NCBI GenBank assembly: GCA_024707405.1
Contig: JANPZU010000006.1
Location: 53,164-117,163, forward strand
Direction: 5' to 3'
Source: Luteimonas sp.
Lineage (GTDB): Bacteria > Pseudomonadota > Gammaproteobacteria > Xanthomonadales > Xanthomonadaceae
DNA: 64,000 bases
Shown here: one piece after another, positions 1 through 64,000 of the stretch
Numbering within the stretch: position 1 is the first letter of the stretch
Layout: the number at the start of each line of letters is the position of its first letter
Position numbers and translations under genes: made by a program
Notes under the pieces: model-generated
The model's database searches: none
Told to the model about the DNA's origin: nothing
Seen by the model: only the letters and a program-made list of their open reading frames with translations

Positions 1-2144
1 CCGCCACGCTGGATTCGGTCACCGTGACCGCCACGCGACGCGCGCTGGACATCGACAGCGTGCCGGTCGCGGTGACCGCGATCGGTGGCGACGAACTGGT
101 GGCCAGCAACGTGCTCGACACGCAGTCGCTGTCGATGCTGGCGCCGTCGCTGGTGGTGACCACGTCCGGCAGCGAGGCAGGCGGTGCGGTGATCCGCGTG
201 CGCGGCATCGGCACGGCGGCGAGCAACCCGGGGCTGGAAGGGTCGGTGGGCGTGCTGGTCGACGGCATCTACCGTTCGCGCTCGGGGCTGGCGCTGACCG
301 ATCTCGTCGACATCGACCAGGTCGAGGTGTTGCGCGGGCCGCAGAGCACGCTGTTCGGCAAGAACACCTCGTCGGGCGTGATCAACATCCAGACCAGGAA
401 GCCGACCTTCGTCAACGAAGGTTTCGTCGCGGCCTCGCTGGGCAACTTCGACAGCACCGTGTTCTCCGGTGCGTGGAGCGGGCCGGTGGTCGACGATACG
501 CTCGCGCTGCGCTTCAGCGCGCAGTACAACCAGCGCGACGGCTACGTGCACAACACGTTCGATGGTCGCGACTACAACAATCGCGACCGCTGGCTGGCGC
601 GTGCGCAGGCGCTGTGGACGCCGACGGACGATTTCTCGCTGCGCCTGATCGCCGATGCCGTGCAGAAACGCGAGAACTGCTGCGCGGCGCCATACACGCA
701 GTACGGCGCGACCGCTGCGTTCCTGCGGCTGCTGGGCGGCACGTTGCCGGCCTACGACGGCAGCTACGAGGTCGCGTTCGATGCCGAGGTGCGCTCGGAC
801 GTCGATGAAGCCGGATTGAGCGCCCTCGTGGAGTGGGGCCTGGGCTGGGCGACCTTGAACGGCACGTTGAGTTACCGCGACGGCAAGTCGCTGGTGATGT
901 CCGACGGTGACTTCAGCGACGTGGATCTGTCGCGACTGACCGGCGACCACGGCAGCGCGATCACCCGCATCGCCGAGTTCACGCTCCGCGGCCAGGGCGA
1001 CCGCATCGACTGGATGGCGGGCACGTACCTGGGCTGGGAAGAGGTCGGGTTCGATGGACAGACGTTGTTCGGCGCGCGCGCCGGGCATTACTTCCTCGGC
1101 GCCCTGCCGCCGGCGGCGGTGCTGCCGCTGTACACGGAAGGCACCGGCTTGCAGTTGCGTCGCGCGCGGCAATCCGGGCGCACGCAGGCGGTGTACACGC
1201 ACAACATCGTGCGCCTCGGGCATGGATTCGACTTGACGCTCGGCCTGCGCCACGTGCGCGAGGACAAGGACGGCTACGGCTTCAGCGTCTCCAATTCGCC
1301 TTCGTGCACATTCCCCGGCCTGCCCGCCGCGGCGCGGATCCTGTGCAGCGTGCCGCGATACCAGGCCGCGTACGAGGACGAGCGCACCGTCGGCGTGGCC
1401 AGCCTGGCGAAGAACCTCGACGGCGGCGGCAGCGTGTACTTCACCTATTCGACCGGCTTCAAGGCCGGCGGCATCAATCTCGATCCGGCCAATGCGGTCG
1501 GCGGCACCGCGGTGTTCAAGCCCGAGACAGTGGCTTCCTACGAACTCGGCCTGAAGATGCCGTTGTTCGACCGTCGCCTGTTCCTGCGCACCGCGCTGTT
1601 CCGCATGGACTACGACGACGTGCAGCTCAACACCTTCGATGGCATCGGTTTCCGCATTTCCAACGAGGCCAGTGCGCGTTCGCAGGGCGTGGAGCTCGAG
1701 GCCGACTGGTACATCGCGCCGGGTTACAAGCTGCGCGGCGGCTACAGCTACAACAAGGCCGAGTACGGCGAGGACACCTTCAACGCAGCATTGCGTGGCC
1801 GGCAGATCACCAACGCGCCCAAGCGCACGGGACTGCTCGGTTTCGACTTCGATCGCCCGGTCGGTGCCGGCACGTTGTTCGGATCGATCAGCGCCCGTTA
1901 CCAGGGCGGCGTGAACACCGGCGCCAACCTCGATCCGGCGAAGTGGCAGGACGCCTACACCCTGGTCAATGCGCGCATCGGTCTGCGCCTGCGCAACGAC
2001 GTGGAGATCGCGCTGTGGGGCAACAACCTCACCGACGAGTACTACAACATGGTGATCTTCGATTCGGTCGCGCAGGCGGGCAGCTACAACGGATACCCCG
2101 GCTTGCCGCGTACCTACGGGATCGACGTCCGCAAGCGTTTCTGA
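1..2144 (+). CDS. TonB-dependent outer-membrane receptor (5' end cut by window edge)
   Basis: The frame is open from base 3 with no upstream stop. Plug-type N-terminus (LDSVTVTATRR, VLRGPQSTLFGKNT). Barrel C-terminus ends in an aromatic residue (TYGIDVRKRF*). Confidence 0.85.
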   Translation, partial: ATLDSVTVTATRRALDIDSVPVAVTAIGGDELVASNVLDTQSLSMLAPSLVVTTSGSEAGGAVIRVRGIGTAASNPGLEGSVGVLVDGIYRSRSGLALTDLVDIDQVEVLRGPQSTLFGKNTSSGVINIQTRKPTFVNEGFVAASLGNFDSTVFSGAWSGPVVDDTLALRFSAQYNQRDGYVHNTFDGRDYNNRDRWLARAQALWTPTDDFSLRLIADAVQKRENCCAAPYTQYGATAAFLRLLGGTLPAYDGSYEVAFDAEVRSDVDEAGLSALVEWGLGWATLNGTLSYRDGKSLVMSDGDFSDVDLSRLTGDHGSAITRIAEFTLRGQGDRIDWMAGTYLGWEEVGFDGQTLFGARAGHYFLGALPPAAVLPLYTEGTGLQLRRARQSGRTQAVYTHNIVRLGHGFDLTLGLRHVREDKDGYGFSVSNSPSCTFPGLPAAARILCSVPRYQAAYEDERTVGVASLAKNLDGGGSVYFTYSTGFKAGGINLDPANAVGGTAVFKPETVASYELGLKMPLFDRRLFLRTALFRMDYDDVQLNTFDGIGFRISNEASARSQGVELEADWYIAPGYKLRGGYSYNKAEYGEDTFNAALRGRQITNAPKRTGLLGFDFDRPVGAGTLFGSISARYQGGVNTGANLDPAKWQDAYTLVNARIGLRLRNDVEIALWGNNLTDEYYNMVIFDSVAQAGSYNGYPGLPRTYGIDVRKRF

Positions 2145-2145
2145 C

Positions 2146-2760
2146 GTGACCGGCGGCGTGCGCCTCCTGCGCCTGTGGCCATGGGCGTTGGCCGTGTCGC
2201 TCGGTGTGGCCGGCGGCCTGGCCACGGCGCGCTGGTCGACCGGCGAGTCGGCGATCGAGCGTGTCCCGTCGCGGCCGGAATGGACCATCGACCGGTTCGC
2301 CGGCGCCGAGGCCGCAGGCATGCACACGCGTGCCCGCATCGCTCGTATCGGCCTGCTGGCATTGAGCCGGGATGAGGCGATGTACTACATCGCCGACCGC
2401 GATGCCGATGGCCGTCGCTTGCGCGAGGACTGCATCTACGAAGTGTCCGGCGGCGAGTTGCCGGCACGATGGTGGTCGCTGACCGTCTACGCGCAAGACC
2501 GTTTCCTTGCGCGCAACGAAGACCAGGCGCATTCGCTGGGCGCGGCGGGCCTTCCACGCGATGCCGGCGCGGATGCATGGCGCATCCGCCTTGCATCCGC
2601 GCGCAATGGCGAGACGCCATGGCTGTCGGTGCGCAATACGGATGCGCCGACGCTGGCGCTGCGCCTCTATCGTCCCGATGCCGCCTTGCGCGAAGATCCG
2701 CTCGGCATCGCATTGCCGCGCATCGAGCGACGATCCTGCGCCGCGGGGCGTGCGCCATGA
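2146..2760 (+). CDS. DUF1214-like protein with N-terminal signal/anchor
   Basis: GTG start lies 2 nt after the receptor stop. Hydrophobic N-terminus. Segment AMYYIADRDADGRRL...ARWWSLTVYAQDRF resembles the DUF1214 core. Confidence 0.6.
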   Translation: MTGGVRLLRLWPWALAVSLGVAGGLATARWSTGESAIERVPSRPEWTIDRFAGAEAAGMHTRARIARIGLLALSRDEAMYYIADRDADGRRLREDCIYEVSGGELPARWWSLTVYAQDRFLARNEDQAHSLGAAGLPRDAGADAWRIRLASARNGETPWLSVRNTDAPTLALRLYRPDAALREDPLGIALPRIERRSCAAGRAP

Positions 2761-3278
2761 GACGCGCGTCGTTCTGGCTGATGGTTGCAACGGTTGCCGT
2801 GGCGGCGGGGATCTGCACGCACCTGGCCTGGGTATGGGCCATGCCGCATCGACTGATGGGCGATGCGATGGACACCCTGGGGCGCGACGGACAGCGATTG
2901 CACCAGTGGATCCACGCGCGCCGTGCCTCGCCGCAGGCGCGTGCAATCGTGAGGCCATCGCCCGACCTGGCCTATTCGATCTGCGTGTTCGATCTTTCAC
3001 GGGGAGACGTGCGCCTGCGCGTGCATCCGTCGCCGGGCTACTGGTCGTTGTCGCTGTACGCGGCCAACAGCGACAACGTGCGCACCTGGAACGACGAAGA
3101 TTCGCCCGGCGGCGTCGACGTGGTGTTGACGCATGGTGCCACGATGGCGGGCGATGGCCGTGTCGCGCTACCTTCGGCGCGCGGGATCGCGGCCGTGCGA
3201 CGCCTGGCGCCAACGCCGGCGGAGTGGGACGTGGCGGTGGCGATCCGCGAACGCGATGCCTGCGAGGTGCGACCATGA
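2757..3278 (+). CDS. DUF1254-like protein with N-terminal anchor
   Basis: ATG at 2757 overlaps the upstream stop (ATGA). PSPDLAYSICVFDLSRGDVRLRV..GYWSLSLYAANSDNV resembles the DUF1254 core. Confidence 0.6.
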   Translation: MRRASFWLMVATVAVAAGICTHLAWVWAMPHRLMGDAMDTLGRDGQRLHQWIHARRASPQARAIVRPSPDLAYSICVFDLSRGDVRLRVHPSPGYWSLSLYAANSDNVRTWNDEDSPGGVDVVLTHGATMAGDGRVALPSARGIAAVRRLAPTPAEWDVAVAIRERDACEVRP

Positions 3279-4783
3279 TCCGGATCTGCCTGTTGCTGCT
3301 GTCGTGCCTCCACGCGTTCCCCGCGTCCGGCGACGATGAGCGCCCGCGGGCGCAGGTTGCGCAGGGCGTGCTTGCGGGCGAGGCGCGCGACGGCGTGCGT
3401 CGTTTCCTCGGCATTCCCTATGCAGCGCCGCCGACCGGCGCGCGGCGCTGGCGCGCACCCGAGCCGGCACGGGCGTGGGACGGCGAGCGCGTTGCAACCG
3501 CTGCCGGCGCAGCCTGTCCGCAGACCTCGCGCCCGGCGGTGGGCATCGCACCCGATGCGCAGGACGAGGATTGCCTGTTCCTCAACGTCTGGGCGCCTGC
3601 CGATGCCGAAGCGCTGCCGGTGATGGTGTGGATCCATGGCGGCGCGCATCGCTTCGGCGCGGGTTCGTTGCCTTACTACGATGGTGCGTCCCTGGCGCGA
3701 CGAGGCGTGGTGGTGGTCACCCTCAACTATCGCCTCGGCTACCTCGGCTATTTCTCGCATGCGGCACTGGCCGGCGAGGGCGGGGGCGGCAATTTCGGCT
3801 TCATGGATCAACTCGCCGCGCTGCGCTGGGTACGCGACAACATCACGGCCTTCGGCGGCGACCCGGCGCGCGTGACCGTGTTCGGCGAAAGCGCCGGCGG
3901 CGTGGCGGTGCTCATGCTGATGGCCAGCCCCGAAGCCGAAGGCCTGTTCGCCGGTGCCATCGTGCAGTCGGGAGGCGGTTGGGCGCGGTTGCCGGGCATG
4001 CAGGCGATGCGGCAGCGCGTGCAGGCGGGCCTGGATACCATCGACGTCCCCGCCGATGCCGATGCATCGACGTTGCGTGCATTGCCTGCACAGGCATTGG
4101 TGCAGGCGGCGGCCGTTGATCGTTCGCTCGGCTTCGGCCCCTTCATGGACAACGTGTCGATGACGCGGCAGCCGGTCGATGCCTTCCACACCGGTCGCCA
4201 GGCGGCGGTGCCGCTGCTGATCGGCACCAATACCTGGGAAGGCAGCCTGATGCAGGCGCTCGACGTGGGCGAGCAGGGGCGCCAGGTCGCCGATGGCACG
4301 CTCGCTCGGGAACTCTATCGCCACGAGACAAGTGACGATGCGTTGCGCCGGCAACTGGTGTTCGGTGACTTCGCGTTCGTCGCGCCGGCACGCTGGATCG
4401 CGGCCTCGCAATCACGTCGTGCATCGGCGTGGCTGTATCGCTTCGGTTACGTGCGCAGTGCGCGGCGCGGGGAGGTGCCGGGCGTGGCGCACGGCAGCGA
4501 GATTCCCTACGTGTTCGACGTGCTCGGTCGCAGTGGCGGCGGCGCGCCGTTGGCGGAGATGAGCGAGGCGGATCTGGCGATGTCCGCCGAGGTGGCCGAT
4601 TGCTGGGTTGCGTTCGCGACGCTGGGTCGTCCCGATTGCGCATTCGCGCCGTGGGATGCCTACAGTCGCCGTCGCGACAACACCATGGACATCACCGACG
4701 ATGGCGCACGCCAGGTGCAGCGACTGCGCGCGCGGATCCTCGACGCCTACGATCGCTTCTTCGCGCCCAACGCCTCGCGCTAG
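3275..4783 (+). CDS. secreted type-B carboxylesterase/lipase (para-nitrobenzyl esterase-like)
   Basis: ATG at 3275 overlaps the upstream stop. Signal peptide MIRICLLLLSCLHAFPASG. FLGIPYAAPP and the nucleophile elbow FGESAGG are present. Confidence 0.85.
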   Translation: MIRICLLLLSCLHAFPASGDDERPRAQVAQGVLAGEARDGVRRFLGIPYAAPPTGARRWRAPEPARAWDGERVATAAGAACPQTSRPAVGIAPDAQDEDCLFLNVWAPADAEALPVMVWIHGGAHRFGAGSLPYYDGASLARRGVVVVTLNYRLGYLGYFSHAALAGEGGGGNFGFMDQLAALRWVRDNITAFGGDPARVTVFGESAGGVAVLMLMASPEAEGLFAGAIVQSGGGWARLPGMQAMRQRVQAGLDTIDVPADADASTLRALPAQALVQAAAVDRSLGFGPFMDNVSMTRQPVDAFHTGRQAAVPLLIGTNTWEGSLMQALDVGEQGRQVADGTLARELYRHETSDDALRRQLVFGDFAFVAPARWIAASQSRRASAWLYRFGYVRSARRGEVPGVAHGSEIPYVFDVLGRSGGGAPLAEMSEADLAMSAEVADCWVAFATLGRPDCAFAPWDAYSRRRDNTMDITDDGARQVQRLRARILDAYDRFFAPNASR

Positions 4784-4832
4784 GCGCTTGCGTCGCGCTT
4801 GATCGCGGCTTCGTCGCCGGAGGCGTTGTCGT

Positions 4833-6014
4833 CTAGGTGATTTCGAACAGTGCCGCTGCGCCCATTCCGCCGCCGATGCACATCGTCGCCACCACGTACT
4901 TCACGCCGCGCCGCCGGCCTTCGATGAGTGCGTGCCCGACCATGCGCGCGCCGCTCATGCCGTAAGGATGGCCGATGGCGATTGCGCCGCCGTCGACATT
5001 GAGGCGTTCGTCCGGGATGCCGAGTGTGTCGCGGCAATACAGCACCTGCACCGCGAAGGCTTCGTTGAGTTCCCACAGGCCGATGTCGTCGACCGAGAGC
5101 CCGTGTCGTGCCAGCAGCTTCGGAACCGCGAAGACCGGGCCGATGCCCATTTCGTCGGGTTCGCAGCCTTCGGCCACGAAGCCGCGGAAGATTCCCAGCG
5201 GTTGCAGTCCGCGCCGTGCGGCCCACTCGGACGAGGCGACCACGCAGGAAGATGCGCCATCCGACAACTGGCTCGCGTTGCCGGCGGTGACGACGCCGCC
5301 ATCGACCACCGGCTTCAGTCCGGCCAGGCCTTCGGCCGTGGTGTCGGGGCGGTTGCCTTCGTCCTTCGACAGCGTGACTTCGCGATGGCTGGTTTCGCCG
5401 GTGGCCTTGTCGACCACCACCATCGTCGCGGTCACCGGCACGATTTCCTCGTCGAAACGCCCCGCCGCCTGCGCCTGCGCCGTGCGCTGCTGGCTGGACA
5501 GCCCGTAGGCGTCCTGCGCTTCGCGCGACACGCCGTAGCGCCTGGCCACCACTTCGGCGGTCTGCAGCATCGGCATGTAGGCGGCGGGTGCGATTCCAAG
5601 CAAGGCCTTCGATACCAAGCGGTGCTGGTTGTAGTGGTTGTTCTGCACCAGGCTGATCGATTCCACGCCGCCGGACACGATCACGTCGGCATCGCCCGCG
5701 CGGATCGCGTTCGCTGCGTTGACGATGGCCTGCAGGCCGGAGCAGCACTGCCGGTCGACGGTCGTGCCCGGCGTGCGCACCGCCAGCCCGGCGACCAGCG
5801 CCGCCTGGCGCGCGATGTTGCTGCCGGTGGCGCCCTGCTGCAGCGCGCAGCCCAGCACCACGTCGTCGGCTTCGTCCGGCGCGAGCCCGGCGCGCGCCAC
5901 GGCGGCCCGGATCGCATGCGCGGCAAGCTCGGCGCCGTGCAGGTCGTTGAACGCGCCGCGGTAGGCGCGGCCGATGGGCGTGCGGGCGGTGGAGACGATC
6001 ACGGCATCGGTCAT
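4833..6014 (-). CDS. acetyl-CoA C-acyltransferase (thiolase)
   Basis: 393 aa. Thiolase signatures: QCCSGLQAI (active Cys), [20 protein letters not shown]. Confidence 0.9.
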
Positions 6015-7285
6015 CGCGGGGTGTCCTCTTCGTTCGTGGTGGGCAGTGGAGGGGAGCGGACGTCGACGATCGCGTCTGCGATCACGCCGTCGCGTGCAAG
6101 CGCATCGATCGCGTCGGCATCGAGGGAGAGCAGTTCGGCCAGCACTGCGCGCGTATCGCTGCCGGCCTCGGTGCCGGCCCAGCGCACTTCGCCCGGCGTT
6201 GCCGACAACTTCGGCACGATGCCCGGCAGCACGACTTCGCCCAGCGCCGGATGCGGCACGTCGAGCAGCATGTCGCGTGCGCGGTAATGCGCGTCCTCGA
6301 AGATGTCCGGCAGCGTGTACACGCGAGACACCGGCACGCCTGCAGCCTCAAGCGTGGATTCGACGGACTTTGCATCCCGTGCGCCGACCCAGTCGCCGAT
6401 GATCGCGTCGAGCGCGTCGACGTGATCCCAGCGTGCGCGGATGGTGGCGAAGCGCGGGTCGTCGATCAGGTCGGGGCGCGCCATCGCATGCGCGAGGCGC
6501 TCGTAGACCGCCTGGCTGTTGGCGGCGATCAGCACGTAGGTGCCGTCGCCGGCGGGATACAGGTTGTTGGGTGCCATCGCCGGCAGTCGCGTGCCCAGGC
6601 GCGAAGGCACCAGCTTGAGCTTGTCGTAGGTGGGGATCGCGCTGTCCATCATGCTGAAGGCGGCTTCGTACAGCGCCGCGTCGACCACCTGGCCACGGCC
6701 ACTGCGTTCGCGTTCCAGCAGCGCCATGGTCGCGCCGAAGGCGGCGTAGACCGCGGTGATGTAATCGGTCACCGGCACCGCGACGCGCGCGGGCGGCCGG
6801 TCGGGGTCGCCGGTGAGGTGGCGGATGCCGCCGAACGCTTCGCAGATCGCGCCGTAACCGCCCTTGTGCCGGTACGGGCCGGTCTGTCCGTAGCCGGAGA
6901 TGCGCACCAGCACCAGTCCCGGGTTGTCGCGCGAGAGTTCTTCGTAGCCGAGGCCGAGGCGTTCGAGCGTGCCGGGCCGGAAGTTCTCGACCACCACGTC
7001 GCACGTGGCCGCCAGCCTGCGCACCAGTTCCGCGCCCTCGGGCGTCTTGATGTCGATGATGGTGCTGCGCTTGTTGCGCATCAGCGACACGCCGGTCAGC
7101 GACACGTCGCCATCGCGGAAGCCGAGTGCGCGCGCGGGATCGCCCTGCGGCGGCTCGACCTTGATCACCTCGGCGCCGAAATCGGCGAACAGCCGCGTGC
7201 AGGCGGGGCCGGCGATGGTGCTGCACAGTTCCAGCACGCGGTAACCCGTCAACGGGCCGCGCGCCTCCGGGGGCGGTGCGGTCAT
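6011..7285 (-). CDS. family III CoA-transferase (CaiB/BaiF type)
   Basis: Start set at [46 protein letters not shown]. The stop overlaps the thiolase start (ATGA). Confidence 0.85.
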
Positions 7286-7361
7286 GCCTCGAGCTCCATC
7301 GATGTGGCGACGTGCCGGTCGCGGCGTGCGGACATGCGCGTACGCTTGCGCGCCGTTGCGG

Positions 7362-8171
7362 TCAGTCCTTGCGCGTGCGCTTGCGCGCCGGTTCCTTGGT
7401 GGCGATGTGGCCGACGTTCCACGCCGGTGCGCGATGCAGGATGCCCTGCGCGGCCTCCACTTCTTTCGCGCGCAACACGACCAGCCTGCGCGTGTGGCCG
7501 ACCAGTGCACGTGCCGCACGCTCGGCGCGCTCCTCGTCGCGTGCCAGCATCGCGTCGCGCAACGCCGCCTGCCGCGCCAGCGACTGCTGCACCCAGCGTG
7601 CCGGCGCCGGCATCAGGAAGCGATGCAGCCAGTACGCGGGCTTGCCGACGCGGCGCACCATGTTCGCCGCCATCGCGCTGCCGCAACTGGAGGCCAGCAC
7701 TTCCGCCGCCTGGTAGGCGACGCGGATCACCTCGAAGAAATCCATCTGCTTGTGCTGCCGCGCGACCTCGGCCGCCTCGCGCACCTTGTCCGCATAGCGG
7801 GCGAGATCCTCGTCGCTGGCATGGCGGGTCGCCAGCCGCGCGACCACGCCCTCGACTGCCGCCAGCAGGTCGAACAGATCCGCGATCTCGTCGGGCGACG
7901 GGTTGATCACCCGTGCGCCACGCCAGGGCATCACTTCCACCATGCCCTCGTGTTCGAGGATCCGCAGTGCCTCGCGTACCGGTGCCCGGCTGATGCCCAG
8001 CCGCTCGGAGACTTCCGGTTCGCGGATCCGGTCGCCCGGCCCGTAGGTGCCGGCCATGATGTCGCGCGTCAGCTGGCGCACCACCTTTTCGACCAGGCGG
8101 TCGCGATCCTCCGCCATCGGCACGTCCGACACGCTTTCGGTGTCCTGGGGCTTTCCGGGGGAAGGGGTCAT
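7362..8171 (-). CDS. GntR/FadR-family transcriptional regulator
   Basis: Winged HTH (SERLGISRAPVREALRILEHEGMV) followed by an all-helical FCD-like C-terminal domain. Divergent from the acyl-CoA dehydrogenase gene. Confidence 0.8.
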   Translation of the reverse strand: MTPSPGKPQDTESVSDVPMAEDRDRLVEKVVRQLTRDIMAGTYGPGDRIREPEVSERLGISRAPVREALRILEHEGMVEVMPWRGARVINPSPDEIADLFDLLAAVEGVVARLATRHASDEDLARYADKVREAAEVARQHKQMDFFEVIRVAYQAAEVLASSCGSAMAANMVRRVGKPAYWLHRFLMPAPARWVQQSLARQAALRDAMLARDEERAERAARALVGHTRRLVVLRAKEVEAAQGILHRAPAWNVGHIATKEPARKRTRKD

Positions 8172-8325
8172 GGCGGGCGTCCTCGCTGCGCTCGGGGTGC
8201 GGTCGGCCCGGCGACGCCGCCGGGCCCGTCCAATGCGTCGCATTGTCCACGAATGCCGGCTTGCCACGTCGGGGTGGCGGCCGGGCGGGTCGGGGCAAGG
8301 GGGCTGCAGAGCCTCTCATGGGCAT

Positions 8326-8350
8326 AAATTGTCGACAGATTTGACGTCAA
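8326..8350. promoter_or_regulatory. TTGTCGACA operator-like site abutting a TTGACGTCAA palindrome
   Basis: AAATTGTCGACAGATTT (8326-8342) shares the TTGTCGACA core with the palindrome at 8432-8457. TTGACGTCAA (8341-8350) is a perfect 10-bp palindrome. Confidence 0.35.
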
Positions 8351-8431
8351 CATAACCACATAATACCATCCAGTCCAGCCCTCATCTCGCATGATTTAGC
8401 GGTTTTTGCTGATACGACGGGGCAATGGCTC

Positions 8432-8457
8432 CCGGGATTTTGTCGACAAAATCCCGG
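8432..8457. promoter_or_regulatory. perfect 26-bp palindrome, candidate GntR operator
   Basis: CCGGGATTTTGTCGACAAAATCCCGG is its own reverse complement. The core fits the GntR-type GT-N-AC pattern. It ends 40 nt upstream of the GTG start at 8497. Confidence 0.5.
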
Positions 8458-8496
8458 CAGAACGACAGGGGATTTGCTTGGCGTGGGAGGCTTGCG

Positions 8497-10293
8497 GTGA
8501 AACCGTTCGATATCGAAGAGATCAGGTTCCTGCTGTACGACGTCGCCGGTGCCGACCGGCTGTTCCGTTCGCCGCGCTACGCGCACCTGGATCGGGAAAC
8601 CGTGGATGGCGTGCTCGCATCGGCCTCGGCGGTGGCCGAGCGGCATTTCCTCCCGCATCACCGCGTCTCCGACATCCAGGAGCCGGATGTGGTCGATGGG
8701 CGAGTGGCCTTGCCCGACGAGGTCTCGGACGCCTGCCGTGCCTACATCGATGCTGGTTTCATGAGCGTGCAGCAGGATCTGGACGAGGGCGGCATGCAGT
8801 TGCCGTGGTCGGCGTCGATGGCGGTGGCTGCGCTGTTCCAGGCCTCCAACATCAGCACGCAGGCGTACCTCACGCTGACCGCGGCGGCGGGCAACCTGCT
8901 TGCCGCGCATGCCAGCGACGAACAGAAGCGCCGCTACCTGCTGCCGATGCGCGAGGGTCGCTTCTTCGGCACGATGGCGTTGTCCGAGCCGCAGGCAGGC
9001 AGCTCGCTGGCCGACATCCGCACCACGGCCACGCCCAACGACGACGGCAGCTATTCGCTGACCGGCACCAAGCAGTGGATCAGCGGCGGCGAGCACGAAC
9101 TGTCGGAGAACATCGTCCACCTGGTGCTGGCCAAGATCAAAGGCGCGCCTGCGGGCGTGCGCGGCATCTCGCTGTTCATCGTGCCGCGCTACCGCGTGAA
9201 CGACGACGGCAGCCTCGGCGAGGACAACAACGTCCGCCTGGTCAGCCTGCTGCACAAGATGGGCTACCGCGGCATCACCAGCACCATCCTGGGCTTCGGC
9301 GAAAAGGGCGAATGCCGCGGCTGGCTGGTCGGCGAGCCGCACCATGGCCTGAAGTACATGTTCCACATGATGAACGAGGCACGCATCGGCGTCGGCCTGA
9401 GCGCGGCTGCACTGGCGTATGCCGGTTATCGCTATTCGCTCGATTACGCGAAGACGCGGTTGCAGGGTCGTCCGCTCGACGGCAAGGATCCGGCCACGCC
9501 GATGATCCCGATCATCGACCATCCCGACGTGCGCCACCTGCTGCTGCGGCAGAAGTGCTATGCCGAGGGCGGCCTTGCGCTTGCGCTCGACTGCGCGGCG
9601 TTCTGCGACGACGTGGAAGTGGCGACCGACGATGCATCACGTGCCGATGCGGCCTTGCTGCTCGACCTTCTGACGCCGATCGCCAAGGCGTGGCCATCGG
9701 CCTACTGCGTGGAAGCCAACAGCCTCGCCATCCAGGTGCTGGGCGGCTACGGCTACACCCGCGACTATCCGGTGGAGCAGTACTACCGCGACAACCGCCT
9801 CAACCCGATCCACGAAGGCACCAACGGCATCCAGGGACTCGACCTGCTGGGACGCAAGGTGTTCGCAGGAAACGGGCGCGCGCTGCAATTGCTGGGCGAG
9901 CGCATCGCCGCGACCGTGGTGGAAGCGAAGGGCGTGGCGGATTTCGAACTGATGGCCGTACAACTTGAACGCGCCACCGCGCGCGTGGCGGACGTGACCG
10001 GGCAACTGCTGCGCCGCGGCGGCGATGCGAAGGCGATGCTGTGCGATTCCAGCGAGTACCTGGCGATGTTCGGCCACGTCGTCGTCGCCTGGCTGTGGTT
10101 GCGCCAGGCGCTCGCTGCCGAACGCGCGCTGCACGCCGGGGCCGGCGTCCGCGAGGCTTACCTGCGCGGCAAGCTCGATGCCTGCCGCTACTTCTATCGG
10201 TGGGAGCTGCCCAAGGCGATGGTGGCCGCGGACATCCTGCCCGCACCTGAGCGCACCGTACTCGACCTCGACATCGAAGGAATGCATCCATGA
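8497..10293 (+). CDS. long-form acyl-CoA dehydrogenase
   Basis: GTG at 8497 is preceded by GGGAGG at 6-nt spacing. The upstream ATG at 8425 would place the 26-bp palindrome inside the CDS. ACAD N, middle and C domains plus a C-terminal extension. Confidence 0.9.
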   Translation: MKPFDIEEIRFLLYDVAGADRLFRSPRYAHLDRETVDGVLASASAVAERHFLPHHRVSDIQEPDVVDGRVALPDEVSDACRAYIDAGFMSVQQDLDEGGMQLPWSASMAVAALFQASNISTQAYLTLTAAAGNLLAAHASDEQKRRYLLPMREGRFFGTMALSEPQAGSSLADIRTTATPNDDGSYSLTGTKQWISGGEHELSENIVHLVLAKIKGAPAGVRGISLFIVPRYRVNDDGSLGEDNNVRLVSLLHKMGYRGITSTILGFGEKGECRGWLVGEPHHGLKYMFHMMNEARIGVGLSAAALAYAGYRYSLDYAKTRLQGRPLDGKDPATPMIPIIDHPDVRHLLLRQKCYAEGGLALALDCAAFCDDVEVATDDASRADAALLLDLLTPIAKAWPSAYCVEANSLAIQVLGGYGYTRDYPVEQYYRDNRLNPIHEGTNGIQGLDLLGRKVFAGNGRALQLLGERIAATVVEAKGVADFELMAVQLERATARVADVTGQLLRRGGDAKAMLCDSSEYLAMFGHVVVAWLWLRQALAAERALHAGAGVREAYLRGKLDACRYFYRWELPKAMVAADILPAPERTVLDLDIEGMHP

Positions 10294-12362
10294 CCACGGC
10301 TGCCGCCGGCATCTCGCTACAGCGCGACGGCGCGATCCTCGTCGCCCGACTCGACAATCCCCCGGTGAACGCGCTCGCCGCGCCCGTCCGCGCCGCACTG
10401 GCCGATGCGCTGGCGCAAGCGCAGCGCGACCCCGCGATCCGCGCGCTGCTGGTCACCGGATCCGGACGCATGTTCTCCGGCGGCGCCGACATCTCCGAGT
10501 TCGACAAGCCGATGCAGCCGCCGCAATTGCCGGAACTGATCGACCGCTTCGAGGACAGCGACCTGCTCACCGTCGCCGCGATCAACGGCACCGCGATGGG
10601 CGGCGCGCTGGAACTGTCGATGGGCTGCCATTACCGGATCGCGTCGGAGGCGGCGTCGATGGCGTTGCCGGAAGTGAAGATCGGCATCCTCCCCGGCGCC
10701 GGCGGCACGCAGCGCATGCCGCGATTGATCGGCAACGCCGCGGCGCTGGATCTGATCGTCTCCGGCAAGCCGGTGGTGGCGGCCAAGGCGCTGGCGCTCG
10801 GCCTGGTCGACGAATTGGTGCCCGCCGATGGTTTCGAAGGTGCAGCGCTCGACTACGTGCGACGGTTGCTGGAAGCCGGAGGCGCACCGCGCCGTACCCG
10901 CGAGCGCGATGTCGACAATGACGATGCGTTGTTCGGAGCCGCATTGGCGAAACTCCCGGACACGCCGGCCAATTTCGCCGCACGTCGCTGCGTGCTGTCG
11001 GTGCAGGCGGCGTCTCTGCCATTCCGCGAGGGGCAGGCGCGGGAGGCGGCGTTGTTCCTCGAATGTGCGCGCAGCCCGACATCGGCGGCCTTGATCCATG
11101 CGTTCTTCGCCGAACGCCAGGCCGGCAAGGTCGACCGGCTCGATCCGGCCGCGCCGGTACTGCCGATCCGCGACGTCGCCGTGCTCGGCGCGGGCACGAT
11201 GGGCATCGGCATCGCGCTGTCGCTGGCCGACGCCGGGCTCGAGGTGGGCCTGTTCGACAGCGCGGCCGAATCCTTGCAGCGCGCATTGGCGCACATCGAG
11301 AAGCATTACCTGGGATTGGCGGCACGCGGGCGCTTCGACGAGGTCGAGGCACGCGCCCGCATCGCGCGCATCACGGGCGGCGACGACGCGCGGCTGGCGC
11401 GGGTCGACCTGGTGATCGAGGCCGTGTTCGAGGACATGGCGCTGAAGAAGAAGGTCTTCGCGGATCTCGACGCGCGTTGCCGGCCGGATGCGATTCTCGC
11501 CAGCAACACGTCCACATTGGATGTCGACGAAATCGCGTCGGCGACGTCCTCGTCGCATCGCGTGCTGGGCCTGCATTTCTTCAGCCCCGCCAACATCATG
11601 CGGCTGCTGGAGATCGTGCGCGGGCGCCAGACGTCCGACAGCGTGCTGGTCAGCGCGATCACGTTGGCGAAGCGGCTGCACAAGGTCGGCGTCGTCTGCG
11701 GCGTCTGCGACGGCTTCATCGGCAATCGCATGCTGGAAGGTTATGGTCGTGAATCGGGCGTACTGCTGATGGAAGGCGCGTCGCCAGCGCAGATCGATGC
11801 GGCGATCACCGGCTTTGGTTTCGCGATGGGGCCATTCGCGATGTCGGATCTTGCCGGCATCGACGTCGGCTACCGCGTGCGGCAACAGCGTGGCGTCGAT
11901 CCCGCGGACGAGAAAATCTACGCTGTGGGCGATCGGCTGTACGCATTGGGCCGTTATGGCCAGAAGACCGGTGCGGGTTTCTATCGTTACGAGGTGGGCA
12001 ATCGCAAGCCGATCCCCGATCCCGAAGTGGATGCCATCGTCGAGGAGGAGGCGAATCGCCTGGGCATCGTGCGGCGGGCCATTTCCGACGAGGAGATCGT
12101 GGAGCGTTGCGTGCTGCCGTTGATCAACGAAGCGGCCAACATCCTGGATGAAGGCATCGCGATGCGTGCCAGCGACATCGACCTGGTCTGGTTGTACGGT
12201 TACGGCTTCCCGGCATGGCGCGGAGGCCCGATGCACTACGCGAACACCCTTGGCACGGCAGGCGTACTGGAGGCGATCAGTCGGCATGCGCGCGACGACC
12301 GCTACTGGCGACCTGCGCCGTTGCTGGAGCGCCTGGCTGCGGAAGGCAAGCCGTTCGCGTAA
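10290..12362 (+). CDS. bifunctional enoyl-CoA hydratase / 3-hydroxyacyl-CoA dehydrogenase (FadB/FadJ-like)
   Basis: 690 aa. Crotonase N-terminus (FSGGADISEF). NAD-binding GAGTMGIGIA plus a 3HCDH C-terminal domain. The start overlaps the ACAD stop. Confidence 0.9.
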   Translation: MTTAAAGISLQRDGAILVARLDNPPVNALAAPVRAALADALAQAQRDPAIRALLVTGSGRMFSGGADISEFDKPMQPPQLPELIDRFEDSDLLTVAAINGTAMGGALELSMGCHYRIASEAASMALPEVKIGILPGAGGTQRMPRLIGNAAALDLIVSGKPVVAAKALALGLVDELVPADGFEGAALDYVRRLLEAGGAPRRTRERDVDNDDALFGAALAKLPDTPANFAARRCVLSVQAASLPFREGQAREAALFLECARSPTSAALIHAFFAERQAGKVDRLDPAAPVLPIRDVAVLGAGTMGIGIALSLADAGLEVGLFDSAAESLQRALAHIEKHYLGLAARGRFDEVEARARIARITGGDDARLARVDLVIEAVFEDMALKKKVFADLDARCRPDAILASNTSTLDVDEIASATSSSHRVLGLHFFSPANIMRLLEIVRGRQTSDSVLVSAITLAKRLHKVGVVCGVCDGFIGNRMLEGYGRESGVLLMEGASPAQIDAAITGFGFAMGPFAMSDLAGIDVGYRVRQQRGVDPADEKIYAVGDRLYALGRYGQKTGAGFYRYEVGNRKPIPDPEVDAIVEEEANRLGIVRRAISDEEIVERCVLPLINEAANILDEGIAMRASDIDLVWLYGYGFPAWRGGPMHYANTLGTAGVLEAISRHARDDRYWRPAPLLERLAAEGKPFA

Positions 12363-12376
12363 GGCGGCACGACGGC

Positions 12377-13396
12377 ATGGACGAGATGCTTGGGCGGCAA
12401 GGGTTTCCGGCAGCCTTCGGTTTTTCCGACACGTTGCGTGTGCCGGCCAGCGAGACTCTGCATGCCGCGATGCGTCGGCTGCAGCGCCTTCCGGTGCGGC
12501 CGCCACGCAGGCTGGAGGACATTCCGGCGTCGCGCATCGCGTTCGATGCCGCAGTCACCACGGCACTGCATGCGCAGAGTGCCGATGGCGCCGACGCGAT
12601 GCAGGATTCGGCCTGCCGCGTCGAACATTTCGACGGTGTGCCGGTGCTGTGCATCGTGCCGCCGGGTGAACTGCGTGGCGCGGTGATCCACGTCCACGGT
12701 GGGGGCTGGTGCCTTGGCGACCCACGGCCCTTGCAACCGGCGCTCGCGCGCCTTGCGCAGGCGACGTCGACGCTGGTGGCCAGCGTCGATTACCGACTCG
12801 CGCCCGAACACCGGCATCCGTCCGCGCTCGACGATTGCGTGCGTGCAGCGCGGGCACTTGTCGAACGCTTCCGCGAAAAGCACGGGTTCGATGCCCGTCG
12901 CGTCGTGCTCGCTGGCGAGTCGGCTGGCGCGCACCTTGTCTTGATGGCATTGCCGCGATTGCGTGATGCAGGACTGCGCTTCGCAGGCGTGTCGCTCACC
13001 TACGGCTTGTACGATCTTTCCAACACCTTGCCGAGCCGTCGCGGCACCGTGGAGGCGCCTTTGCTCGATGCCGATGCGTGCCGCTTCTACGTCGAGGCCT
13101 ACCTCGGCGAAGGTGCACGCGTGGATGCGTCGTCGTCGCCATGGGCATGGCAGCCGCATGCCTTCGACGACATGCCCCCGGCGCTGTTCTGTGCCGGCAC
13201 GGCCGACCCGCTGCACGACGACAGCGTGGGCATGCACGAGCGCTGGCTGGCCGCATGCAACGATGCCTGGCGCGTCGATTACGAAGGCGCGCCGCATGCA
13301 TTCGACCTGTTGCCGGTGCCCGAGTCGAAGCACCTGGCGGACATGCGCGCGGATTTCGTCCGCTATTGCCTTGCTGATTCCGCAAAGCCCCGGTGA
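12377..13396 (+). CDS. alpha/beta hydrolase, hormone-sensitive-lipase-type esterase
   Basis: First ATG after the fadB-like stop. HVHGGGW oxyanion motif and GESAGAHL nucleophile elbow. Confidence 0.8.
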   Translation: MDEMLGRQGFPAAFGFSDTLRVPASETLHAAMRRLQRLPVRPPRRLEDIPASRIAFDAAVTTALHAQSADGADAMQDSACRVEHFDGVPVLCIVPPGELRGAVIHVHGGGWCLGDPRPLQPALARLAQATSTLVASVDYRLAPEHRHPSALDDCVRAARALVERFREKHGFDARRVVLAGESAGAHLVLMALPRLRDAGLRFAGVSLTYGLYDLSNTLPSRRGTVEAPLLDADACRFYVEAYLGEGARVDASSSPWAWQPHAFDDMPPALFCAGTADPLHDDSVGMHERWLAACNDAWRVDYEGAPHAFDLLPVPESKHLADMRADFVRYCLADSAKPR

Positions 13397-13421
13397 CGAA
13401 CATTCCGTTGAGGAGCACCCC

Positions 13422-13546
13422 ATGCATACAAGCGCGTGGTGGACTGCAACCTGCGCATCCAGGTCAAGCCGGACGGTTCGGGCGTGGTGACCGAGGGCGT
13501 GAAGCTCTCGCCCAATCCGTTCGACGAGATCGTCGACATCGGCTAG
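13422..13546 (+). pseudogene. etfB: electron-transfer flavoprotein beta-subunit (etfB) N-terminal remnant
   Basis: GAGGAG-N6-ATG at 13422, then an out-of-frame [35 protein letters not shown] (13427-13534). This matches EtfB residues ~7-45 and ends VDIG*. Confidence 0.75.
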
Positions 13547-13657
13547 GTCGGCGCCTGTTCACGCTGTTGCCGGAGCTTGAAGCGGTGCTTTGACGTCGGT
13601 CGATTGAATGTTGGCCTGGGCGTTCGGCATGCGTTGGATGGGCTCGATTGAGACGTG

Positions 13658-14389
13658 TCAAGCCTTCTTTGCCGTGGGTGCCTTCTTGTGTGGCCGCCTG
13701 GCAGTCTTCACTGCCGGTTTGTTGCGCGGGGCCGGGGTTCGGGCCGGCTCCTGCTGTCGCACCGTCCCTTCTTCGCCGTGCAGGGTGAGCAGCGATTCCA
13801 TCAGCTGTTCGTCCGCGCTTGAGCAGACCCCGAGGAGCAGGGCCTCATCGCAGCCTTCCGCGGCGATGTAGGCGTGGCCCATGTTGGAGTCGATGTAAAC
13901 GGATTGTCCGGTTTCCAGGACGATCGGATCGTAGAACTCGGTGTGGACTTCCATGCGCCCTTCGAGCACGTGGATGTATTCTTCGCCCGAATGGCGGACC
14001 AGTTCGCCGAATTCCTCGATACTTTTCGCGCGGACGCGTGTCAGCACGGGGATCATGCGCTTGCGGCGCAGTTCCGGGCACAGGTAGTAGTAGTCGTAGT
14101 TGGGCGTATTGACCCGGATGGACTCCTCGATCCGGCCAATGCTGCGACGCGCGGTGACGGAAGGCTCTGGTGACTCGTCCTGCTCGGCGAACAGTTCCGA
14201 CATGCGCAACTGCAGTCGCTGGCTGAGTTGCAGCAACTTGTCATAGGTGAGCGACAGCCGGTCGTGCTCGACCTTGGAGAGCGTGGAGAGGGGGATGCCG
14301 GAATGTTCGCTCATCTGCTTGAGCGTCCAACCCTTGCGCGCCCGCAGCGAACGCAGCAATCCGCCGATGGTGGGGTGTTGCGATGTCAT
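13658..14389 (-). CDS. XRE-family HTH + cupin transcriptional regulator with basic Lys/Ala/Pro tail
   Basis: HTH_3 (LRARKGWTLKQMSEHSGIPLSTLSKVEH). Cupin (GEEYIHVLEGRMEVH...VYIDSNMGHAY). C-terminal tail NKPAVKTARRPHKKAPTAKKA. Confidence 0.85.
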   Translation of the reverse strand: MTSQHPTIGGLLRSLRARKGWTLKQMSEHSGIPLSTLSKVEHDRLSLTYDKLLQLSQRLQLRMSELFAEQDESPEPSVTARRSIGRIEESIRVNTPNYDYYYLCPELRRKRMIPVLTRVRAKSIEEFGELVRHSGEEYIHVLEGRMEVHTEFYDPIVLETGQSVYIDSNMGHAYIAAEGCDEALLLGVCSSADEQLMESLLTLHGEEGTVRQQEPARTPAPRNKPAVKTARRPHKKAPTAKKA

Positions 14390-14496
14390 CCCGGTGGGGT
14401 CTCCATACTGTCCGCGGTCGCCGAATGCGTGGGGTCATCATCGCCTCCACCGGCAAGGGATGGAAAGGGGCGCGGGCAGGATTCTTTCGTCCCGGG

Positions 14497-14540
14497 TTGA
14501 CAATTCTCTGATTAGGATCATTATCGCCGAATCAGGACAG
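14497..14540 (+). promoter_or_regulatory. near-consensus sigma70 promoter with embedded palindrome (copy 1 of a repeated 28-bp element)
   Basis: TTGACA-17 nt-ATTATC. The 28 nt TTGACAATTCTCTGATTAGGATCATTAT are identical to 20707-20734. Contains TGAT-N4-ATCA (14509-14520). Confidence 0.6.
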
Positions 14541-14608
14541 TTTTGTTGATTGCAGCCGGGCGGCAGCGGGCTGCAGTGGCCACACCGATGATGTCACGGG
14601 AGACTTAG

Positions 14609-16621
14609 ATGCGTGCGATTGCCACCCTCCTGTGCGGAGCCATGCTCTCCGCGATCCTGATCCTGCCCTCGATCGCGCAGGAGGCCTCCGTCCCGCCGAT
14701 CGCCGTGCCGCCCGTGGATGTGCTGGCGGCGCCAGCGACGCCAGCGACGCCCGACGCCGTGCCGGGAATCCCCGGGCTCACGCGCGCCGATGCCGAGGCC
14801 TGGCTCGACGGTTTCCTGCCGTACGCGCTTGCCACCGGCGACATCGCCGGCGCCGTGGTGGTGGTGGTCAAGGACGGCCAGGTGCTGCTGCAGAAGGGCT
14901 ACGGCTACGCCAATCTCGCCGAGCGCACGCCGGTCGATCCCGACGCAACGCTGTTCCGCCCCGGGTCGGTGTCGAAGCTGTTCACCTGGACTGCGGTGAT
15001 GCAATTGGTCGAGCAGGGCAAGCTCGACCTCGATGCCGACGTCAACCAGTACCTCGACTTCGAGATCCCGGCGCGCGAAGGCAAGCCGGCGACACTGCGC
15101 CAGATCCTGACCCACACCGCGGGGTTCGAGGAGCAGATCCGGGGCCTGATCACCGCGCGCGAGGACGAGATCACGCCGTTGGGCGACGCGCTCAAGCACT
15201 GGGTGCCCAACCGCATCCATGTGCCGGGCAGTACGCCCGCCTACTCGAACTACGCCACGGCGTTGGCGGGCTATGTCGTCGAGCGCGTGTCGGGCCAGTC
15301 ATTCGACGACTATCTCGACGCGCACATCTTCGGGCCGCTGGGCATGCGCAACGCCAGCTTCCGCCAGCCATTGCCGCCAGCGCTGCTTGCGAACATGTCC
15401 AACGGCTATGCGCGCGCGTCCGACGGCGAGGCGAAGCCCTACGAATTCATCAGCCTCGCGCCCGCGGGCAGTCTTGCCGCGACCGGTGCCGACATGGCGC
15501 GCTTCATGATCGCGCATTTGCAGGACGGTGCGTACGGCGACGCGCGCATCCTCGGCGAACAGACGGCACGGCAAATGCATTCCACCGGGCAGGCCTCGGT
15601 GGGGCCGCTCAACCGGATGATGCTCGGGTTCTACGAAACCTCGGTGAACGGGCATCGCGCGATCTCGCATGGCGGCGACACGCAGTGGTTCCACAGCGAC
15701 CTGCAGCTGTTCCTCGACGATGGCGTCGGCATCTTCGTGTCGATGAACAGTTCCGGTCGCGATGGTGCAACCGGACACATCCGCTACGCGCTCTCGCGCG
15801 GCTTCGCCGACCGCTACTTCCCCGCTGCGCCGGGTACGCACAAGGGGGTATCGGTCGAAGAGGCGAAGCAACATGCGCAGCAGATCGCCGGTACCTACAC
15901 CAGCAGTCGACGCCCGGACAGCAACATCCTTTCGCTGGCGAACCTGCTCGGCCCGGTGAAGGTGGTGCCCAATGAAGACGGCACGATCAGCGTCACCGCG
16001 GCGCTCGGTGCCGGCGGTGCGCCGAAGAAGTGGCGCGAGATCGAGCCTTATCTGTGGCAGGACACCACCAGCACAGATCGCCTGTCGGCGGACGTGGTGG
16101 ACGGGCAGGTCGTGCGTTTCAGCATGGAGCCCTACGCACCGATCATGGTGTTCCAGCGGCTGTCGGCATGGCAATCGCTGGCCATGCCGCTGCTGATGGC
16201 GAGTTTGCTGGTGCTGCTGCTGACGGTGCTCGCCTGGCCGGTTTCGGCACTGGTGCGTCGCTACTACGGCGCGCCTTACCGGCTCGTCGGAAAGGACGCG
16301 CGCGCGCACAGGCTTGTGCGCATCGGCGCCTTGCTGTCGCTGCTGGCGATGGGCGCTGCGTTGGGCCTGGTGGTGATGATGCTCAGCAAGCTCGACATGA
16401 CCAGTCCGTCCAACGACGGCTTGATCATCGTGTTGCGGTTGTTCGCCACCATCGCGTTGCCGCTTGGAGCGGCGATTGCGGTGTGGAATGCCTGGCACGT
16501 GCTGCGCGGCCGTCGACGCTGGCTGGCGAAGTTGTGGGCCGTGCTCCTGTCGCTGGCGTGTTTGTTCCTGCTGTGGATCGGCATCGCCAACCACGTGATC
16601 GGCTTCGGCGCCCACTACTGA
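14609..16621 (+). CDS. beta-lactamase-fold serine hydrolase (D-aminopeptidase/esterase-like) with C-terminal 4-TM domain
   Basis: Signal peptide. SxxK (SVSK), YxN (YSN) and HGG motifs. About 130 C-terminal residues form hydrophobic helices. Confidence 0.85.
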   Translation: MRAIATLLCGAMLSAILILPSIAQEASVPPIAVPPVDVLAAPATPATPDAVPGIPGLTRADAEAWLDGFLPYALATGDIAGAVVVVVKDGQVLLQKGYGYANLAERTPVDPDATLFRPGSVSKLFTWTAVMQLVEQGKLDLDADVNQYLDFEIPAREGKPATLRQILTHTAGFEEQIRGLITAREDEITPLGDALKHWVPNRIHVPGSTPAYSNYATALAGYVVERVSGQSFDDYLDAHIFGPLGMRNASFRQPLPPALLANMSNGYARASDGEAKPYEFISLAPAGSLAATGADMARFMIAHLQDGAYGDARILGEQTARQMHSTGQASVGPLNRMMLGFYETSVNGHRAISHGGDTQWFHSDLQLFLDDGVGIFVSMNSSGRDGATGHIRYALSRGFADRYFPAAPGTHKGVSVEEAKQHAQQIAGTYTSSRRPDSNILSLANLLGPVKVVPNEDGTISVTAALGAGGAPKKWREIEPYLWQDTTSTDRLSADVVDGQVVRFSMEPYAPIMVFQRLSAWQSLAMPLLMASLLVLLLTVLAWPVSALVRRYYGAPYRLVGKDARAHRLVRIGALLSLLAMGAALGLVVMMLSKLDMTSPSNDGLIIVLRLFATIALPLGAAIAVWNAWHVLRGRRRWLAKLWAVLLSLACLFLLWIGIANHVIGFGAHY

Positions 16622-16680
16622 TCCCCGGATGGCCGGCGCGCGCCGGCCTCCTTTCGTTGCCCGTTGCCTTGGGAGAAGCC

Positions 16681-17682
16681 GTGTCGTTCGTCCTCGAGCT
16701 GCACAACGAGCCGTTGCCGATGTCGGCCCCGTTCCGCATCGCCGGTCACGTATTCGATGCGATGCCCGCGACGGTGGTGACATTGCGTGATGGTGAGCAC
16801 GTGGGTCGTGGCGAAGCGGCCGGCGTGTACTACAACAACGACCATCCGGAAACGATGATCGCCACCCTGGAAGCGCTTCGCCCCCGGATCGAGGCGGGGA
16901 TCGATCGTGACGCGTTGCGCACGCTGCTGCCGGCGGGCGGCGCACGAAACGCGCTCGATTGCGCGCTGTGGGAGCTCGAATCGCAACGCAGCGGCTTGCC
17001 CGTGTGGGCGGTCGCGGGGCTGGAGGGCGTGCGCCCGTTGCTGACCACGTTCACCGTCGGGGCCGATACGCCCGAGGTGATGGCAGAGGGCGCTGCAGCC
17101 TATTGGCAGGCACGCGCATTGAAGCTCAAGCTGACCGGTGAGCCGGATCTCGACAGCGCGCGCATACGCGCCGTGCGTGCGAGGTGTCCGGCGCCATGGC
17201 TCGGTGTCGACGCCAACCAGGGCTACGACACCAAGACATTGCCTGCACTCCTGCCGGTATTGGTGGAGGCGAACGTATCGCTGCTCGAACAGCCCTGTCG
17301 CCGGGGCTGCGAGGATGATCTGGACGGCATCGCGCGCGTGGTGCCGATCGCTGCCGACGAGAGCATCCTGGATCTGGCCGAACTCGAGGCGCGCCATCAT
17401 CGCTTCGATGTGGTCAACATCAAACTCGACAAGTGCGGTGGCCTGACCGAAGGGCTGATGATGGCCAGGCGCGCGCGCGAGCTCGGCAAGCAGGTGATGG
17501 TCGGCAACATGTGCGGCACCAGCCTTGCTGCCGCACCTGCGTTCGTGCTGGGCCAGTTCTGCGACGTGGTGGATCTCGACGGCCCGATCTTCCTCGTCCG
17601 CGATCGCACGCCATCGGTTCGCTACGAGGATGGCTACATCCATTGCGACGGTGAAGTGTGGGGGGCGAAGGCGGTCGCGTGA
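16681..17682 (+). CDS. enolase-superfamily dipeptide epimerase (L-Ala-D/L-Glu epimerase-like)
   Basis: GTG at 16681 follows GGGAGAA. ALKLKLTG, VDANQGY, LEQP, ADES and VNIKLDKCGG motifs of the MLE/dipeptide-epimerase subgroup. Confidence 0.85.
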   Translation: MSFVLELHNEPLPMSAPFRIAGHVFDAMPATVVTLRDGEHVGRGEAAGVYYNNDHPETMIATLEALRPRIEAGIDRDALRTLLPAGGARNALDCALWELESQRSGLPVWAVAGLEGVRPLLTTFTVGADTPEVMAEGAAAYWQARALKLKLTGEPDLDSARIRAVRARCPAPWLGVDANQGYDTKTLPALLPVLVEANVSLLEQPCRRGCEDDLDGIARVVPIAADESILDLAELEARHHRFDVVNIKLDKCGGLTEGLMMARRARELGKQVMVGNMCGTSLAAAPAFVLGQFCDVVDLDGPIFLVRDRTPSVRYEDGYIHCDGEVWGAKAVA

Positions 17683-17687
17683 GCGCC

Positions 17688-18941
17688 ATGGCCGACAAGA
17701 CCTGGTTCGGACAGCCGCGCGGGCTGACCATCCTGTTCCTCACCAACATGTGGGAGATGTTCTCCTACTACGGCATGCGCACGCTGCTGGTCTACTACAT
17801 GACCAAGCAGTTGCTGTTCGCGCAGGAGAAGGCCTCCTTCATCTACGGCGCCTACACCGCGATGGCGTACTTCACCCCGATCCTCGGGGGTGCCATCGCC
17901 GACCGCTGGATCGGCAAGCGCAACGCGGTCATCGTTGGCGGCAGCATCATGGCGTTCGGCCATTTCGTGATGGCATTCGAGCCGATGTTCTACATCGCGC
18001 TGGCGACCATCGCGCTGGGCAACGGGCTGTTCCTGCCCAGCCTGCCGAGCCAGATCAACGATCTCTACGCCGCGGATGACCAGCGCCGTGGCCGTGCCTA
18101 CAACGTGTATTACGTCGGTCTCAACATCGGTGGCTTCCTCGCGCCACTGGTCTGCGGCACGCTTGGCGAGTTGTATGGGTGGCATTACGGGTTTGGCGCC
18201 GCGGGCATCGGCATGTTCCTGGGACTGATGATCTATGTCTGCGGCCGCAGGTACCTGCCGCCGGAAGTCGCCCGCAAGGCGCCGCCAGCCGCGGCGACGC
18301 CTCGGGAAGCGCGTGCCGACCAGCGCAATGTGTGGTGGCTGTTGCTGGGGGTGGGCATTGCGGCGACGATCTTCCGCGGCGCCTACGAACAGGTCGGCAA
18401 CACGCTGCCGTTGTGGATCGATACCGGCGTCGATCGTGCCTGGGGCGCGTTGACGATCCCGATGACCTGGTTCCAGTCGCTCAATCCGCTGCTGGTCATC
18501 ACGCTGACGCCACTGCTGCTGCTGGCGTGGCGCAAGCGCGCCGACGCCGGACGCGAGACCACGCCCGCCATCCGCATGGCGATCGGCGCGTTGATCGTCG
18601 CCGGCGCATACCTGTTGCTGGCCGTCGTGACCATGCTCGCCGGTGAGGCGCGGGTGGGGTGGGAATGGCTGGTCATGTTCTTCGTCGTGCTGACGCTGGG
18701 CGAGTTGTACATCCTGCCGACCGGGCTGGGCCTGTTCGCGAAACTCGCGCCCCCGCGATTGGGTGCGACCACCGTGGCGTCCTGGTTCCTGGCGATCTTC
18801 AGCGGCAGCCTGCTCGCGGGCGTGGTGGGCACGTTGTGGTCGAAGGCCAGCCATGGCGGGTTCTTCCTGTTGTTGTCGGGGCTGGCCGTGCTCGCCGCGC
18901 TGCTGCTGTGGCGGCTCGATCGTCCGATCCGCAGTCTGTGA
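17688..18941 (+). CDS. POT/PTR2-family peptide transporter (short, atypical motif)
   Basis: PTR2 signatures FSYYGMRTLLVYYM and FTPILGGAIADRWIGKR. About 12 hydrophobic helices by eye. ATG is 6 nt after the epimerase stop. Confidence 0.85.
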   Translation: MADKTWFGQPRGLTILFLTNMWEMFSYYGMRTLLVYYMTKQLLFAQEKASFIYGAYTAMAYFTPILGGAIADRWIGKRNAVIVGGSIMAFGHFVMAFEPMFYIALATIALGNGLFLPSLPSQINDLYAADDQRRGRAYNVYYVGLNIGGFLAPLVCGTLGELYGWHYGFGAAGIGMFLGLMIYVCGRRYLPPEVARKAPPAAATPREARADQRNVWWLLLGVGIAATIFRGAYEQVGNTLPLWIDTGVDRAWGALTIPMTWFQSLNPLLVITLTPLLLLAWRKRADAGRETTPAIRMAIGALIVAGAYLLLAVVTMLAGEARVGWEWLVMFFVVLTLGELYILPTGLGLFAKLAPPRLGATTVASWFLAIFSGSLLAGVVGTLWSKASHGGFFLLLSGLAVLAALLLWRLDRPIRSL

Positions 18942-18968
18942 ATCGAACCGCCACACTGGAGAAACGAC

Positions 18969-20693
18969 ATGGCGCGTCCGCCCGTTGCCTTGCTGATGCT
19001 TGCGCTTTGCGCCTGTGGCGTCGCTGCCATGGATGAGCCACGGCAAGCGCACTACGATCTGCTGATCCGCAATGGCGTGGTCTACGACGGCAGCGGTGCG
19101 CCGCCGCAGCGGGTGGATGTGGCGGTGCGCGGCGACCGTATAGCGGCCCTGCTGCCCGCGGGGAGCGATGTGGTTGCCGCTCGCGTGCTGGACGCAAAGG
19201 GACACGCGGTCGCGCCGGGCTTCATCAACGTACTGAGCTGGGCGGTTGAATCGCTGATCGTCGATGGCCGCGGGGTGAGCGATACCAGGCAGGGCGTGAC
19301 GCTGGAGATCTTCGGTGAGGGCTGGTCGATGGGGCCGGTGAACGACCGGATGCGTGTCGATGCGCTGAAGCAGCAGGGCAGCCTGCGCTACGACATCGCC
19401 TGGACATCGTTTGGGGAGTACCTCGAGCACCTCGAAGAACGCGGCGTGACGCCGAACGTGGCGTCGTTCATCGGCGCAACCACGGTGCGCATCCACGAAC
19501 TTGGCGAGGACGATGTCCGGCCCGATGCCGCACAGCTCGCGCGCATGCAGGACATCGTGCGGGCGGCCATGGCCGAAGGCGCGCTGGGCGTCGGCAGCTC
19601 GTTGATCTATCCGCCGGCGACGTTCGCCGACACCGACGAACTCGTTGCGCTGGCGCAGGCAGCGGGAGAGTCCGGTGGCGGCTACGTCTCGCACATGCGC
19701 AGCGAGGCCGACCGCTTCCTCGAAGCCGTCGATGAACTCGTCACCATCGCGCGCGCCACGGGCCAGCGCGCGGAGGCATACCACCTCAAGGCCGCCGGCG
19801 AAAAGAACTGGCCGAAGATGGCGCAGGCAATCGCGAAGATCGAAGCCGCGCGCACGCAGGGGCTGCAAGTCAGCGCCAACATGTACGCCTACACCGCCGG
19901 AGGAACCGGATTGACGGCGGGCTTGCCGCCATGGGTGCAGGCCGGCGGCCATGATGCGATGGTGGCGCGGTTGGCGGATGCCGACGTGCGCGCGCGCGTC
20001 GTTGCCGACATGCGTGATCCCGATGCCGGATGGGAAAACATCCGACTGCTCGCGGGATCGGACGAGCGCGTCGTCCTGATCGACGTCAGGACTCCGGCAT
20101 TGAAGCCGCTGATCGGCAGGACACTGGCTGAGGTCGCGCGCGAGCGCGGGGTCTCGGTCGAGGACGCCATCATCGACCTGATCATCGAGGATGATTCTCG
20201 CGTAGGCGCGGCGTACTTCCTGATGAGCGAGGACAACGTGGAGCTCGGGTTGCGCCAGCCCTGGGTGAGTCTGGGCTCTGACGCGGAATCGTCGGCGCCG
20301 GAGGGCGTGTTCCTGGAGTCGAGCACGCATCCACGCGCCTACGGCAACGCGGCGCGGTTCCTGGGGCACTACGTGCGCGATCGCAAGCTGATGTCCCTGG
20401 AGGAGGGGATCCATCGCATGACCGGCCTGCCGGCTGCGAACTGGAAGCTGGCGGATCGCGGCTGCCTTCGGCCGGGCTGCTTCGCGGACATCGTGGTGTT
20501 CGATCCGACCGCCATTGCCGACCGCGCCACCTACGACAAGCCGCAGCAATACGCCGTGGGTGTTTCCGATGTCTTCGTCAACGGCGTGCAGGTGTTGCGC
20601 GACGGTGAGCACACGGGCGCCTTGCCTGGCAGGGTGGTGCGTGGCCCGGGTTGGACGGGTGGCGCGGCGTCACGCCAGCAGGCTACGCCATGA
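18969..20693 (+). CDS. N-acyl-D-amino-acid deacylase (D-aminoacylase) family amidohydrolase, probable lipoprotein
   Basis: Signal with Cys (LMLALCACG). YDLLIRNGVVYDGSG...VAVRGDRIAAL and APGFINV are typical of the Amidohydro_3 D-aminoacylase family. Confidence 0.85.
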   Translation: MARPPVALLMLALCACGVAAMDEPRQAHYDLLIRNGVVYDGSGAPPQRVDVAVRGDRIAALLPAGSDVVAARVLDAKGHAVAPGFINVLSWAVESLIVDGRGVSDTRQGVTLEIFGEGWSMGPVNDRMRVDALKQQGSLRYDIAWTSFGEYLEHLEERGVTPNVASFIGATTVRIHELGEDDVRPDAAQLARMQDIVRAAMAEGALGVGSSLIYPPATFADTDELVALAQAAGESGGGYVSHMRSEADRFLEAVDELVTIARATGQRAEAYHLKAAGEKNWPKMAQAIAKIEAARTQGLQVSANMYAYTAGGTGLTAGLPPWVQAGGHDAMVARLADADVRARVVADMRDPDAGWENIRLLAGSDERVVLIDVRTPALKPLIGRTLAEVARERGVSVEDAIIDLIIEDDSRVGAAYFLMSEDNVELGLRQPWVSLGSDAESSAPEGVFLESSTHPRAYGNAARFLGHYVRDRKLMSLEEGIHRMTGLPAANWKLADRGCLRPGCFADIVVFDPTAIADRATYDKPQQYAVGVSDVFVNGVQVLRDGEHTGALPGRVVRGPGWTGGAASRQQATP

Positions 20694-20706
20694 TTTTCCA
20701 TGTGTA

Positions 20707-20750
20707 TTGACAATTCTCTGATTAGGATCATTATAACCTGAACAGGACTG
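20707..20750 (+). promoter_or_regulatory. near-consensus sigma70 promoter with embedded palindrome (copy 2)
   Basis: Same 28 nt as 14497-14524 (TTGACA-17 nt-ATTATA). Starts 14 nt after the D-aminoacylase stop and ~70 nt upstream of the receptor ATG. Confidence 0.6.
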
Positions 20751-20806
20751 CGCCATGCCGGGTAGGCGAATCCGCTGCCCCGAGCGCCGATGACCCCGGA
20801 GGCCCG

Positions 20807-23158
20807 ATGAACGTGTTCCAGCCCGCGCAGCCGCGCAATCGCTCCCCGCTTTTCCTCTCGATCGCCGCTGCCTTGGCATTCGTCAGCCTGCCTGCGGTGG
20901 CGCAGGACACGTCGACCGCGGTCGCGCCACCTGAGTCGCAGCGTTCCGACAACGCGGTCTCGCTGGACTCGGTGGTGGTCACGGCCAACAAGCGCGTCGA
21001 GAATGTCCGTGACGTGGGCGCGTCGATCAGCGTGATTGGCGAGCGCCAACTCGAAGGCATCGGTGCGGTTTCGCTGACCGACTATGCCGCGCTCATCCCC
21101 GGCCTGCAGATCCAGAGCGATGGCAGCCCCGGATTGACTCGTGTCTCGCTGCGCGGCATCGCCGCGCTGTCCTCGGGGGCGACGGTGGCGACCTACATCG
21201 ACGAGGTTCCCGTCGGCTCCAGCGGCATCTATCAGGGCGCGAGCTCGTTGATGCTGGATCTGCTGCCGTATGACATCAGCCGGATCGAGGTGCTGCGCGG
21301 GCCGCAAGGCACGTTGTACGGGGCAGGCGCGATCGGCGGCTTGCTCAAGTACGTCACGCGCGTCCCCGACCCGGCGGACGACGAGGTGCGCGTCGGCCTT
21401 GGCCTGCGATCGGTCAGCGGTGGCGAGCAGGACTGGAATGCACGCTTCGGCGCGAGCCTGCCGCTGTCCAACGAGCGCATGGGACTCCGGGTGAGCGCTG
21501 CGCGCAACGGCATTCCGGGGTTCGTCGACAACGCCGTCGATGGCGGCCGCAACATCAACAGTGGCGAACAGATCGGTGCGCGCGCGGCGTTGTCCTGGAA
21601 CGGCGATGCCTTCGACGCCAACCTTTCCGTGCTCCATCAGCGCACACGCAGCGACGACCGCGCCAGCGTGGCGCTTGATCCTGCGACGCAAAGCCCGCTG
21701 GGCGGTGATTTTGAAACCCAGGCATGGCAGCCGCGGCCGTTCTCGAAAGACCTGACCTTGTTCTCGCTCAGCCTGGATTGGGATCTGGGCTGGGGCAACT
21801 TCGTGTCGGCGACCGGCTGGTCGGAGACCAGCACGATGGATCAGATCGATGCGACCGTGCAGTTCGGCGAAGTCGCCAACCTGATGCTGGGCCTGCCGGA
21901 ACCGGGCAGTTCGTTCGTGCGATACGACTTCGACCTCGACAAGATCACGCAGGAGTTCCGGCTGACTTCCAAGGGTGGTGGTGCCTTCGAGTGGATGGTC
22001 GGCGCGTTCTACACCAGGGAAGATGCGCAACAGAGCCAGTTTGCGTGGCTGGGGCAGCGTGACGGCTCACCGCTGCCGCCACCACTGGATACGCAGTTCG
22101 GCACGTTGGCGATCATCGGCCTGCCCAGCACGTACAAGGAGGTAGCGCTGTTCGCCAATGTCTCCTGGCGGTTCGGCGAACGTTTCAAGCTCGACGCAGG
22201 CCTGCGCCAGGCGCGCAACGATCAGTGGTTCAGCCAGAACGTCCCAGAAGGCATCCTTGCGCCGATCGGCGAAGCGCCCGGTGAATCCAGCGAGAACGTG
22301 TTCACCTGGAGCCTGAGCCCGCAGTTCAAGCTCGCGGACGACGTGATGCTGTACGCCCGCATCGCAACCGGCTACCAGCCCGGTGGGCCGAACGTGGCGC
22401 TGCTGGGCATGCCGCCGCAGGTGGACTCGTCGATGCTCGACAGCTACGAGGTCGGCCTCAAATCGCAGTTCGCCGACCGTCGCGTCACCCTCGATGTCTC
22501 CGCGTACCGGATCGACTGGGAGGACATCCAGGTGGCCTCGTCGTTCAACGGCGTCGGTGGACTGGTCAATGGTGGCGAGGCGACCAGCCAGGGCTTCGAG
22601 CTCACGTCGTTGTTCCAGGCCAGCGATGCATGGTTGCTCGGCTTCAATGCGGCCTACACCGATGCGACCATCAAGAATGATTTCACCCCGACCGTGATCC
22701 CGCAGGACGGTTACGACGTGATCCTGTGGACGGGGCTTGCCGGCGATCGCATGCCCTATTCGCCGAAGTGGTCGGCGGCCGCGACCGCCGAGTACGGCTT
22801 CTCCACGTCCAACGGTTTCAACGGGCAAGTGGGCGCGGCCCTGCGCTGGGTAGGCGAGCGACTCAACGACACGACGGAACGGCAGCGCGTGACCGCTCCC
22901 GGCGATCCAGGCACCTTGCTCATCCCCGATGAGGTCGCCGTGCCGCTGTCGCTGGCCAGTTACCGCTCGCTCGACCTGTACGCGGGGGTCGGCAGGAACA
23001 ACTGGGAGTTGCGCGCATACGTCAACAACGTCACCGGCGAGGACGCCTGGTTGTCGATGAGCCCCCTGTCCAGCGCGTTCGGCGGGCCGGCGCAGCAAAT
23101 TTCCGCGGTGCCGATCCAGCCACGCACGTTCGGCATCGAGATCGACTTCCGTTTCTGA
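20807..23158 (+). CDS. TonB-dependent outer-membrane receptor
   Basis: Signal peptide. TonB box/plug (LDSVVVTANKR, VLRGPQGTLYGAGAIGG). C-terminus FGIEIDFRF*. Confidence 0.9.
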   Translation: MNVFQPAQPRNRSPLFLSIAAALAFVSLPAVAQDTSTAVAPPESQRSDNAVSLDSVVVTANKRVENVRDVGASISVIGERQLEGIGAVSLTDYAALIPGLQIQSDGSPGLTRVSLRGIAALSSGATVATYIDEVPVGSSGIYQGASSLMLDLLPYDISRIEVLRGPQGTLYGAGAIGGLLKYVTRVPDPADDEVRVGLGLRSVSGGEQDWNARFGASLPLSNERMGLRVSAARNGIPGFVDNAVDGGRNINSGEQIGARAALSWNGDAFDANLSVLHQRTRSDDRASVALDPATQSPLGGDFETQAWQPRPFSKDLTLFSLSLDWDLGWGNFVSATGWSETSTMDQIDATVQFGEVANLMLGLPEPGSSFVRYDFDLDKITQEFRLTSKGGGAFEWMVGAFYTREDAQQSQFAWLGQRDGSPLPPPLDTQFGTLAIIGLPSTYKEVALFANVSWRFGERFKLDAGLRQARNDQWFSQNVPEGILAPIGEAPGESSENVFTWSLSPQFKLADDVMLYARIATGYQPGGPNVALLGMPPQVDSSMLDSYEVGLKSQFADRRVTLDVSAYRIDWEDIQVASSFNGVGGLVNGGEATSQGFELTSLFQASDAWLLGFNAAYTDATIKNDFTPTVIPQDGYDVILWTGLAGDRMPYSPKWSAAATAEYGFSTSNGFNGQVGAALRWVGERLNDTTERQRVTAPGDPGTLLIPDEVAVPLSLASYRSLDLYAGVGRNNWELRAYVNNVTGEDAWLSMSPLSSAFGGPAQQISAVPIQPRTFGIEIDFRF

Positions 23159-23172
23159 TTCCACTCCGCGTC

Positions 23173-23191
23173 GGGCCGCTGGTGGCGGCCC
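23173..23191 (+). terminator. GC-rich hairpin after the receptor gene (weak U-tract)
   Basis: GGGCCGC-tggtg-GCGGCCC followed by TGTTC. Lies 15 nt after the stop codon. Confidence 0.35.
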
Positions 23192-23215
23192 TGTTCAAGG
23201 ATCCGGACACCCCCC

Positions 23216-24256
23216 ATGCAGACCGTCGTCACGCAGTTGCGCGAGGTCGAAGCGCTTCCGCAGCCGTACCTGCTCTTCCTCGGCGACACCACGCAGCCCG
23301 GCTACGCCAAGACGGCGTTTGGCCTGCGTGACTGGGCGCGGGTGCGTTGCGTCGGTGAGTACGCATGCGAAGGCGCGACGGTCGGCACCGGGCTGCCATT
23401 CATGACGCCGGTGCAGGCGCGGGTTGCGGGCGCGCGCGCGTTGGTCATCGGCGTGGCCAATCCGGGCGGCCATATCCCGGCGACATGGTTGCCGGCGCTG
23501 CTGGATGCCCTGCATGCAGGGCTGGATCTGATCGGCGGGATGCATGCAAGGCTTGGTGCGATCGAATCATTGCGCAATGCCGCGCTGGTGCACGGGCGAC
23601 GGCTGATCGACGTGCGCGAGCCCCCGGCAGGCCTGCCCGTCGCCAGTGGCCGCAAGCGCAGTGGTCGTCGCTTGTTGACGGTGGGCACGGATTGCGCGCT
23701 TGGCAAGAAGTACACCGCGCTCTCGATCGTGCGTGCATTGCGTGAGCGCGACATCGATGCCGACTTCCGTGCCAGCGGACAGACCGGCATCCTGATCGCG
23801 GGTGGGGGCATGCCGATGGATGCCGTGGTCGCGGACTTTGCAGCTGGCGCTGCCGAAGCGTTGTCGCCCGATGCAGGCGCTGAGCACTGGGACGTGATCG
23901 AAGGGCAGGGATCGCTGTCGCATCCGGCGTATGCGGGGGTATCGCTGGCGCTGCTGCATGGCAGCCAGCCGGATGTGATCGTGGTATGCCATGAACACGG
24001 GCGCGAGCGCATGCTGGGCCATGAGCACTATGCGGTGCCCTCGCTCGAAGAGACGATCGACATTGCATTGCGCCTGGGGGCACGCACCAATCCGGCGATC
24101 CGCTGTGCCGGTGTCAGCCTCAATACCGGACAGCTCGAGGAAGGCGCCGCACGTCTGGCAATCGAGGAGGTCGGTGCGCGCCTGGGGTTGCCGGTCGCCG
24201 ATCCGATGCGTGGGGGCGGATCCTTCGAGCGGCTGGTCGATGCCTGCCTGGCTTGA
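23216..24256 (+). CDS. DUF1611-family protein (DgcN-like)
   Basis: 346 aa. VGTDCALGKKYTAL P-loop-like motif and overall DUF1611 layout. This family is commonly paired with dipeptide epimerases. Confidence 0.8.
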   Translation: MQTVVTQLREVEALPQPYLLFLGDTTQPGYAKTAFGLRDWARVRCVGEYACEGATVGTGLPFMTPVQARVAGARALVIGVANPGGHIPATWLPALLDALHAGLDLIGGMHARLGAIESLRNAALVHGRRLIDVREPPAGLPVASGRKRSGRRLLTVGTDCALGKKYTALSIVRALRERDIDADFRASGQTGILIAGGGMPMDAVVADFAAGAAEALSPDAGAEHWDVIEGQGSLSHPAYAGVSLALLHGSQPDVIVVCHEHGRERMLGHEHYAVPSLEETIDIALRLGARTNPAIRCAGVSLNTGQLEEGAARLAIEEVGARLGLPVADPMRGGGSFERLVDACLA

Positions 24257-24316
24257 GCATCGCGACCATGCGCCTTGCACCCGAGACATGAATTGCCAGC
24301 CGGAGGGGGACTGCGA

Positions 24317-25906
24317 ATGACCATGGGTTTCGGAATGCGGCATGTCCCCGCGTTGCTTGTCCTGTTGTTCTCCTGCATCGGTGTCGCCGGCGCGTCGTCC
24401 GGGGATGTCGACGCGCGGATCCTGGAGGCCATGCAATCACGCGACGTGCCTGGCATGGCGATTGCCATCGTCAAGGATGGCGAGGTCATACATGCGAAGG
24501 GATATGGCGTGCGTGCGCTCGGTTCGCAGGCGCGCGTCGATGCCGACACGATCTTCCCCACGGGCTCCACCGGCAAGGCGGTGACCGCGGCGGCGCTCGC
24601 GATCCTCGTTGACGACGGCAAGCTGGGCTGGGACGACAAGGTAATCGACCATCTGCCGGATTTCCGCATGCACGACGCGTGGGTGACGCGCGAGATGACC
24701 GTGCGCGACCTGCTGCTGCATCGCAGTGGGCTGGGCCTGGGGGCGGGAGACTTGCTGTTCATTCCGCGGACCTCGCGCAGTCGCGTCGACATCGTCAAGG
24801 CGTTGCGCCACATCGAACCTGCGACGAGTTTCCGCAGCGGCTATGCCTACGACAACATCCTCTACATCGTCGCCGGCGAACTTGTGACGCAGGTCAGCGG
24901 ACAGCCGTGGGAAACATTCGTGCGCGAACGAGTCTTCGCACCGCTGGGGATGGCGACCGCCGTCAGTGACGAAAACGATCGATTTGCCAACGACAATCGC
25001 GTCCAGCCCCACGCGCGCCTTGATCCGCGCTTGCGTGGCCTGGGCGGGCAGCAGGTGCTGCCTGAGCGCGAAGGGTTGGGACAGGTGGGTGCGCCTGCCG
25101 GTGGACTGTCGTGGAGTGCGAACGACTTCGCGCGGTGGATGCAGGTGCAACTCGCGCTTGGCGTGGTGCCTGGCGCCGGAGGCAGGCGGCTCTGGAGCGA
25201 AGCCAACGCACGCGAAATGTGGACGCCGCAGGTGACGATGCCGATCCGCCCCTTCCCGGCGCCGATCAGCGACATCACCCCGCAGTTCTCCGGTTACGGA
25301 CTGGGATGGGGCGTGCAGGACTATCGTGGCGTCAAGGTCGTCCAGCACGGTGGCGCCGTGTTCGGCGTGCTGGCGTTCGTGGTACTGGTGCCCGAACACA
25401 ATCTCGGTATCTCGCTACAGATCAACAGCGAGGACGTGGAGGTGATGCGCGGCATCGGCTACGAACTGCTCGACCATTACCTCGGTTTCGAGCCGCGTGA
25501 CTGGGTGGCGGCCTTTTCCGAATGGAATCAGGCGCGCCTGGCGGGTGGCCTGGCAGCGCTGGAGGGCATGGGCAAGGCTGCGCGGAGGGCTACGCGCCCG
25601 TCGCTGCCCGCCGCCGGCTACGCGGGCGAGTACGTGGATGCATGGTATGGGCCGATCACCATCACTGCGCAAGGCAGTGGATTGCGCATCGACTTCAGGC
25701 AGACACCGAACATGGTCGGTACTCTCACGCACTGGCAGTACGACACCTTTCGCGCCGACTGGGACGACGCTTCGATCGAGCCTGCGTACGTGACGTTCGC
25801 GCTCGACGCCGAAGGCAAGGTCGCGCGGATCACCATGAAGGCGGTATCACCTGTCGCCGATTTCAGCTACGACTACCACGACCTGTCGTTCGAGCCCGCT
25901 GGGTAG
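24317..25906 (+). CDS. secreted beta-lactamase-fold serine hydrolase with C-terminal beta-domain
   Basis: GGAGG-N9-ATG at 24317. Signal peptide. SxxK (STGK), YxN (YDN) and HGG motifs. Confidence 0.85.
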   Translation: MTMGFGMRHVPALLVLLFSCIGVAGASSGDVDARILEAMQSRDVPGMAIAIVKDGEVIHAKGYGVRALGSQARVDADTIFPTGSTGKAVTAAALAILVDDGKLGWDDKVIDHLPDFRMHDAWVTREMTVRDLLLHRSGLGLGAGDLLFIPRTSRSRVDIVKALRHIEPATSFRSGYAYDNILYIVAGELVTQVSGQPWETFVRERVFAPLGMATAVSDENDRFANDNRVQPHARLDPRLRGLGGQQVLPEREGLGQVGAPAGGLSWSANDFARWMQVQLALGVVPGAGGRRLWSEANAREMWTPQVTMPIRPFPAPISDITPQFSGYGLGWGVQDYRGVKVVQHGGAVFGVLAFVVLVPEHNLGISLQINSEDVEVMRGIGYELLDHYLGFEPRDWVAAFSEWNQARLAGGLAALEGMGKAARRATRPSLPAAGYAGEYVDAWYGPITITAQGSGLRIDFRQTPNMVGTLTHWQYDTFRADWDDASIEPAYVTFALDAEGKVARITMKAVSPVADFSYDYHDLSFEPAG

Positions 25907-26164
25907 CAGCGATATTCCGGCGTCGAGGATGATCCTTTAGTCCGACGGACGTGCCCGTGGTTGGCGTGAAGAATGGATGCGCGAACGATGGCATCAAGGT
26001 CGCGCATGACCAGGGTCTGGCGAATACCCGGGTCAATCCGAGCAGGATTCGCAACGCATCTCGGAGTTGGTTACGGATAGCAGGATCCGAGGCGGCGTTT
26101 CCTGTTCGTCTCGGGTAATGCCGAATGACTGGGCATGCTGATCGATACATGCCCGGGGTTCGTC

Positions 26165-26885
26165 ATGAACTCGATCGTTCCGTTCCAGAAGCCCAATCAC
26201 CGCCAGGGACCTACCCTGGCCAAGTTCACGTGTGACTGGTTCGACCAGGCGTCGCTTGGCTGGCGGGACAGCACCGTCCGCCGGGTCAAGTCGATCATCG
26301 ACATGCATCTGCTTCCGGTGCTCGAGGCGTTTCCGGAATCGGGCATGACGCGTCGGGACGTGATGACGCTGCGCGCAGATCTCATGCGAGGGAGAGGGCC
26401 GTCAGGCAAGCCATGCAGCAACATCCGCACCAACAGCATTGTGCAGGTGCTCAACCAGATGTTGGTCGAGCGGCAACGGCAACTGGATATTGCCAACCCA
26501 TGCGCAGGCATTCGATCAATTCCGACACGCAAACCGGACGTCCATCCATTCACGCTGCCCGAACTCAGGCTTCTCGTCGAGGTGGCACCAGAGCGCCTCA
26601 AGCCCTACCTGTGGGTGCGCGGCATCCTTGGCCTGCGCTCAGGCGAGGCGAATGGATTGATGTGGGACTGCGTTGATTTTGATGCTGGAACCATCGAGAT
26701 CAAGCGTTCGCGGTCGACGGTACGGATCGCCTGCCGAAGAACCAGTACTCGGAGCGCATCATCCGGCTGACGCCATCGGTGCTCGGTTCGATGAAGCGAG
26801 CTTGGGAGTTCACGGGAAGCGAAGGCGACTACGTCTTCAAAAGCAAGCGTGGGAAGCCGCTCGACATCCAGAATTTCGCTCGGCG
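26165..26885 (+). pseudogene. tyrosine recombinase/phage integrase remnant (frameshifted, truncated, IS-interrupted)
   Basis: SAM-like N-domain and GLRSGEANGL (first catalytic Arg). Frame changes near 26710 (IEIKRSRS / VDGTDRLPKNQYSERIIRL). The HxxR and Tyr region is absent. Cut by the IS at 26886. Confidence 0.75.
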
Positions 26886-26952
26886 TGACTGGGGTTCACC
26901 CCCGTTTTCACGGACACTTACGAGAAGGCCGATCGAGGCCTGAGGAGTGTTC

Positions 26953-27240
26953 ATGTCGAAGCGAAGGAAGTTCAGCGCCGAGTTCAAGCGCGGTGCTATT
27001 GAGCAGGCCAGCCAGCCGGGTGTGAGCTGTGCCCAAGTGGCCCGGGAGTTGGGGATCCGCGACACCCTGTTGACCCGCTGGAAGCGGGAAGCCCAGAGCC
27101 AGGGGGTGGTGGCTCTGGGCGGCAGCGGGACGCCCCGGGACGAAGAGCTGGCCCGCCTCAAGCGCGAGCTGGCCCGGGTGAGGAAGGAACGGGATTTTTT
27201 GCGAGAAGCGGCGACGTTCTTTGCCAAGGGATCATCCTGA
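26953..27240 (+). CDS. IS3-family transposase OrfA (HTH)
   Basis: [19 protein letters not shown]...[12 protein letters not shown] plus a leucine-zipper-like C-terminus. Confidence 0.85.
27195..27201 (+). promoter_or_regulatory. candidate -1 programmed frameshift slippery site (T TTT TTG)
   Basis: A T6G run near the end of orfA. The -1 frame runs straight into the orfB frame (27249 frame). Confidence 0.45.
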
Positions 27241-27248
27241 GGTATCAG

Positions 27249-28110
27249 GTGATCGAACGTTGCCGCGACGCGTTTCCGGTTCGACTGATGTGCCGCTGCC
27301 TGAAGGTGTCGGCCAGCGGTTACTACGACTGGAGCCAGCGACTGCCCAGCGCCCGACAGCGCGACAACCAGCGCCTGGCCGCGCGAATCCGCGAGATGCA
27401 CGAGGACAGCCGTGGCACTCTCGGCGCCGGTCGCATGCACGAAGACCTGGTCGATCAGGGCGAGTCGGCCAGCTTGAACCGCGTGGCGCGACTGATGGCG
27501 GCCGAGGGTTTGCAGGGCTGGCCGCGCCCGAAGCGGCGCGGTCAGCGCGGACGGCCGGCGCTCACGCCTCCGGGCGTGCGCAACCTGCTGGAGCGGGACT
27601 TCACCGCACTGGAGCCGGAGACCAAATGGGTCACCGACATCACTGAGATCAAAACAGGACAAGGCAAGCTGTATCTATGCATCGTGCTGGATTTGTCCGA
27701 CCAGCGCGTGGTGGGTTGGTCGATGCACCACAGGCAGGGACCGGCACATGGTGATCCGGGCGGTGCAGATGGCGGTATGGCAGCGGCAAGGCGCGGAGCC
27801 GGTGATCCTGCATTCCGATCGCGGCAGTCAATTCCGAAGCGGCGACTACCAGCGGTATCTGTCGAGAAACGGCCTGGTCTGTTCGATGAGCGCGGTGGGA
27901 CACTGCGGCGACAACGCGGCCTGCGAAGGGTTTTTCGGCGTGCTCAAGCGCGAGCGGATCTACCGCACGAAGTACCTGACACTCGATGCAGCGAAGACTG
28001 ATGTGTTCGAATACGTCGAGCGGTTCCATAACCCGAGGATGCGGCGAAGAGTCGCCAGGCGCGATCGGAAGTTCCAAGCTCTTTCACAACCGTCCGTGAT
28101 TTCGGGGTAG
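27249..28110 (+). pseudogene. IS3-family transposase OrfB (DDE), internally frameshifted
   Basis: [20 protein letters not shown]...WVTDITEI in one frame, then [13 protein letters not shown]...[12 protein letters not shown]...[11 protein letters not shown] in the +1 frame. The break is at the G-run near 27737. Confidence 0.8.
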
Positions 28111-28573
28111 AACCCGTAACGCGTGGCGTAGAAGAAGGCTAGTAAGTCCATACCAAAGCCCGCTGTTTGAGGTCGCGCCTGCCGACGTCATCGCGCTTTA
28201 CGGCGCCAGATGGCTTTCCATCAGGCAATGGCTTATTGCGAAGGATGATGGGCAGGCAACTGGCAGCGCCCTTGGCATGCCTGAGGCACGTGCTGCAGCG
28301 GTCGGCCACCTTGGGCAATTCATCAACGTGGGGTCGATCTGTCCACATCGTTGTGGCGTTCCTGTCCCCCGCCATTGGTAGAGTTTTTTGCCCACAGGTG
28401 ACGGCGCGCGCTTGCTCGCGAAGGCGGCTGATGCCAGACGAAAAACCCTGAGCGCATGGACAAATTTGGCGCGTTCCGGCGATGAAGCAGCACGCCAGCC
28501 GGACTCTCAGGCGGGGCAATCTGGAAATCCAATGGCGATGGACGCGGGCACGTCGTAACGCAAGGCCAGTAAC

Positions 28574-28599
28574 GAAAAACCCCACGTAATCGCGGGGTT
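28574..28599 (-). terminator. intrinsic terminator downstream of tRNA-Met
   Basis: Minus strand reads AACCCCGCG-ATTA-CGTGGGGTT followed by TTT, ~39 nt after the tRNA 3' end. Confidence 0.55.
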
Positions 28600-28637
28600 A
28601 CGGTGCCGAGGATAAATCCGTCAGGCATGGACAATGG

Positions 28638-28714
28638 TGGTGGCTATGGGTGGACTCGAACCACCGACCCCAGCATTATGAGTGCTGTGCTCTAACCGGC
28701 TGAGCTACATAGCC
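28638..28714 (-). tRNA. tRNA-Met (CAT), elongator type
   Basis: Reverse complement GGCTATGTAGCTCAGCCGGTTAGAGCACAGCACTCATAATGCTGGGGTCGGTGGTTCGAGTCCACCCATAGCCACCA folds as a cloverleaf. Close to E. coli metT. Confidence 0.95.
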
Positions 28715-28845
28715 ATCGGCCGCATTGCGCGGCGAGCCGTGCATTTTCCCGGCATGCGGGGCCTGCGTCAATGTCGGGCGCCGCGGCTTGCCACTGTGCA
28801 GGGGCCGTGGCAGAGTCGGTCGCAGTAGATTTTGGAGTCCGCATC

Positions 28846-29448
28846 GTGATCGATCCGGACGGGTATCGCCCCAATGTCGGCATCGTGCTGATGCATCCGG
28901 ACGGGCGCGTCTTCTGGGCGCGCCGGGTGCGTCGCGACGGCTGGCAATTCCCGCAGGGCGGGATGAACAGCGACGAGACGCCGCTGGAGGCGATGTACCG
29001 TGAACTGCAAGAGGAAACCGGGCTGCTGCCCGAACATGTCGCCGTGCTGGGCGTCACGCCCGGCTGGCTGCGCTATCGCCTGCCCAGGAACGCCGTCCGC
29101 CACAACACGCGCATGGTCTGCATCGGCCAGAAACAAGTCTGGTTCCTGTTGCAGTTCACCGGGCAGGACAGCGACCTGCGGCTGGACGCGACCGAGAAGC
29201 CCGAGTTCGACCACTGGCGCTGGGTGGATTTCTGGTACCCGGTCGAGCACGTGGTGACCTTCAAGCGCGGGGTCTATGCCAGCGCGTTGCGCCATCTGGC
29301 GCCATTCGCGCGCCAGATCGCGGGGATGCAGGCGATCCCGGCAGCCAATGTCGAGGCCCGTCGTGGACGGCACCACCAACGGCCCAGGGGTTCCGGGCGT
29401 GGTGGCCAGCAGGGCGGGGGTCGGGAAGGTGGGCCAGGCGGCGCCTGA
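28846..29448 (+). CDS. rppH: RNA pyrophosphohydrolase RppH (Nudix)
   Basis: GTG start after [18 protein letters not shown] matches the RppH N-terminus. Nudix box [22 protein letters not shown]. Arg/Gly-rich tail. Confidence 0.9.
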
Positions 29449-29474
29449 ACACGGCCTCCGCTGAACGCGCCTGA

Positions 29475-29497
29475 GATTGACATTGATTCTCATTTTT
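29475..29497. promoter_or_regulatory. putative Fur box upstream of bfd
   Basis: GATTGACATTGATTCTCATTTTT is an AT-rich patch resembling GATAATGATAATCATTATC, ~40 nt upstream of the bfd start. Confidence 0.4.
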
Positions 29498-29538
29498 GGC
29501 GAAATGGTGGCCTTCGAGTCCGACAGGTCATCCGCGCC

Positions 29539-29751
29539 GTGTACGTCTGCATCTGCAATGGAGTCACCGAAGCCGACATCCGCAATGCGGCGGCGGGCGG
29601 CTGCGGGTCGATGGCCGAACTGACGATGCGAACCGGTGCCGGCGCCTGCTGCGGCTCCTGCGTCGAGATGGCCAGCGAGATGCTCGATGCGCACCGTCCG
29701 CGTGCCACTGCCACGGTGATCCCGCTGCCCATGGTCGCGCGCGCCGCCTGA
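29539..29751 (+). CDS. bfd: bacterioferritin-associated ferredoxin
   Basis: GTG start. VYVCICNGVTEADI...CCGSC is the BFD-like [2Fe-2S] motif. Confidence 0.9.
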   Translation: MYVCICNGVTEADIRNAAAGGCGSMAELTMRTGAGACCGSCVEMASEMLDAHRPRATATVIPLPMVARAA

Positions 29752-29856
29752 TCCGTGCGTCCGCGGCTGCGGACACGAATGCACCCGATTTTCGTTTCGT
29801 CATCGCGCCGACGATCGGGCTAGAGTCGTGTCTTCGACATCCGGCAGGGCACGGCC

Positions 29857-30333
29857 ATGAAAGGCGACAAGAAGGTCATCGAGTTCCTCAACAAGGCGCT
29901 CTACAACGAGCTGACCGCGATCAACCAGTACTTCCTGCACGCCAAGATGCTGAAGAACTGGGGTCTGGAGGAACTGGCCAAGCACGAGTACGAAGAGTCC
30001 ATCGACGAGATGAAGCATGCCGATACACTGGCCGAGCGCATCCTGTTCCTCGAAGGGCTGCCGAATTTCCAGGCGCTGGGCAAGCTGAAGATCGGCGAGA
30101 ACCCGGTCGAGATCCTGCGCTGCGACCTGGCGCTGGAGATGGAAGGCATCCCGTTGCTGCGCGATGCGATTGCGCATTGCGAAACGGTGGGCGACTACGT
30201 CAGCCGCAAGCTGCTGTCTGACATCCTCGACAACGAGGAGGAGCACGTGGACTGGATCGAGACCCAGCTCGACCTGGTTGAGCGCGTGGGCGAGCAGAAT
30301 TACCTGCAGAGCAAGATCGAAGGCGACGACTGA
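29857..30333 (+). CDS. bfr: bacterioferritin
   Basis: [31 protein letters not shown]...[12 protein letters not shown]. 158 aa, canonical Bfr. Confidence 0.95.
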
Positions 30334-30359
30334 TCCCGGGTCGTGATCCTCGCCATGCG

Positions 30360-30387
30360 AAAAGCCCGCGCATTGCGCGGGCTTTTT
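30360..30387. terminator. bidirectional intrinsic terminator between bfr and the sensor kinase gene
   Basis: AAAA-GCCCGCGC-attg-GCGCGGGC-TTTTT. A perfect 8-bp stem flanked by A and T runs. Confidence 0.7.
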
Positions 30388-30418
30388 CGTTGCATGCTGT
30401 CCGTGCCGGCGCCTGCGC

Positions 30419-32935
<2,517 letters not shown>

Positions 32936-32936
32936 G

Positions 32937-35111
32937 TCAGAGCACCGAATGCTGGAAGTCGAAATCCAGCCCGCCCGCGGCCCGCTGGACGAGGTTGCCC
33001 TGGATGAAATCGACGCCGCTCATCCACAACGTGGCCGCGGCCTGCGGGTCTTCCACCTGTTGCCCGATCACCTGCAGGCCCAGGCGATGGGCGTGTTCGA
33101 TGGCTTCTCGCATTTCGTCGCGCACCTGGGGCTCGTCCAGGCTGGACGAATAGCGGGCCGAGAGCCGGACGAAGCCGAGCGGCAGTTGCGCCAGCAGCGC
33201 GCGCGCTTCGGTGTCGGGACGGTACTGGCTCAGGCACAACTGCACGCCGGCCGGCACCATCGCATTGCAGAACTCGTGCAGCGACAGCGCGTGGATGACG
33301 GCATCCTCCTGGCGCACGTCGACCACCAGCGAAGGCCCGTCGACGTCCTTCGCCGCAAGCGTCGCCAGCAACTGCGCGGCGTATCCGTCACGGGTGAGGC
33401 TGCGCACGGACTGGGTCACGAACAGCCGGATCGAGCGCCCTTCGCCGCGGCGGCGCGCCAGCGTGTCGATCGCCAGTTCCAGCACGCGCCGGTCGATCTC
33501 GTGCAGCAGGCCGGCGGCATCGGCGGCAGGCAGGAACTCGGCGGCGGTGTACAGCCGGCCGTCGGCGTCGCGCATGCGCGCCAGGGTCTGGTATTGCGCT
33601 TCATCGCCGCCGGCGACGGCGACGATCGGCTGGAAGGCCAGCTCGAAGCCCTCGCCGTTGACCGCTTCCTGCACCATCTCGCCCAGGCCGGCATCCTGCG
33701 GCACCTCGGGCTGCGCCGACGGTTGCCAGTCGGCGACGCCGGTGGGCGTGCTGCGCGCGCTGCGCAAGGCCTGTTCGGCGGCCGAGAGGGCGCTGGCGGC
33801 ATCGTCGAAGCCGTGCTCCAGCGAGACGAACCCGACCAGTCCGCGGAGGCGGAGGGTGTGTTCGCCGACCGGGAACGGGTGGCGCCCGAGTCCATCGCGC
33901 AGGTTGCGCGAGAAGGCGGGCAGTTCCGGCGCCTTCAGGTCGGGGGCGAAGACCAGGAAGGTGTTGTCGTTGAGTCGGGCGGCGGGGTTGTCGCCGACCA
34001 GTCCGCCGAGGTGGCGACCGGCGTCGGTCAACACCGATTCGAGCGTGGCGTAGCCGAAGCGGTCGCGCAGCGCGACCGTGCCTTCGACCTCGACGAAGAA
34101 CAGGCCGCCGGGGCGGGTGCCGGCGATCGAACTGGCCAGCAGCTGCAGCATCTGCGGCCTGGTGTGCAGCCCGGTGGACGGATGGCGCTCGCCGGCGGGC
34201 GATGCCGGTGCCTGCAACGCGCGCGCGCGACGCACGCGGTTCTGCACCGCCAGGATCAGGTGCCGTGGGCGCACGGGCTTGGTCAGGAAGTCGTCCGCGC
34301 CGATGTCGAGCACTTCGTATTGGCGTTCCGGGTCGGGGTCGCCGGTCAGGAACACGATCGGCGTGTGGCCATGCTCGGGGTGGCTGCGGATCAGGCCGGT
34401 CAGCTCGACGCCGTCCATGCCCGGCATGTGCAGATCCATCAGCACCAGGTCGGGGCGGAAGGATCCGATCGACGCCAGCACTTCGGTCGGCACCGATGCG
34501 ACCAGCGCCTCCATGCCGGCGCCGTTGATCACGCTCTCGGCAAACAGCGCCTGGCTTGGGTCGTCCTCGACGATCAGGATGCGGTAGGGCGCTTCGCCGG
34601 TGGCGTCCGCCGTGGCCTGCCGGGTCGCGGCGATGGCGGGCACCTCGGCCAGTTGTTCTGCAGTGTCGTCGCGCGGCGTTTCGGGTGCGGGCGCATCGGC
34701 TGCCCATCGCCGCCAGAAGTGGGCAGGCGGGAATTCGGCGCGGCTGCGGTCGTCGGCGGCGGACATTCGTGGAACTGTGCCGCCATGGGACGGTGGAGGC
34801 AACTTCTTTCTTGTGCGCTCCGTCGCAGCCAGCAACCTTGGTGCGAGTGCGCCCGCCGGAATCTGCCGGCTGCGTTGCGCGCTGTGCAGCGCGGACAACA
34901 AGGTGCCCAGCGATCCGGCCCACGGCAGGTCGAGGACGTTGGCCTTCGCGTGCAGGGCGGTGGTGTCGGCATCGAGGCCCTGCAGGAGCACAAGGTCGGA
35001 GGCGTCTTCGGCTGCGCGCAGGCGCGATTCCACCGCATCGAGATGCCGGTGAAGTTGACGCAACAGCGCCAGATGCGGGTGCTCCGCCGTGGCGGGCGGC
35101 ATCCCATCCAT
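32937..35111 (-). CDS. response regulator with degenerate GGDEF and degenerate EAL domains
   Basis: Receiver (ILIVEDD...LVLMDLHMPGMDG...KPV). GGDEF position reads RLNDNTF. EAL position reads QTLAR, and DDFGTG reads SQYRPD. The true start is uncertain. Confidence 0.8.
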   Translation of the reverse strand: MDGMPPATAEHPHLALLRQLHRHLDAVESRLRAAEDASDLVLLQGLDADTTALHAKANVLDLPWAGSLGTLLSALHSAQRSRQIPAGALAPRLLAATERTRKKLPPPSHGGTVPRMSAADDRSRAEFPPAHFWRRWAADAPAPETPRDDTAEQLAEVPAIAATRQATADATGEAPYRILIVEDDPSQALFAESVINGAGMEALVASVPTEVLASIGSFRPDLVLMDLHMPGMDGVELTGLIRSHPEHGHTPIVFLTGDPDPERQYEVLDIGADDFLTKPVRPRHLILAVQNRVRRARALQAPASPAGERHPSTGLHTRPQMLQLLASSIAGTRPGGLFFVEVEGTVALRDRFGYATLESVLTDAGRHLGGLVGDNPAARLNDNTFLVFAPDLKAPELPAFSRNLRDGLGRHPFPVGEHTLRLRGLVGFVSLEHGFDDAASALSAAEQALRSARSTPTGVADWQPSAQPEVPQDAGLGEMVQEAVNGEGFELAFQPIVAVAGGDEAQYQTLARMRDADGRLYTAAEFLPAADAAGLLHEIDRRVLELAIDTLARRRGEGRSIRLFVTQSVRSLTRDGYAAQLLATLAAKDVDGPSLVVDVRQEDAVIHALSLHEFCNAMVPAGVQLCLSQYRPDTEARALLAQLPLGFVRLSARYSSSLDEPQVRDEMREAIEHAHRLGLQVIGQQVEDPQAAATLWMSGVDFIQGNLVQRAAGGLDFDFQHSVL

Positions 35112-35213
35112 TCGTTCGATCCCCCTGGGTCGCCCCGGCAGCAGGCGCGGCGGGACATCAGGGAATTACGACATCCATCGCCCGGAACGGCCAGCCGCGG
35201 TGGCCGGAAGGCG

Positions 35214-35795
35214 TCACGGCACCGCGGTTCGTGGGCGGCGCCGGAACAGCTTGCGCCAGATCCACCAGACCACCAGGGCGAAGCCAACGCTCATCGCCAC
35301 CACGATCGCGAGTGCGATCCAGGGATAGGCAAAGGCCAGCCCGAGGGCACCGACCACCACCACGTCCTCGGTCGCCGAGGCGGCCCAGTTGCTCACCGGT
35401 TCGGGAGAGGTGTTGATCAGGGCGCGCGACCCGGACTTGAGCAGATGGCTGGTCAAGGCCACGCCAGCGCCGGTGGCGAGCATCCCGGCACCGAGGCTGC
35501 CATCGGGCGACAGCGTGGCCGCGGCGAGGAACGCACCAGCGGGCACGCGCGCCAGGGTTTGCAGCAAGTCCCAGCCCGAGTCCACGCCGGGGATCTTGTC
35601 GGCGAAGAACTCGGCGATGGCCAGTGCGCCGGACACGCCGACCACCCACGGCGAGGAGGCGGCCGCCAGTGCGGGCGGGAGGTCGAGCCAGCCCAGCATC
35701 CCGGCGATGCCGATGCCGAATACCGTCAGGTAGACGCGGATGCCGGCGAGCCAGGCGAGCAGCACGCCAATGGCGAACAGGTGGGCCTCGGACAT
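35214..35795 (-). CDS. DUF4126-like integral membrane protein
   Basis: Start at MSEAHLFAIGVLLAWLAGIRVYL. Motif AEFFADKIPGVDSGWD is typical of DUF4126. Confidence 0.7.
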   Translation of the reverse strand: MSEAHLFAIGVLLAWLAGIRVYLTVFGIGIAGMLGWLDLPPALAAASSPWVVGVSGALAIAEFFADKIPGVDSGWDLLQTLARVPAGAFLAAATLSPDGSLGAGMLATGAGVALTSHLLKSGSRALINTSPEPVSNWAASATEDVVVVGALGLAFAYPWIALAIVVAMSVGFALVVWWIWRKLFRRRPRTAVP

Positions 35796-35892
35796 GGGCG
35801 TCTCCGCAGGCCGCGGCGCGGCCATGAACGGCGGCAGTATATGGAGCGTGCCGGCTTGACGCAGGCTTAAGCCGCTGGCTATACCCTGCGGG

Positions 35893-36627
35893 ATGATCGA
35901 ACGCCCACCCGCCGAAGACACGGCTGCCCGATCGCCGGCCGAGACCGCGCGTCCGGCCCCCGCCACCCACCACCCCGCGTGGGGCTACGGCCTGCTGGCG
36001 TTGGTCGCCCTTGCCATCGTGTTCGGCCTGTGGGGCGTGTGGACGGTCGTATCCGGTTCGGCCGGGGTGCCGGTGCCCAAGGCCGCCGAACTGGAGCGAC
36101 TTGAGCAGGAAGCCGCCACCCTCAAGCGCTCCGACCAGATCAGCCGCGACGCCAACCAGGAACTGCAGGCTGCGCTGGCGCTGCGCGACGAGGAAATCGC
36201 CGGGCTGAAGGCCGACGTCGCCTTCTACGAACGCTTCGTCGGCGCCACCGCGCAACCGCGCGGGCTGACAGTGCACGAACTCGAACTGCGGCCGCAGCAG
36301 GTCGACGGACAGGTCTGGCACTTCGTGGCCACGCTCACCCAGACCCTCGACCGCGACAATCCCAGCGCCGGCCGGCTGACGGTGTCGGTGGAAGGCACCC
36401 GCGAGGGCAAGCTGCAGCGCTTGTCGTGGGCCGACCTGCGCCAGCAGCCCGAGGCCCCGGGGCGCGAGTATTCGTTCCGGTACTTCCAGCGGGTCGAGGG
36501 CGACATCGTGCTGCCCGAGGGCTTCGTGCCGCTGCGGGTGAATGCGCGGCTGGTGCCGTCGAGTGGCGCGGCGGTCGAACGCACCTTTGCATGGGCGGAC
36601 ATCGCGCGATCGCCCGCGGGCGGTTGA
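35893..36627 (+). CDS. conserved membrane-anchored hypothetical protein with coiled-coil
   Basis: Single TM ([21 protein letters not shown]). Coiled-coil ([15 protein letters not shown]...). G+C-rich third codon positions. No recognisable catalytic motif. Confidence 0.55.
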
Positions 36628-36659
36628 ACTCGACGCATCCGCGCCCCATCCTGATCACC

Positions 36660-37031
36660 ATGGAACTGCTCGATACCGCCGCCCCCGGCTACCAGTCGCT
36701 CGACCGCCCGCTGGACTTCACGCCTGCGGCGGCCGGCAAGGTGCGCGAACTGATCGCCGACGAAGGCAATCCCGGCCTCAAGCTGCGCGTCTACATCCAG
36801 GGTGGCGGCTGCTCGGGATTCCAGTACGGCTTCGAGTTCGACGAGCAGCAGGCCGAGGACGACCTGGCCGTCGTCACCGAGGGCGTGACCCTGGTGGTCG
36901 ACCCGCTGAGCCTGCAATACCTGATGGGCGCCTCGGTCGATTACGTCGAGAGCCTGCAGGGCGCGCAGTTCACCATCCGCAACCCGAACGCGAAATCGAC
37001 CTGCGGCTGCGGGTCTTCCTTCACGGTCTGA
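36660..37031 (+). CDS. erpA: iron-sulfur cluster insertion protein ErpA (A-type carrier)
   Basis: [11 protein letters not shown] and C-terminal CGCGSSF motifs. 123 aa. Confidence 0.9.
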
Positions 37032-37035
37032 CCCG

Positions 37036-37923
37036 ATGACGTCGCCAGCCTCGCCGTTCGCCTTCGTCGACGGCGCGCTGGATCGCGCCGAACACCTGCG
37101 CCTCGACGAGACCCGCCTGGCGGCGCTGTGGCCCGATGCGCGGCTGTTGCTGCTTGATGCGCAAGGCAATGCGCTTGCCGACGACCATGGCCCCTTGCCC
37201 GCGACCGGCGCTTCGCGTGGCGAGCGCGAGGCAGACGCGGTGTTGCTGGGCCTCGATGGCGACATGCGGGCGTGGTTCGCGGTGGCCGTCGATCCGCACG
37301 CTGCCGATGCTGCGAAACGCATCGACCTGCGCACTGCAGCCGCGACCTGGCACGTGCGCGAAGCGACCGCGTTCGCGCAGGCACGCGCCGTGTTGCACTG
37401 GCGCGCGCGACACCGGTTCTGCGGCGCTTGCGGCAGCGTGCTGCGCTACGAGCGTGCCGGCTGGCTCGGCCACTGCAAGCAATGCGGCATCGAACATTAC
37501 CCGCGCACCGATCCGGCGGTGATCGTCGCCGTCACCGATGGCGAGCGCTTGTTGCTGGGCCGCCAGTCCAACTGGCCCGCGCGGCGTTATTCCACGCTCG
37601 CCGGCTTCGTCGAGCCGGGCGAAACGCTGGAACAGACGGTTGTGCGCGAGGTATTCGAGGAATCGTCGGTGCGCGTGCGCAGTTGCCGCTACCTCGCCTC
37701 GCAACCGTGGCCGTTCCCGTCGTCGTTGATGCTGGGCTTCGTGGCTGATGCCGAGCCGGACGAGCCGCGCGCCAATGAAGAACTGGAAGATGCGCGCTGG
37801 TTTACGCGCGACGAGATCGGCGCGGCGTTGCGTGGCGAGACGAAGCACGAAGGCCTGCTGTTGTCGCCGCGGCTGTCGATCTCGCGGTGGCTGATCGAAT
37901 GCTGGTACGCCTCGCAGGCTTGA
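37036..37923 (+). CDS. nudC: NADH pyrophosphatase NudC
   Basis: Zinc ribbon CGACG...CKQCG. Nudix box GFVEPGETLEQTVVREVFEESSV. SQPWPFPSSLM motif. Confidence 0.9.
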   Translation: MTSPASPFAFVDGALDRAEHLRLDETRLAALWPDARLLLLDAQGNALADDHGPLPATGASRGEREADAVLLGLDGDMRAWFAVAVDPHAADAAKRIDLRTAAATWHVREATAFAQARAVLHWRARHRFCGACGSVLRYERAGWLGHCKQCGIEHYPRTDPAVIVAVTDGERLLLGRQSNWPARRYSTLAGFVEPGETLEQTVVREVFEESSVRVRSCRYLASQPWPFPSSLMLGFVADAEPDEPRANEELEDARWFTRDEIGAALRGETKHEGLLLSPRLSISRWLIECWYASQA

Positions 37924-37929
37924 TGGCGC

Positions 37930-39831
37930 TCAGGCTGCGTCTCCGCGCAACGTGCGCACCTTCGCTTCCAGTTGCTCCGCGGTAGCGTGGGCATCGTGGA
38001 TCGGCGCATCGGCCACCACGCCGATATGCGCACGGAAGCGGCGCGGCACGCGCATGCGGCCCAACCGCGAATCCTGCCGGCTCCACATGCTGCGCCACAT
38101 CCCGCGCAGCGCCATCGGCACGACCGGCACCACCTGTCCACGCGCAGCGGCGCGTTCGAGGATCTTCTCCACGCCCGACTTGAATTTCGCGATCTCGCCA
38201 TCCTTGGTCAATGCGCCCTCGGGGAAGATGCCGACGATCTGCCCGTCGGCCAACGCGGCGTCGATCTGGTCGAACGCGCGCTGCATCAGCGCCGCGTCTT
38301 CCTTCGGGCTGGCGATGGGAATGGCCTTCGCCGTGCGGAAGATCCAGCGCATCACCGGGATGTCGAAGATCCGGTAGTACATGACGAAGCGCACCGGCCG
38401 CGGGATGCTGGCCGCCAGGATCAGCGCGTCCATGTAGCTGACGTGGTTGCACACCACCAGCGCCGGGCCCTCGTCGGGCACGTGCTTCTCGATGCCGTGC
38501 AGTTCCAGCCGGTACAGCGCGCGCACCAGCACCCAGCTGACCAGCCGCATCAGGAACTCGGGCACGATGGTGAAGATCCAGATCGCCACCAGCGTGTTGG
38601 CGATGGCCAGCGCCAGGAACACCTGCGGGATCGTCCAGCCGAGGAAACGCTGCACCGCGATGCCGATGATCGCGGCGCTGACGATGAACAGCGAATTCTG
38701 GATGTTGAGCCCGGCGATCACGCGCGCCAGTTCGCCCTTCGGCGTGCGGCTCTGGATCAGCGCGAACAGCGGCACCACGAACAGGCCGGTGAACAGGCCG
38801 ATGCCGACCAGATCGAACATGATCCGCAGGCTGCCCGGTGCGCGCACGAACTCCGACAGCGACAAGCCCGCCTGCAGCGCGGCACCGGGACGTGCGAAGT
38901 ACAGGTCGAGCAGGAAAGCGCTGACGCCGAATGCACCCAGCGGCACCAGCCCGATCTCCACGATGCGGCCCGACAGCTTCTCGCACAGCAGCGAGCCCAC
39001 GCCCACCCCGACCGAAAACAGGCCCAGCGCGAGGATGTAGAGGTTCTTCGATCCGAGGTTGATGTCCGCGTAGCCGGGCAACTGCGCGGTCAGCATCGTG
39101 CCGACGAACCAGAACCACGACACGCCCAGGATCGCGTTGCGCACCGCCAGTTGCTTGCGCGCCAGCTTCCATACCGCGATGGTTTCGGGGGTCGGGTTCC
39201 AGTTGATCGCCAGCTCCGGCGCACCGGCATCGACCTTCGGGATGCGTCGCGCCAGCACGTTGCCGGTGATCGCCAGCAGCACGATGGATGCGGCCGCGAC
39301 CTGGAACCCGTGCTCGCCGAACACCTGGAACACCAACCCGCCGTAGACCATGCCCAGCAGGATCGAGATCGACGTGCCCATCTCGACCAGCCCATTGCCG
39401 CCGGTCAGTTCCTCGGGCCTGAGCACCGACGGCAGGATCGAATACTTCACCGGCCCGAACAGCGTGGACTGCGTGCCGGTGAGGAACAGCGCCACCAGCA
39501 GCACCGGCATGTTCTGCATCAAAAAGCCGATGGCCGCGACCGACATGATCGCGATCTCCATCGTCGTGGTGATCACGATCAGCTTCTGCTTCTCCAGCTT
39601 CTCCGCGACCTGTCCCGCAAGGCCGGAGAACAGGAAGTAGGGCAGGATGAACAACGCCGGCGCGAGATTGGCGTACAGCGTCATCTGCTCGCTGGCCACC
39701 GCCATGTACAGCAACATGCCGATGATCGACTGTCGATAGACGTTGTCGTTGAACGCGCCCAGCGCCTGCACCGAGAAGTACGGCAGGAAGCGGCGCTCGC
39801 GAAGCAGGGTGAACTGGCTGTGGCCGGACAT
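37930..39831 (-). CDS. MFS lysophospholipid transporter fused to PlsC-type acyltransferase (LplT/Aas-like)
   Basis: Start at MSGHSQFTLLRERRFLPYF. 12-TM MFS N-terminal part. C-terminal NHVSYMDAL (HX4D) acyltransferase motif. Confidence 0.85.
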   Translation of the reverse strand: MSGHSQFTLLRERRFLPYFSVQALGAFNDNVYRQSIIGMLLYMAVASEQMTLYANLAPALFILPYFLFSGLAGQVAEKLEKQKLIVITTTMEIAIMSVAAIGFLMQNMPVLLVALFLTGTQSTLFGPVKYSILPSVLRPEELTGGNGLVEMGTSISILLGMVYGGLVFQVFGEHGFQVAAASIVLLAITGNVLARRIPKVDAGAPELAINWNPTPETIAVWKLARKQLAVRNAILGVSWFWFVGTMLTAQLPGYADINLGSKNLYILALGLFSVGVGVGSLLCEKLSGRIVEIGLVPLGAFGVSAFLLDLYFARPGAALQAGLSLSEFVRAPGSLRIMFDLVGIGLFTGLFVVPLFALIQSRTPKGELARVIAGLNIQNSLFIVSAAIIGIAVQRFLGWTIPQVFLALAIANTLVAIWIFTIVPEFLMRLVSWVLVRALYRLELHGIEKHVPDEGPALVVCNHVSYMDALILAASIPRPVRFVMYYRIFDIPVMRWIFRTAKAIPIASPKEDAALMQRAFDQIDAALADGQIVGIFPEGALTKDGEIAKFKSGVEKILERAAARGQVVPVVPMALRGMWRSMWSRQDSRLGRMRVPRRFRAHIGVVADAPIHDAHATAEQLEAKVRTLRGDAA

Positions 39832-39916
39832 GCGCCCTCCCGATGACGCGGCGAGCCTAGCAGAAGCCGCGCCCGGGCCAGTAACATCCCCCGACCATCG
39901 GCGGCCCGGAACCACA

Positions 39917-41370
39917 GTGTTCGAACAGGCGTTCAAGAATATCGACGACATCCTGCACAAGGATGCCGGCTGCACCAGCGAGCTGGACTACACCGAGCAA
40001 TCGTCCTGGCTGCTGTTCCTCAAGTACCTTGACGCGCTGGAGCGCGAGCGGGCGATGGAGGCTGAGCTGGAAGGCCGCAAGTACGACTGGCTGCTGCAGA
40101 AGAAGTACCGCTGGGAAAGCTGGGCGGCGCCGAAGAAGAAGGGCGGCGCTTTCGATCACGACAAGGCGCTGACCGGCCCCGACCTCATCGACTTTGTCGA
40201 TGACCAACTGTTCCCCTATCTGGAAGGTTTCAAGCGGCGCGCATCCGGGCCGCAGACGCTGGAATACAAGATCGGCGAGATCTTCGGCGAGATCGGCAAT
40301 AAGATCCGCTCCGGCTACAACCTGCGTGACGTGATCGAGCGGGTGGACGAACTGCGCTTTGGTACCAGCGCCGAGAAGCACGAACTCTCGCACCTGTACG
40401 AGGCCAAGGTGCGCAACATGGGCAACGCCGGGCGCAACGGCGGCGAGTACTACACCCCGCGCCCGCTGATCCGCGCCATGATCCAAGTCGTCGACCCGCA
40501 GATCGGCGAGACCATCTACGACGGTGCCTGCGGCAGCGCCGGCTTCCTGTGCGAGGCCTTCGACCATCTGCGCAGCAACAAAAAGCTGTCCACGAAGGAT
40601 GCGAAGACGCTGCAGGAAAAGACTTTCTACGGGCAGGAGAAGAAGGGCCTGGCCTACGTGATTGGCGTGATGAACATGATCCTGCACGGGATCGAGGCGC
40701 CCAACATCATCCACGCCAATACGCTGGGCCAGAACCTCAACGACATCCAGCAAAAGACCAGAAGACCATCGTGCTGGCCAACCCGCCGTTCGGCGGCAAG
40801 GAGCGCAAGGAAGTCCAGCAGAACTTCCCCATCAAGACCGGCGAGACCGCGTTCCTGTTCCTGCAGCACTTCATCCGCATGCTCAAGCCCGGTGGGCGCG
40901 CGGCCATCGTGATCAAGAACACCTTCCTGTCCAACACCGACAACGCCAGCACCAGCCTGCGCCGCAAGCTGCTGGCCGAATGCAACCTGCACACCGTGCT
41001 CGATTGCCCGTCCGGCACCTTCCAGGGCGCGGGCGTGAAGACCGTGGTGCTGTTCTTCGAGAAGGGCGCGCCCACGCGCAAGACTTGGTTCTACCAGCTC
41101 GACCCGGGCCGCAGCCTAGGCAAGACCAACCCGCTCAACGATGCCGATCTGGCCGAGTTCGTGGCATTGCAGAAGACGTTTGCCGATTCGCCGAAAAGTT
41201 GGTCAGTGGATGCGGCCAGCGTCGATCAGGCCACGTTCGACCTGTCGGTGAAGAACCCGAACGGAGGTGAGGTGGTTGCGCAGCGCAGTCCGCGTGAAAT
41301 CCTCGACGAGATTGCGGCGCTGGATGGGGCGAGTGCGCAGGTGTTGGCGAAGATCAGGGCATTGGTATGA
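39917..41370 (+). pseudogene. hsdM: type I restriction-modification DNA methyltransferase subunit HsdM, frameshifted
   Basis: GTG start (VFEQAFKNIDDILHKDAGC). Motif I DGACGSAGFL is in the 39743 ORF frame. Motif IV LANPPFGG is in the 40549 ORF frame. The switch is at the CAGCAAAAGAC run (~40751). Confidence 0.85.
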
Positions 41371-42533
41371 GCAGTGGTTGGCATGCGGCGAAGCTCAGTG
41401 ATGTTTGCGAGTTTCACAATGGCCTATGGAAAGGGGATAAAGGCCCGTTTGTGAATGTGGGTGTTATACGAAACACGAATTTCACCAAAGATGGAACGCT
41501 CGACGATAGCGATATTGCTTATCTCGATGTCGAAGAAAAGAAATTCGAGAAGAGAAGGCTCCAATTCGGAGACATCATTCTTGAGAAGTCTGGCGGCGGC
41601 CCAAAGCAGGCAGTTGGCAGAGTTGCGTTCTTCGACAAGAAATATGGTGACTTCTCCTTCAGCAATTTCACGTCCGCCATTAGGGTGCGTGATCAGGAAG
41701 CGTTGGCCGCAGAATATCTTCACAGATTCTTGCATTGGCAGTATCTGTCGGGCGTAACTGAGTCGATGCAGAGCCACTCCACCGGCATCAGGAATCTGGA
41801 TGGCGACGCCTACAAGGCGATAGAAGTCAGGTTCCCGAATGTCCGTGAGCAGCGTCGAATCGTCGCCCTCCTCGACGAAGCGTTTGCTGGCATCGCCACC
41901 GCCAAGGCCAATGCCGAGCAGAGCCTGCGGAAGGCCCGTGACGTTGATGCCAGTCATCGTCGGTCGTTGTTTATCGGTAGTGCATGGCCCCTGACGACAC
42001 TGAATCGCATTGCCAGAAATCTGGACAGCAAGCGTATTCCTATCACCAAAGGTGATCGTACGCCGGGCGAGTTTCCCTACTACGGCGCATCGGGAGTCGT
42101 TGACTACGTGGCGGACTACATCTTCGATGGCGACGCATTGCTGGTTTCAGAGGATGGCGCCAACCTGTTGTCGCGCTCCACGCCAATTGCCTTTTCGGTC
42201 ACCGGAAAGTATTGGGTGAACAATCACGCCCATATCCTTCAGTTCGACGACATGGTGACGCAGAAGTTCGTCGAGTTCTATCTGGAGAGCATTCCGCTCG
42301 ACGACTACATCACGGGGGCGGCGCAACCCAAGCTCAACCAGAAGGCGCTGAACTCGATTCCTGTGCCAATTCCAGCCGACATTCAGGAGCGCGTGGCAGT
42401 TGTCGCAAGAATCGAGGCCATGAATCAGGAAACGGATCGGCTTCAATCCCTCTACAACCGCAAACTTGCCGCCCTCGACGAACTCAAGCAATCCCTGCTG
42501 CAGCAGGCGTTCTCGGGACAACTGTGGCGATGA
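41367..42533 (+). CDS. hsdS: type I restriction-modification specificity subunit HsdS
   Basis: Two target-recognition domains, each followed by a conserved helix (...LLDEAFAGI..., ...LKQSLLQQAFSGQL). The start overlaps the hsdM stop (ATGA). Visibly lower G+C. Confidence 0.85.
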   Translation: MSSGWHAAKLSDVCEFHNGLWKGDKGPFVNVGVIRNTNFTKDGTLDDSDIAYLDVEEKKFEKRRLQFGDIILEKSGGGPKQAVGRVAFFDKKYGDFSFSNFTSAIRVRDQEALAAEYLHRFLHWQYLSGVTESMQSHSTGIRNLDGDAYKAIEVRFPNVREQRRIVALLDEAFAGIATAKANAEQSLRKARDVDASHRRSLFIGSAWPLTTLNRIARNLDSKRIPITKGDRTPGEFPYYGASGVVDYVADYIFDGDALLVSEDGANLLSRSTPIAFSVTGKYWVNNHAHILQFDDMVTQKFVEFYLESIPLDDYITGAAQPKLNQKALNSIPVPIPADIQERVAVVARIEAMNQETDRLQSLYNRKLAALDELKQSLLQQAFSGQLWR

Positions 42534-43162
42534 CCGGCCGCTATGCCATGCACGGTGCGGAAGGGGATGCCCAGCCCGGATCGCGCGGACGCGTGCTGGC
42601 CAACCGCCTCGGCATCGTGCGGGTGGGCGCGATGCAAGCGGCGGAATCGGATGCGCTGGTCGCGCTTGCCGGTGCACTGCTGCTGGAAGTGGACGAGCGA
42701 CAGGTGTTCAACGCGGCCACCCTGCAGGACTGGCATCGGCGCTGGCTGGGCGGCATCTATCCGTGGGCCGGCCAGTACCGGCAGGTCAACATGAGCAAGG
42801 GCGGCTTCCTGTTTGCCGCGGCGCATCTGCTCGATCGCCTGATGGCCGACTATTCGCGGGATGTGCTGGGTGCATGGACACCCTGCGCCGGCATGGATGA
42901 GGGACGGCTGGTGCGGGCGCTGGCGTTGATCCACGCGGAATTCATCCTGATCCATCCATTCCGGGAGGGGAATGGTCGGCTGGCACGCCTGCTGAACACG
43001 ATGATGGCGCTACAGGCGGGCTTGCCTGCGCTGGACTATGGCGGTATCGCCGGGCGCGGGAAACGCGAGTACATCGCCGCAATCCACGCGGCGCAGGGGT
43101 GCGATTACGGGCCGATGGAACAGGTGTTCCGCAAGGTGCTGCGGCGGACGCAGCGGAGTTAA
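42530..43162 (+). CDS. Fic-domain protein (FicT-type toxin candidate)
   Basis: Canonical HPFREGNGR motif. ~210 aa. ATG overlaps the hsdS stop (ATGA). No internal [ST]xxxE[GN] inhibitory motif was found. Confidence 0.85.
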   Translation: MTGRYAMHGAEGDAQPGSRGRVLANRLGIVRVGAMQAAESDALVALAGALLLEVDERQVFNAATLQDWHRRWLGGIYPWAGQYRQVNMSKGGFLFAAAHLLDRLMADYSRDVLGAWTPCAGMDEGRLVRALALIHAEFILIHPFREGNGRLARLLNTMMALQAGLPALDYGGIAGRGKREYIAAIHAAQGCDYGPMEQVFRKVLRRTQRS

Positions 43163-43326
43163 CGCTTCTTGGCGACCTTCTTCGCCACGGCGCGCTTGAC
43201 CGCCTTTGCCTTGAACGGCGCGCGGATGCCCTCGACGGCCGAGGATGTGGCAATGGTCAGGCGAACGGCCTTCTCGCGCTTGGCGGCGCTGGACAGGTGC
43301 TTGTTGCTGAGGGCGAGGTTGGCCAT
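43159..43326 (-). CDS. small VbhA/FicA-like antitoxin candidate with Lys/Ala tail
   Basis: 55 codons with strong G/C third-position bias. REKAVRLTIATSSAVEGIRAP carries S-x-x-x-E-G. Its stop overlaps the fic stop within GTTAAC. No obvious SD. Confidence 0.55.
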   Translation of the reverse strand: MANLALSNKHLSSAAKREKAVRLTIATSSAVEGIRAPFKAKAVKRAVAKKVAKKR

Positions 43327-43533
43327 GGGAAGGATGCTAGCAGAGTCCCCATGGATGGTGGCTGAGGCGGTGGACAGGGCCGTGTCGCGGACAACAAGAA
43401 CCCCCGCGTAGGTTCCGGGGAACCAAGAGGCGGGGGCCATGTTGGGCAGGATTATGGCAGGTCGTGGCAATGGCGTGGCCGGTGCCCGGGATTCATCAGG
43501 CGGGCAGGTTGTTATCCTCGCATCCAAGGGGAA

Positions 43534-45873
43534 ATGATGAACGAATCCGAGACCCGCGCCGAACTGATCGACCCGGCCCTGAAGGCCGCGGGCTGGGGCG
43601 TGGTGGAAGGCAGCCAGGTGCGGCGCGAGTTCCGCATCACGCAGGGGCGGTTGCAGGGTCACGGCCAGCGGGCCAAGCCCGAGATTGCCGACTACGTGCT
43701 GGTGTACCGCAACCTCAAGCTGGCGGTGGTCGAGGCCAAGGCCCGGGGCGTGGCCTGTGCCGAGGGCGTGATGCAGGCCAAGGCCTATGCGGCGAAACTC
43801 GATGTGCGCTTCACCTATGCCAGCAACGGCCAGTCGATCTACGGCATCGACATGGCGACCGGCGCGGAAGGTGACGTTGCCGCCTTCCCCGGCCCGGAGG
43901 CACTGTGGGCGCGCACCTTTGCCAATGCCAACGCCTGGCGCGACCGCTTCGCTGCCATACCGTTCGAGAACAAGGGCGGCACCTGGCAGGGACGCTACTA
44001 CCAGGACATCGCCATCCAGTGCGTGCTGGATGCCATTGCTGAGGGACGTGACCGCATCCTGCTGACGCTCGCAACCGGCACCGGCAAGACCTTCATCGCG
44101 TTCCAACTGGCGTGGAAGCTGTTCCACAGCAAGTGGAATCTAAGTGACTGGAAGGGGAAGGGCGAACCAGTCCGTCGCCCGCGCATCCTGTTCCTGGCCG
44201 ATCGCAACATCCTGGCCGACCAGGCCTATAACGCGTTTTCGGCCTTCGACGAGGATGCGCTGGTGCGGATCGCGCCGGACGACATCCGCAGGCAGGGCCG
44301 GGTGCCGAAGAACGGCAGCGTGTTCTTCACCATCTTCCAGACCTTCATGAGCGGGCCGCCAAGGAATGGCGAGCCGTCGCCGTACTTCGGCGACTATCCG
44401 CCGGACTTCTTCGACTTCATCGTCATCGATGAATGCCACCGCGGCGGTGCGAAGGATGAAAGCAGCTGGCGCGCGATCCTCGACTACTTTTCGCCCGCCG
44501 TGCAATTGGGCTTGACTGCCACACCACTGCGGCGGAGCAATGCCGACACCTATGCGTACTTCGGTGAACCGGTCTATTCCTATTCGCTCAAGCAAGGCAT
44601 CAACGATGGCTTCCTGACGCCGTTCCGGGTCAAGCAGTGGGCCACCACGCTGGACGACTACACCTACACGCCCGACGATGCGGTGTTGGAGGGCGAGGTG
44701 GTGCCGGGCAAGCGCTATGTGGAGGGCGACTTCAACCGGGTGATCGTGATCCCCGAGCGCGAGGCGTTCCGCGTGCGCGAGTGGATGGGGCAGGTGGATC
44801 CGCGCGAAAAGACGCTGGTGTTCTGTGCCACGCAGGAACACGCGGCGATGGTGCGTGACCTGGTCAACCAGAACAAGACGGTGCCCGATCCGCTGTATTG
44901 CGTTCGTGTCACCGCCAACGACGGCGCGAAAGGCGAGGAATACCTGCGTGACTTCCAGGACAACGAAAAGACGATTCCGACGATCCTGACTACTTCGCAG
45001 AAGCTGTCCACCGGTGTTGACGCGCGCAATGTGCGCAACATCGTGCTGATGCGGCCGGTGAACTCGATGATCGAGTTCAAGCAGATCGTCGGTCGTGGCA
45101 CCCGCCTGTACGACGGCAAGGACTACTTCACCATCCATGATTTCGTGAAGGCCTACCTGCATTTCAACGACCCGGAATGGGACGGCGAGCCGCTAGATCC
45201 GGAGCCGTCGCGTCCGCGTCCGCCGCGCGGCGGTGACGACACGACGGCCGGGCCGGGCGAAGGCGGCGATCCGCCGCCGCGTCCGCAGCGGATCAAGGTG
45301 AAGCTGGCCGATGGCAAGGAACGTCGGATCCAGAGCATGGTGGCCACGACGTTCTGGAGTGCGGACGGCAAGCCCATGTCCGCCGCGCAATTCCTGGAGA
45401 GCCTGTTCGGCACGCTGCCGGAATTCTTCAGGGACGAAGACCAATTGCGGGAACTCTGGAGCGAGCCGACAACGCGCAGGGCGTTGCTGGATGGACTGGC
45501 CGAGAAAGGGTTCGGGCGCGAAGCCTTGGCCGGGATGCAGGCAGCCATCGAGGCCGACGACAGCGATCTGTTCGATGTACTGGCCTACGTGGCCTACACG
45601 CGTGCGCCGATCCCGCGCAGCGAACGCGCCATCTTGGCCAAGGCGGCGGTCAACACGAGTTACAAGAGCGACCGCCATCTGGCGTTCGTGGAGTTCGTGT
45701 TGGATCACTATGTCCGCGAGGGCGTCGATGAGCTGGACATGGAGAAACTCACGCCGCTGCTGCGCCTGAAATACAACGCCATCGCCGATGCTGCAGCGGA
45801 TCTCGGCTCGCCCGAGCAGATCCGGCTGACCTTCATTGGGTTCCAGAAGCATCTCTATCAGGATTCGCGCTGA
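43534..45873 (+). CDS. hsdR: type I restriction endonuclease subunit HsdR (EcoEI-like, short form)
   Basis: N-terminal nuclease (ADYVLV...VVEAK). Helicase motifs TGTGKT and IDECHRGG. C-terminal EcoEI_R_C-like region. AAGGGGAA RBS. Confidence 0.9.
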   Translation: MMNESETRAELIDPALKAAGWGVVEGSQVRREFRITQGRLQGHGQRAKPEIADYVLVYRNLKLAVVEAKARGVACAEGVMQAKAYAAKLDVRFTYASNGQSIYGIDMATGAEGDVAAFPGPEALWARTFANANAWRDRFAAIPFENKGGTWQGRYYQDIAIQCVLDAIAEGRDRILLTLATGTGKTFIAFQLAWKLFHSKWNLSDWKGKGEPVRRPRILFLADRNILADQAYNAFSAFDEDALVRIAPDDIRRQGRVPKNGSVFFTIFQTFMSGPPRNGEPSPYFGDYPPDFFDFIVIDECHRGGAKDESSWRAILDYFSPAVQLGLTATPLRRSNADTYAYFGEPVYSYSLKQGINDGFLTPFRVKQWATTLDDYTYTPDDAVLEGEVVPGKRYVEGDFNRVIVIPEREAFRVREWMGQVDPREKTLVFCATQEHAAMVRDLVNQNKTVPDPLYCVRVTANDGAKGEEYLRDFQDNEKTIPTILTTSQKLSTGVDARNVRNIVLMRPVNSMIEFKQIVGRGTRLYDGKDYFTIHDFVKAYLHFNDPEWDGEPLDPEPSRPRPPRGGDDTTAGPGEGGDPPPRPQRIKVKLADGKERRIQSMVATTFWSADGKPMSAAQFLESLFGTLPEFFRDEDQLRELWSEPTTRRALLDGLAEKGFGREALAGMQAAIEADDSDLFDVLAYVAYTRAPIPRSERAILAKAAVNTSYKSDRHLAFVEFVLDHYVREGVDELDMEKLTPLLRLKYNAIADAAADLGSPEQIRLTFIGFQKHLYQDSR

Positions 45874-46253
45874 TTGCGGTGGGAGCCGTGCGTATCAAGT
45901 GCTTGCGGTCAGGGTGGCGCCTGTTCGGATCATTGGTACGGAATGGGCCTGCGGCCCTTCCAGCAAGGCACCCGCGCGTTTAACTAGCGAATCAAGTCTT
46001 CTTAACTGGCAAATCCGTCGCCCTGACTGTTCAATCCGTTCGCGATCCGTGCGGCTGTTCCAGTGGGGAGGTGCTGTTACCCCACCTCCTCCAGGGTTCC
46101 CGCCGAATGACCGGAAGGGTGGGCATTGCCGCTGCCTGGATGAATGGCGAGTACGATTTCCTCGTGGCACGGAACGATCCGTTGCGGAGTGCTTCCCGCC
46201 GTGGTGAATGACGATTGCTAGAGTGCCGAGGTGCCGCAGCCGGATCTCCACCC

Positions 46254-47114
46254 ATGACCGAACCCCTGTTGCCCGCCGCCTTCCTCGGCCACGGCAGCCC
46301 GATGAACGCGCTGGAACGCAATCGCTTCACCGAGGCTTGGCGTGCGTTTGGTGCGTCGGTGCCACGTCCGCGCGCGATCCTGGCGGTGTCGGCGCACTGG
46401 TACGTGCCGATGCTGGCGGTGACGGCGATGCCGCGTCCGCGCACCATCCACGATTTCTTCGGCTTCCCGCAGGCGTTGTTCGACGTGCAGTATCCCGCGC
46501 CCGGCTTGCCCGACTTGTTCGGCGAAATCGCGGAACTGGTGAAGCCCGATCGCGCAGGGGCCGACATCGACAGCTGGGGCATCGACCACGGCACGTGGTC
46601 GGTGCTGGTGCATGCATTCCCCGAGGCTGACATCCCGGTCGTGCAGTTGTCCATCGATGCACGCAAGCCGTTCGAGTGGCACCTGGCACTAGGTGCGAAG
46701 CTTGCCGAGCTGCGCAAGCAAGGGGTGCTGGTGGTCGGCAGCGGGAACGTGGTGCACAACCTGCGTGCGATCGATTGGCAACAGCCCGATGGCGCGTTCG
46801 ACTGGTCGCGCCGTTTCGATGAGCGTGCGCGTGAACTGATGCTGGAGCGCCCGCATGACATCGCGTCGCTGGCCACGCATCCGGACTATGCGCGCGCCGT
46901 GCCCACGCCCGACCATTTCCTGCCGCTGCTCTACATCGCCGGGCTTGCCGCCGCCGAAGGCAGTCGCGCGAAGGTGTTGGTGGACGGCTATGCCTATGGC
47001 TCGCTGTCGATGACGGCCTATGCCCTGGATGCGCGCTGTCCGGAAAGCACGCGGACAACGGCAGGGGCCGCCCCGCTGGAGACCATGCTGCCGGTGGAGG
47101 ATGCGAACGTCTGA
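46254..47114 (+). CDS. ygiD: 4,5-DOPA dioxygenase extradiol (YgiD family)
   Basis: PAAFLGHGSPMNAL, AHWY, IHDFFGFP, DHGTWSVL and GSGNVVHNL motifs of class III extradiol dioxygenases. Confidence 0.85.
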   Translation: MTEPLLPAAFLGHGSPMNALERNRFTEAWRAFGASVPRPRAILAVSAHWYVPMLAVTAMPRPRTIHDFFGFPQALFDVQYPAPGLPDLFGEIAELVKPDRAGADIDSWGIDHGTWSVLVHAFPEADIPVVQLSIDARKPFEWHLALGAKLAELRKQGVLVVGSGNVVHNLRAIDWQQPDGAFDWSRRFDERARELMLERPHDIASLATHPDYARAVPTPDHFLPLLYIAGLAAAEGSRAKVLVDGYAYGSLSMTAYALDARCPESTRTTAGAAPLETMLPVEDANV

Positions 47115-47133
47115 TGCGGACGTCGCTGCCGCG

Positions 47134-47559
47134 TCAGCGGTAGCGGCCGGGCCTATCGTGCACCGCGTCGGGCGTTGGCGAGGACAGCCGCGCGCGTAGC
47201 CATGCAGCGAAATCGGCTTCGGACAACGAGCCTTCGGCCAGACTGATGTAGACGGGGTACAAGGTCACGTCATCGGCAAGCAGTTCGGTGCCGTTGAGCA
47301 GCAGGAATGTTTCGCAGGCGACGGCCGCCGTGCGTTTGTTCCCGTCCACGAATGGATGGTTGCGTGCAAGCCCATAGGTGAGGCTGGCCGCGAGATCCGC
47401 AAGGTCGGGTGGCGGATTGCCATAGGCATGCAGCTGCAGAGGCCGCGCCAGCGCCGATTCGAGGAGTGCTTCGTCGCGCACGCCGCTGCCGCCGCCGTGC
47501 TCGGCCAACTGGCGCTCGTGAATGGCAAGCGCCAATGCGCGCGACAGCCAGACGATCAC
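47134..47559 (-). CDS. doc: Doc (death-on-curing) family toxin
   Basis: GTG start. Fic-fold motif HPFVDGNKRTA typical of Doc kinases. 141 aa. Confidence 0.85.
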   Translation of the reverse strand: MIVWLSRALALAIHERQLAEHGGGSGVRDEALLESALARPLQLHAYGNPPPDLADLAASLTYGLARNHPFVDGNKRTAAVACETFLLLNGTELLADDVTLYPVYISLAEGSLSEADFAAWLRARLSSPTPDAVHDRPGRYR

Positions 47560-47569
47560 TTCGTCGCGC

Positions 47570-47791
47570 CTATTGTGCGAGCTTGCGCAGCAGTGTCTTG
47601 CGCTTGCGCATGACCTGCTCGGCCACTTCCATCTGCGCCGCCAGCTCCGGATCGAACGCGGTCAAGCGGATGCCGTCGGGGGTTTCCAGTGCATAGAGTT
47701 CGTCGCCCTTGTCCAGGCGCAGGCGCGCCAGTAGATCCTTGGGCAGGATCACGCCGGCGGAGTTGCCGATGGTGGTGATCTTGAGCTTCAT
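47570..47791 (-). CDS. AbrB/MazE/SpoVT-type antitoxin (Phd functional analogue)
   Basis: MKLKITTIGNSAGVILPKDLLARL swapped-hairpin motif. 73 aa. Its stop lies 10 nt upstream of the doc start. Confidence 0.8.
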   Translation of the reverse strand: MKLKITTIGNSAGVILPKDLLARLRLDKGDELYALETPDGIRLTAFDPELAAQMEVAEQVMRKRKTLLRKLAQ

Positions 47792-47810
47792 GACAGCATG
47801 CCTAGGTTGT

Positions 47811-47826
47811 TATAACTGATGTTATA
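47811..47826. promoter_or_regulatory. inverted repeat in the toxin-antitoxin promoter region (candidate autoregulatory operator)
   Basis: TATAAC-tgat-GTTATA, perfect 6-bp arms, 20-35 nt upstream of the antitoxin ATG in an AT-rich patch. Confidence 0.4.
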
Positions 47827-47852
47827 TTCACCCGACGGGCGAAGGCAAGCGA

Positions 47853-49139
47853 TCAGCCCCGCCCGCGCCCGATGGCGCGCCAGCCGATGTCGTGGCGGTG
47901 GAACTCGCCCAGCCACGAGATGCCGGCGACTTCGGCATAGGCCTTGCGCTGTGCGTCGGCGATGTCGTTGCCCAGTGCGCACACGCACAGCACGCGGCCA
48001 CCGGCGGTGACGACGTGTTCGCCTTCGATGCGCGTGCCGGCGTGGAAGACCTTGGTGTCCTCCACCTCGGGCGCGTCCCAGGCATTGATGGTGTCGCCGG
48101 TGCGCACGGTGCCGGGATAGCCGTGCGCGGCCATCACCACGCCCAGCGACGGGCGCGGATCCCATTGCGCTTGCGTCTCATGCAGCTTGCCATTGATCGC
48201 CGCCTCGACGAGATCGAGGAGATCCGACTGCAGCCGCAGCATGATCGGTTGCGTTTCAGGGTCGCCGAAGCGCACGTTGAATTCGATCACCTTCGGCGCG
48301 CCGGATTTGTCGATCATCAGCCCGGCATACAGGAAGCCGGTGAACGGCGTGCCGTCGGCGATCATGCCGGCGACGGTCGGCTCGACCACTTCACGCATCA
48401 CGCGTGCGTGCACTTCGGGCGTGACTACGGGTGCCGGAGAGTAGGCACCCATGCCGCCGGTGTTGGGGCCGGTGTCGCCATCGCCAACGCGCTTGTGATC
48501 CTGGCTGGTTGCCATCGGCAGCGCGGTCTTGCCGTCGACCATCGAGATGAAGCTGGCTTCCTCGCCATCGAGGAACTCCTCGATGACCACGCGCGCGCCG
48601 GCGTTGCCGAACGCGTTGCCTTCGAGCATGTCGCGCACGGCGGCTTCGGCGTCGTCGAGCGTCATCGCCACGATCACGCCCTTGCCCGCGGCCAAGCCAT
48701 CGGCCTTGACCACGATGGGTGCGCCTTTGTCGCGCACGTAGGCGAGCGCGGGCTCGATCTCGGTGAATACCGAATAGAACGCTGTCGGGATGCCGTGGCG
48801 CGCGAGGAAATCCTTGGCGAATGCCTTGCTGCCTTCGAGCTGTGCGGCGGCGGCGGTGGGGCCGAAGATACGCAGGCCCGCATCGCGGAAGCGGTCGACC
48901 ACGCCAGCCACCAGGGGAACTTCGGGGCCGACGACGGTGAGCGCCACGCCCTCGTTGCGCGCCAGTTGCAGCAGCCCATCGAGGTCGTCGACCTTGGCTG
49001 CCGCGTTGCGGCACTTGTCCTCGATGGCGGTGCCGGCATTGCCGGGGGCGACGATCACCTCGTCCACGCGCGGCGATTGCGCGAGTTTCCAGGCGAGGGC
49101 GTGCTCGCGGCCGCCGGAACCGATGACGAGGATCTTCAT
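47853..49139 (-). CDS. purD: phosphoribosylamine-glycine ligase
   Basis: Start at [22 protein letters not shown]-grasp domain. 428 aa. Confidence 0.95.
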
Positions 49140-49203
49140 GCAAGCTTCCTTCTGCGGTGGATGCGCCTGACCATTCCGCGGCATGCGGGCTGGTGTGTGT
49201 CGC

Positions 49204-50787
49204 TCAGTGCCTGAAATGCCGTACGCCGGTGAACACCATGGCGATGCCATGCTCGTCTGCGGCTGCAATGACTTCGTTGTCGCGCATCGAACCGCCGGGC
49301 TGGATCACGGCCTTGATGCCCGCGCCTGCGGCGGCGTCGATGCCATCTCGGAACGGGAAGAAGGCATCGCTGGCCATCACGGATCCTTCGACCTGCAACT
49401 GAGCGTCGGCGGCCTTGATGCCGGCGATGCGTGCCGAGTACACGCGGCTCATCTGCCCCGCGCCGACGCCGATGGTGCGATTGTCCTTTGCATAGACGAT
49501 GGCGTTCGACTTGACGAACTTCGCCACCTTCCACGCGAACAGCAGGTCGCGCAGCTGGCCTTCGGTCGGTGGCAGCTTGCTCACCACTTTCAGTTCGCCG
49601 GCGGTGACGACGCGGTCGTCGGCGGTCTGCAGCAACAGGCCGGAGCCGACGCGCTTGGTATCGATGAAGCCGGGCGTGACCGGTGCCAGCGGGATGCGCA
49701 ACACGCGCACGTTGGCTTTCTTCTTCGCGTAATCGAGTGCGCCGTCCTCGTAGTCGGGTGCGATCAGCACCTCGACGAACTGGCGATCGAGGATGACCTT
49801 GGCGGTCGCCGCATCCAGCGTGCGGTTGAAGGCGATGATGCCGCCGAAGGCGCTGGTGGGATCGGTGGCGTAGGCCAGTTCATAGGCATCGCCGCAGGCG
49901 GCGCAGACGGCCACTCCGCAGGGATTCGCGTGCTTGACGATGACGCAGGCCGGCGCGTCGAACTGGCGCACGCATTCCCATGCGGCATCGCTGTCGGCGA
50001 TGTTGTTGTAGCTCAGTTCCTTGCCCTGCAACTGCTCGAACGTGGCCAGTGAGCCGGGCGCAGGAAACAGGTCGCGGTAGAACGCGGCCTGCTGGTGCGG
50101 GTTCTCGCCGTAGCGCAGATCCATGACCTTGACGAAACTGCCGTTGGCCTGCGCGGAGAACGGGGTGCGCACCGGCACCTCGTTCGAAGCATCGGTGATC
50201 GCCGAAAGATAGTTGCTGATTGCTGCGTCGTACTGCGCAACGCGATTGAATGCGGCGACCGACAACGCGAAGCGGGTCTTTGCCGACAGCGCGCCGTCGT
50301 TGGTTTCGAGTTCGGACAGCAGGCCGGCGTATTGCGACGGATCGGTCGCTACCGCCACGCGGGCGAAGTTCTTCGCTGCGCTGCGCAGCATCGCCGGGCC
50401 GCCGATGTCGATGTTCTCGACCGCATCGGCCAGGGTGCAGTCGGCTTTCGCGGTGACGGACTCGAATGGATACAGGTTGAGCACCAGCAGGTCGATCGCG
50501 CCGATGCCGTGCTGGGCCATCACCGCGTCGTCGGTGCCGGCACGCCCGAGCAGTCCGCCATGCACCTTCGGATGCAGCGTCTTGACGCGGCCGTCCATCA
50601 TTTCCGGGAACCCGGTGACGTCCGAGACGTCCTTCACCGGCAGGCCCGCATCGCGGATCGCCTTCGCGGTGCCGCCCGTGGACAGCAGTTCGACGTTGCG
50701 CGTGGCGAGGGCGCGAGCGAGTTCGAGCAGTCCGGATTTGTCGGACACGGACAGCAGGGCCCGGCGAACGGGCAGCAGGTCAGGCAT
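49204..50787 (-). CDS. purH: bifunctional AICAR formyltransferase / IMP cyclohydrolase
   Basis: [24 protein letters not shown]...GTAKAI... ends FTGVRHFRH*. 527 aa. Confidence 0.95.
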
Positions 50788-50893
50788 CGTGGCGGCGTGG
50801 GTGCGGGTGGGGCCGGTATTGTAGTCCGCGCGCCGGATGCGACGGGCGGCAATGACGTCGATGCGGTCGTTGCCCGGGGCGCCAAGCCTTGGG

Positions 50894-51169
50894 CTAGTGG
50901 TCGAGCCCGTATTCGCGCAGTTTCTTGCGCAGCGTGGCGCGGTGGATGCCGAGCAGGGTGGCGGCGCGACTCTGGTTGCCGTCGCAATGGTTCAGCACTT
51001 CGACGAACAGCGGGATCTCGAGTTCGCGCAGGGCGATCTCGTACAGGTTGTCGGTGGCGTTGCCGTTGAGGTCGCCGAGGTAGCGGCGCACGGAGTTCGC
51101 GACGTGCTCGCGCAATGGCGCGCGCGGAGGCGTGCGTTGCGTGGCATCGGTGCGGTCGTGGGTGTTCAA
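50894..51169 (-). CDS. fis: Fis-family DNA-binding protein
   Basis: C-terminal [29 protein letters not shown]. 91 aa. Apparent TTG start. Confidence 0.85.
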
Positions 51170-51289
51170 GCGCGTGTCCGGAAGCGTGGTGGTGCCCTTC
51201 GCGGGGGCGGGCGATGTCCGCGCCGCGTATCTAAAGGGGGCAGCGAGTCTAGCGCGTCATCGCACGGGGCGCCAACGAGAACGCCGCAT

Positions 51290-52399
51290 TTAATGGAATT
51301 CGAACGAGAATGCGACCACGTTCGCGGCCGGTTCGATCACGTCCAACCGGATCATCGCGCTTTGTCCGCTGGACAAGACGGCATCGTCGGGTTCGTCGCC
51401 CAGATATTCGCGTGGCGCGAACGTCCGCGTGCCGACGGCCCGGCCATCGACGTCCGACAGCGTCAGCGCCATCCGCGGCCAGGCTTGCGACCAGCGCGCA
51501 TCGTTGCGGAACGTGGCGCTCACGCGCAGCACGCCGGGCCGTGCGGGATCTGGGCGCACGTCGCGCGCGACGAGCACCAGTGCGCCGGGTTCCCGCCATG
51601 GCGGCAACGTGCAGCCCAGTGCGTTGCAGAGCGTCGACAGCAGCGGTCGCCATTGCGCATCCTCGGCGAGGCGGGCGCGATCGGCCAACAGGATCTGCAG
51701 CAGCAACGACAGTGACAGCACGGCGAGCGCGCCGATCACCAGCCAGCGATGCTCAGCGGTCGGCGCAGCGTGCGGGGTGGGGCGCGCCGCGATGAAGCTC
51801 GGGGCGGGTTTCGCTGCCGGAAGGACAGCCGCTGGCGCTGCGGTTTCGGCGACTTCCGGGGTGCCGTCGATGCCGGGCGCGTCGTGCGCAGGCGAGGCAT
51901 CGTCGTGGGCGGATGTGACTTCGACTTCGATGGGGACGGTGCTGCCATCGGCGACTTCGTGCTCCGATGCCGCTGCGAAGAGGATGTCTGCCGCGTCGTC
52001 TGCGGGGCCGGCATCGCCTTCTGCTTCGTCGCGATCGGCTGCCGAGGCTTCGGCGCGTCCCTGGCCTGCATCGGGTGTCGGGTCGTCTTTGCCGTGCGGT
52101 ACTTCCGTGCGTGCCGTGTCGACGGGCTCGGTCGATGGCGTCCTGATGGCGCCTGCCAGCGACGCGACCAGACCCGCCGCGTGGCGCCAGGCATCCCCGG
52201 TGTCGGCGTTGGCATCGGCGGGCGAGATCCCCGCCGCGGTGTCATCCGCGGTTGCATCCATCGTGGGTGCGGCTGCGACTTCGGCAGCAGGGGCGTCGTC
52301 GCGCAACTTGCCGGCGCAGCGCGGGCATCGTTCCGGCGGCCGGTCGGTCGCCGGATCGGTGGCGACCAGTGCGTTGCAATGGTGGCAGTTGACGAACAT
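51290..52399 (-). CDS. zinc-ribbon + DUF3426-type membrane protein with acidic low-complexity linker
   Basis: MFVNCHHCNA...CPRCAG zinc ribbon. Long Ala/Asp/Pro-rich linker. Single TM. C-terminal beta domain. ATG at 52399 preferred over TTG at 52411. Confidence 0.7.
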   Translation of the reverse strand: MFVNCHHCNALVATDPATDRPPERCPRCAGKLRDDAPAAEVAAAPTMDATADDTAAGISPADANADTGDAWRHAAGLVASLAGAIRTPSTEPVDTARTEVPHGKDDPTPDAGQGRAEASAADRDEAEGDAGPADDAADILFAAASEHEVADGSTVPIEVEVTSAHDDASPAHDAPGIDGTPEVAETAAPAAVLPAAKPAPSFIAARPTPHAAPTAEHRWLVIGALAVLSLSLLLQILLADRARLAEDAQWRPLLSTLCNALGCTLPPWREPGALVLVARDVRPDPARPGVLRVSATFRNDARWSQAWPRMALTLSDVDGRAVGTRTFAPREYLGDEPDDAVLSSGQSAMIRLDVIEPAANVVAFSFEFH

Positions 52400-52444
52400 C
52401 GGGCTATTCAACCATGCCGGTGTCGCGGCATGGCGTGCCCTGCG

Positions 52445-53362
52445 TCACCGGCGCACGCCATCGATGCGCACCCAGTCGCCCTCGTGCGCGACCCGAAGCT
52501 GGTCGAACCACGGGCGGAAACGACGCAGCAATTCCTCCTGCTGTCCGTCGAGGATGCCCGACAGTGCGATGTGGCCACCGGGCGCGGTGCGTTCGGCCAG
52601 CGTTTCGGCCAGGGCATCCAGTGCAGAGGCGAGGATGTTGGCGACGACGACCGGATAGGTCGTGTCCGGCGCATCCTGCGGCGCGAACACGTCGAGCCGC
52701 TCGCCGACATCGTTGCGGTCGGCATTGTCGCGCGTGGCCACCAGTGCCTGCGGGTCGTTGTCGATGCCGCTGGCGTGTACGGCACCGAGCTTCAATGCGG
52801 CGAGTGCGAGGATGCCGCTGCCGCAGCCGAAATCCAGCACCGGCTTGCCTGCGAGCAGGCCGTCATTGGCCAGCGCGTCCAGCCACTGCAGGCACAACGA
52901 CGTGGTGGGGTGCGTGCCGGAGCCGAAGGCCAGGCCGGGGTCGAGCCGCACGATCGCCGCGTCGCCGGTTTGTGCGTCGTCCGGCAGTTCGCGATTCCAC
53001 GGCACGATCCAGGTGCGCGTGCCGAAGCGCAGCGGTACGTACTGATCCATCCACGCGCGTTCCCAGTCCTGGTCGTCGACCTTGCGGAAGCCCGCGCCCG
53101 ACCAGTCCAGTCCCGGGTCGAACGATTCCAGCGTCGCCAGCAGCAGCAAGGCGTCGGTGTCGCCCGGGAACAGCGCGGCCAGCACCATCTCCTGCCACAG
53201 TGGTGTTTCGCCGACGCCCGGCTCGAAGATCGCCTGTTCGTCGGCGGCATCCAGGTGTGCGTCCTGCATCGTCACCGACAGTGCGCCCATGTCTTCCAGT
53301 GCGCGTTCGACGCGCGGTTGTTCGGCTTCGCTGCAACGGAAGGTGAGTTCGAGGAAGGGCAT
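52445..53362 (-). CDS. prmA: ribosomal protein L11 methyltransferase
   Basis: MPFLELTF...FGTGTHPTT-type motif ([13 protein letters not shown]) and [15 protein letters not shown] motif. Confidence 0.9.
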
Positions 53363-53398
53363 GTCGCGTCCTGCGGATGTTCGGATGTCGGGAGGGTT

Positions 53399-54427
53399 TC
53401 AGGGCTTGTGCGAGAAGATCGCGCCGATCGAGCCCGGCACGAAGAAACCGTTGATCCGGGTCGAGCCCAGGCAATAGGTCGAATCGAGGTCGAAGTGCGG
53501 CGCGAACAGGCCGGCCACGCTCGCCGGCGTGAAGAAATTGACGTGCGTGGATTCGAGCAGGTGCCACGGCACGGTGTTGGTCGGGAAGCTGCTCGGGATC
53601 GAGGTGATGTCGGGCGTGGTCACCAGCACCTTGCCACCGGGCCGGAGCACGCGGTGGAACTCGGGGATGTAGCGGGCGATGTCCGGGATATGTTCGATGA
53701 CTTCGGTCGAGACGATCCAGTCGAACGAGGCGTCGGCGAACGGCGACGGAATGCCGCCGCCGTAGAGCGTGACGTGCTGTTCGGCGCCGGGCTTGAGCGC
53801 CTTCCTGATCCGTGGCTCGTCGAGTTCGATGCCGTGCGCATCGCGCCCCTGGCCGCGCAGGGCCAGTACCACGTCGCCGTTGCCGCAGCCGAAGTCGAGC
53901 ACCTTGCCTTCGGCGCGCAGCGTGAAGGTCTTGAATTCGTCGGACACGTTGGTCGGCGGGCCGGAGCCGTAGATCGCGTTTCGCCCGAGCACCTTGTCCT
54001 GCGTGAGCAGGTTGCGGTAGTGCGGATCGAGCGTGGCGTATCCGGCCGAAGGCGATGCCTGGTGCAAGGTGCGCTCGCCCAGGCGCAACGCGACGGGCTG
54101 TTCGCCCGCATCGAGCAGGAAATCCGCGCGGAAGCCGCCGAACTCGTCGGCGATGCCGGCGGCGCGCACGTCCGGGCGAAGGATCTTCGAGTAGACCGTC
54201 GGCGCGATGCCGTTGCGATGCGTGGTGTCGAGCACCAGCGGCAGGTGCCGGGGGCCTGCGTACCAGCCGAAGGTGCGCACGATCGGCAGCGGCGCGCCTT
54301 CGATTCGCTCGAACGTACCGACGTGCCCGTCGTGCTCGAAGCCGATCGGTGCCTGCGCGGCGGGCGTGACAGGCACGCCGCCGAGCCGGCGCAGCAGCCG
54401 CATGCGGAGTGAATGGAGTACGTTCAC
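53399..54427 (-). CDS. class I SAM-dependent methyltransferase with ~170-aa N-terminal domain of unknown function
   Basis: VLDFGCGNGD motif I. VSTEVIEHIPD and LRPGGKVLVTTPD motifs. GTG start. Confidence 0.75.
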   Translation of the reverse strand: MNVLHSLRMRLLRRLGGVPVTPAAQAPIGFEHDGHVGTFERIEGAPLPIVRTFGWYAGPRHLPLVLDTTHRNGIAPTVYSKILRPDVRAAGIADEFGGFRADFLLDAGEQPVALRLGERTLHQASPSAGYATLDPHYRNLLTQDKVLGRNAIYGSGPPTNVSDEFKTFTLRAEGKVLDFGCGNGDVVLALRGQGRDAHGIELDEPRIRKALKPGAEQHVTLYGGGIPSPFADASFDWIVSTEVIEHIPDIARYIPEFHRVLRPGGKVLVTTPDITSIPSSFPTNTVPWHLLESTHVNFFTPASVAGLFAPHFDLDSTYCLGSTRINGFFVPGSIGAIFSHKP

Positions 54428-54452
54428 GAGGCCAGGCCTGCCCTGCTCGCCA

Positions 54453-55820
<1,368 letters not shown>

Positions 55821-55866
55821 GAGTGTTCCCGTTCGTCCTGGGCTTGGCGGAGCGGAGTCGAAGGAC

Positions 55867-56355
55867 TCAGCCGATCACGAACAGCGGCTGGTCGAACTCC
55901 ACCGGCTGGCCGCTTTCGGTCAGGATCGCGACGACCGTGCCCGAGGTGTCGGCCTCGATCGGGTTGAACATCTTCATCGCCTCGATGATGCCCAGCGTCT
56001 CGCCGGCCTTGACCGACTGGCCGACGGTCACGAAAGCCGGCTTGTCGGGCGAGGGCGAGGAATAGAACGTGCCGACCATCGGCGACTTGACCACGTGGCC
56101 GGGCGGCAGCGCGGAGCCGGCTGCCGGTTCGCGGCCGCCGGTGGGGCCGTCGACGGGGGAGCGCATCGGCATGACCGGCTCGTCGTTGCGCGGCGGGGCC
56201 GCCGGCGTGGCCGGCGGCTGGGCGTAGACCACCGGCGCGGCGCCGGAGACGTTGCGCGACAGGCGCACGGACTCCTCGCCTTCCTTGATCTCCAGTTCGG
56301 AGAGGTTCGATTCTTCGAGCAGGTCGATGAGTTTCTTGATCTTGCGAAGATCCAT
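55867..56355 (-). CDS. accB: acetyl-CoA carboxylase biotin carboxyl carrier protein
   Basis: Pro/Ala linker and the biotinylation motif EAMKMFN. Confidence 0.95.
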
Positions 56356-56397
56356 GGCGTGCCTCGTGTGTTTCGTGTTGCGAAAGGAATGTGGGTT

Positions 56398-56844
56398 TCA
56401 GCGGGGGGCATCAAGCTGCCGAAGCGCGGCGGTCAGTGCCAGCGCGTAGCTGAGCGGGCCGAAGCCGCAGACCACGCCGACGGCCTTGTCGCTGAGATAG
56501 CTGGTGTGGCGGAACGGCTCGCGGGCGTGCGGGTTGGACAGGTGCACTTCGATGAAGGGGATCGCCACCGCCGCCAGTGCGTCGCGGATCGCGACGCTGG
56601 TATGGGTGAAGGCGGCGGGATTGATCAGGATGAAGTCGGTGCCGTCGGTACGGGCGGCCTGGATGCGTTCGACCAGCGCGTGCTCGGCGTTGGACTGGAA
56701 GCTTTCCAGCGCGTGCCCGGCTTCGGCGGCGCGTGCCCGGAGGTCGGCATCGATGGTGTCCAGGCCGGCATGCCCATAGATCTCCGGCTCGCGCGTGCCG
56801 AGCAAGTTGAGGTTGGGGCCGTGGAGGACGAGCAGCTTTGCCAT
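56398..56844 (-). CDS. aroQ: type II 3-dehydroquinate dehydratase
   Basis: Start at [37 protein letters not shown] motif. Confidence 0.9.
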
Positions 56845-56989
56845 CGGGACACCGGGCGGTCGATGGCGCGCAGTCTGGGCCAAGCCCCGGATGCTGTCCA
56901 GTTCGCCGACGATGGCGGAAGTTAAGCGATTGTTTGAGTTGGGGCTCTAGTCACGCTTTGGCGCCACCCGTGCGCGTCCCGTGCGTGGC

Positions 56990-57586
56990 TCAGGGCGCTG
57001 CCCAGTCGTCGATCTCGCCATGCTGGAATGGCCCGATCTTCTGCTTGAGCAAACGGCCATCTGCCGACACGAGTGCGGTGTAGGGCAGCACGCCGCGGGG
57101 GTTGCCGAGCAGCACACCCGCATCGGCCGGGCCGGGTGCGTCGAGGGCGATCCGGTAGCCGACCGGGATGCGCTGCAGGAAATCCTGCACCGCTTCGGCA
57201 TCGTCCAGGGCGATGCCGAGCACCTGCGTGCCGCCGGTGCCCTGTTCGCGGGCGTAGCGGTCGAGTTCCGGCATTTCCTCGATGCACGGGCCGCACCAGC
57301 TTGCCCAGAGGTTGATCAACACCGGTTGGCCGGCGTAGGCGTCGGGCAGGCGCAGGGTGCCGCCGTCGAGCGTGGCGATGCTGACCGCCGGGATCGTTTC
57401 TCCGCGCTTGGCGACCGGCACACCTTCGGGCGTGGGCGTGGCAGCGACCAGCGAGTCGTTGAGCATGCGCTGGCCGAACTCGGTGCCCAGCAGCGGGCCG
57501 GGGCCGTTGATCCACAGCCCGGCGACCAGGCCGAGCAATCCGGCGACGAACGCGAACGCGACGATGCGCAGCGGCGTGACTTTCAT
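56990..57586 (-). CDS. TlpA/ResA-family periplasmic thiol:disulfide oxidoreductase
   Basis: N-terminal anchor. WASWCGPC thioredoxin motif. The start overlaps the dsbD stop. Confidence 0.8.
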   Translation of the reverse strand: MKVTPLRIVAFAFVAGLLGLVAGLWINGPGPLLGTEFGQRMLNDSLVAATPTPEGVPVAKRGETIPAVSIATLDGGTLRLPDAYAGQPVLINLWASWCGPCIEEMPELDRYAREQGTGGTQVLGIALDDAEAVQDFLQRIPVGYRIALDAPGPADAGVLLGNPRGVLPYTALVSADGRLLKQKIGPFQHGEIDDWAAP

Positions 57587-59940
57587 CGTGCCGCGCGTTC
57601 CAGCGCCGACACCACGATGGCGTCGGTGAGGATCGCCGGCAGCACCTCGCCTTCGCCGCCGTTCGCCGGGTACACCACGTACAGCGGCACGCCGACGGCG
57701 TTGTGCTGGGCGAGGTAGGCGCCGATGTGGTCGTCCACGTCCGTCCAGTCGCCGACCATGTAGACGGCGTCGGCCCCTTGCAATGCATCGCGGAACGGCG
57801 CGCGCGCCAGCACACGGCGTTCGTTGGCCTTGCAGGTCACGCACCAGTCGGCGGTCATGTTGACGAACACCACGCGGCCTTCGTCGCGCAGCGCCTGCAG
57901 GCGTTCGGCCGAGTACGCGACTTCGCCTTCGGCAGTCGCGGCATTGCGTGCCGGTGCGTCCATCGTTGCCACGCGCATGATCGGCAGCAGCGACAGCACC
58001 AGCAACGCGAGTGCAAACGCGCGACCGGCGATGCCGGGCTTGAAGCGGCGATGTTCGTGCCACCACAGCGCCAGCGCGAACAGCGCCAGGCCAGCGGCGA
58101 CCAGCGCCATCGCATCCACGCCACGCTGCTTGCCCAGCACCCACGCCAGCCAGATCGCGGTCAGGTACATCGGGAACGCAAGCGCACGCTTGAACGTGTC
58201 CATCCATGCGCCGGGTTTCGGCAAACGATTCGCCAACGCAGGCACGAAGCCGATCAGCAGGAAGGGCAGCGCCAGGCCGAGGCCGAGCATCAGGAATACC
58301 GCCAGCGCCAGCCACGTCGACGATGCGAATGCGAATGCCAACGCACCGCCCATGAACGGCGCGATGCACGGACTGGCGACCACGCACGCCAGCACGCCGG
58401 TGAAGAAGTCGCCGACCGGCCCGCTGCGCGTCGCCAACGCGCTGCCGAGGTTGCCGACACCGCCGCCCAGCGAGAACACGCCCGACAGGCTCAGTCCGAC
58501 CGCGAACATCAGGTACACCAGCGCCGCGACGAACCACGGCTGCTGCAACTGGAAGCCCCAGCCCAGCGCCTGCCCGGTGGCGCGCAACGCGACGGCGATC
58601 AGGCCGATGGCAGCGAACGCCACCAGCACGCCCGCCGTGTACCAGAGCGCATGGCTGCGCGCGCGCTGCCGGCTCTCGCCCGATTGCGCCAGTCCCAGCG
58701 CCTTGAGCGAGAGGATCGGCAACACGCAGGGCATCAGGTTGAGGATCAGGCCGCCCAGCAGCGCCAATAGCAGTGCGCCGAACAGGCCGCCCTTGGGCAG
58801 CGAAGCCTGCACGCCCGGCGCCGACGTGCGTGATGCGTTGTCGGCAGACGCATCGGGCGTCGATGTTTCGGGCACATCGACCGTGGCCGGCGCCGCATCG
58901 GCGTCGATGGCATCCGTTTCGACCGGAAGCGCGGGTGCGACGGCGGTCGAGTCGCGTTCCGCAATGATCGCGGCTTGCGCTTCGGCGGCGGTTTCCGGCG
59001 TGCCTACGGGCAGCGCCACCTGCACCGTGCGTGTCATCGGCGGATAGCAGATGCCGTCGGCCTGGCAGCCCTGGAAGGTCGCGGTCAGCGTGACGTCTGC
59101 GGCGCCTGCGATGCGTCGCCGCACCGGCAAGGGCACGTCGACCTGGTCGAAGTACACCGTGACTTCGCCGAAATGTTCGTCGCGGTGCGCAACGCCCTTC
59201 GGCCACTTCGGCGTGCCGGCAGCGATGCCCTCGGCGCCGTCGATGTGGAATGTGTTGCGGTCGCGGTAGAGGTAGTACCCCTTTGCCGGCGTGAACCGCA
59301 TCAGGATCGTGTTGCCGTCGCCGGCGATGGCTTCGAACACGAAGGCCTGCTCGGGCGGCAGCGGCAAGGCCTGTGCCTGCCCGCCCGGCGCGGTGCCGAG
59401 CAATGCATTCGACGCTCCCGTCGCGCCGGACAGCGAACGCCCGAGCGCGGCGAAGCTTGCGTCGCCGGTGGAAGTGGGTTGCGCTGCATCGATGGCCTGC
59501 GCCGGCAACCGCACGCTCACCGTCCTCGTCTGCGGCGGATAGCAGATGCCGATGTCGGCGCAGCCCTGGTATTTCACCTGCAGCGTGACCGACGCGGCGC
59601 CGGTGTCGGCGCGGCCGGGCAGCGTCGCGGTCAATCGCTGGCGATAGGTCTCGACATCGCCGAAGAATTCGTCGGTGTACGGCGTGCCCGCCGGCAGTTG
59701 CAGCGGCTGCGCGACGAAGCCGGTGCCTTGTGCCTGCACCGCGGTGCGGTGGCGGTAGAGGTAGTAGCCGTCGGCGATCTTCCACTCGATCTCGATGCGA
59801 TCGCGGGCCGGAGCGCGCGTGGTCAGCACGAAGGCCTCGTCGACCGGCAGCAGGTCGTCGACATCGATGGCGAGGGCCGGCATCGCGGTTGCCAGCAGGC
59901 ACGATGCGACGAGGCGCTTCCACCAGCCCATGGCCGTCAT
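57583..59940 (-). CDS. dsbD: protein-disulfide reductase DsbD with duplicated N-terminal domain
   Basis: Two nDsbD-like modules (GYYLYR...QGCADIGICYPP and GYYLYR...QGCQADGICYPP). TM core (MPCVLPIL, ASPCIAPF). C-terminal thioredoxin (DWCVTCK). Confidence 0.9.
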   Translation of the reverse strand: MTAMGWWKRLVASCLLATAMPALAIDVDDLLPVDEAFVLTTRAPARDRIEIEWKIADGYYLYRHRTAVQAQGTGFVAQPLQLPAGTPYTDEFFGDVETYRQRLTATLPGRADTGAASVTLQVKYQGCADIGICYPPQTRTVSVRLPAQAIDAAQPTSTGDASFAALGRSLSGATGASNALLGTAPGGQAQALPLPPEQAFVFEAIAGDGNTILMRFTPAKGYYLYRDRNTFHIDGAEGIAAGTPKWPKGVAHRDEHFGEVTVYFDQVDVPLPVRRRIAGAADVTLTATFQGCQADGICYPPMTRTVQVALPVGTPETAAEAQAAIIAERDSTAVAPALPVETDAIDADAAPATVDVPETSTPDASADNASRTSAPGVQASLPKGGLFGALLLALLGGLILNLMPCVLPILSLKALGLAQSGESRQRARSHALWYTAGVLVAFAAIGLIAVALRATGQALGWGFQLQQPWFVAALVYLMFAVGLSLSGVFSLGGGVGNLGSALATRSGPVGDFFTGVLACVVASPCIAPFMGGALAFAFASSTWLALAVFLMLGLGLALPFLLIGFVPALANRLPKPGAWMDTFKRALAFPMYLTAIWLAWVLGKQRGVDAMALVAAGLALFALALWWHEHRRFKPGIAGRAFALALLVLSLLPIMRVATMDAPARNAATAEGEVAYSAERLQALRDEGRVVFVNMTADWCVTCKANERRVLARAPFRDALQGADAVYMVGDWTDVDDHIGAYLAQHNAVGVPLYVVYPANGGEGEVLPAILTDAIVVSALERAAR

Positions 59941-60266
59941 GCGTGGTCTCCCGGCGCGGTTTCGCGCGCGATCCAGTCGAGGTAGGCGGGCAATCCGCCG
60001 GTGATCTCGACCGCGACCACTTCGGGAAGTTCATACGGGTGCAACTCGACCACCCGCGCGGTGAGCGCATCGAGGCGATCACGTGTCGTCTTGATCGACA
60101 GCAGGGTTTCGCTGGTGCGTTCCACCTTGCCCTGCCAGCGATAGACCGATGTCGCATCCGGCAGGATCTGCACGCAGGCCGCCAGACGCTCCTCGACCAG
60201 CCCATCGGCGATGCGATGGGCGGTGTCGGCGTCCGGGCAGGTGCAGAGGCAGAGCAGGGCGGTCAT
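59937..60266 (-). CDS. cutA: divalent-cation tolerance protein CutA
   Basis: 109 aa. RLAACVQI...YRWQGKVE...ELHPYELPE motifs. The stop overlaps the dsbD start. Confidence 0.85.
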   Translation of the reverse strand: MTALLCLCTCPDADTAHRIADGLVEERLAACVQILPDATSVYRWQGKVERTSETLLSIKTTRDRLDALTARVVELHPYELPEVVAVEITGGLPAYLDWIARETAPGDHA

Positions 60267-60445
60267 GCGAGGGGGCGATCCCGCGAAAGGGCCGGATAGG
60301 GTAGCCGACCCCGCCCATGCACGGGATTGGCGCCGGCATCACGGAACGGAGCGTGCCGCCGTTGTTCAGTGACGTCGCGTGCCGTGCGCACATGGCAGGC
60401 TTTATCCTGTGCCACCCAGGATTTCGTCCCCCGATGGATGCCCCC

Positions 60446-60949
60446 ATGCACCTGACGTCACGTCGCCCGCTGCGAGCCCTGCTTGCTGCGGGTTTGCTCT
60501 TTGCTTCGTCCCTGCTTGCCTTCCCCGCCTTCGCCCAGGTCGAAGCCTCGGCGGGCATTTCCCTGACCCGCAACAACGAAAGCACGCCGATCGCGACCGT
60601 GGCCTGGTTGCCTGAGTGGCGCACACTGGGCGAGCACGGGCAATTGCGCTGGGAAGTCGGCGCGACGCATGTCCGTCCGCGCGACAACACCGCCTACGAT
60701 CTCGACCATCCGGTGACCGTGGTGCATGGCGGTTATCGCTACGAGCGCAGCGACAACGGCTTCACCACCGGCTTCGGCATTGGCCTGCAGGTCGGGCATA
60801 CCGATGCCTTGTCGGGCAACCCGCAGTTCATCACCACGCTGGGCTGGCGCTGGGGCAGGTTCTCGCTGCTGGCGCGCCACATCTCGAACGCGAGCATCCG
60901 ACAGCCCAACGACGGCGAGACGATGCTGCAGGGCGCCTGGCGGTTCTGA
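60446..60949 (+). CDS. PagL-like acyloxyacyl hydrolase (lipid A deacylase family), outer membrane
   Basis: Signal peptide ...AFPAFAQVE. Beta-strand-rich. H-x-S-N (RHISNAS) near the C-terminus, ending in F. ATG at 60434 is also possible. Confidence 0.6.
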   Translation: MHLTSRRPLRALLAAGLLFASSLLAFPAFAQVEASAGISLTRNNESTPIATVAWLPEWRTLGEHGQLRWEVGATHVRPRDNTAYDLDHPVTVVHGGYRYERSDNGFTTGFGIGLQVGHTDALSGNPQFITTLGWRWGRFSLLARHISNASIRQPNDGETMLQGAWRF

Positions 60950-60956
60950 GCTTCGA

Positions 60957-62042
60957 TCAGCGCGAAGCGCCGTGCCATTGGCGCGGCACGCGCTTGAGCC
61001 CGGTGAGCATGCGATAGGGGCTGTTGTGCCCGTGCGAGGCCACTTCGTTCACCGGCAGGTGTCGCCCCCACAATTCCACGCCGCTGCCAAGCCCCGATGA
61101 GGCAAGGTCGGTCAGGTCGATGGTCAGCATGTCCATCGATACGCGACCGATCAGTCGCGTGCGATGGCCGTCGACCAGCACCGGTGTGCCGGCGGGCGCG
61201 TATTGCGGATAGCCATCGGCATAGCCCATCGCCACCACGCCCACGCGCGTGGGCGCTTCGGTGACGAAACCGCCGCCGTAGCCGATGGGTTCGCCGGCGG
61301 CGAGGTCGCGTACCGCGATTACCTTGGATGCGACGTGCATCACCGGGCGCAGTGCATCGGTTTCGGCGCAAGGTGCATCAAGCATGTGCGTGCCGTAGAG
61401 CATCAGTCCCGGGCGCACCCATTCGCGTCGCGTCCGTGGCCATGCCATCAATGCGGCGGAGTTGGCGATGCTCGCGGGCGTGCCCGGCGGCAACGTCGCG
61501 TGGATGGCATCGAAGGTCGACAGTTGTTCGTCGGTGCGTGGCTGGGCGAGTTCGTCGGCGCGCGAGAAATGCGTCATCGCCACCAGGCCGGTGATCGATG
61601 GCAATGCGGACAGGCGTTGCCATGCCTGCACGTATTCGCCGGGCGACAGGCCGAGGCGATGCATGCCCGAGTCCAGCTTCAGCCACACGGTCAGCGGCTT
61701 CGCCGGACGATGTCGTTCGAGGGCATCGACCTGCCAGGGCGAGGCGGCCACCGTCCACAGGTCGTGCTGTTCGATCAGCGGCAATTCCCCGGCATCGAAA
61801 AATCCTTCCAGCAGCACGATCGGCGAACGGATGCCTGCTTCGCGCAGTTCCAGCGCTTCCTCGATGCAGGCCACGCCGAAGCCGTCGGCCTCGCAGTCGA
61901 GCGCGCGCGCGCACTGCGCCGCGCCATGGCCGTAGGCATCGGCCTTGACCACGGCCAGTGCCTTGCCGCCGCCAAGCTGTTTCGCCACGCGATAGTTGTG
62001 GACGAAGGCGTCGAGGTCGATGGTGGCGTGGGCGGGGCGCAT
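60957..62042 (-). CDS. alr: alanine racemase (catabolic, dadX-like position)
   Basis: Start at [16 protein letters not shown]-Lys motif [11 protein letters not shown]. Adjacent to dadA. Confidence 0.9.
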
Positions 62043-62070
62043 GTGCAGAGAGTGTCGTGTCTTCGATGAA

Positions 62071-63357
62071 TCAGCGCAGGGTCGCCGGTGCGGCGGGCCA
62101 TGGCTGCGAATAACGCGAGATGTCGAGGCCTTCGGTGTCGATAGCGGGCGTGCGGCCATCGATGAGGTCGGCGAGATAGCGTGCGGAACCGGCGGCCATC
62201 GTCCAGCCCAGCGTGCCGTGGCCGGTGTTCAGCAGCAGGTTGCGGTATTGCGTTGCGCCGATGACCGGCGGGCCGTCCGGCGTGGAGGGCCGCAGGCCTG
62301 TCCAGAACTCGGCCTTGGCCAGGTCGCCGCCATCGGGATACAGGCTGCGCACCACCAGTTCCAGCGTCTCGCGGCGGCGCTGGCGCAACGACAGGTCGTA
62401 GCCGGAGACTTCCGCCATGCCGCCCACGCGGATGCGCGTGTCGAAGCGGGTGATCGCCACCTTGTAGCTCTCGTCGAGCACGGTGGAGACCGGCGCCATG
62501 TCCTCGCGCACGATCGGGATGGTCAGCGAATACCCCTTGAGCGGATACACCGGCAGGTCGATGCCGATGGGCGACAGCAGTCGCGGCGACCAGCTGCCCA
62601 GTGCCAGCACGTAACGGTCGGCGGTCTCAAACCGACCGTTGATGCGCACGCCGGTGATGGCGTCGCCATCGGCCTGCAGCGCCTCGATGGTCTGGCCGAA
62701 GCGGAATTCGACGCCCTGCTGCGTGGCCAGTTCGGCCAATCGCCGCGTGAACAGGTGGCAGTCACCGGTCTCGTCGCCGGGCAGGCGCAGCGCGCCGGCG
62801 AGCGTGGCGGCCTTGCTGGCGAGTGCCGGCTCCACCCGCACGATGCCGTCGCGGTCGAGCAGTTCGTAGGGCACGTCGTAGTCGCGCAGGATGGCGATGT
62901 CCTTCGCCGCGCCGTCCAGTTGGGCTTGTGTGCGGAACAACTGCGTGGTGCCGAGGGTGCGCTCTTCGTAGTGGATGCCGGTGTCGCGGCGCAGGGCTTC
63001 CAGGCAATCGCGGCTGTATTCGGCCAGTCGCACCATCCGCGCCTTGCTGATGCCGTAGCGATGCGTGGTGCAGTTGCGCAGCATCGCCCACAGCCAGCGG
63101 TACTGGGCGAGGTCGGCCGTGGGCTTGATCGCCAGCGGTGCATGGCGCGACAGCAGCCAGCCGATGGCCTTGGCCGGGATGCCGGGCGCGGGCCAGGGCG
63201 AGGCGTAGCCGGGCGAGACCTGGCCGGCGTTGCCGAAGCTGGTTTCCTGCGCCGCCGCCGCTTGCCGGTCGACCACGACCACCTCGTGGCCCGCCTGGCG
63301 CAGGCCCCACGCCGTGGTGACACCGATGACACCGGAACCGAGCACCAGGATGCGCAT
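62071..63357 (-). CDS. dadA: D-amino-acid dehydrogenase small subunit
   Basis: [22 protein letters not shown] motif. 428 aa. Confidence 0.9.
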
Positions 63358-63481
63358 CGCGGCAGGCTCTCAACAAGGATGGGCAGGGAGTCGTGCCAGT
63401 ATATTGGCGTGATTCCAGTGTTGATCACTGTTTATGATGCCAATGGCAGGTAATTCATCTGCATCAGGCCGGGAAGGCAGC

Positions 63482-63955
63482 ATGCGAAAGCAAGGGCTCG
63501 ACCGCATCGACCGCAAGATCCTGCGCATCCTCCAGCGCGAGGGGCGAATCCCGTTCACCGAACTGGGCGAGCGCGTCGGCCTGTCCACCACGCCCTGCGC
63601 CGAGCGCGTGCGCCGGCTGGAGCGCGATGGCGTGATCACCGGCTACCACGCGCACGTCGACCCGGCTTCGGTCGGTGCCGGGTTGCTGGTGTTCGTGGAG
63701 ATCAGCCTGGCCTACAAGTCCGGGGACATCTTCGAGGAATTCCGCCGCGCCGCCCTCAAGTTGCCCAACGTACTGGAATGCCACCTGGTCTCGGGCGACT
63801 TCGACTACCTCATCAAGGCCCGCATCTCGGAGATGGCGTCCTACCGCAAGCTGCTCGGCAGCACCCTGCTGACCCTGCCGCACGTACGAGAGTCCAAGAG
63901 CTACATCGTGATGGAAGAGGCCAAGGAGACCCTGGAGCTGCCGCTGGCGGATTGA
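63482..63955 (+). CDS. lrp: Lrp/AsnC-family transcriptional regulator
   Basis: LDRIDRKILRILQREGRIPFTELGERVGLSTTPCAERVRRLE. Divergent from dadA. Confidence 0.9.
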   Translation: MRKQGLDRIDRKILRILQREGRIPFTELGERVGLSTTPCAERVRRLERDGVITGYHAHVDPASVGAGLLVFVEISLAYKSGDIFEEFRRAALKLPNVLECHLVSGDFDYLIKARISEMASYRKLLGSTLLTLPHVRESKSYIVMEEAKETLELPLAD

Positions 63956-64000
63956 TCGTGGCGTGGCATGTGCTCCCGGCCCGACTGCAGTGGTCGCGAT

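Follow-up and report, generated by a model that had tools for sequence, protein, structure and literature searches.

What is the function of a cluster that combines a TonB-dependent receptor, two serine hydrolases, a peptide permease and homologues of a D-glutamate pathway? The cluster lies at positions 13658–25906 of the window, the 64,000-nucleotide stretch of Luteimonas sp. contig JANPZU010000006.1 analysed here, and its eight genes are all present and intact, as the original prediction had it. On balance, the sequences favour a repressor-controlled regulon of two operons for the uptake and catabolism of peptides containing D-amino acids, with the DgcN/DgcA D-glutamate route as its final stage. 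No description of this combination of genes was found in the searchable literature, in agreement with the earlier view that it is not a characterised operon, and the cluster is one complete example of a broadly conserved, apparently undescribed set.

Gene content and organisation

Families were assigned by Pfam and NCBIfam profile matches, giving the following features.

13658..14389, minus strand: XRE HTH and cupin transcriptional regulator, 243 aa (Pfam HTH_31/HTH_3 and Cupin_2)
14497..14538, plus strand: putative promoter/operator copy 1, 5′ of the hydrolase 1 gene
14520..14549, minus strand: divergent promoter-like site of the regulator gene (consensus match only)
14609..16621, plus strand: hydrolase 1, S12 serine hydrolase predicted to be membrane-anchored, 670 aa (PF00144, 214 bits)
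16631..16648, plus strand: GC-rich hairpin and T-rich tract (terminator-like match in the sequence itself)
16681..17682, plus strand: DgcA-like racemase/epimerase of the enolase superfamily (MLE subgroup), 333 aa, cytoplasmic (NF042940)
17688..18941, plus strand: short peptide permease of the POT/PTR2 family, 417 aa, inner membrane (PF00854, TIGR00924)
18969..20693, plus strand: amidohydrolase of the D-aminoacylase family with a lipoprotein signal (homology to Alcaligenes faecalis D-aminoacylase and 3GIP)
20707..20748, plus strand: putative promoter/operator copy 2, 5′ of the receptor gene
20807..23158, plus strand: TonB-dependent outer-membrane receptor, 783 aa (plug and barrel domains)
23216..24256, plus strand: DUF1611 protein, DgcN-like, cytoplasmic (NF041892, PF17396, PF07755)
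24317..25906, plus strand: hydrolase 2, exported S12 serine hydrolase with a C-terminal DUF3471 domain, 529 aa (PF00144, PF11954)

Both hydrolases, the receptor and the amidohydrolase have recognisable signal peptides, which together with the protein families and membrane segments uphold the compartments assigned earlier. Dividing the cluster into two predicted units, divergent from the regulator gene, are the two 28-nt copies of the putative promoter/operator. Copy 1 reads TTGACA-16-CATTAT, with ATYAGGA words repeated on and near the −10 element; its first 28 nt are identical to positions 20707–20734 of copy 2, and these copies are the only two plus-strand sigma-70-like sites in 13 kb. The element is kept 5′ of the hydrolase 1 and receptor genes in relatives, across orders and phyla. 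The promoter-like site of the regulator gene (TCAACA-18-GATAAT, 9 of 12 consensus matches) overlaps the operator. The regulator, which has a basic C-terminal tail and weakly matches PuuR, is presumed to be the repressor of both units. Between the hydrolase 1 and racemase genes, a perfect GC-rich hairpin and the T-rich tract after it form a possible attenuator or RNA-stability element.

Conservation among related loci

Phylogenetic co-occurrence, proposed earlier as a check on the grouping, is strongly positive. Most of the 80 loci compared, which come from three phyla, have this gene set around the DUF1611 orthologue, and the genes are arranged in at least five different orders in Gammaproteobacteria, Alphaproteobacteria and Verrucomicrobia. 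Within the 53 related loci that have full flanks, centred on the DUF1611 orthologue, the partners are the racemase (50/53), hydrolase 1 (48/53), the receptor (46/53), hydrolase 2 (43/53) and the regulator, which is found in 46/53 and is divergent from the cluster in 46/53. Of the eight genes grouped in the original prediction, the core partners occur in 43–50 of 53 loci; the POT permease (29/53) and the amidohydrolase (13/53) belong to the wider cluster as accessories. The amidohydrolase and an M19 dipeptidase never occur together in these 53 loci.

The same association is seen in 201 independently sampled genomes of the order: DgcN is encoded in 19 of the 23 genomes that carry hydrolase 1, and the two genes are about 1–8 kb apart in at least 11 of those 19. 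A more distant class of DgcN, 48–54% identical, sits among the same partner genes. Distribution is patchy, the cluster being present in 1 of 25 other sampled genomes of the same family. Most relatives carry a further membrane protein, which is absent from this genome.

The predicted enzymes and transporters

The DUF1611 protein, the sole match in the genome to NF041892 (N-acetyltransferase DgcN), scores 429.1 bits over positions 1–324 of 326, below the equivalog cut-off of 480, and contains both the N-terminal and C-terminal domains (PF17396 and PF07755). Of 81 sequences, 80 keep its P-loop, GTDCALGKKY. By best match it is a DgcN-like member of the D-glutamate N-acetyltransferase family. The solved D-glutamate acetyltransferase 7XRJ (Yu et al. 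2023) aligns over nearly the full length (318 bits, E = 8e-94); as identity to it is only about half, the protein may handle another amino acid.

The racemase gene has its real start at GTG 16681, preceded by a GGAGA ribosome-binding site. Its product scores 340.8 bits against NF042940 (N-acetyl-D-Glu racemase DgcA), which is below the equivalog cut-off of 400 but still makes this the best-scoring family; the score for L-Ala-D/L-Glu epimerase (NF011708) is 209.6 bits, below its cut-off of 343, and matches to PDB 4GFI and to YcjG (1JPD) reach 200 and 179 bits. The protein is accordingly designated DgcA-like, on best match. The protein has the acid/base pair of the MLE subgroup (KxK and a second Lys) as well as its D/E/D metal ligands, and 66 orthologues keep the segments that hold them: KLKL, VDAN, EQP, ADES and KLDK. 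Following the eighth strand is a DxD motif, DLDGP, which aligns with DLDGP of YcjG and 4GFI and is kept in 64 of the 66; going by the dipeptide-epimerase literature, DLD presumably binds the ammonium group of the dipeptide. The 20s loop differs, with A-G-H-V-F in place of the (A/S)-R-G-x-R of YcjG and 4GFI. A conserved Arg (PFRI) lies two residues before the position of the 20s-loop Arg, which in YkfB binds the Glu side chain.

The suggestion in the original prediction that DUF1611 proteins paired with a ‘dipeptide epimerase’ correspond to DgcN and DgcA (EC 2.3.1.312 and EC 5.1.1.25; PMC11747546) agrees with that publication, with the NCBIfam names and with the 7XRJ match. The same two homologue families make up the DgcN–DgcA D-glutamate pathway (Yu et al. 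2023, ISME J 17:537). Here, however, both proteins fall short of the equivalog cut-offs, their genes are 5.5 kb apart in separate predicted transcription units, and the cluster around them also encodes a TonB receptor, two S12 hydrolases, a permease and an exported amidohydrolase, under an XRE–cupin regulator.

Both serine hydrolases have the PF00144 domain and the SxxK, YxN and (H/K)xG motifs of peptidase family S12, as SVSK/YSN/HGG in hydrolase 1 and STGK/YDN/HGG in hydrolase 2. These motifs hold in 64 orthologues of hydrolase 1 and 55 of hydrolase 2, and as HLG and HAG are also found at the third, it is best given as HxG; residues S120, K123, Y212, N214, H354 and G356 of hydrolase 1 are invariant among 29 orthologues. 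Assignment to class C beta-lactamases was rejected for both (scores of 82 and 75 bits, where the cut-off is 415; HGG, not KTG). In hydrolase 1 a signal peptide and the S12 beta-lactamase-fold domain are followed by a beta-rich domain and, at the C-terminal end, by four transmembrane helices (residues 524–542, 574–592, 605–623 and 642–660), which are predicted to anchor the protein in the inner membrane. Two exported beta-lactamase-fold hydrolases had been proposed; the S12 motifs and export signals bear this out, whereas the membrane anchor of hydrolase 1 had been missed.

The best fold matches of the hydrolase 1 AlphaFold model (pLDDT 87, pTM 0.84), all at about 20% identity, are the penicillin-binding-protein homologue Pab87, the DL-peptidase Lip3, which has been shown to cut D–L bonds, IS11, and SurE, a peptide cyclase solved with bound D-Leu. 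Hydrolase 2, starting at ATG 24317, matches PF00144 (208 bits) and PF11954 (96 bits), with IS11 and Pab87 as its best PDB sequence matches. Common to these hydrolases and the S12 peptidases that act on D-residues (Lip3/Lip7, BogQ, TriF, ClbP, D-aminopeptidase DAP, alkaline D-peptidase and R61 DD-peptidase) are the beta-lactamase fold, SxxK and YxN, at only about 20–25% identity. The HxG motif is as in R61 and SurE, whereas Lip3/Lip7 use KGG; the extra beta-rich domain of hydrolase 1 is as in Pab87, IS11 and Lip3, but its four transmembrane helices are unlike those D-residue peptidases.

The amidohydrolase shows full-length homology to the D-aminoacylase of A. faecalis DA1 (1M7J, 241 bits) and the N-acyl-D-glutamate deacylase Bb3285 of Bordetella (3GIP, 227 bits). 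Unlike these it has a lipoprotein signal, which predicts export, and its lipobox L-C-A-C aligns with LAAC/LAGC of orthologues. The family and lipobox foreseen earlier therefore hold, but the usual HxH and Cys metal ligands do not: L-S-W stands in place of HxH, and the bridging Cys is lost, its position perhaps held by a conserved Glu (FGEGW). Although the canonical D-aminoacylase residue set is thus incomplete, two His (SHMRSE, YHLK) and the catalytic Asp (GSDA) are kept, and these residues and the Glu are conserved in all three cluster-linked subtypes. With three canonical metal ligands missing, the enzyme might be inactive or of another chemistry; its site may be of the single-metal kind seen in E. 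coli NagA.

The permease matches PF00854 (160 bits) and TIGR00924 (283 bits, above the cut-off of 130), in line with the POT family proposed before. Its motif T-N-M-W-E-M-F-S-Y-Y-G departs from the family pattern ExxERFxYYG in lacking the Arg of ExxER, which is replaced in all POT orthologues that cover the motif. The receptor carries PF07715 and PF00593, has a signal peptide and ends in Phe, as expected of a TonB-dependent receptor; no equivalog-level NCBIfam match gives it a named identity.

Proposed function and competing readings

In the proposed route, the TonB-dependent receptor would import an oligopeptide too big for porins. In the periplasm, the membrane-anchored S12 hydrolase and the soluble S12/DUF3471 hydrolase would cut at D-residues, and the lipoprotein amidohydrolase would take an acyl or aminoacyl group off a D-residue, for example from X-D-Glu. 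The POT permease would then bring small fragments to the cytoplasm, where the DgcN-like enzyme may acetylate D-Glu or a related acidic D-residue and the DgcA-like racemase may convert the N-acetyl-D form to N-acetyl-L-Glu, which would enter ordinary metabolism. Control would be exerted by the XRE–cupin protein, which would bind the repeated operator at both promoters and come off in response to a small-molecule product. Such a system would act on cell-wall debris or peptide antibiotics and would make the D-glutamate usable.

The link to D-residues is drawn because the nearest solved relatives of hydrolase 1 are Lip3, SurE and Pab87, and because N-acyl-D-Glu deacylase belongs to the D-aminoacylase family. 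The most likely substrate is peptides released from the peptidoglycan of bacteria that have died or lysed. As the cluster has no gene for a muramidase or an amidase, and none for an enzyme acting on D-Ala or diaminopimelate, nothing ties it specifically to peptidoglycan; and as the membrane protein of relatives is missing here, free D-Glu would have no evident way to DgcN through a di/tripeptide permease.

A serious rival substrate, although on present evidence rather unlikely, is the D-rich non-ribosomal peptides or lipopeptides of competitors or cyanobacteria (surfactant lipopeptides, bacitracin-like or microcystin-like peptides, for example), against which the same machinery would serve detoxification, feeding or both, with the membrane-anchored S12 enzyme cutting D–L bonds at the membrane surface. 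The fold matches of hydrolase 1 include Lip3, which cuts D–L bonds in lipopeptides, and the cyclases SurE and Ulm16, albeit at only about 20% identity; BogQ, TriF and ClbP are S12 enzymes specific for D-residues in non-ribosomal products, and substrates of about 1 kDa suit TonB receptors. The mlrCADB cluster of Sphingomonadaceae, which acts on a D-Glu-containing peptide, is of a similar type by family and size, pairing a periplasmic S12 hydrolase (MlrB, 59 kDa) with a 12-helix PTR2 permease (MlrD, 45 kDa), sizes near those of hydrolase 2 and the POT permease. However, a domain search of the eight genes found neither MlrA-type (CPBP protease) nor MlrC-type (M81 peptidase) domains, and the mlr cluster is without the TonB receptor and DgcN/DgcA found here. 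Moreover, the constant cytoplasmic end is a D-Glu-type pathway whereas many lipopeptides lack D-Glu, and broad conservation in soil and water bacteria better fits a ubiquitous substrate.

It is very improbable that the cluster recycles the cell’s own peptidoglycan turnover, with the racemase working as an L-Ala-D/L-Glu epimerase and the POT permease bringing in its dipeptide substrates. Di- and tripeptides are indeed POT-family cargo, and the match to E. coli YcjG with its DLD motif kept is consistent with such a role, but the protein scores higher with the DgcA model than with the epimerase model, and its 20s loop does not have the R-G-x-R pattern. The conserved TonB receptor points to an outside source, and the patchy distribution is unlike a housekeeping role. 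Like the E. coli system that recycles peptidoglycan peptides (AmpG/Mpp-Opp, LdcA, MpaA and YcjG), the cluster has a YcjG-like epimerase and a peptide importer, and D-Glu is in both the residue needing special handling; it differs in the TonB receptor, DgcN, the S12 hydrolases in place of LdcA/MpaA and the patchy distribution.

S12 enzymes include esterases as well, which counts against a D-peptide substrate, and co-regulated neighbours (promiscuous S12 esterases and the amidohydrolase) might instead act on an ester, an amide xenobiotic or an all-L peptide; the esterases IS11 and EstB among the S12 relatives and the unusual amidohydrolase metal site lend this a slight chance, against which stand the constant racemase and D-Glu acetyltransferase homologue, with no obvious role unless a D-amino acid is involved.

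Gene content and predicted control

Between positions 13658 and 25906 of the window (G+C content ~66%) are the eight genes of the original prediction, all intact and of the families expected. They and a nearby tRNA gene are as follows.

13658–14389, minus strand: regulator with XRE HTH and cupin domains
14609–16621: hydrolase 1, an S12 serine hydrolase of 670 aa
16681–17682: racemase/epimerase of the enolase superfamily; GTG start preceded by a GGAGA ribosome-binding site
17688–18941: POT/PTR2 permease of 417 aa
18969–20693: amidohydrolase of the D-aminoacylase family
20807–23158: TonB-dependent receptor
23216–24256: DUF1611 protein, DgcN-like
24317–25906: hydrolase 2, with S12 and DUF3471 domains
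28638–28714, minus strand: tRNA-Met, downstream of the cluster

At 14497 and 20707 are two copies of a 42-nt element whose first 28 nt are identical. Each copy is a consensus-matching promoter (TTGACA-16-CATTAT) with ATYAGGA words on either side of the −10 hexamer, and these are the only promoter-like sites on the plus strand within 13 kb; a divergent promoter-like site of the regulator overlaps the first copy. The sharing of one element between two sites therefore points to two transcription units under a single control element, of which unit 1 is predicted to be hydrolase 1–racemase–POT permease–amidohydrolase and unit 2 receptor–DUF1611 protein–hydrolase 2. Both are probably repressed by the XRE-cupin protein. 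The element is found upstream of the hydrolase 1 and/or receptor gene in most related loci (19–28 matches out of 28), including those of Steroidobacterales, Sphingomonadales and Chthoniobacterales. Unit 1 also contains, in the gap between the hydrolase 1 and racemase genes, an 18-nt GC hairpin (16631–16648) that pairs perfectly and is followed by a T-rich tail.

Upstream of the cluster are unrelated β-oxidation genes (8425–13396; acyl-CoA dehydrogenase, FadB-type enoyl-CoA hydratase/3-hydroxyacyl-CoA dehydrogenase and an alpha/beta hydrolase), and directly downstream (26135–28714) are a decayed integrase fragment, with a weak Phage_int_SAM_3 match, and an IS3-type HTH_21/rve fragment. A search of the flanks of related loci did not find the window's flanking genes, and the flanks of relatives, mapped onto this genome, land at scattered places; the position of the cluster is therefore not conserved. 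Given the integrase and IS3 debris, the tRNA-Met gene and the non-syntenic flanks, island origin or rearrangement is possible.

Enzymes, permease and receptor

DgcN is a D-glutamate N-acetyltransferase and DgcA an N-acetyl-D-glutamate racemase (PMC11747546), a pathway credited to Yu et al. 2023. The original prediction had suggested these names for the DUF1611 protein and the racemase; the names are right and the two models are the best NCBIfam matches, but both scores are below cut-off (DgcN, 429 bits against 480; DgcA, 341 bits against 400). With the NCBIfam L-Ala-D/L-Glu epimerase model the racemase reaches 210 bits, short of the 343 required. The DUF1611 gene is single in the genome (whole-genome search), and its product matches the D-glutamate acetyltransferase of Yu et al. 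2023 (PDB 7XRJ) at 318 bits. The racemase has the full set of catalytic and metal-binding residues as well as the DLD motif; its 20s loop is unlike that of YcjG and 4GFI.

Hydrolase 1 is composed of a signal peptide, a catalytic domain, a β-rich domain (approximately residues 416–517) and four C-terminal transmembrane helices (predicted structure with pLDDT of 87 and pTM of 0.84). Its earlier description as an exported enzyme holds as regards the signal peptide, but overlooked the transmembrane helices; the charged loops are consistent with a periplasmic catalytic domain. In PDB sequence and fold comparisons, the closest sequences and folds to both hydrolases are all only ~20–25% identical; they comprise Pab87, IS11, Lip3 DL-peptidase, two peptide cyclases (SurE and Ulm16), alkaline D-peptidase, R61 DD-peptidase, D-amino acid amidase and ClbP. 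Lipopeptides are cleaved at D-L bonds by Lip3 and Lip7, and BogQ, TriF and ClbP are other D-specific S12 enzymes. A resistance β-lactamase was rejected, the class C scores being far under cut-off and the third motif being HGG.

The amidohydrolase aligns over its full length with the D-aminoacylase of A. faecalis and the N-acyl-D-glutamate deacylase of Bordetella; L-S-W replaces H-x-H and the bridging Cys is absent, with a Glu, two His and the Asp retained. Because the same metal-site pattern, together with export signals, is common to all three amidohydrolase subtypes of related clusters, this is a conserved variant and not a decayed gene. We take a one-metal site, as in E. coli NagA, to be a plausible model for it. 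The POT motif reads N-M-W-E-M-F-S-Y-Y-G, and the Arg of ExxER is gone from every cluster POT orthologue covering the motif. For the receptor, a siderophore assignment was rejected as a generic, sub-threshold match (131 bits against 224).

Conservation and variant clusters

With the DUF1611 protein as query, at least 574 relatives were found in species genomes, of which the best 80 (65–82% identity; Lysobacterales, Steroidobacterales, Woeseiaceae, Sphingomonadales and Chthoniobacterales) were used for locus mapping. Judged by the nearest relatives, the host is a member of Lysobacterales close to Luteimonas and Pseudoxanthomonas. Window proteins were mapped onto these loci, and components were counted only in the 53 with full 10-kb flanks. 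The expected co-occurrence is seen for the racemase (50 of 53), hydrolase 1 (48), regulator (46), receptor (46) and hydrolase 2 (43); the POT permease is present in 29 and the window-type amidohydrolase in 13. At least five gene arrangements occur across lineages, and the gene set is nevertheless retained. In a separate sample of 201 genomes of the same order, 40 have a DgcN-like gene, 23 a hydrolase-1-like gene (E ≤ 1e-80) and 19 both, the two lying ~1–8 kb apart in at least 11 of the 19. Within the host's own family the cluster occurs in just 1 of 25 sampled genomes, this genome not counted; its distribution is therefore patchy.

Usually located between the dgcN-like and hydrolase 2 genes is an unannotated polytopic membrane protein of ~370 aa (for example, L020:11058–12182, in a related locus, and 57 other related loci; 40 of the 53 full loci), which has no sequence match in Pfam, NCBIfam or PDB and was absent from this genome when searched for. 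It partly alternates with the POT permease, either or both being present in 48 of the 53. Two further related loci (L027:492–1775 and L039:8660–9973) and 22 others have a gene for an M19 membrane dipeptidase, placed after the operator and before the receptor gene; in this genome an M19 gene lies outside the cluster (G000:C7:532419–533504). A window-type or type-2 amidohydrolase is found in 15 of the 53 full loci, the M19 dipeptidase in 13 and both together in none, an exclusion that is suggestive only, because the genomes are related.

Loci L107–L112, from other families of the same order, carry a divergent version with DgcN just 48–54% identical, arranged as two divergent operons, one strand carrying hydrolase 2 and the receptor and the opposite strand hydrolase 1–racemase–dgcN. 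These loci lack the 28-nt operator. The partners of this DgcN class are hydrolase-1-like, racemase, receptor, hydrolase-2-like and amidohydrolase genes. A minimal version (L114:8547–12089) has an exported D-aminoacylase with intact HxH directly upstream of dgcN-like and dgcA-like genes.

Candidate substrates and possibly related peptide-uptake loci

The cluster is probably a regulon through which D-residue peptides would be captured and degraded in successive steps, feeding a D-Glu-type acetylation–racemisation pathway. Peptidoglycan peptides are the leading candidate substrate, being the most abundant source of D-Glu and suiting the host's group, which includes species that lyse other microbes. 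No cluster component is specific to peptidoglycan, and the structural neighbours of the hydrolases make non-ribosomal peptides a serious alternative, if a less likely one. Recycling of the cell's own peptidoglycan is unlikely, since the cluster includes a TonB-dependent receptor and is patchily distributed. The reading as D-residue peptide breakdown has one gap: in the POT-only variant present here, it does not account for the supply of free D-Glu to the DgcN-like enzyme.

In soil and water, much organic nitrogen and carbon is held in a slowly degraded pool of D-amino acids, made up of peptidoglycan debris and peptide natural products. Use of free D-glutamate is accounted for by the DgcN/DgcA route, but the capture and dismantling of D-residue peptides is not, and a conserved receptor–peptidase–permease set tied to that route would supply testable genes for this step. 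The chances are about even that this is a dedicated, TonB-dependent utilisation locus for D-amino-acid peptides, whether from bacterial necromass or from peptide antibiotics, and conserved across three phyla in hundreds of species of soil and water, with a membrane-anchored S12 peptidase as the regular feeder of DgcN/DgcA and one conserved XRE-cupin operator in control. If so, DgcN/DgcA would be mainly the terminus of a peptide-foraging route and not a free D-glutamate pathway. The regulator and its well-defined operator could act as a reporter in the search for the natural inducer.

The component families and the cytoplasmic end pathway are already known. Searchable literature yielded no description of a conserved coupling of the Dgc pathway to a TonB receptor, membrane-anchored S12 peptidase, S12/DUF3471 enzyme and XRE-cupin operator, in keeping with the original view that the combination is not a recognised, characterised operon.

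The microcystin mlr cluster includes a periplasmic S12 hydrolase and a 12-helix PTR2 permease, close in size to the pair here, a likeness by description and not by sequence. Among the matches listed in protein searches with the POT permease and hydrolase 2 were only close orthologues with generic names. An MlrC search of 301 Sphingomonadaceae genomes was positive in 11, with no canonical mlr cluster in the regions inspected. In the Sphingomonadaceae loci L097 and L098, M81 (MlrC-like) peptidase genes adjoin a regulator 43–45% identical to the window's XRE-cupin protein. Beside them is a TonB receptor (26% identical to the window's in L097, 36% in L098); L097 has a full-length hydrolase-1-like gene (36%) and L098 a weak S12 match only. 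These loci may represent a sister family of peptide-uptake loci.

Follow-up and report, generated by a model that had tools for sequence, protein, structure and literature searches.

The question raised by this locus is what a gene for a Fic protein does between the specificity and restriction genes of a type I restriction-modification (R-M) system, and whether the small gene that converges on it from the opposite strand encodes its antitoxin. The locus lies in a stretch of 64,000 nucleotides from a Luteimonas sp. genome (contig JANPZU010000006.1, positions 53,164 to 117,163), which we call the window; its features are collected in Table 1. The reading that we favour, with a probability of roughly 0.8, is that fic and the small gene make up a toxin-antitoxin or defence-candidate module of two genes, of the same kind as FicY-AntY, between hsdS and hsdR. 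The GC content of hsdS is 54-55%, against 66-70% in the flanks, and hsdR and the small gene diverge, with a 207-nt spacer in between. The hsdM gene is split over two ORFs, with Pfam N6_Mtase positions 3-121 and HsdM_N in the first and positions 122-304 in the second, and it probably begins downstream of 39743. The frameshift could stem from an error in the MAG assembly or mark a real pseudogene; because of it, it is uncertain whether this organism expresses the hsdMS-fic operon.

Table 1. Features of the fic locus and its R-M surroundings, in window coordinates.
Feature	Positions	Strand	Description
hsdM, type I methyltransferase	39743..41370	+	two overlapping frames, 39743-40912 and 40549-41370; frameshift near 40745-40765
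hsdS, specificity subunit	41367..42533	+	intact; Pfam Methylase_S E 6.6e-23, two stretches
fic	42530..43162	+	210 aa, class-I-type Fic toxin candidate of the FicY / PADLOC PDC-S04 subfamily; ATG 42530, TAA 43160-43162
Fic active-site motif	42953..42988	+	HPFREGNGRLAR; residues 142-153, H142-P-F-R-E-G-N-G-R150-L-A-R153
GTTAAC palindrome	43158..43163		both stop codons inside; the two genes overlap by 4 nt
Small convergent gene	43159..43326	-	AntY-like antitoxin candidate, 55 aa, MANLALSNKHLSSAAKREKAVRLTIATSSAVEGIRAPFKAKAVKRAVAKKVAKKR; ATG 43326, stop 43161-43159
Inhibitory-helix motif	43228..43245	-	S28-S-A-V-E32-G33 (S28xxxE32G33); conserved in relatives
Extended -10 element	43334..43342	-	TGcTAGCAT; ends 7 nt before the small-gene ATG; from cross-locus comparison
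hsdR, restriction subunit	43534..45873	+	intact; Pfam ResIII 2e-34, EcoEI_R_C 7e-26, HSDR_N

The preliminary description of this DNA had read a class I Fic protein with a canonical active site, a fic start overlapping the hsdS stop with translational coupling, and a convergent 55-aa protein with an [S/T]xxxE[G/N] motif whose stop codon overlaps that of fic in the palindrome. All of this agrees with our results. The Pfam Fic profile matches the 210-aa protein with E 5e-16, and the hsdS stop and the fic ATG share the tetranucleotide ATGA. In an alignment of 22 homologues, H142, P143, F144, R145, G147, N148, G149, R150 and R153 are invariant and E146 is nearly so. An internal [ST]xxxE[GN] is conserved at no column of the aligned Fic family (n=66); the pattern occurs at two columns, in 1/66 members each. 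The structural check of the absence of the helix is weak, as the AF2 monomer model of the window Fic came from a shallow alignment and has a poor pLDDT of 65.6. Class I Fic proteins, as defined by Engel et al. 2012 and restated since, have the full HxFx(D/E)GNGRxxR motif, have no inhibitory [S/T]xxxE[G/N] helix in the Fic polypeptide, and are accompanied by a separate, genetically linked small protein that bears the inhibitory motif (PMC12249575, PMC7479194); all three properties are found in the window pair.

Some relatives have Fic C-termini that end in sequences like RTLKSVATSS before the stop codon, and we considered that this could be a truncated class III inhibitory helix akin to the small protein. 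The idea was dropped because the similarity between Fic tails and small-protein cores (2.42 over 71 non-redundant pairs) equals the expectation from shuffled sequences (2.39 +/- 0.07). The composition of the Fic tail is probably due in part to antisense overlap with the tail of the small gene. A search for a full-length single-chain fusion of Fic and the small protein returned none, only one odd 96-aa chimera (P0197).

Its relatives show that the small ORF is a genuine gene. The small-protein HMM matches the opposite strand directly 3' of fic at 77 of 80 independent genome loci (E <= 0.005), with divergent candidates at the same place in the remaining three; the surveyed genomes belong to Gamma- and Betaproteobacteria, Acidobacteria, Verrucomicrobia and others, across several phyla. 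This means that the pairing goes far beyond chance, and the small ORF is indeed kept in relatives. Fic and its neighbour also co-vary: the distance matrices of Fic and of the small core give a Mantel r of 0.815, a value reached in 0/2000 permutations. The small family comprises 14 close homologues and at least 113 clusters at 50% identity. Homologue alignments place the conserved start of the gene at ATG 43326; the 322-aa entry at 43159-44127(-) in the ORF list is the same frame kept open antisense to hsdR in a high-GC genome.

The small protein consists of a conserved N-terminal core of 39 aa and a variable basic tail. S28, E32 and G33 are the sole invariant columns among 31 diverse small proteins, the inhibitory motif is present in 80 of the 81 that were extracted, and [ST]SSA[IV]EG[IV] is almost invariant across the family. 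A helix is predicted from residue 14 to 54, running through the motif (pLDDT about 72). The Lys-rich, histone-H1-like tail, to which the preliminary description had drawn attention, proves to be the variable part of the family, and one subclade has F[IT]AYW[KQ]RR in its place. Searches with the window small protein found no match in Pfam or NCBIfam at E <= 1; its 31 relatives, run against curated families including these two (E <= 10), gave nothing meaningful beyond a single Fic_N match at E 0.068, and the family profile gave nothing meaningful in PADLOC or the PDB, with no curated antitoxin family or solved structure reaching significance. A third conserved gene was sought around the fic/small pairs and none was found, nor was there a recurrent upstream family; the 62-aa ORF of one locus (L003) had no Pfam match.

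The small gene has a conserved promoter, which emerged only from the comparison across loci, a generic promoter and terminator scan of 42900-43700 having returned nothing. The hexamer TAnnnT starts at -12 or -13 from the small-gene ATG at 67 of 73 loci; among these 67 it is preceded by TGn at 33, and the gene has C at -1 at 47. A Shine-Dalgarno (SD)-like motif occurs upstream of the small gene at only 1/73 loci, and the window gene has none. This spacing of the -10 element, together with the missing SD, implies a leaderless mRNA, as far as can be predicted from the sequences. No intrinsic terminator was detected between fic and the small gene. Their 3' ends overlap in most loci, by up to 98 nt (4 nt in the window), and a few loci have a short gap instead.

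The convergent layout had been listed as unusual, but a convergent pair of this kind has been published and experimentally validated, namely FicY-AntY of Y. pseudotuberculosis YPIII (Lu et al. 2020; PMC7479194). FicY AMPylates ParE, blocks the relaxation activity of Topo IV and causes filamentation and the SOS response; AntY, which carries the motif S22TAIET27 and whose gene lies downstream of and convergent to ficY, inhibits ParE AMPylation dose-dependently in vitro, and inhibition of FicY was shown with the purified protein (PMC7479194). For the comparison we used a metagenome contig (L084), identified because the published primer matches it exactly; it carries a small ORF with S22TAIET27. 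The FicY primer was also searched in viral contigs, where nothing was found. Over 201 aa, the window Fic and the FicY-like protein of L084 share 40% identity (E 2e-47). The AntY-like protein aligns with the small-family profile at an hhalign probability of 62% (E 7.5e-5), a weak match of 15 columns centred on the motif, and when the small-family HMM was run on the six-frame translation of L084, its single best match, and the only one, was the AntY-like ORF (E 1.7e-4), again a short, motif-centred similarity. On these alignments, the window Fic is a homologue of FicY and the small protein a probable one of AntY, and the type of module is already known.

We propose the following working for the module. 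The window Fic would be an AMP-transferase without an inhibitory helix of its own, and its targets, by homology with FicY and with the Fic-1 protein discussed below, would most likely be ParE and GyrB, the ATPase subunits of topoisomerase IV and gyrase, whose modification would lead to arrest of replication and segregation. The proteins from which this target is extrapolated are at most 40% identical to the window Fic. The 55-aa protein would be a single long helix that supplies S-x-x-x-E-G in trans, so that Glu32 engages R153, the second arginine in the Fic motif, and blocks productive ATP binding. By analogy with Fic-1-AntF, the complex of the two may act as a de-AMPylase. In this scheme fic would be transcribed and translated together with hsdM/hsdS, the antitoxin gene, read the other way, would give a leaderless mRNA from an extended -10 promoter of its own, and the two mRNAs would be complementary at their 3' ends.

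The location of the pair suggests a rival reading, in which the module is wired to the R-M system and is not an autonomous toxin-antitoxin pair: Fic would serve as an abortive-infection or addiction back-up triggered by inactivation or loss of R-M, or would regulate restriction by AMPylating an R-M subunit. The coupling of fic to hsdS speaks for it, as does the match of the window Fic to a PADLOC defence-island candidate, PDC-S04, and the same module stands beside a type III-like system in another Luteimonas genome. When 80 related loci were searched with R-M seed proteins, type I or III R-M genes were found at about 35, a methylase or specificity gene just upstream of fic on the same strand at 22, and a full methylase-[fic><small]-restriction sandwich at nine, in type I and type III systems. 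At 45/80 there is no match to the seeds, whose reach is limited; R-M coupling is therefore recurrent and not obligatory. FicY/AntY-like pairs have integrases as neighbours, in a genomic island as well as on IncHI plasmids, and FicY is toxic via ParE without any R-M partner (PMC7479194). PDC-S04 showed no defence phenotype in one native host and the window hsdM is frameshifted, so that wiring to type I R-M, which the preliminary description had suggested, now appears unlikely. We are similarly doubtful of its strongest form, in which the pair is a dedicated R-M companion and a second line of defence behind restriction in type I and type III systems. The toxin would then be made only as the last cistron of a methylase/specificity operon, and the antitoxin from a leaderless transcript that starts constitutively at the extended -10 promoter and continues antisense into fic. 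When a phage shut off host transcription or attacked the R-M locus, the short-lived antitoxin would decay, and the freed Fic would AMPylate gyrase and Topo IV and abort the infection.

Two further readings concern the small gene. Its minus-strand transcript could work chiefly as an antisense RNA, through type I-like control or transcriptional interference on fic, with the peptide secondary. The convergent genes with their 3' overlaps, the lack of a detected terminator between them and the strongly conserved promoter would suit such a role, which we nonetheless regard as quite improbable: it is the amino-acid sequence that is conserved, S/E/G being invariant and the indels of the tail keeping the frame, the overlap varies down to 4 nt in the window and is negative in some loci, and AntY inhibits FicY as a purified protein. 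Still less credible, in our view, is that the small basic protein binds DNA as a regulator, for instance of hsdR or fic transcription, or is an unrelated histone-like protein, and that S-x-x-x-E-G is coincidental. Such a role would fit a Lys/Arg-rich tail and a gene sited in the divergent promoter region with hsdR, but the basic tail is not conserved and is exchanged in one subclade, conservation in the core falls exactly on the inhibitory motif, matches to DNA-binding families are absent, and across contexts the small gene accompanies fic, not hsdR.

The module of the FicY-AntY kind matters beyond this locus. AntY-like antitoxins are no oddity of Yersinia, considering their at least 113 clusters and their company with this Fic clade in 77/80 loci, and the family is matched by no Pfam, NCBIfam or PADLOC model. 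The seemingly obligatory partner gene of PDC-S04 is relevant whenever that candidate is cloned for phage-defence tests. The conserved, predicted leaderless extended -10 promoter and the repeated lodging between modification and restriction genes provide a concrete hypothesis for toxin release during infection. If the pair were indeed an R-M companion, PDC-S04 would consist of two genes, and its tests may fail when the small gene or the native convergent context is omitted or altered.

Among known systems, PDC-S04 covers the window Fic almost completely, the PADLOC profile PDLC04839 aligning its positions 1-203 of 205 with residues 1-205 at E 1e-73. PADLOC defines it as a single-gene candidate and has no model for the small partner; for its role in defence we found one test in a native host, which showed no activity, and otherwise it is an experimentally unverified candidate. 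By sequence, the solved Fic structure nearest to the window Fic (E 5.7e-23) is Fic-1 of Pseudomonas bijieensis 2P24 (PDB 8WT0), a GyrB/ParE AMPylase that is neutralised by AntF; the Glu of AntF is essential, the complex is a de-AMPylase, and Glu28 is catalytic in de-AMPylation (PMC13327609). No similarity is detectable between AntF and the window small protein, and antF lies immediately upstream of fic-1 and is co-transcribed with it, whereas the window small gene is downstream and convergent. The Fic cores of VbhT-VbhA (3SHG/3ZC7) and E. coli Fic-YhfG (5JFF) are likewise homologous to the window Fic (E about 1e-14). In these systems, too, a small helical protein apart from the Fic protein carries the inhibitory motif, and the S/E/G register aligns; the VbhA motif cited in the preliminary description, ALASQRLEGL, is present in PDB 3ZC7_B. 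The description of the small protein as VbhA/FicA-like does not hold further than that: hhalign gives probabilities of 0.2% and 1.1% against VbhA and YhfG with the motif alone aligned, there is no Pfam, NCBIfam or PDB match, and membership of the VbhA/FicA/YhfG families is not detectable from sequence beyond the motif. The vbhA and yhfG genes also stand upstream of the toxin on the same strand, unlike the downstream gene on the opposite strand in the window.

In SoFic-AS1, a small protein of 47 aa encoded downstream counters the toxicity of a Fic-domain defence protein (PMC12249575). SoFic is a two-domain class II protein with its own N-terminal inhibitory helix, whereas the window Fic has no internal inhibitory motif and matches the SoFic model over the catalytic core only. 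A toxin gene nested in a type I R-M locus is known from PrrC in EcoprrI. TvrAT, a Doc/Phd-like pair in the pneumococcal tvr locus, gave no addiction phenotype and damps recombinase expression (PMC6265443). Both resemble the window in having a toxin-type gene between hsd genes, but their toxin families and regulation differ from those of the window Fic.

FicY-AntY shares with the window pair a class I Fic of about 210 aa, a motif protein of about 52-55 aa encoded downstream and convergently, the core ...SVA[ST]S[ST]AIE... in the small protein and, in the FicY/AntY-like pairs of L084 and pNDM-CIT, the same 4-nt stop overlap. AntY-type proteins differ in lacking the N-terminal SN(P)xL segment of the window family and in having E-T-G, not E-G; their genes appear to have a short leader with an SD (TAGAAT 26 nt upstream, GAGGG) in place of a leaderless start, and such pairs are found near an integrase or genomic island or on IncHI plasmids, not with R-M. 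As a probable homologue of a published and validated module, the window pair opens no new category, and what it adds is modest: a predicted leaderless promoter, the embedding in R-M loci and a two-gene form of PDC-S04.

The small ORF that converges on fic is a gene. Its product has 14 close homologues, in which the first 39 residues are conserved and the Lys-rich tails differ by in-frame indels, and a profile search of 1.84 billion representatives returned 113 small-protein clusters, mostly of 55-110 aa. We collected 80 genome loci with a Fic alignment and scanned them in six frames with the small-protein HMM: a significant match (E <= 0.005) lies on the strand opposite to fic and directly 3' of it in 77/80, and the other three (Elusimicrobia, Omnitrophota, Bacteroidota) hold divergent candidates at the same position. 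The distance matrices of the two proteins are strongly correlated (Mantel r = 0.815; 0/2000 permutations as high); therefore, fic and the small gene are co-inherited. S28, E32 and G33 are the sole invariant columns among 31 diverse small proteins (consensus [ST]SSA[IV]EG[IV]), and [ST]xxxE[GN] is present in 80/81 extracted small proteins. AlphaFold gives a single long helix over residues 14-54, with pLDDT ~72-79 near the motif. Thus, fic is linked to a small helical protein with an invariant inhibitory motif. The same motif is not conserved inside the Fic family, which upholds the assignment of the toxin to class I, without an internal inhibitory helix. As side observations, the reading frame of the small gene spans 322 codons without a stop, antisense to hsdR (43159-44127, minus strand), as is common at high GC and taken as an artefact; the start in one database entry (P0002, 93 aa) is placed further upstream; and a 'Candidatus Defluviibacillus' locus (L033) has small-gene copies at 2406-2618 and 6602-7489 (both minus strand), ~4 kb apart, one adjoining the anchor fic, and may hold two tandem modules.

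For the promoter, the 70 nt preceding the start codon of the small gene were aligned across 73 loci. In 53 of these a TAnnnT box begins at -12 and in 14 at -13; TG stands one base ahead in 33/67, giving the extended -10 TGnTAnAAT (in the window TGcTAGCAT, 43334-43342, minus strand). The -35 matches are weak, position -1 is C in 47/67 loci, and an SD-like motif precedes the small gene in 1/73 only. With standard sigma-70 spacing, the predicted transcription start coincides with the A of the ATG or adjoins it, so that the mRNA would be leaderless. That this predicted promoter is conserved across phyla argues strongly for independent expression of the small gene. In the window, fic and the small gene are not separated by any detected intrinsic terminator.

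Features of the window locus and small ORFs with a Glu-x-Gly motif in other fic loci
Feature	Position	Strand	Remark
hsdM	39743-41370		upstream of hsdS; split, two overlapping frames
hsdS	41367-42533	+	between hsdM and fic
fic	42530-43162	+	complete HPFREGNGRLAR motif
small ORF	43159-43326	-	product MANLALSNKHLSSAAKREKAVRLTIATSSAVEGIRAPFKAKAVKRAVAKKVAKKR
hsdR	43534-45873	+	last of locus hsdM, hsdS, fic, small ORF, hsdR
Doc-type toxin	47134-47559	-	co-directional pair
MazE/AbrB-type antitoxin	47570-47791	-	upstream of Doc-type toxin
L049 small ORF	6455-6715	-	Glu-x-Gly variant
L065 small ORF	1413-1628	-	Glu-x-Gly variant
L084 small ORF	1749-1907	-	Glu-x-Gly variant
L085 small ORF	4609-4767	-	Glu-x-Gly variant
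L086 small ORF	4627-4785	-	Glu-x-Gly variant

In the loci compared, the two genes overlap at their 3' ends by -28 to +98 nt, with 20-47 nt being typical; in the window the overlap is 4 nt. One small-protein subclade (L020, L033, L043, L045-L048, L050, L053, L064, L067-L071, L075-L077, L080-L083) has a conserved C-terminal F[IT]A[YH]W[KQ][RQ]R..A...R in place of the Lys-rich tail; in most members the overlap is constant at 41-47 nt, so some of the same DNA codes for parts of both C-termini, one on each strand. In the Glu-x-Gly variants, an extra residue separates Glu and Gly, as S-T-A-[IL]-E-I-G in Elusimicrobia and Omnitrophota and as SS[ST]AIE-T-G in AntY-type proteins of Enterobacterales and Marinomonas; these shorter proteins are also without SN(P)xL at the N-terminus. 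In P0197 (96 aa; lone ENA contig, 2677 bp), the last ~38 residues of a Fic (…LQAGLPALDFGGIRGAKKREYFAAVHAALGREYYPM) are fused in frame, on the same strand, to a complete antitoxin-like sequence; rearrangement, chimeric assembly or a rare fusion of class III-like type may account for it, and no further chimeras of this kind were found.

On re-reading of the window, which comes from a Luteimonas MAG, all sequence statements of the preliminary description were correct. The hsdS stop overlaps the fic ATG (ATGA), and GTTAAC holds the overlapping stops of fic and the small ORF. The frameshift junction of hsdM lies at ~40745-40765; one ORF carries Pfam N6_Mtase positions 3-121 and the second carries 122-304. 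Either the MAG is misassembled in the stretch ...cagcaaaagaccagaagacc..., or hsdM is a true pseudogene, which would disable the type I system. The GC content of hsdS (54-55%, 41500-42500) is distinctly below that of the flanks (66-70%), and that of fic and the small gene is host-like (~66-67%), which suggests that the specificity gene was exchanged recently. A metagenomic relative (L003) has a 62-aa ORF between hsdS and fic (2038-2226, minus strand), which has no Pfam match and is absent from the other loci compared.

R-M seed homologues (type I/III) are found in 35/80 loci, and a methylase or specificity gene lies just upstream on the fic strand in 22/80. A complete methylase-[fic><small]-restriction sandwich occurs in 9/80, in systems of type I (L004-L007) as well as type III-like ones (L013, L017, L018, L028, L042). 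Pfam scans of the immediate neighbours agree with these counts, with N6_N4_Mtase (9), N6_Mtase (4) and Methylase_S (3) upstream, ResIII (15) downstream, and TOTE, RES, AbiEi, Mrr, MmeI and integrases also near fic. The association with R-M is thus recurrent and suggestive without being obligatory, and functional coupling of the cassette to R-M is a hypothesis. Another Luteimonas MAG (L001) has the cassette beside a type III-like Mod-RhuM-Res, adjoined by a Doc/MazE pair (1854-2512); the same pair, whose toxin is a second Fic/Doc-fold protein (HPFVDGNKR), lies 4 kb from the cassette in the window. Because both have the same cassette and Doc/MazE and a different R-M type, a defence-island hot spot with the R-M partner exchanged is suggested. 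The window Fic matches PADLOC PDC-S04, a candidate single-gene system, over its full length (E 1e-73); the sole functional test of PDC-S04 found in the literature came out negative.

The preliminary description had called the small protein VbhA/FicA-like. The motif register is identical in VbhA and YhfG, whose sequences were confirmed against PDB; however, against the small-family profile the motif alone aligns, at a probability of 0.2-1%, so that a place of the small protein in the VbhA/FicA/YhfG families is not supported. The small protein has no sequence match in Pfam, NCBIfam, PADLOC or PDB. For the window Fic, the nearest solved structure is Fic-1 of Pseudomonas bijieensis (8WT0, E 5.7e-23), followed by VbhT and E. 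coli Fic.

The convergent layout, described earlier as unusual, and with it the novelty of the pair, had been anticipated by FicY-AntY. FicY prevents relaxation by Topo IV and induces filamentation and SOS, and AntY inhibits ParE AMPylation by FicY in a dose-dependent manner (Lu et al., PMC7479194). With a primer printed in the supplement of that paper, we recovered a metagenomic contig (L084) with a 210-aa Fic and a convergent 52-aa ORF (MTKKTVHSQITKTQIYRSVASSTAIETGV...), which share a 4-nt stop overlap, as in the window. The primers labelled 'FicY ... for cloning YPK_0608' fit the AntY-like ORF, not the 210-aa Fic (ATGACAAAAAAAACAGTACACAG matches the ORF start and the reverse primer CTAGCGGGCGAGGCCAAC its end); the table seems to have its labels or locus tags interchanged. 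The two Fic proteins are 40% identical (E 2e-47). The AntY-like protein gives a weak but specific match to the small-family profile (hhalign 62%, E 7.5e-5) and is the only match of the small-family HMM on L084 (E 1.7e-4). The same arrangement, annotated 'Fic family protein' and 'hypothetical protein', occurs on the IncHI plasmid pNDM-CIT and a Marinomonas plasmid.

A class I Fic with a trans-acting convergent antitoxin is thus well supported by conservation, linkage and homology to FicY-AntY. We propose that the toxin, with its catalytic motif intact and no cis inhibitor, would AMPylate ParE/GyrB; that Glu32 would obstruct ATP binding via R153; and that the complex may be a de-AMPylase, as in Fic-1-AntF, all by homology. 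More speculatively, the antitoxin might be labile and phage might activate the toxin, which would back up restriction. The new details, which are modest, are the family-wide distribution, the putative leaderless extended -10 promoter, the R-M embedding and the recognition of PDC-S04 as a two-gene module. From the Fic identity, the AntY-like profile match and the same arrangement on plasmids, we place the window pair as a fairly distant, new member of the FicY-AntY type, a pair already validated.
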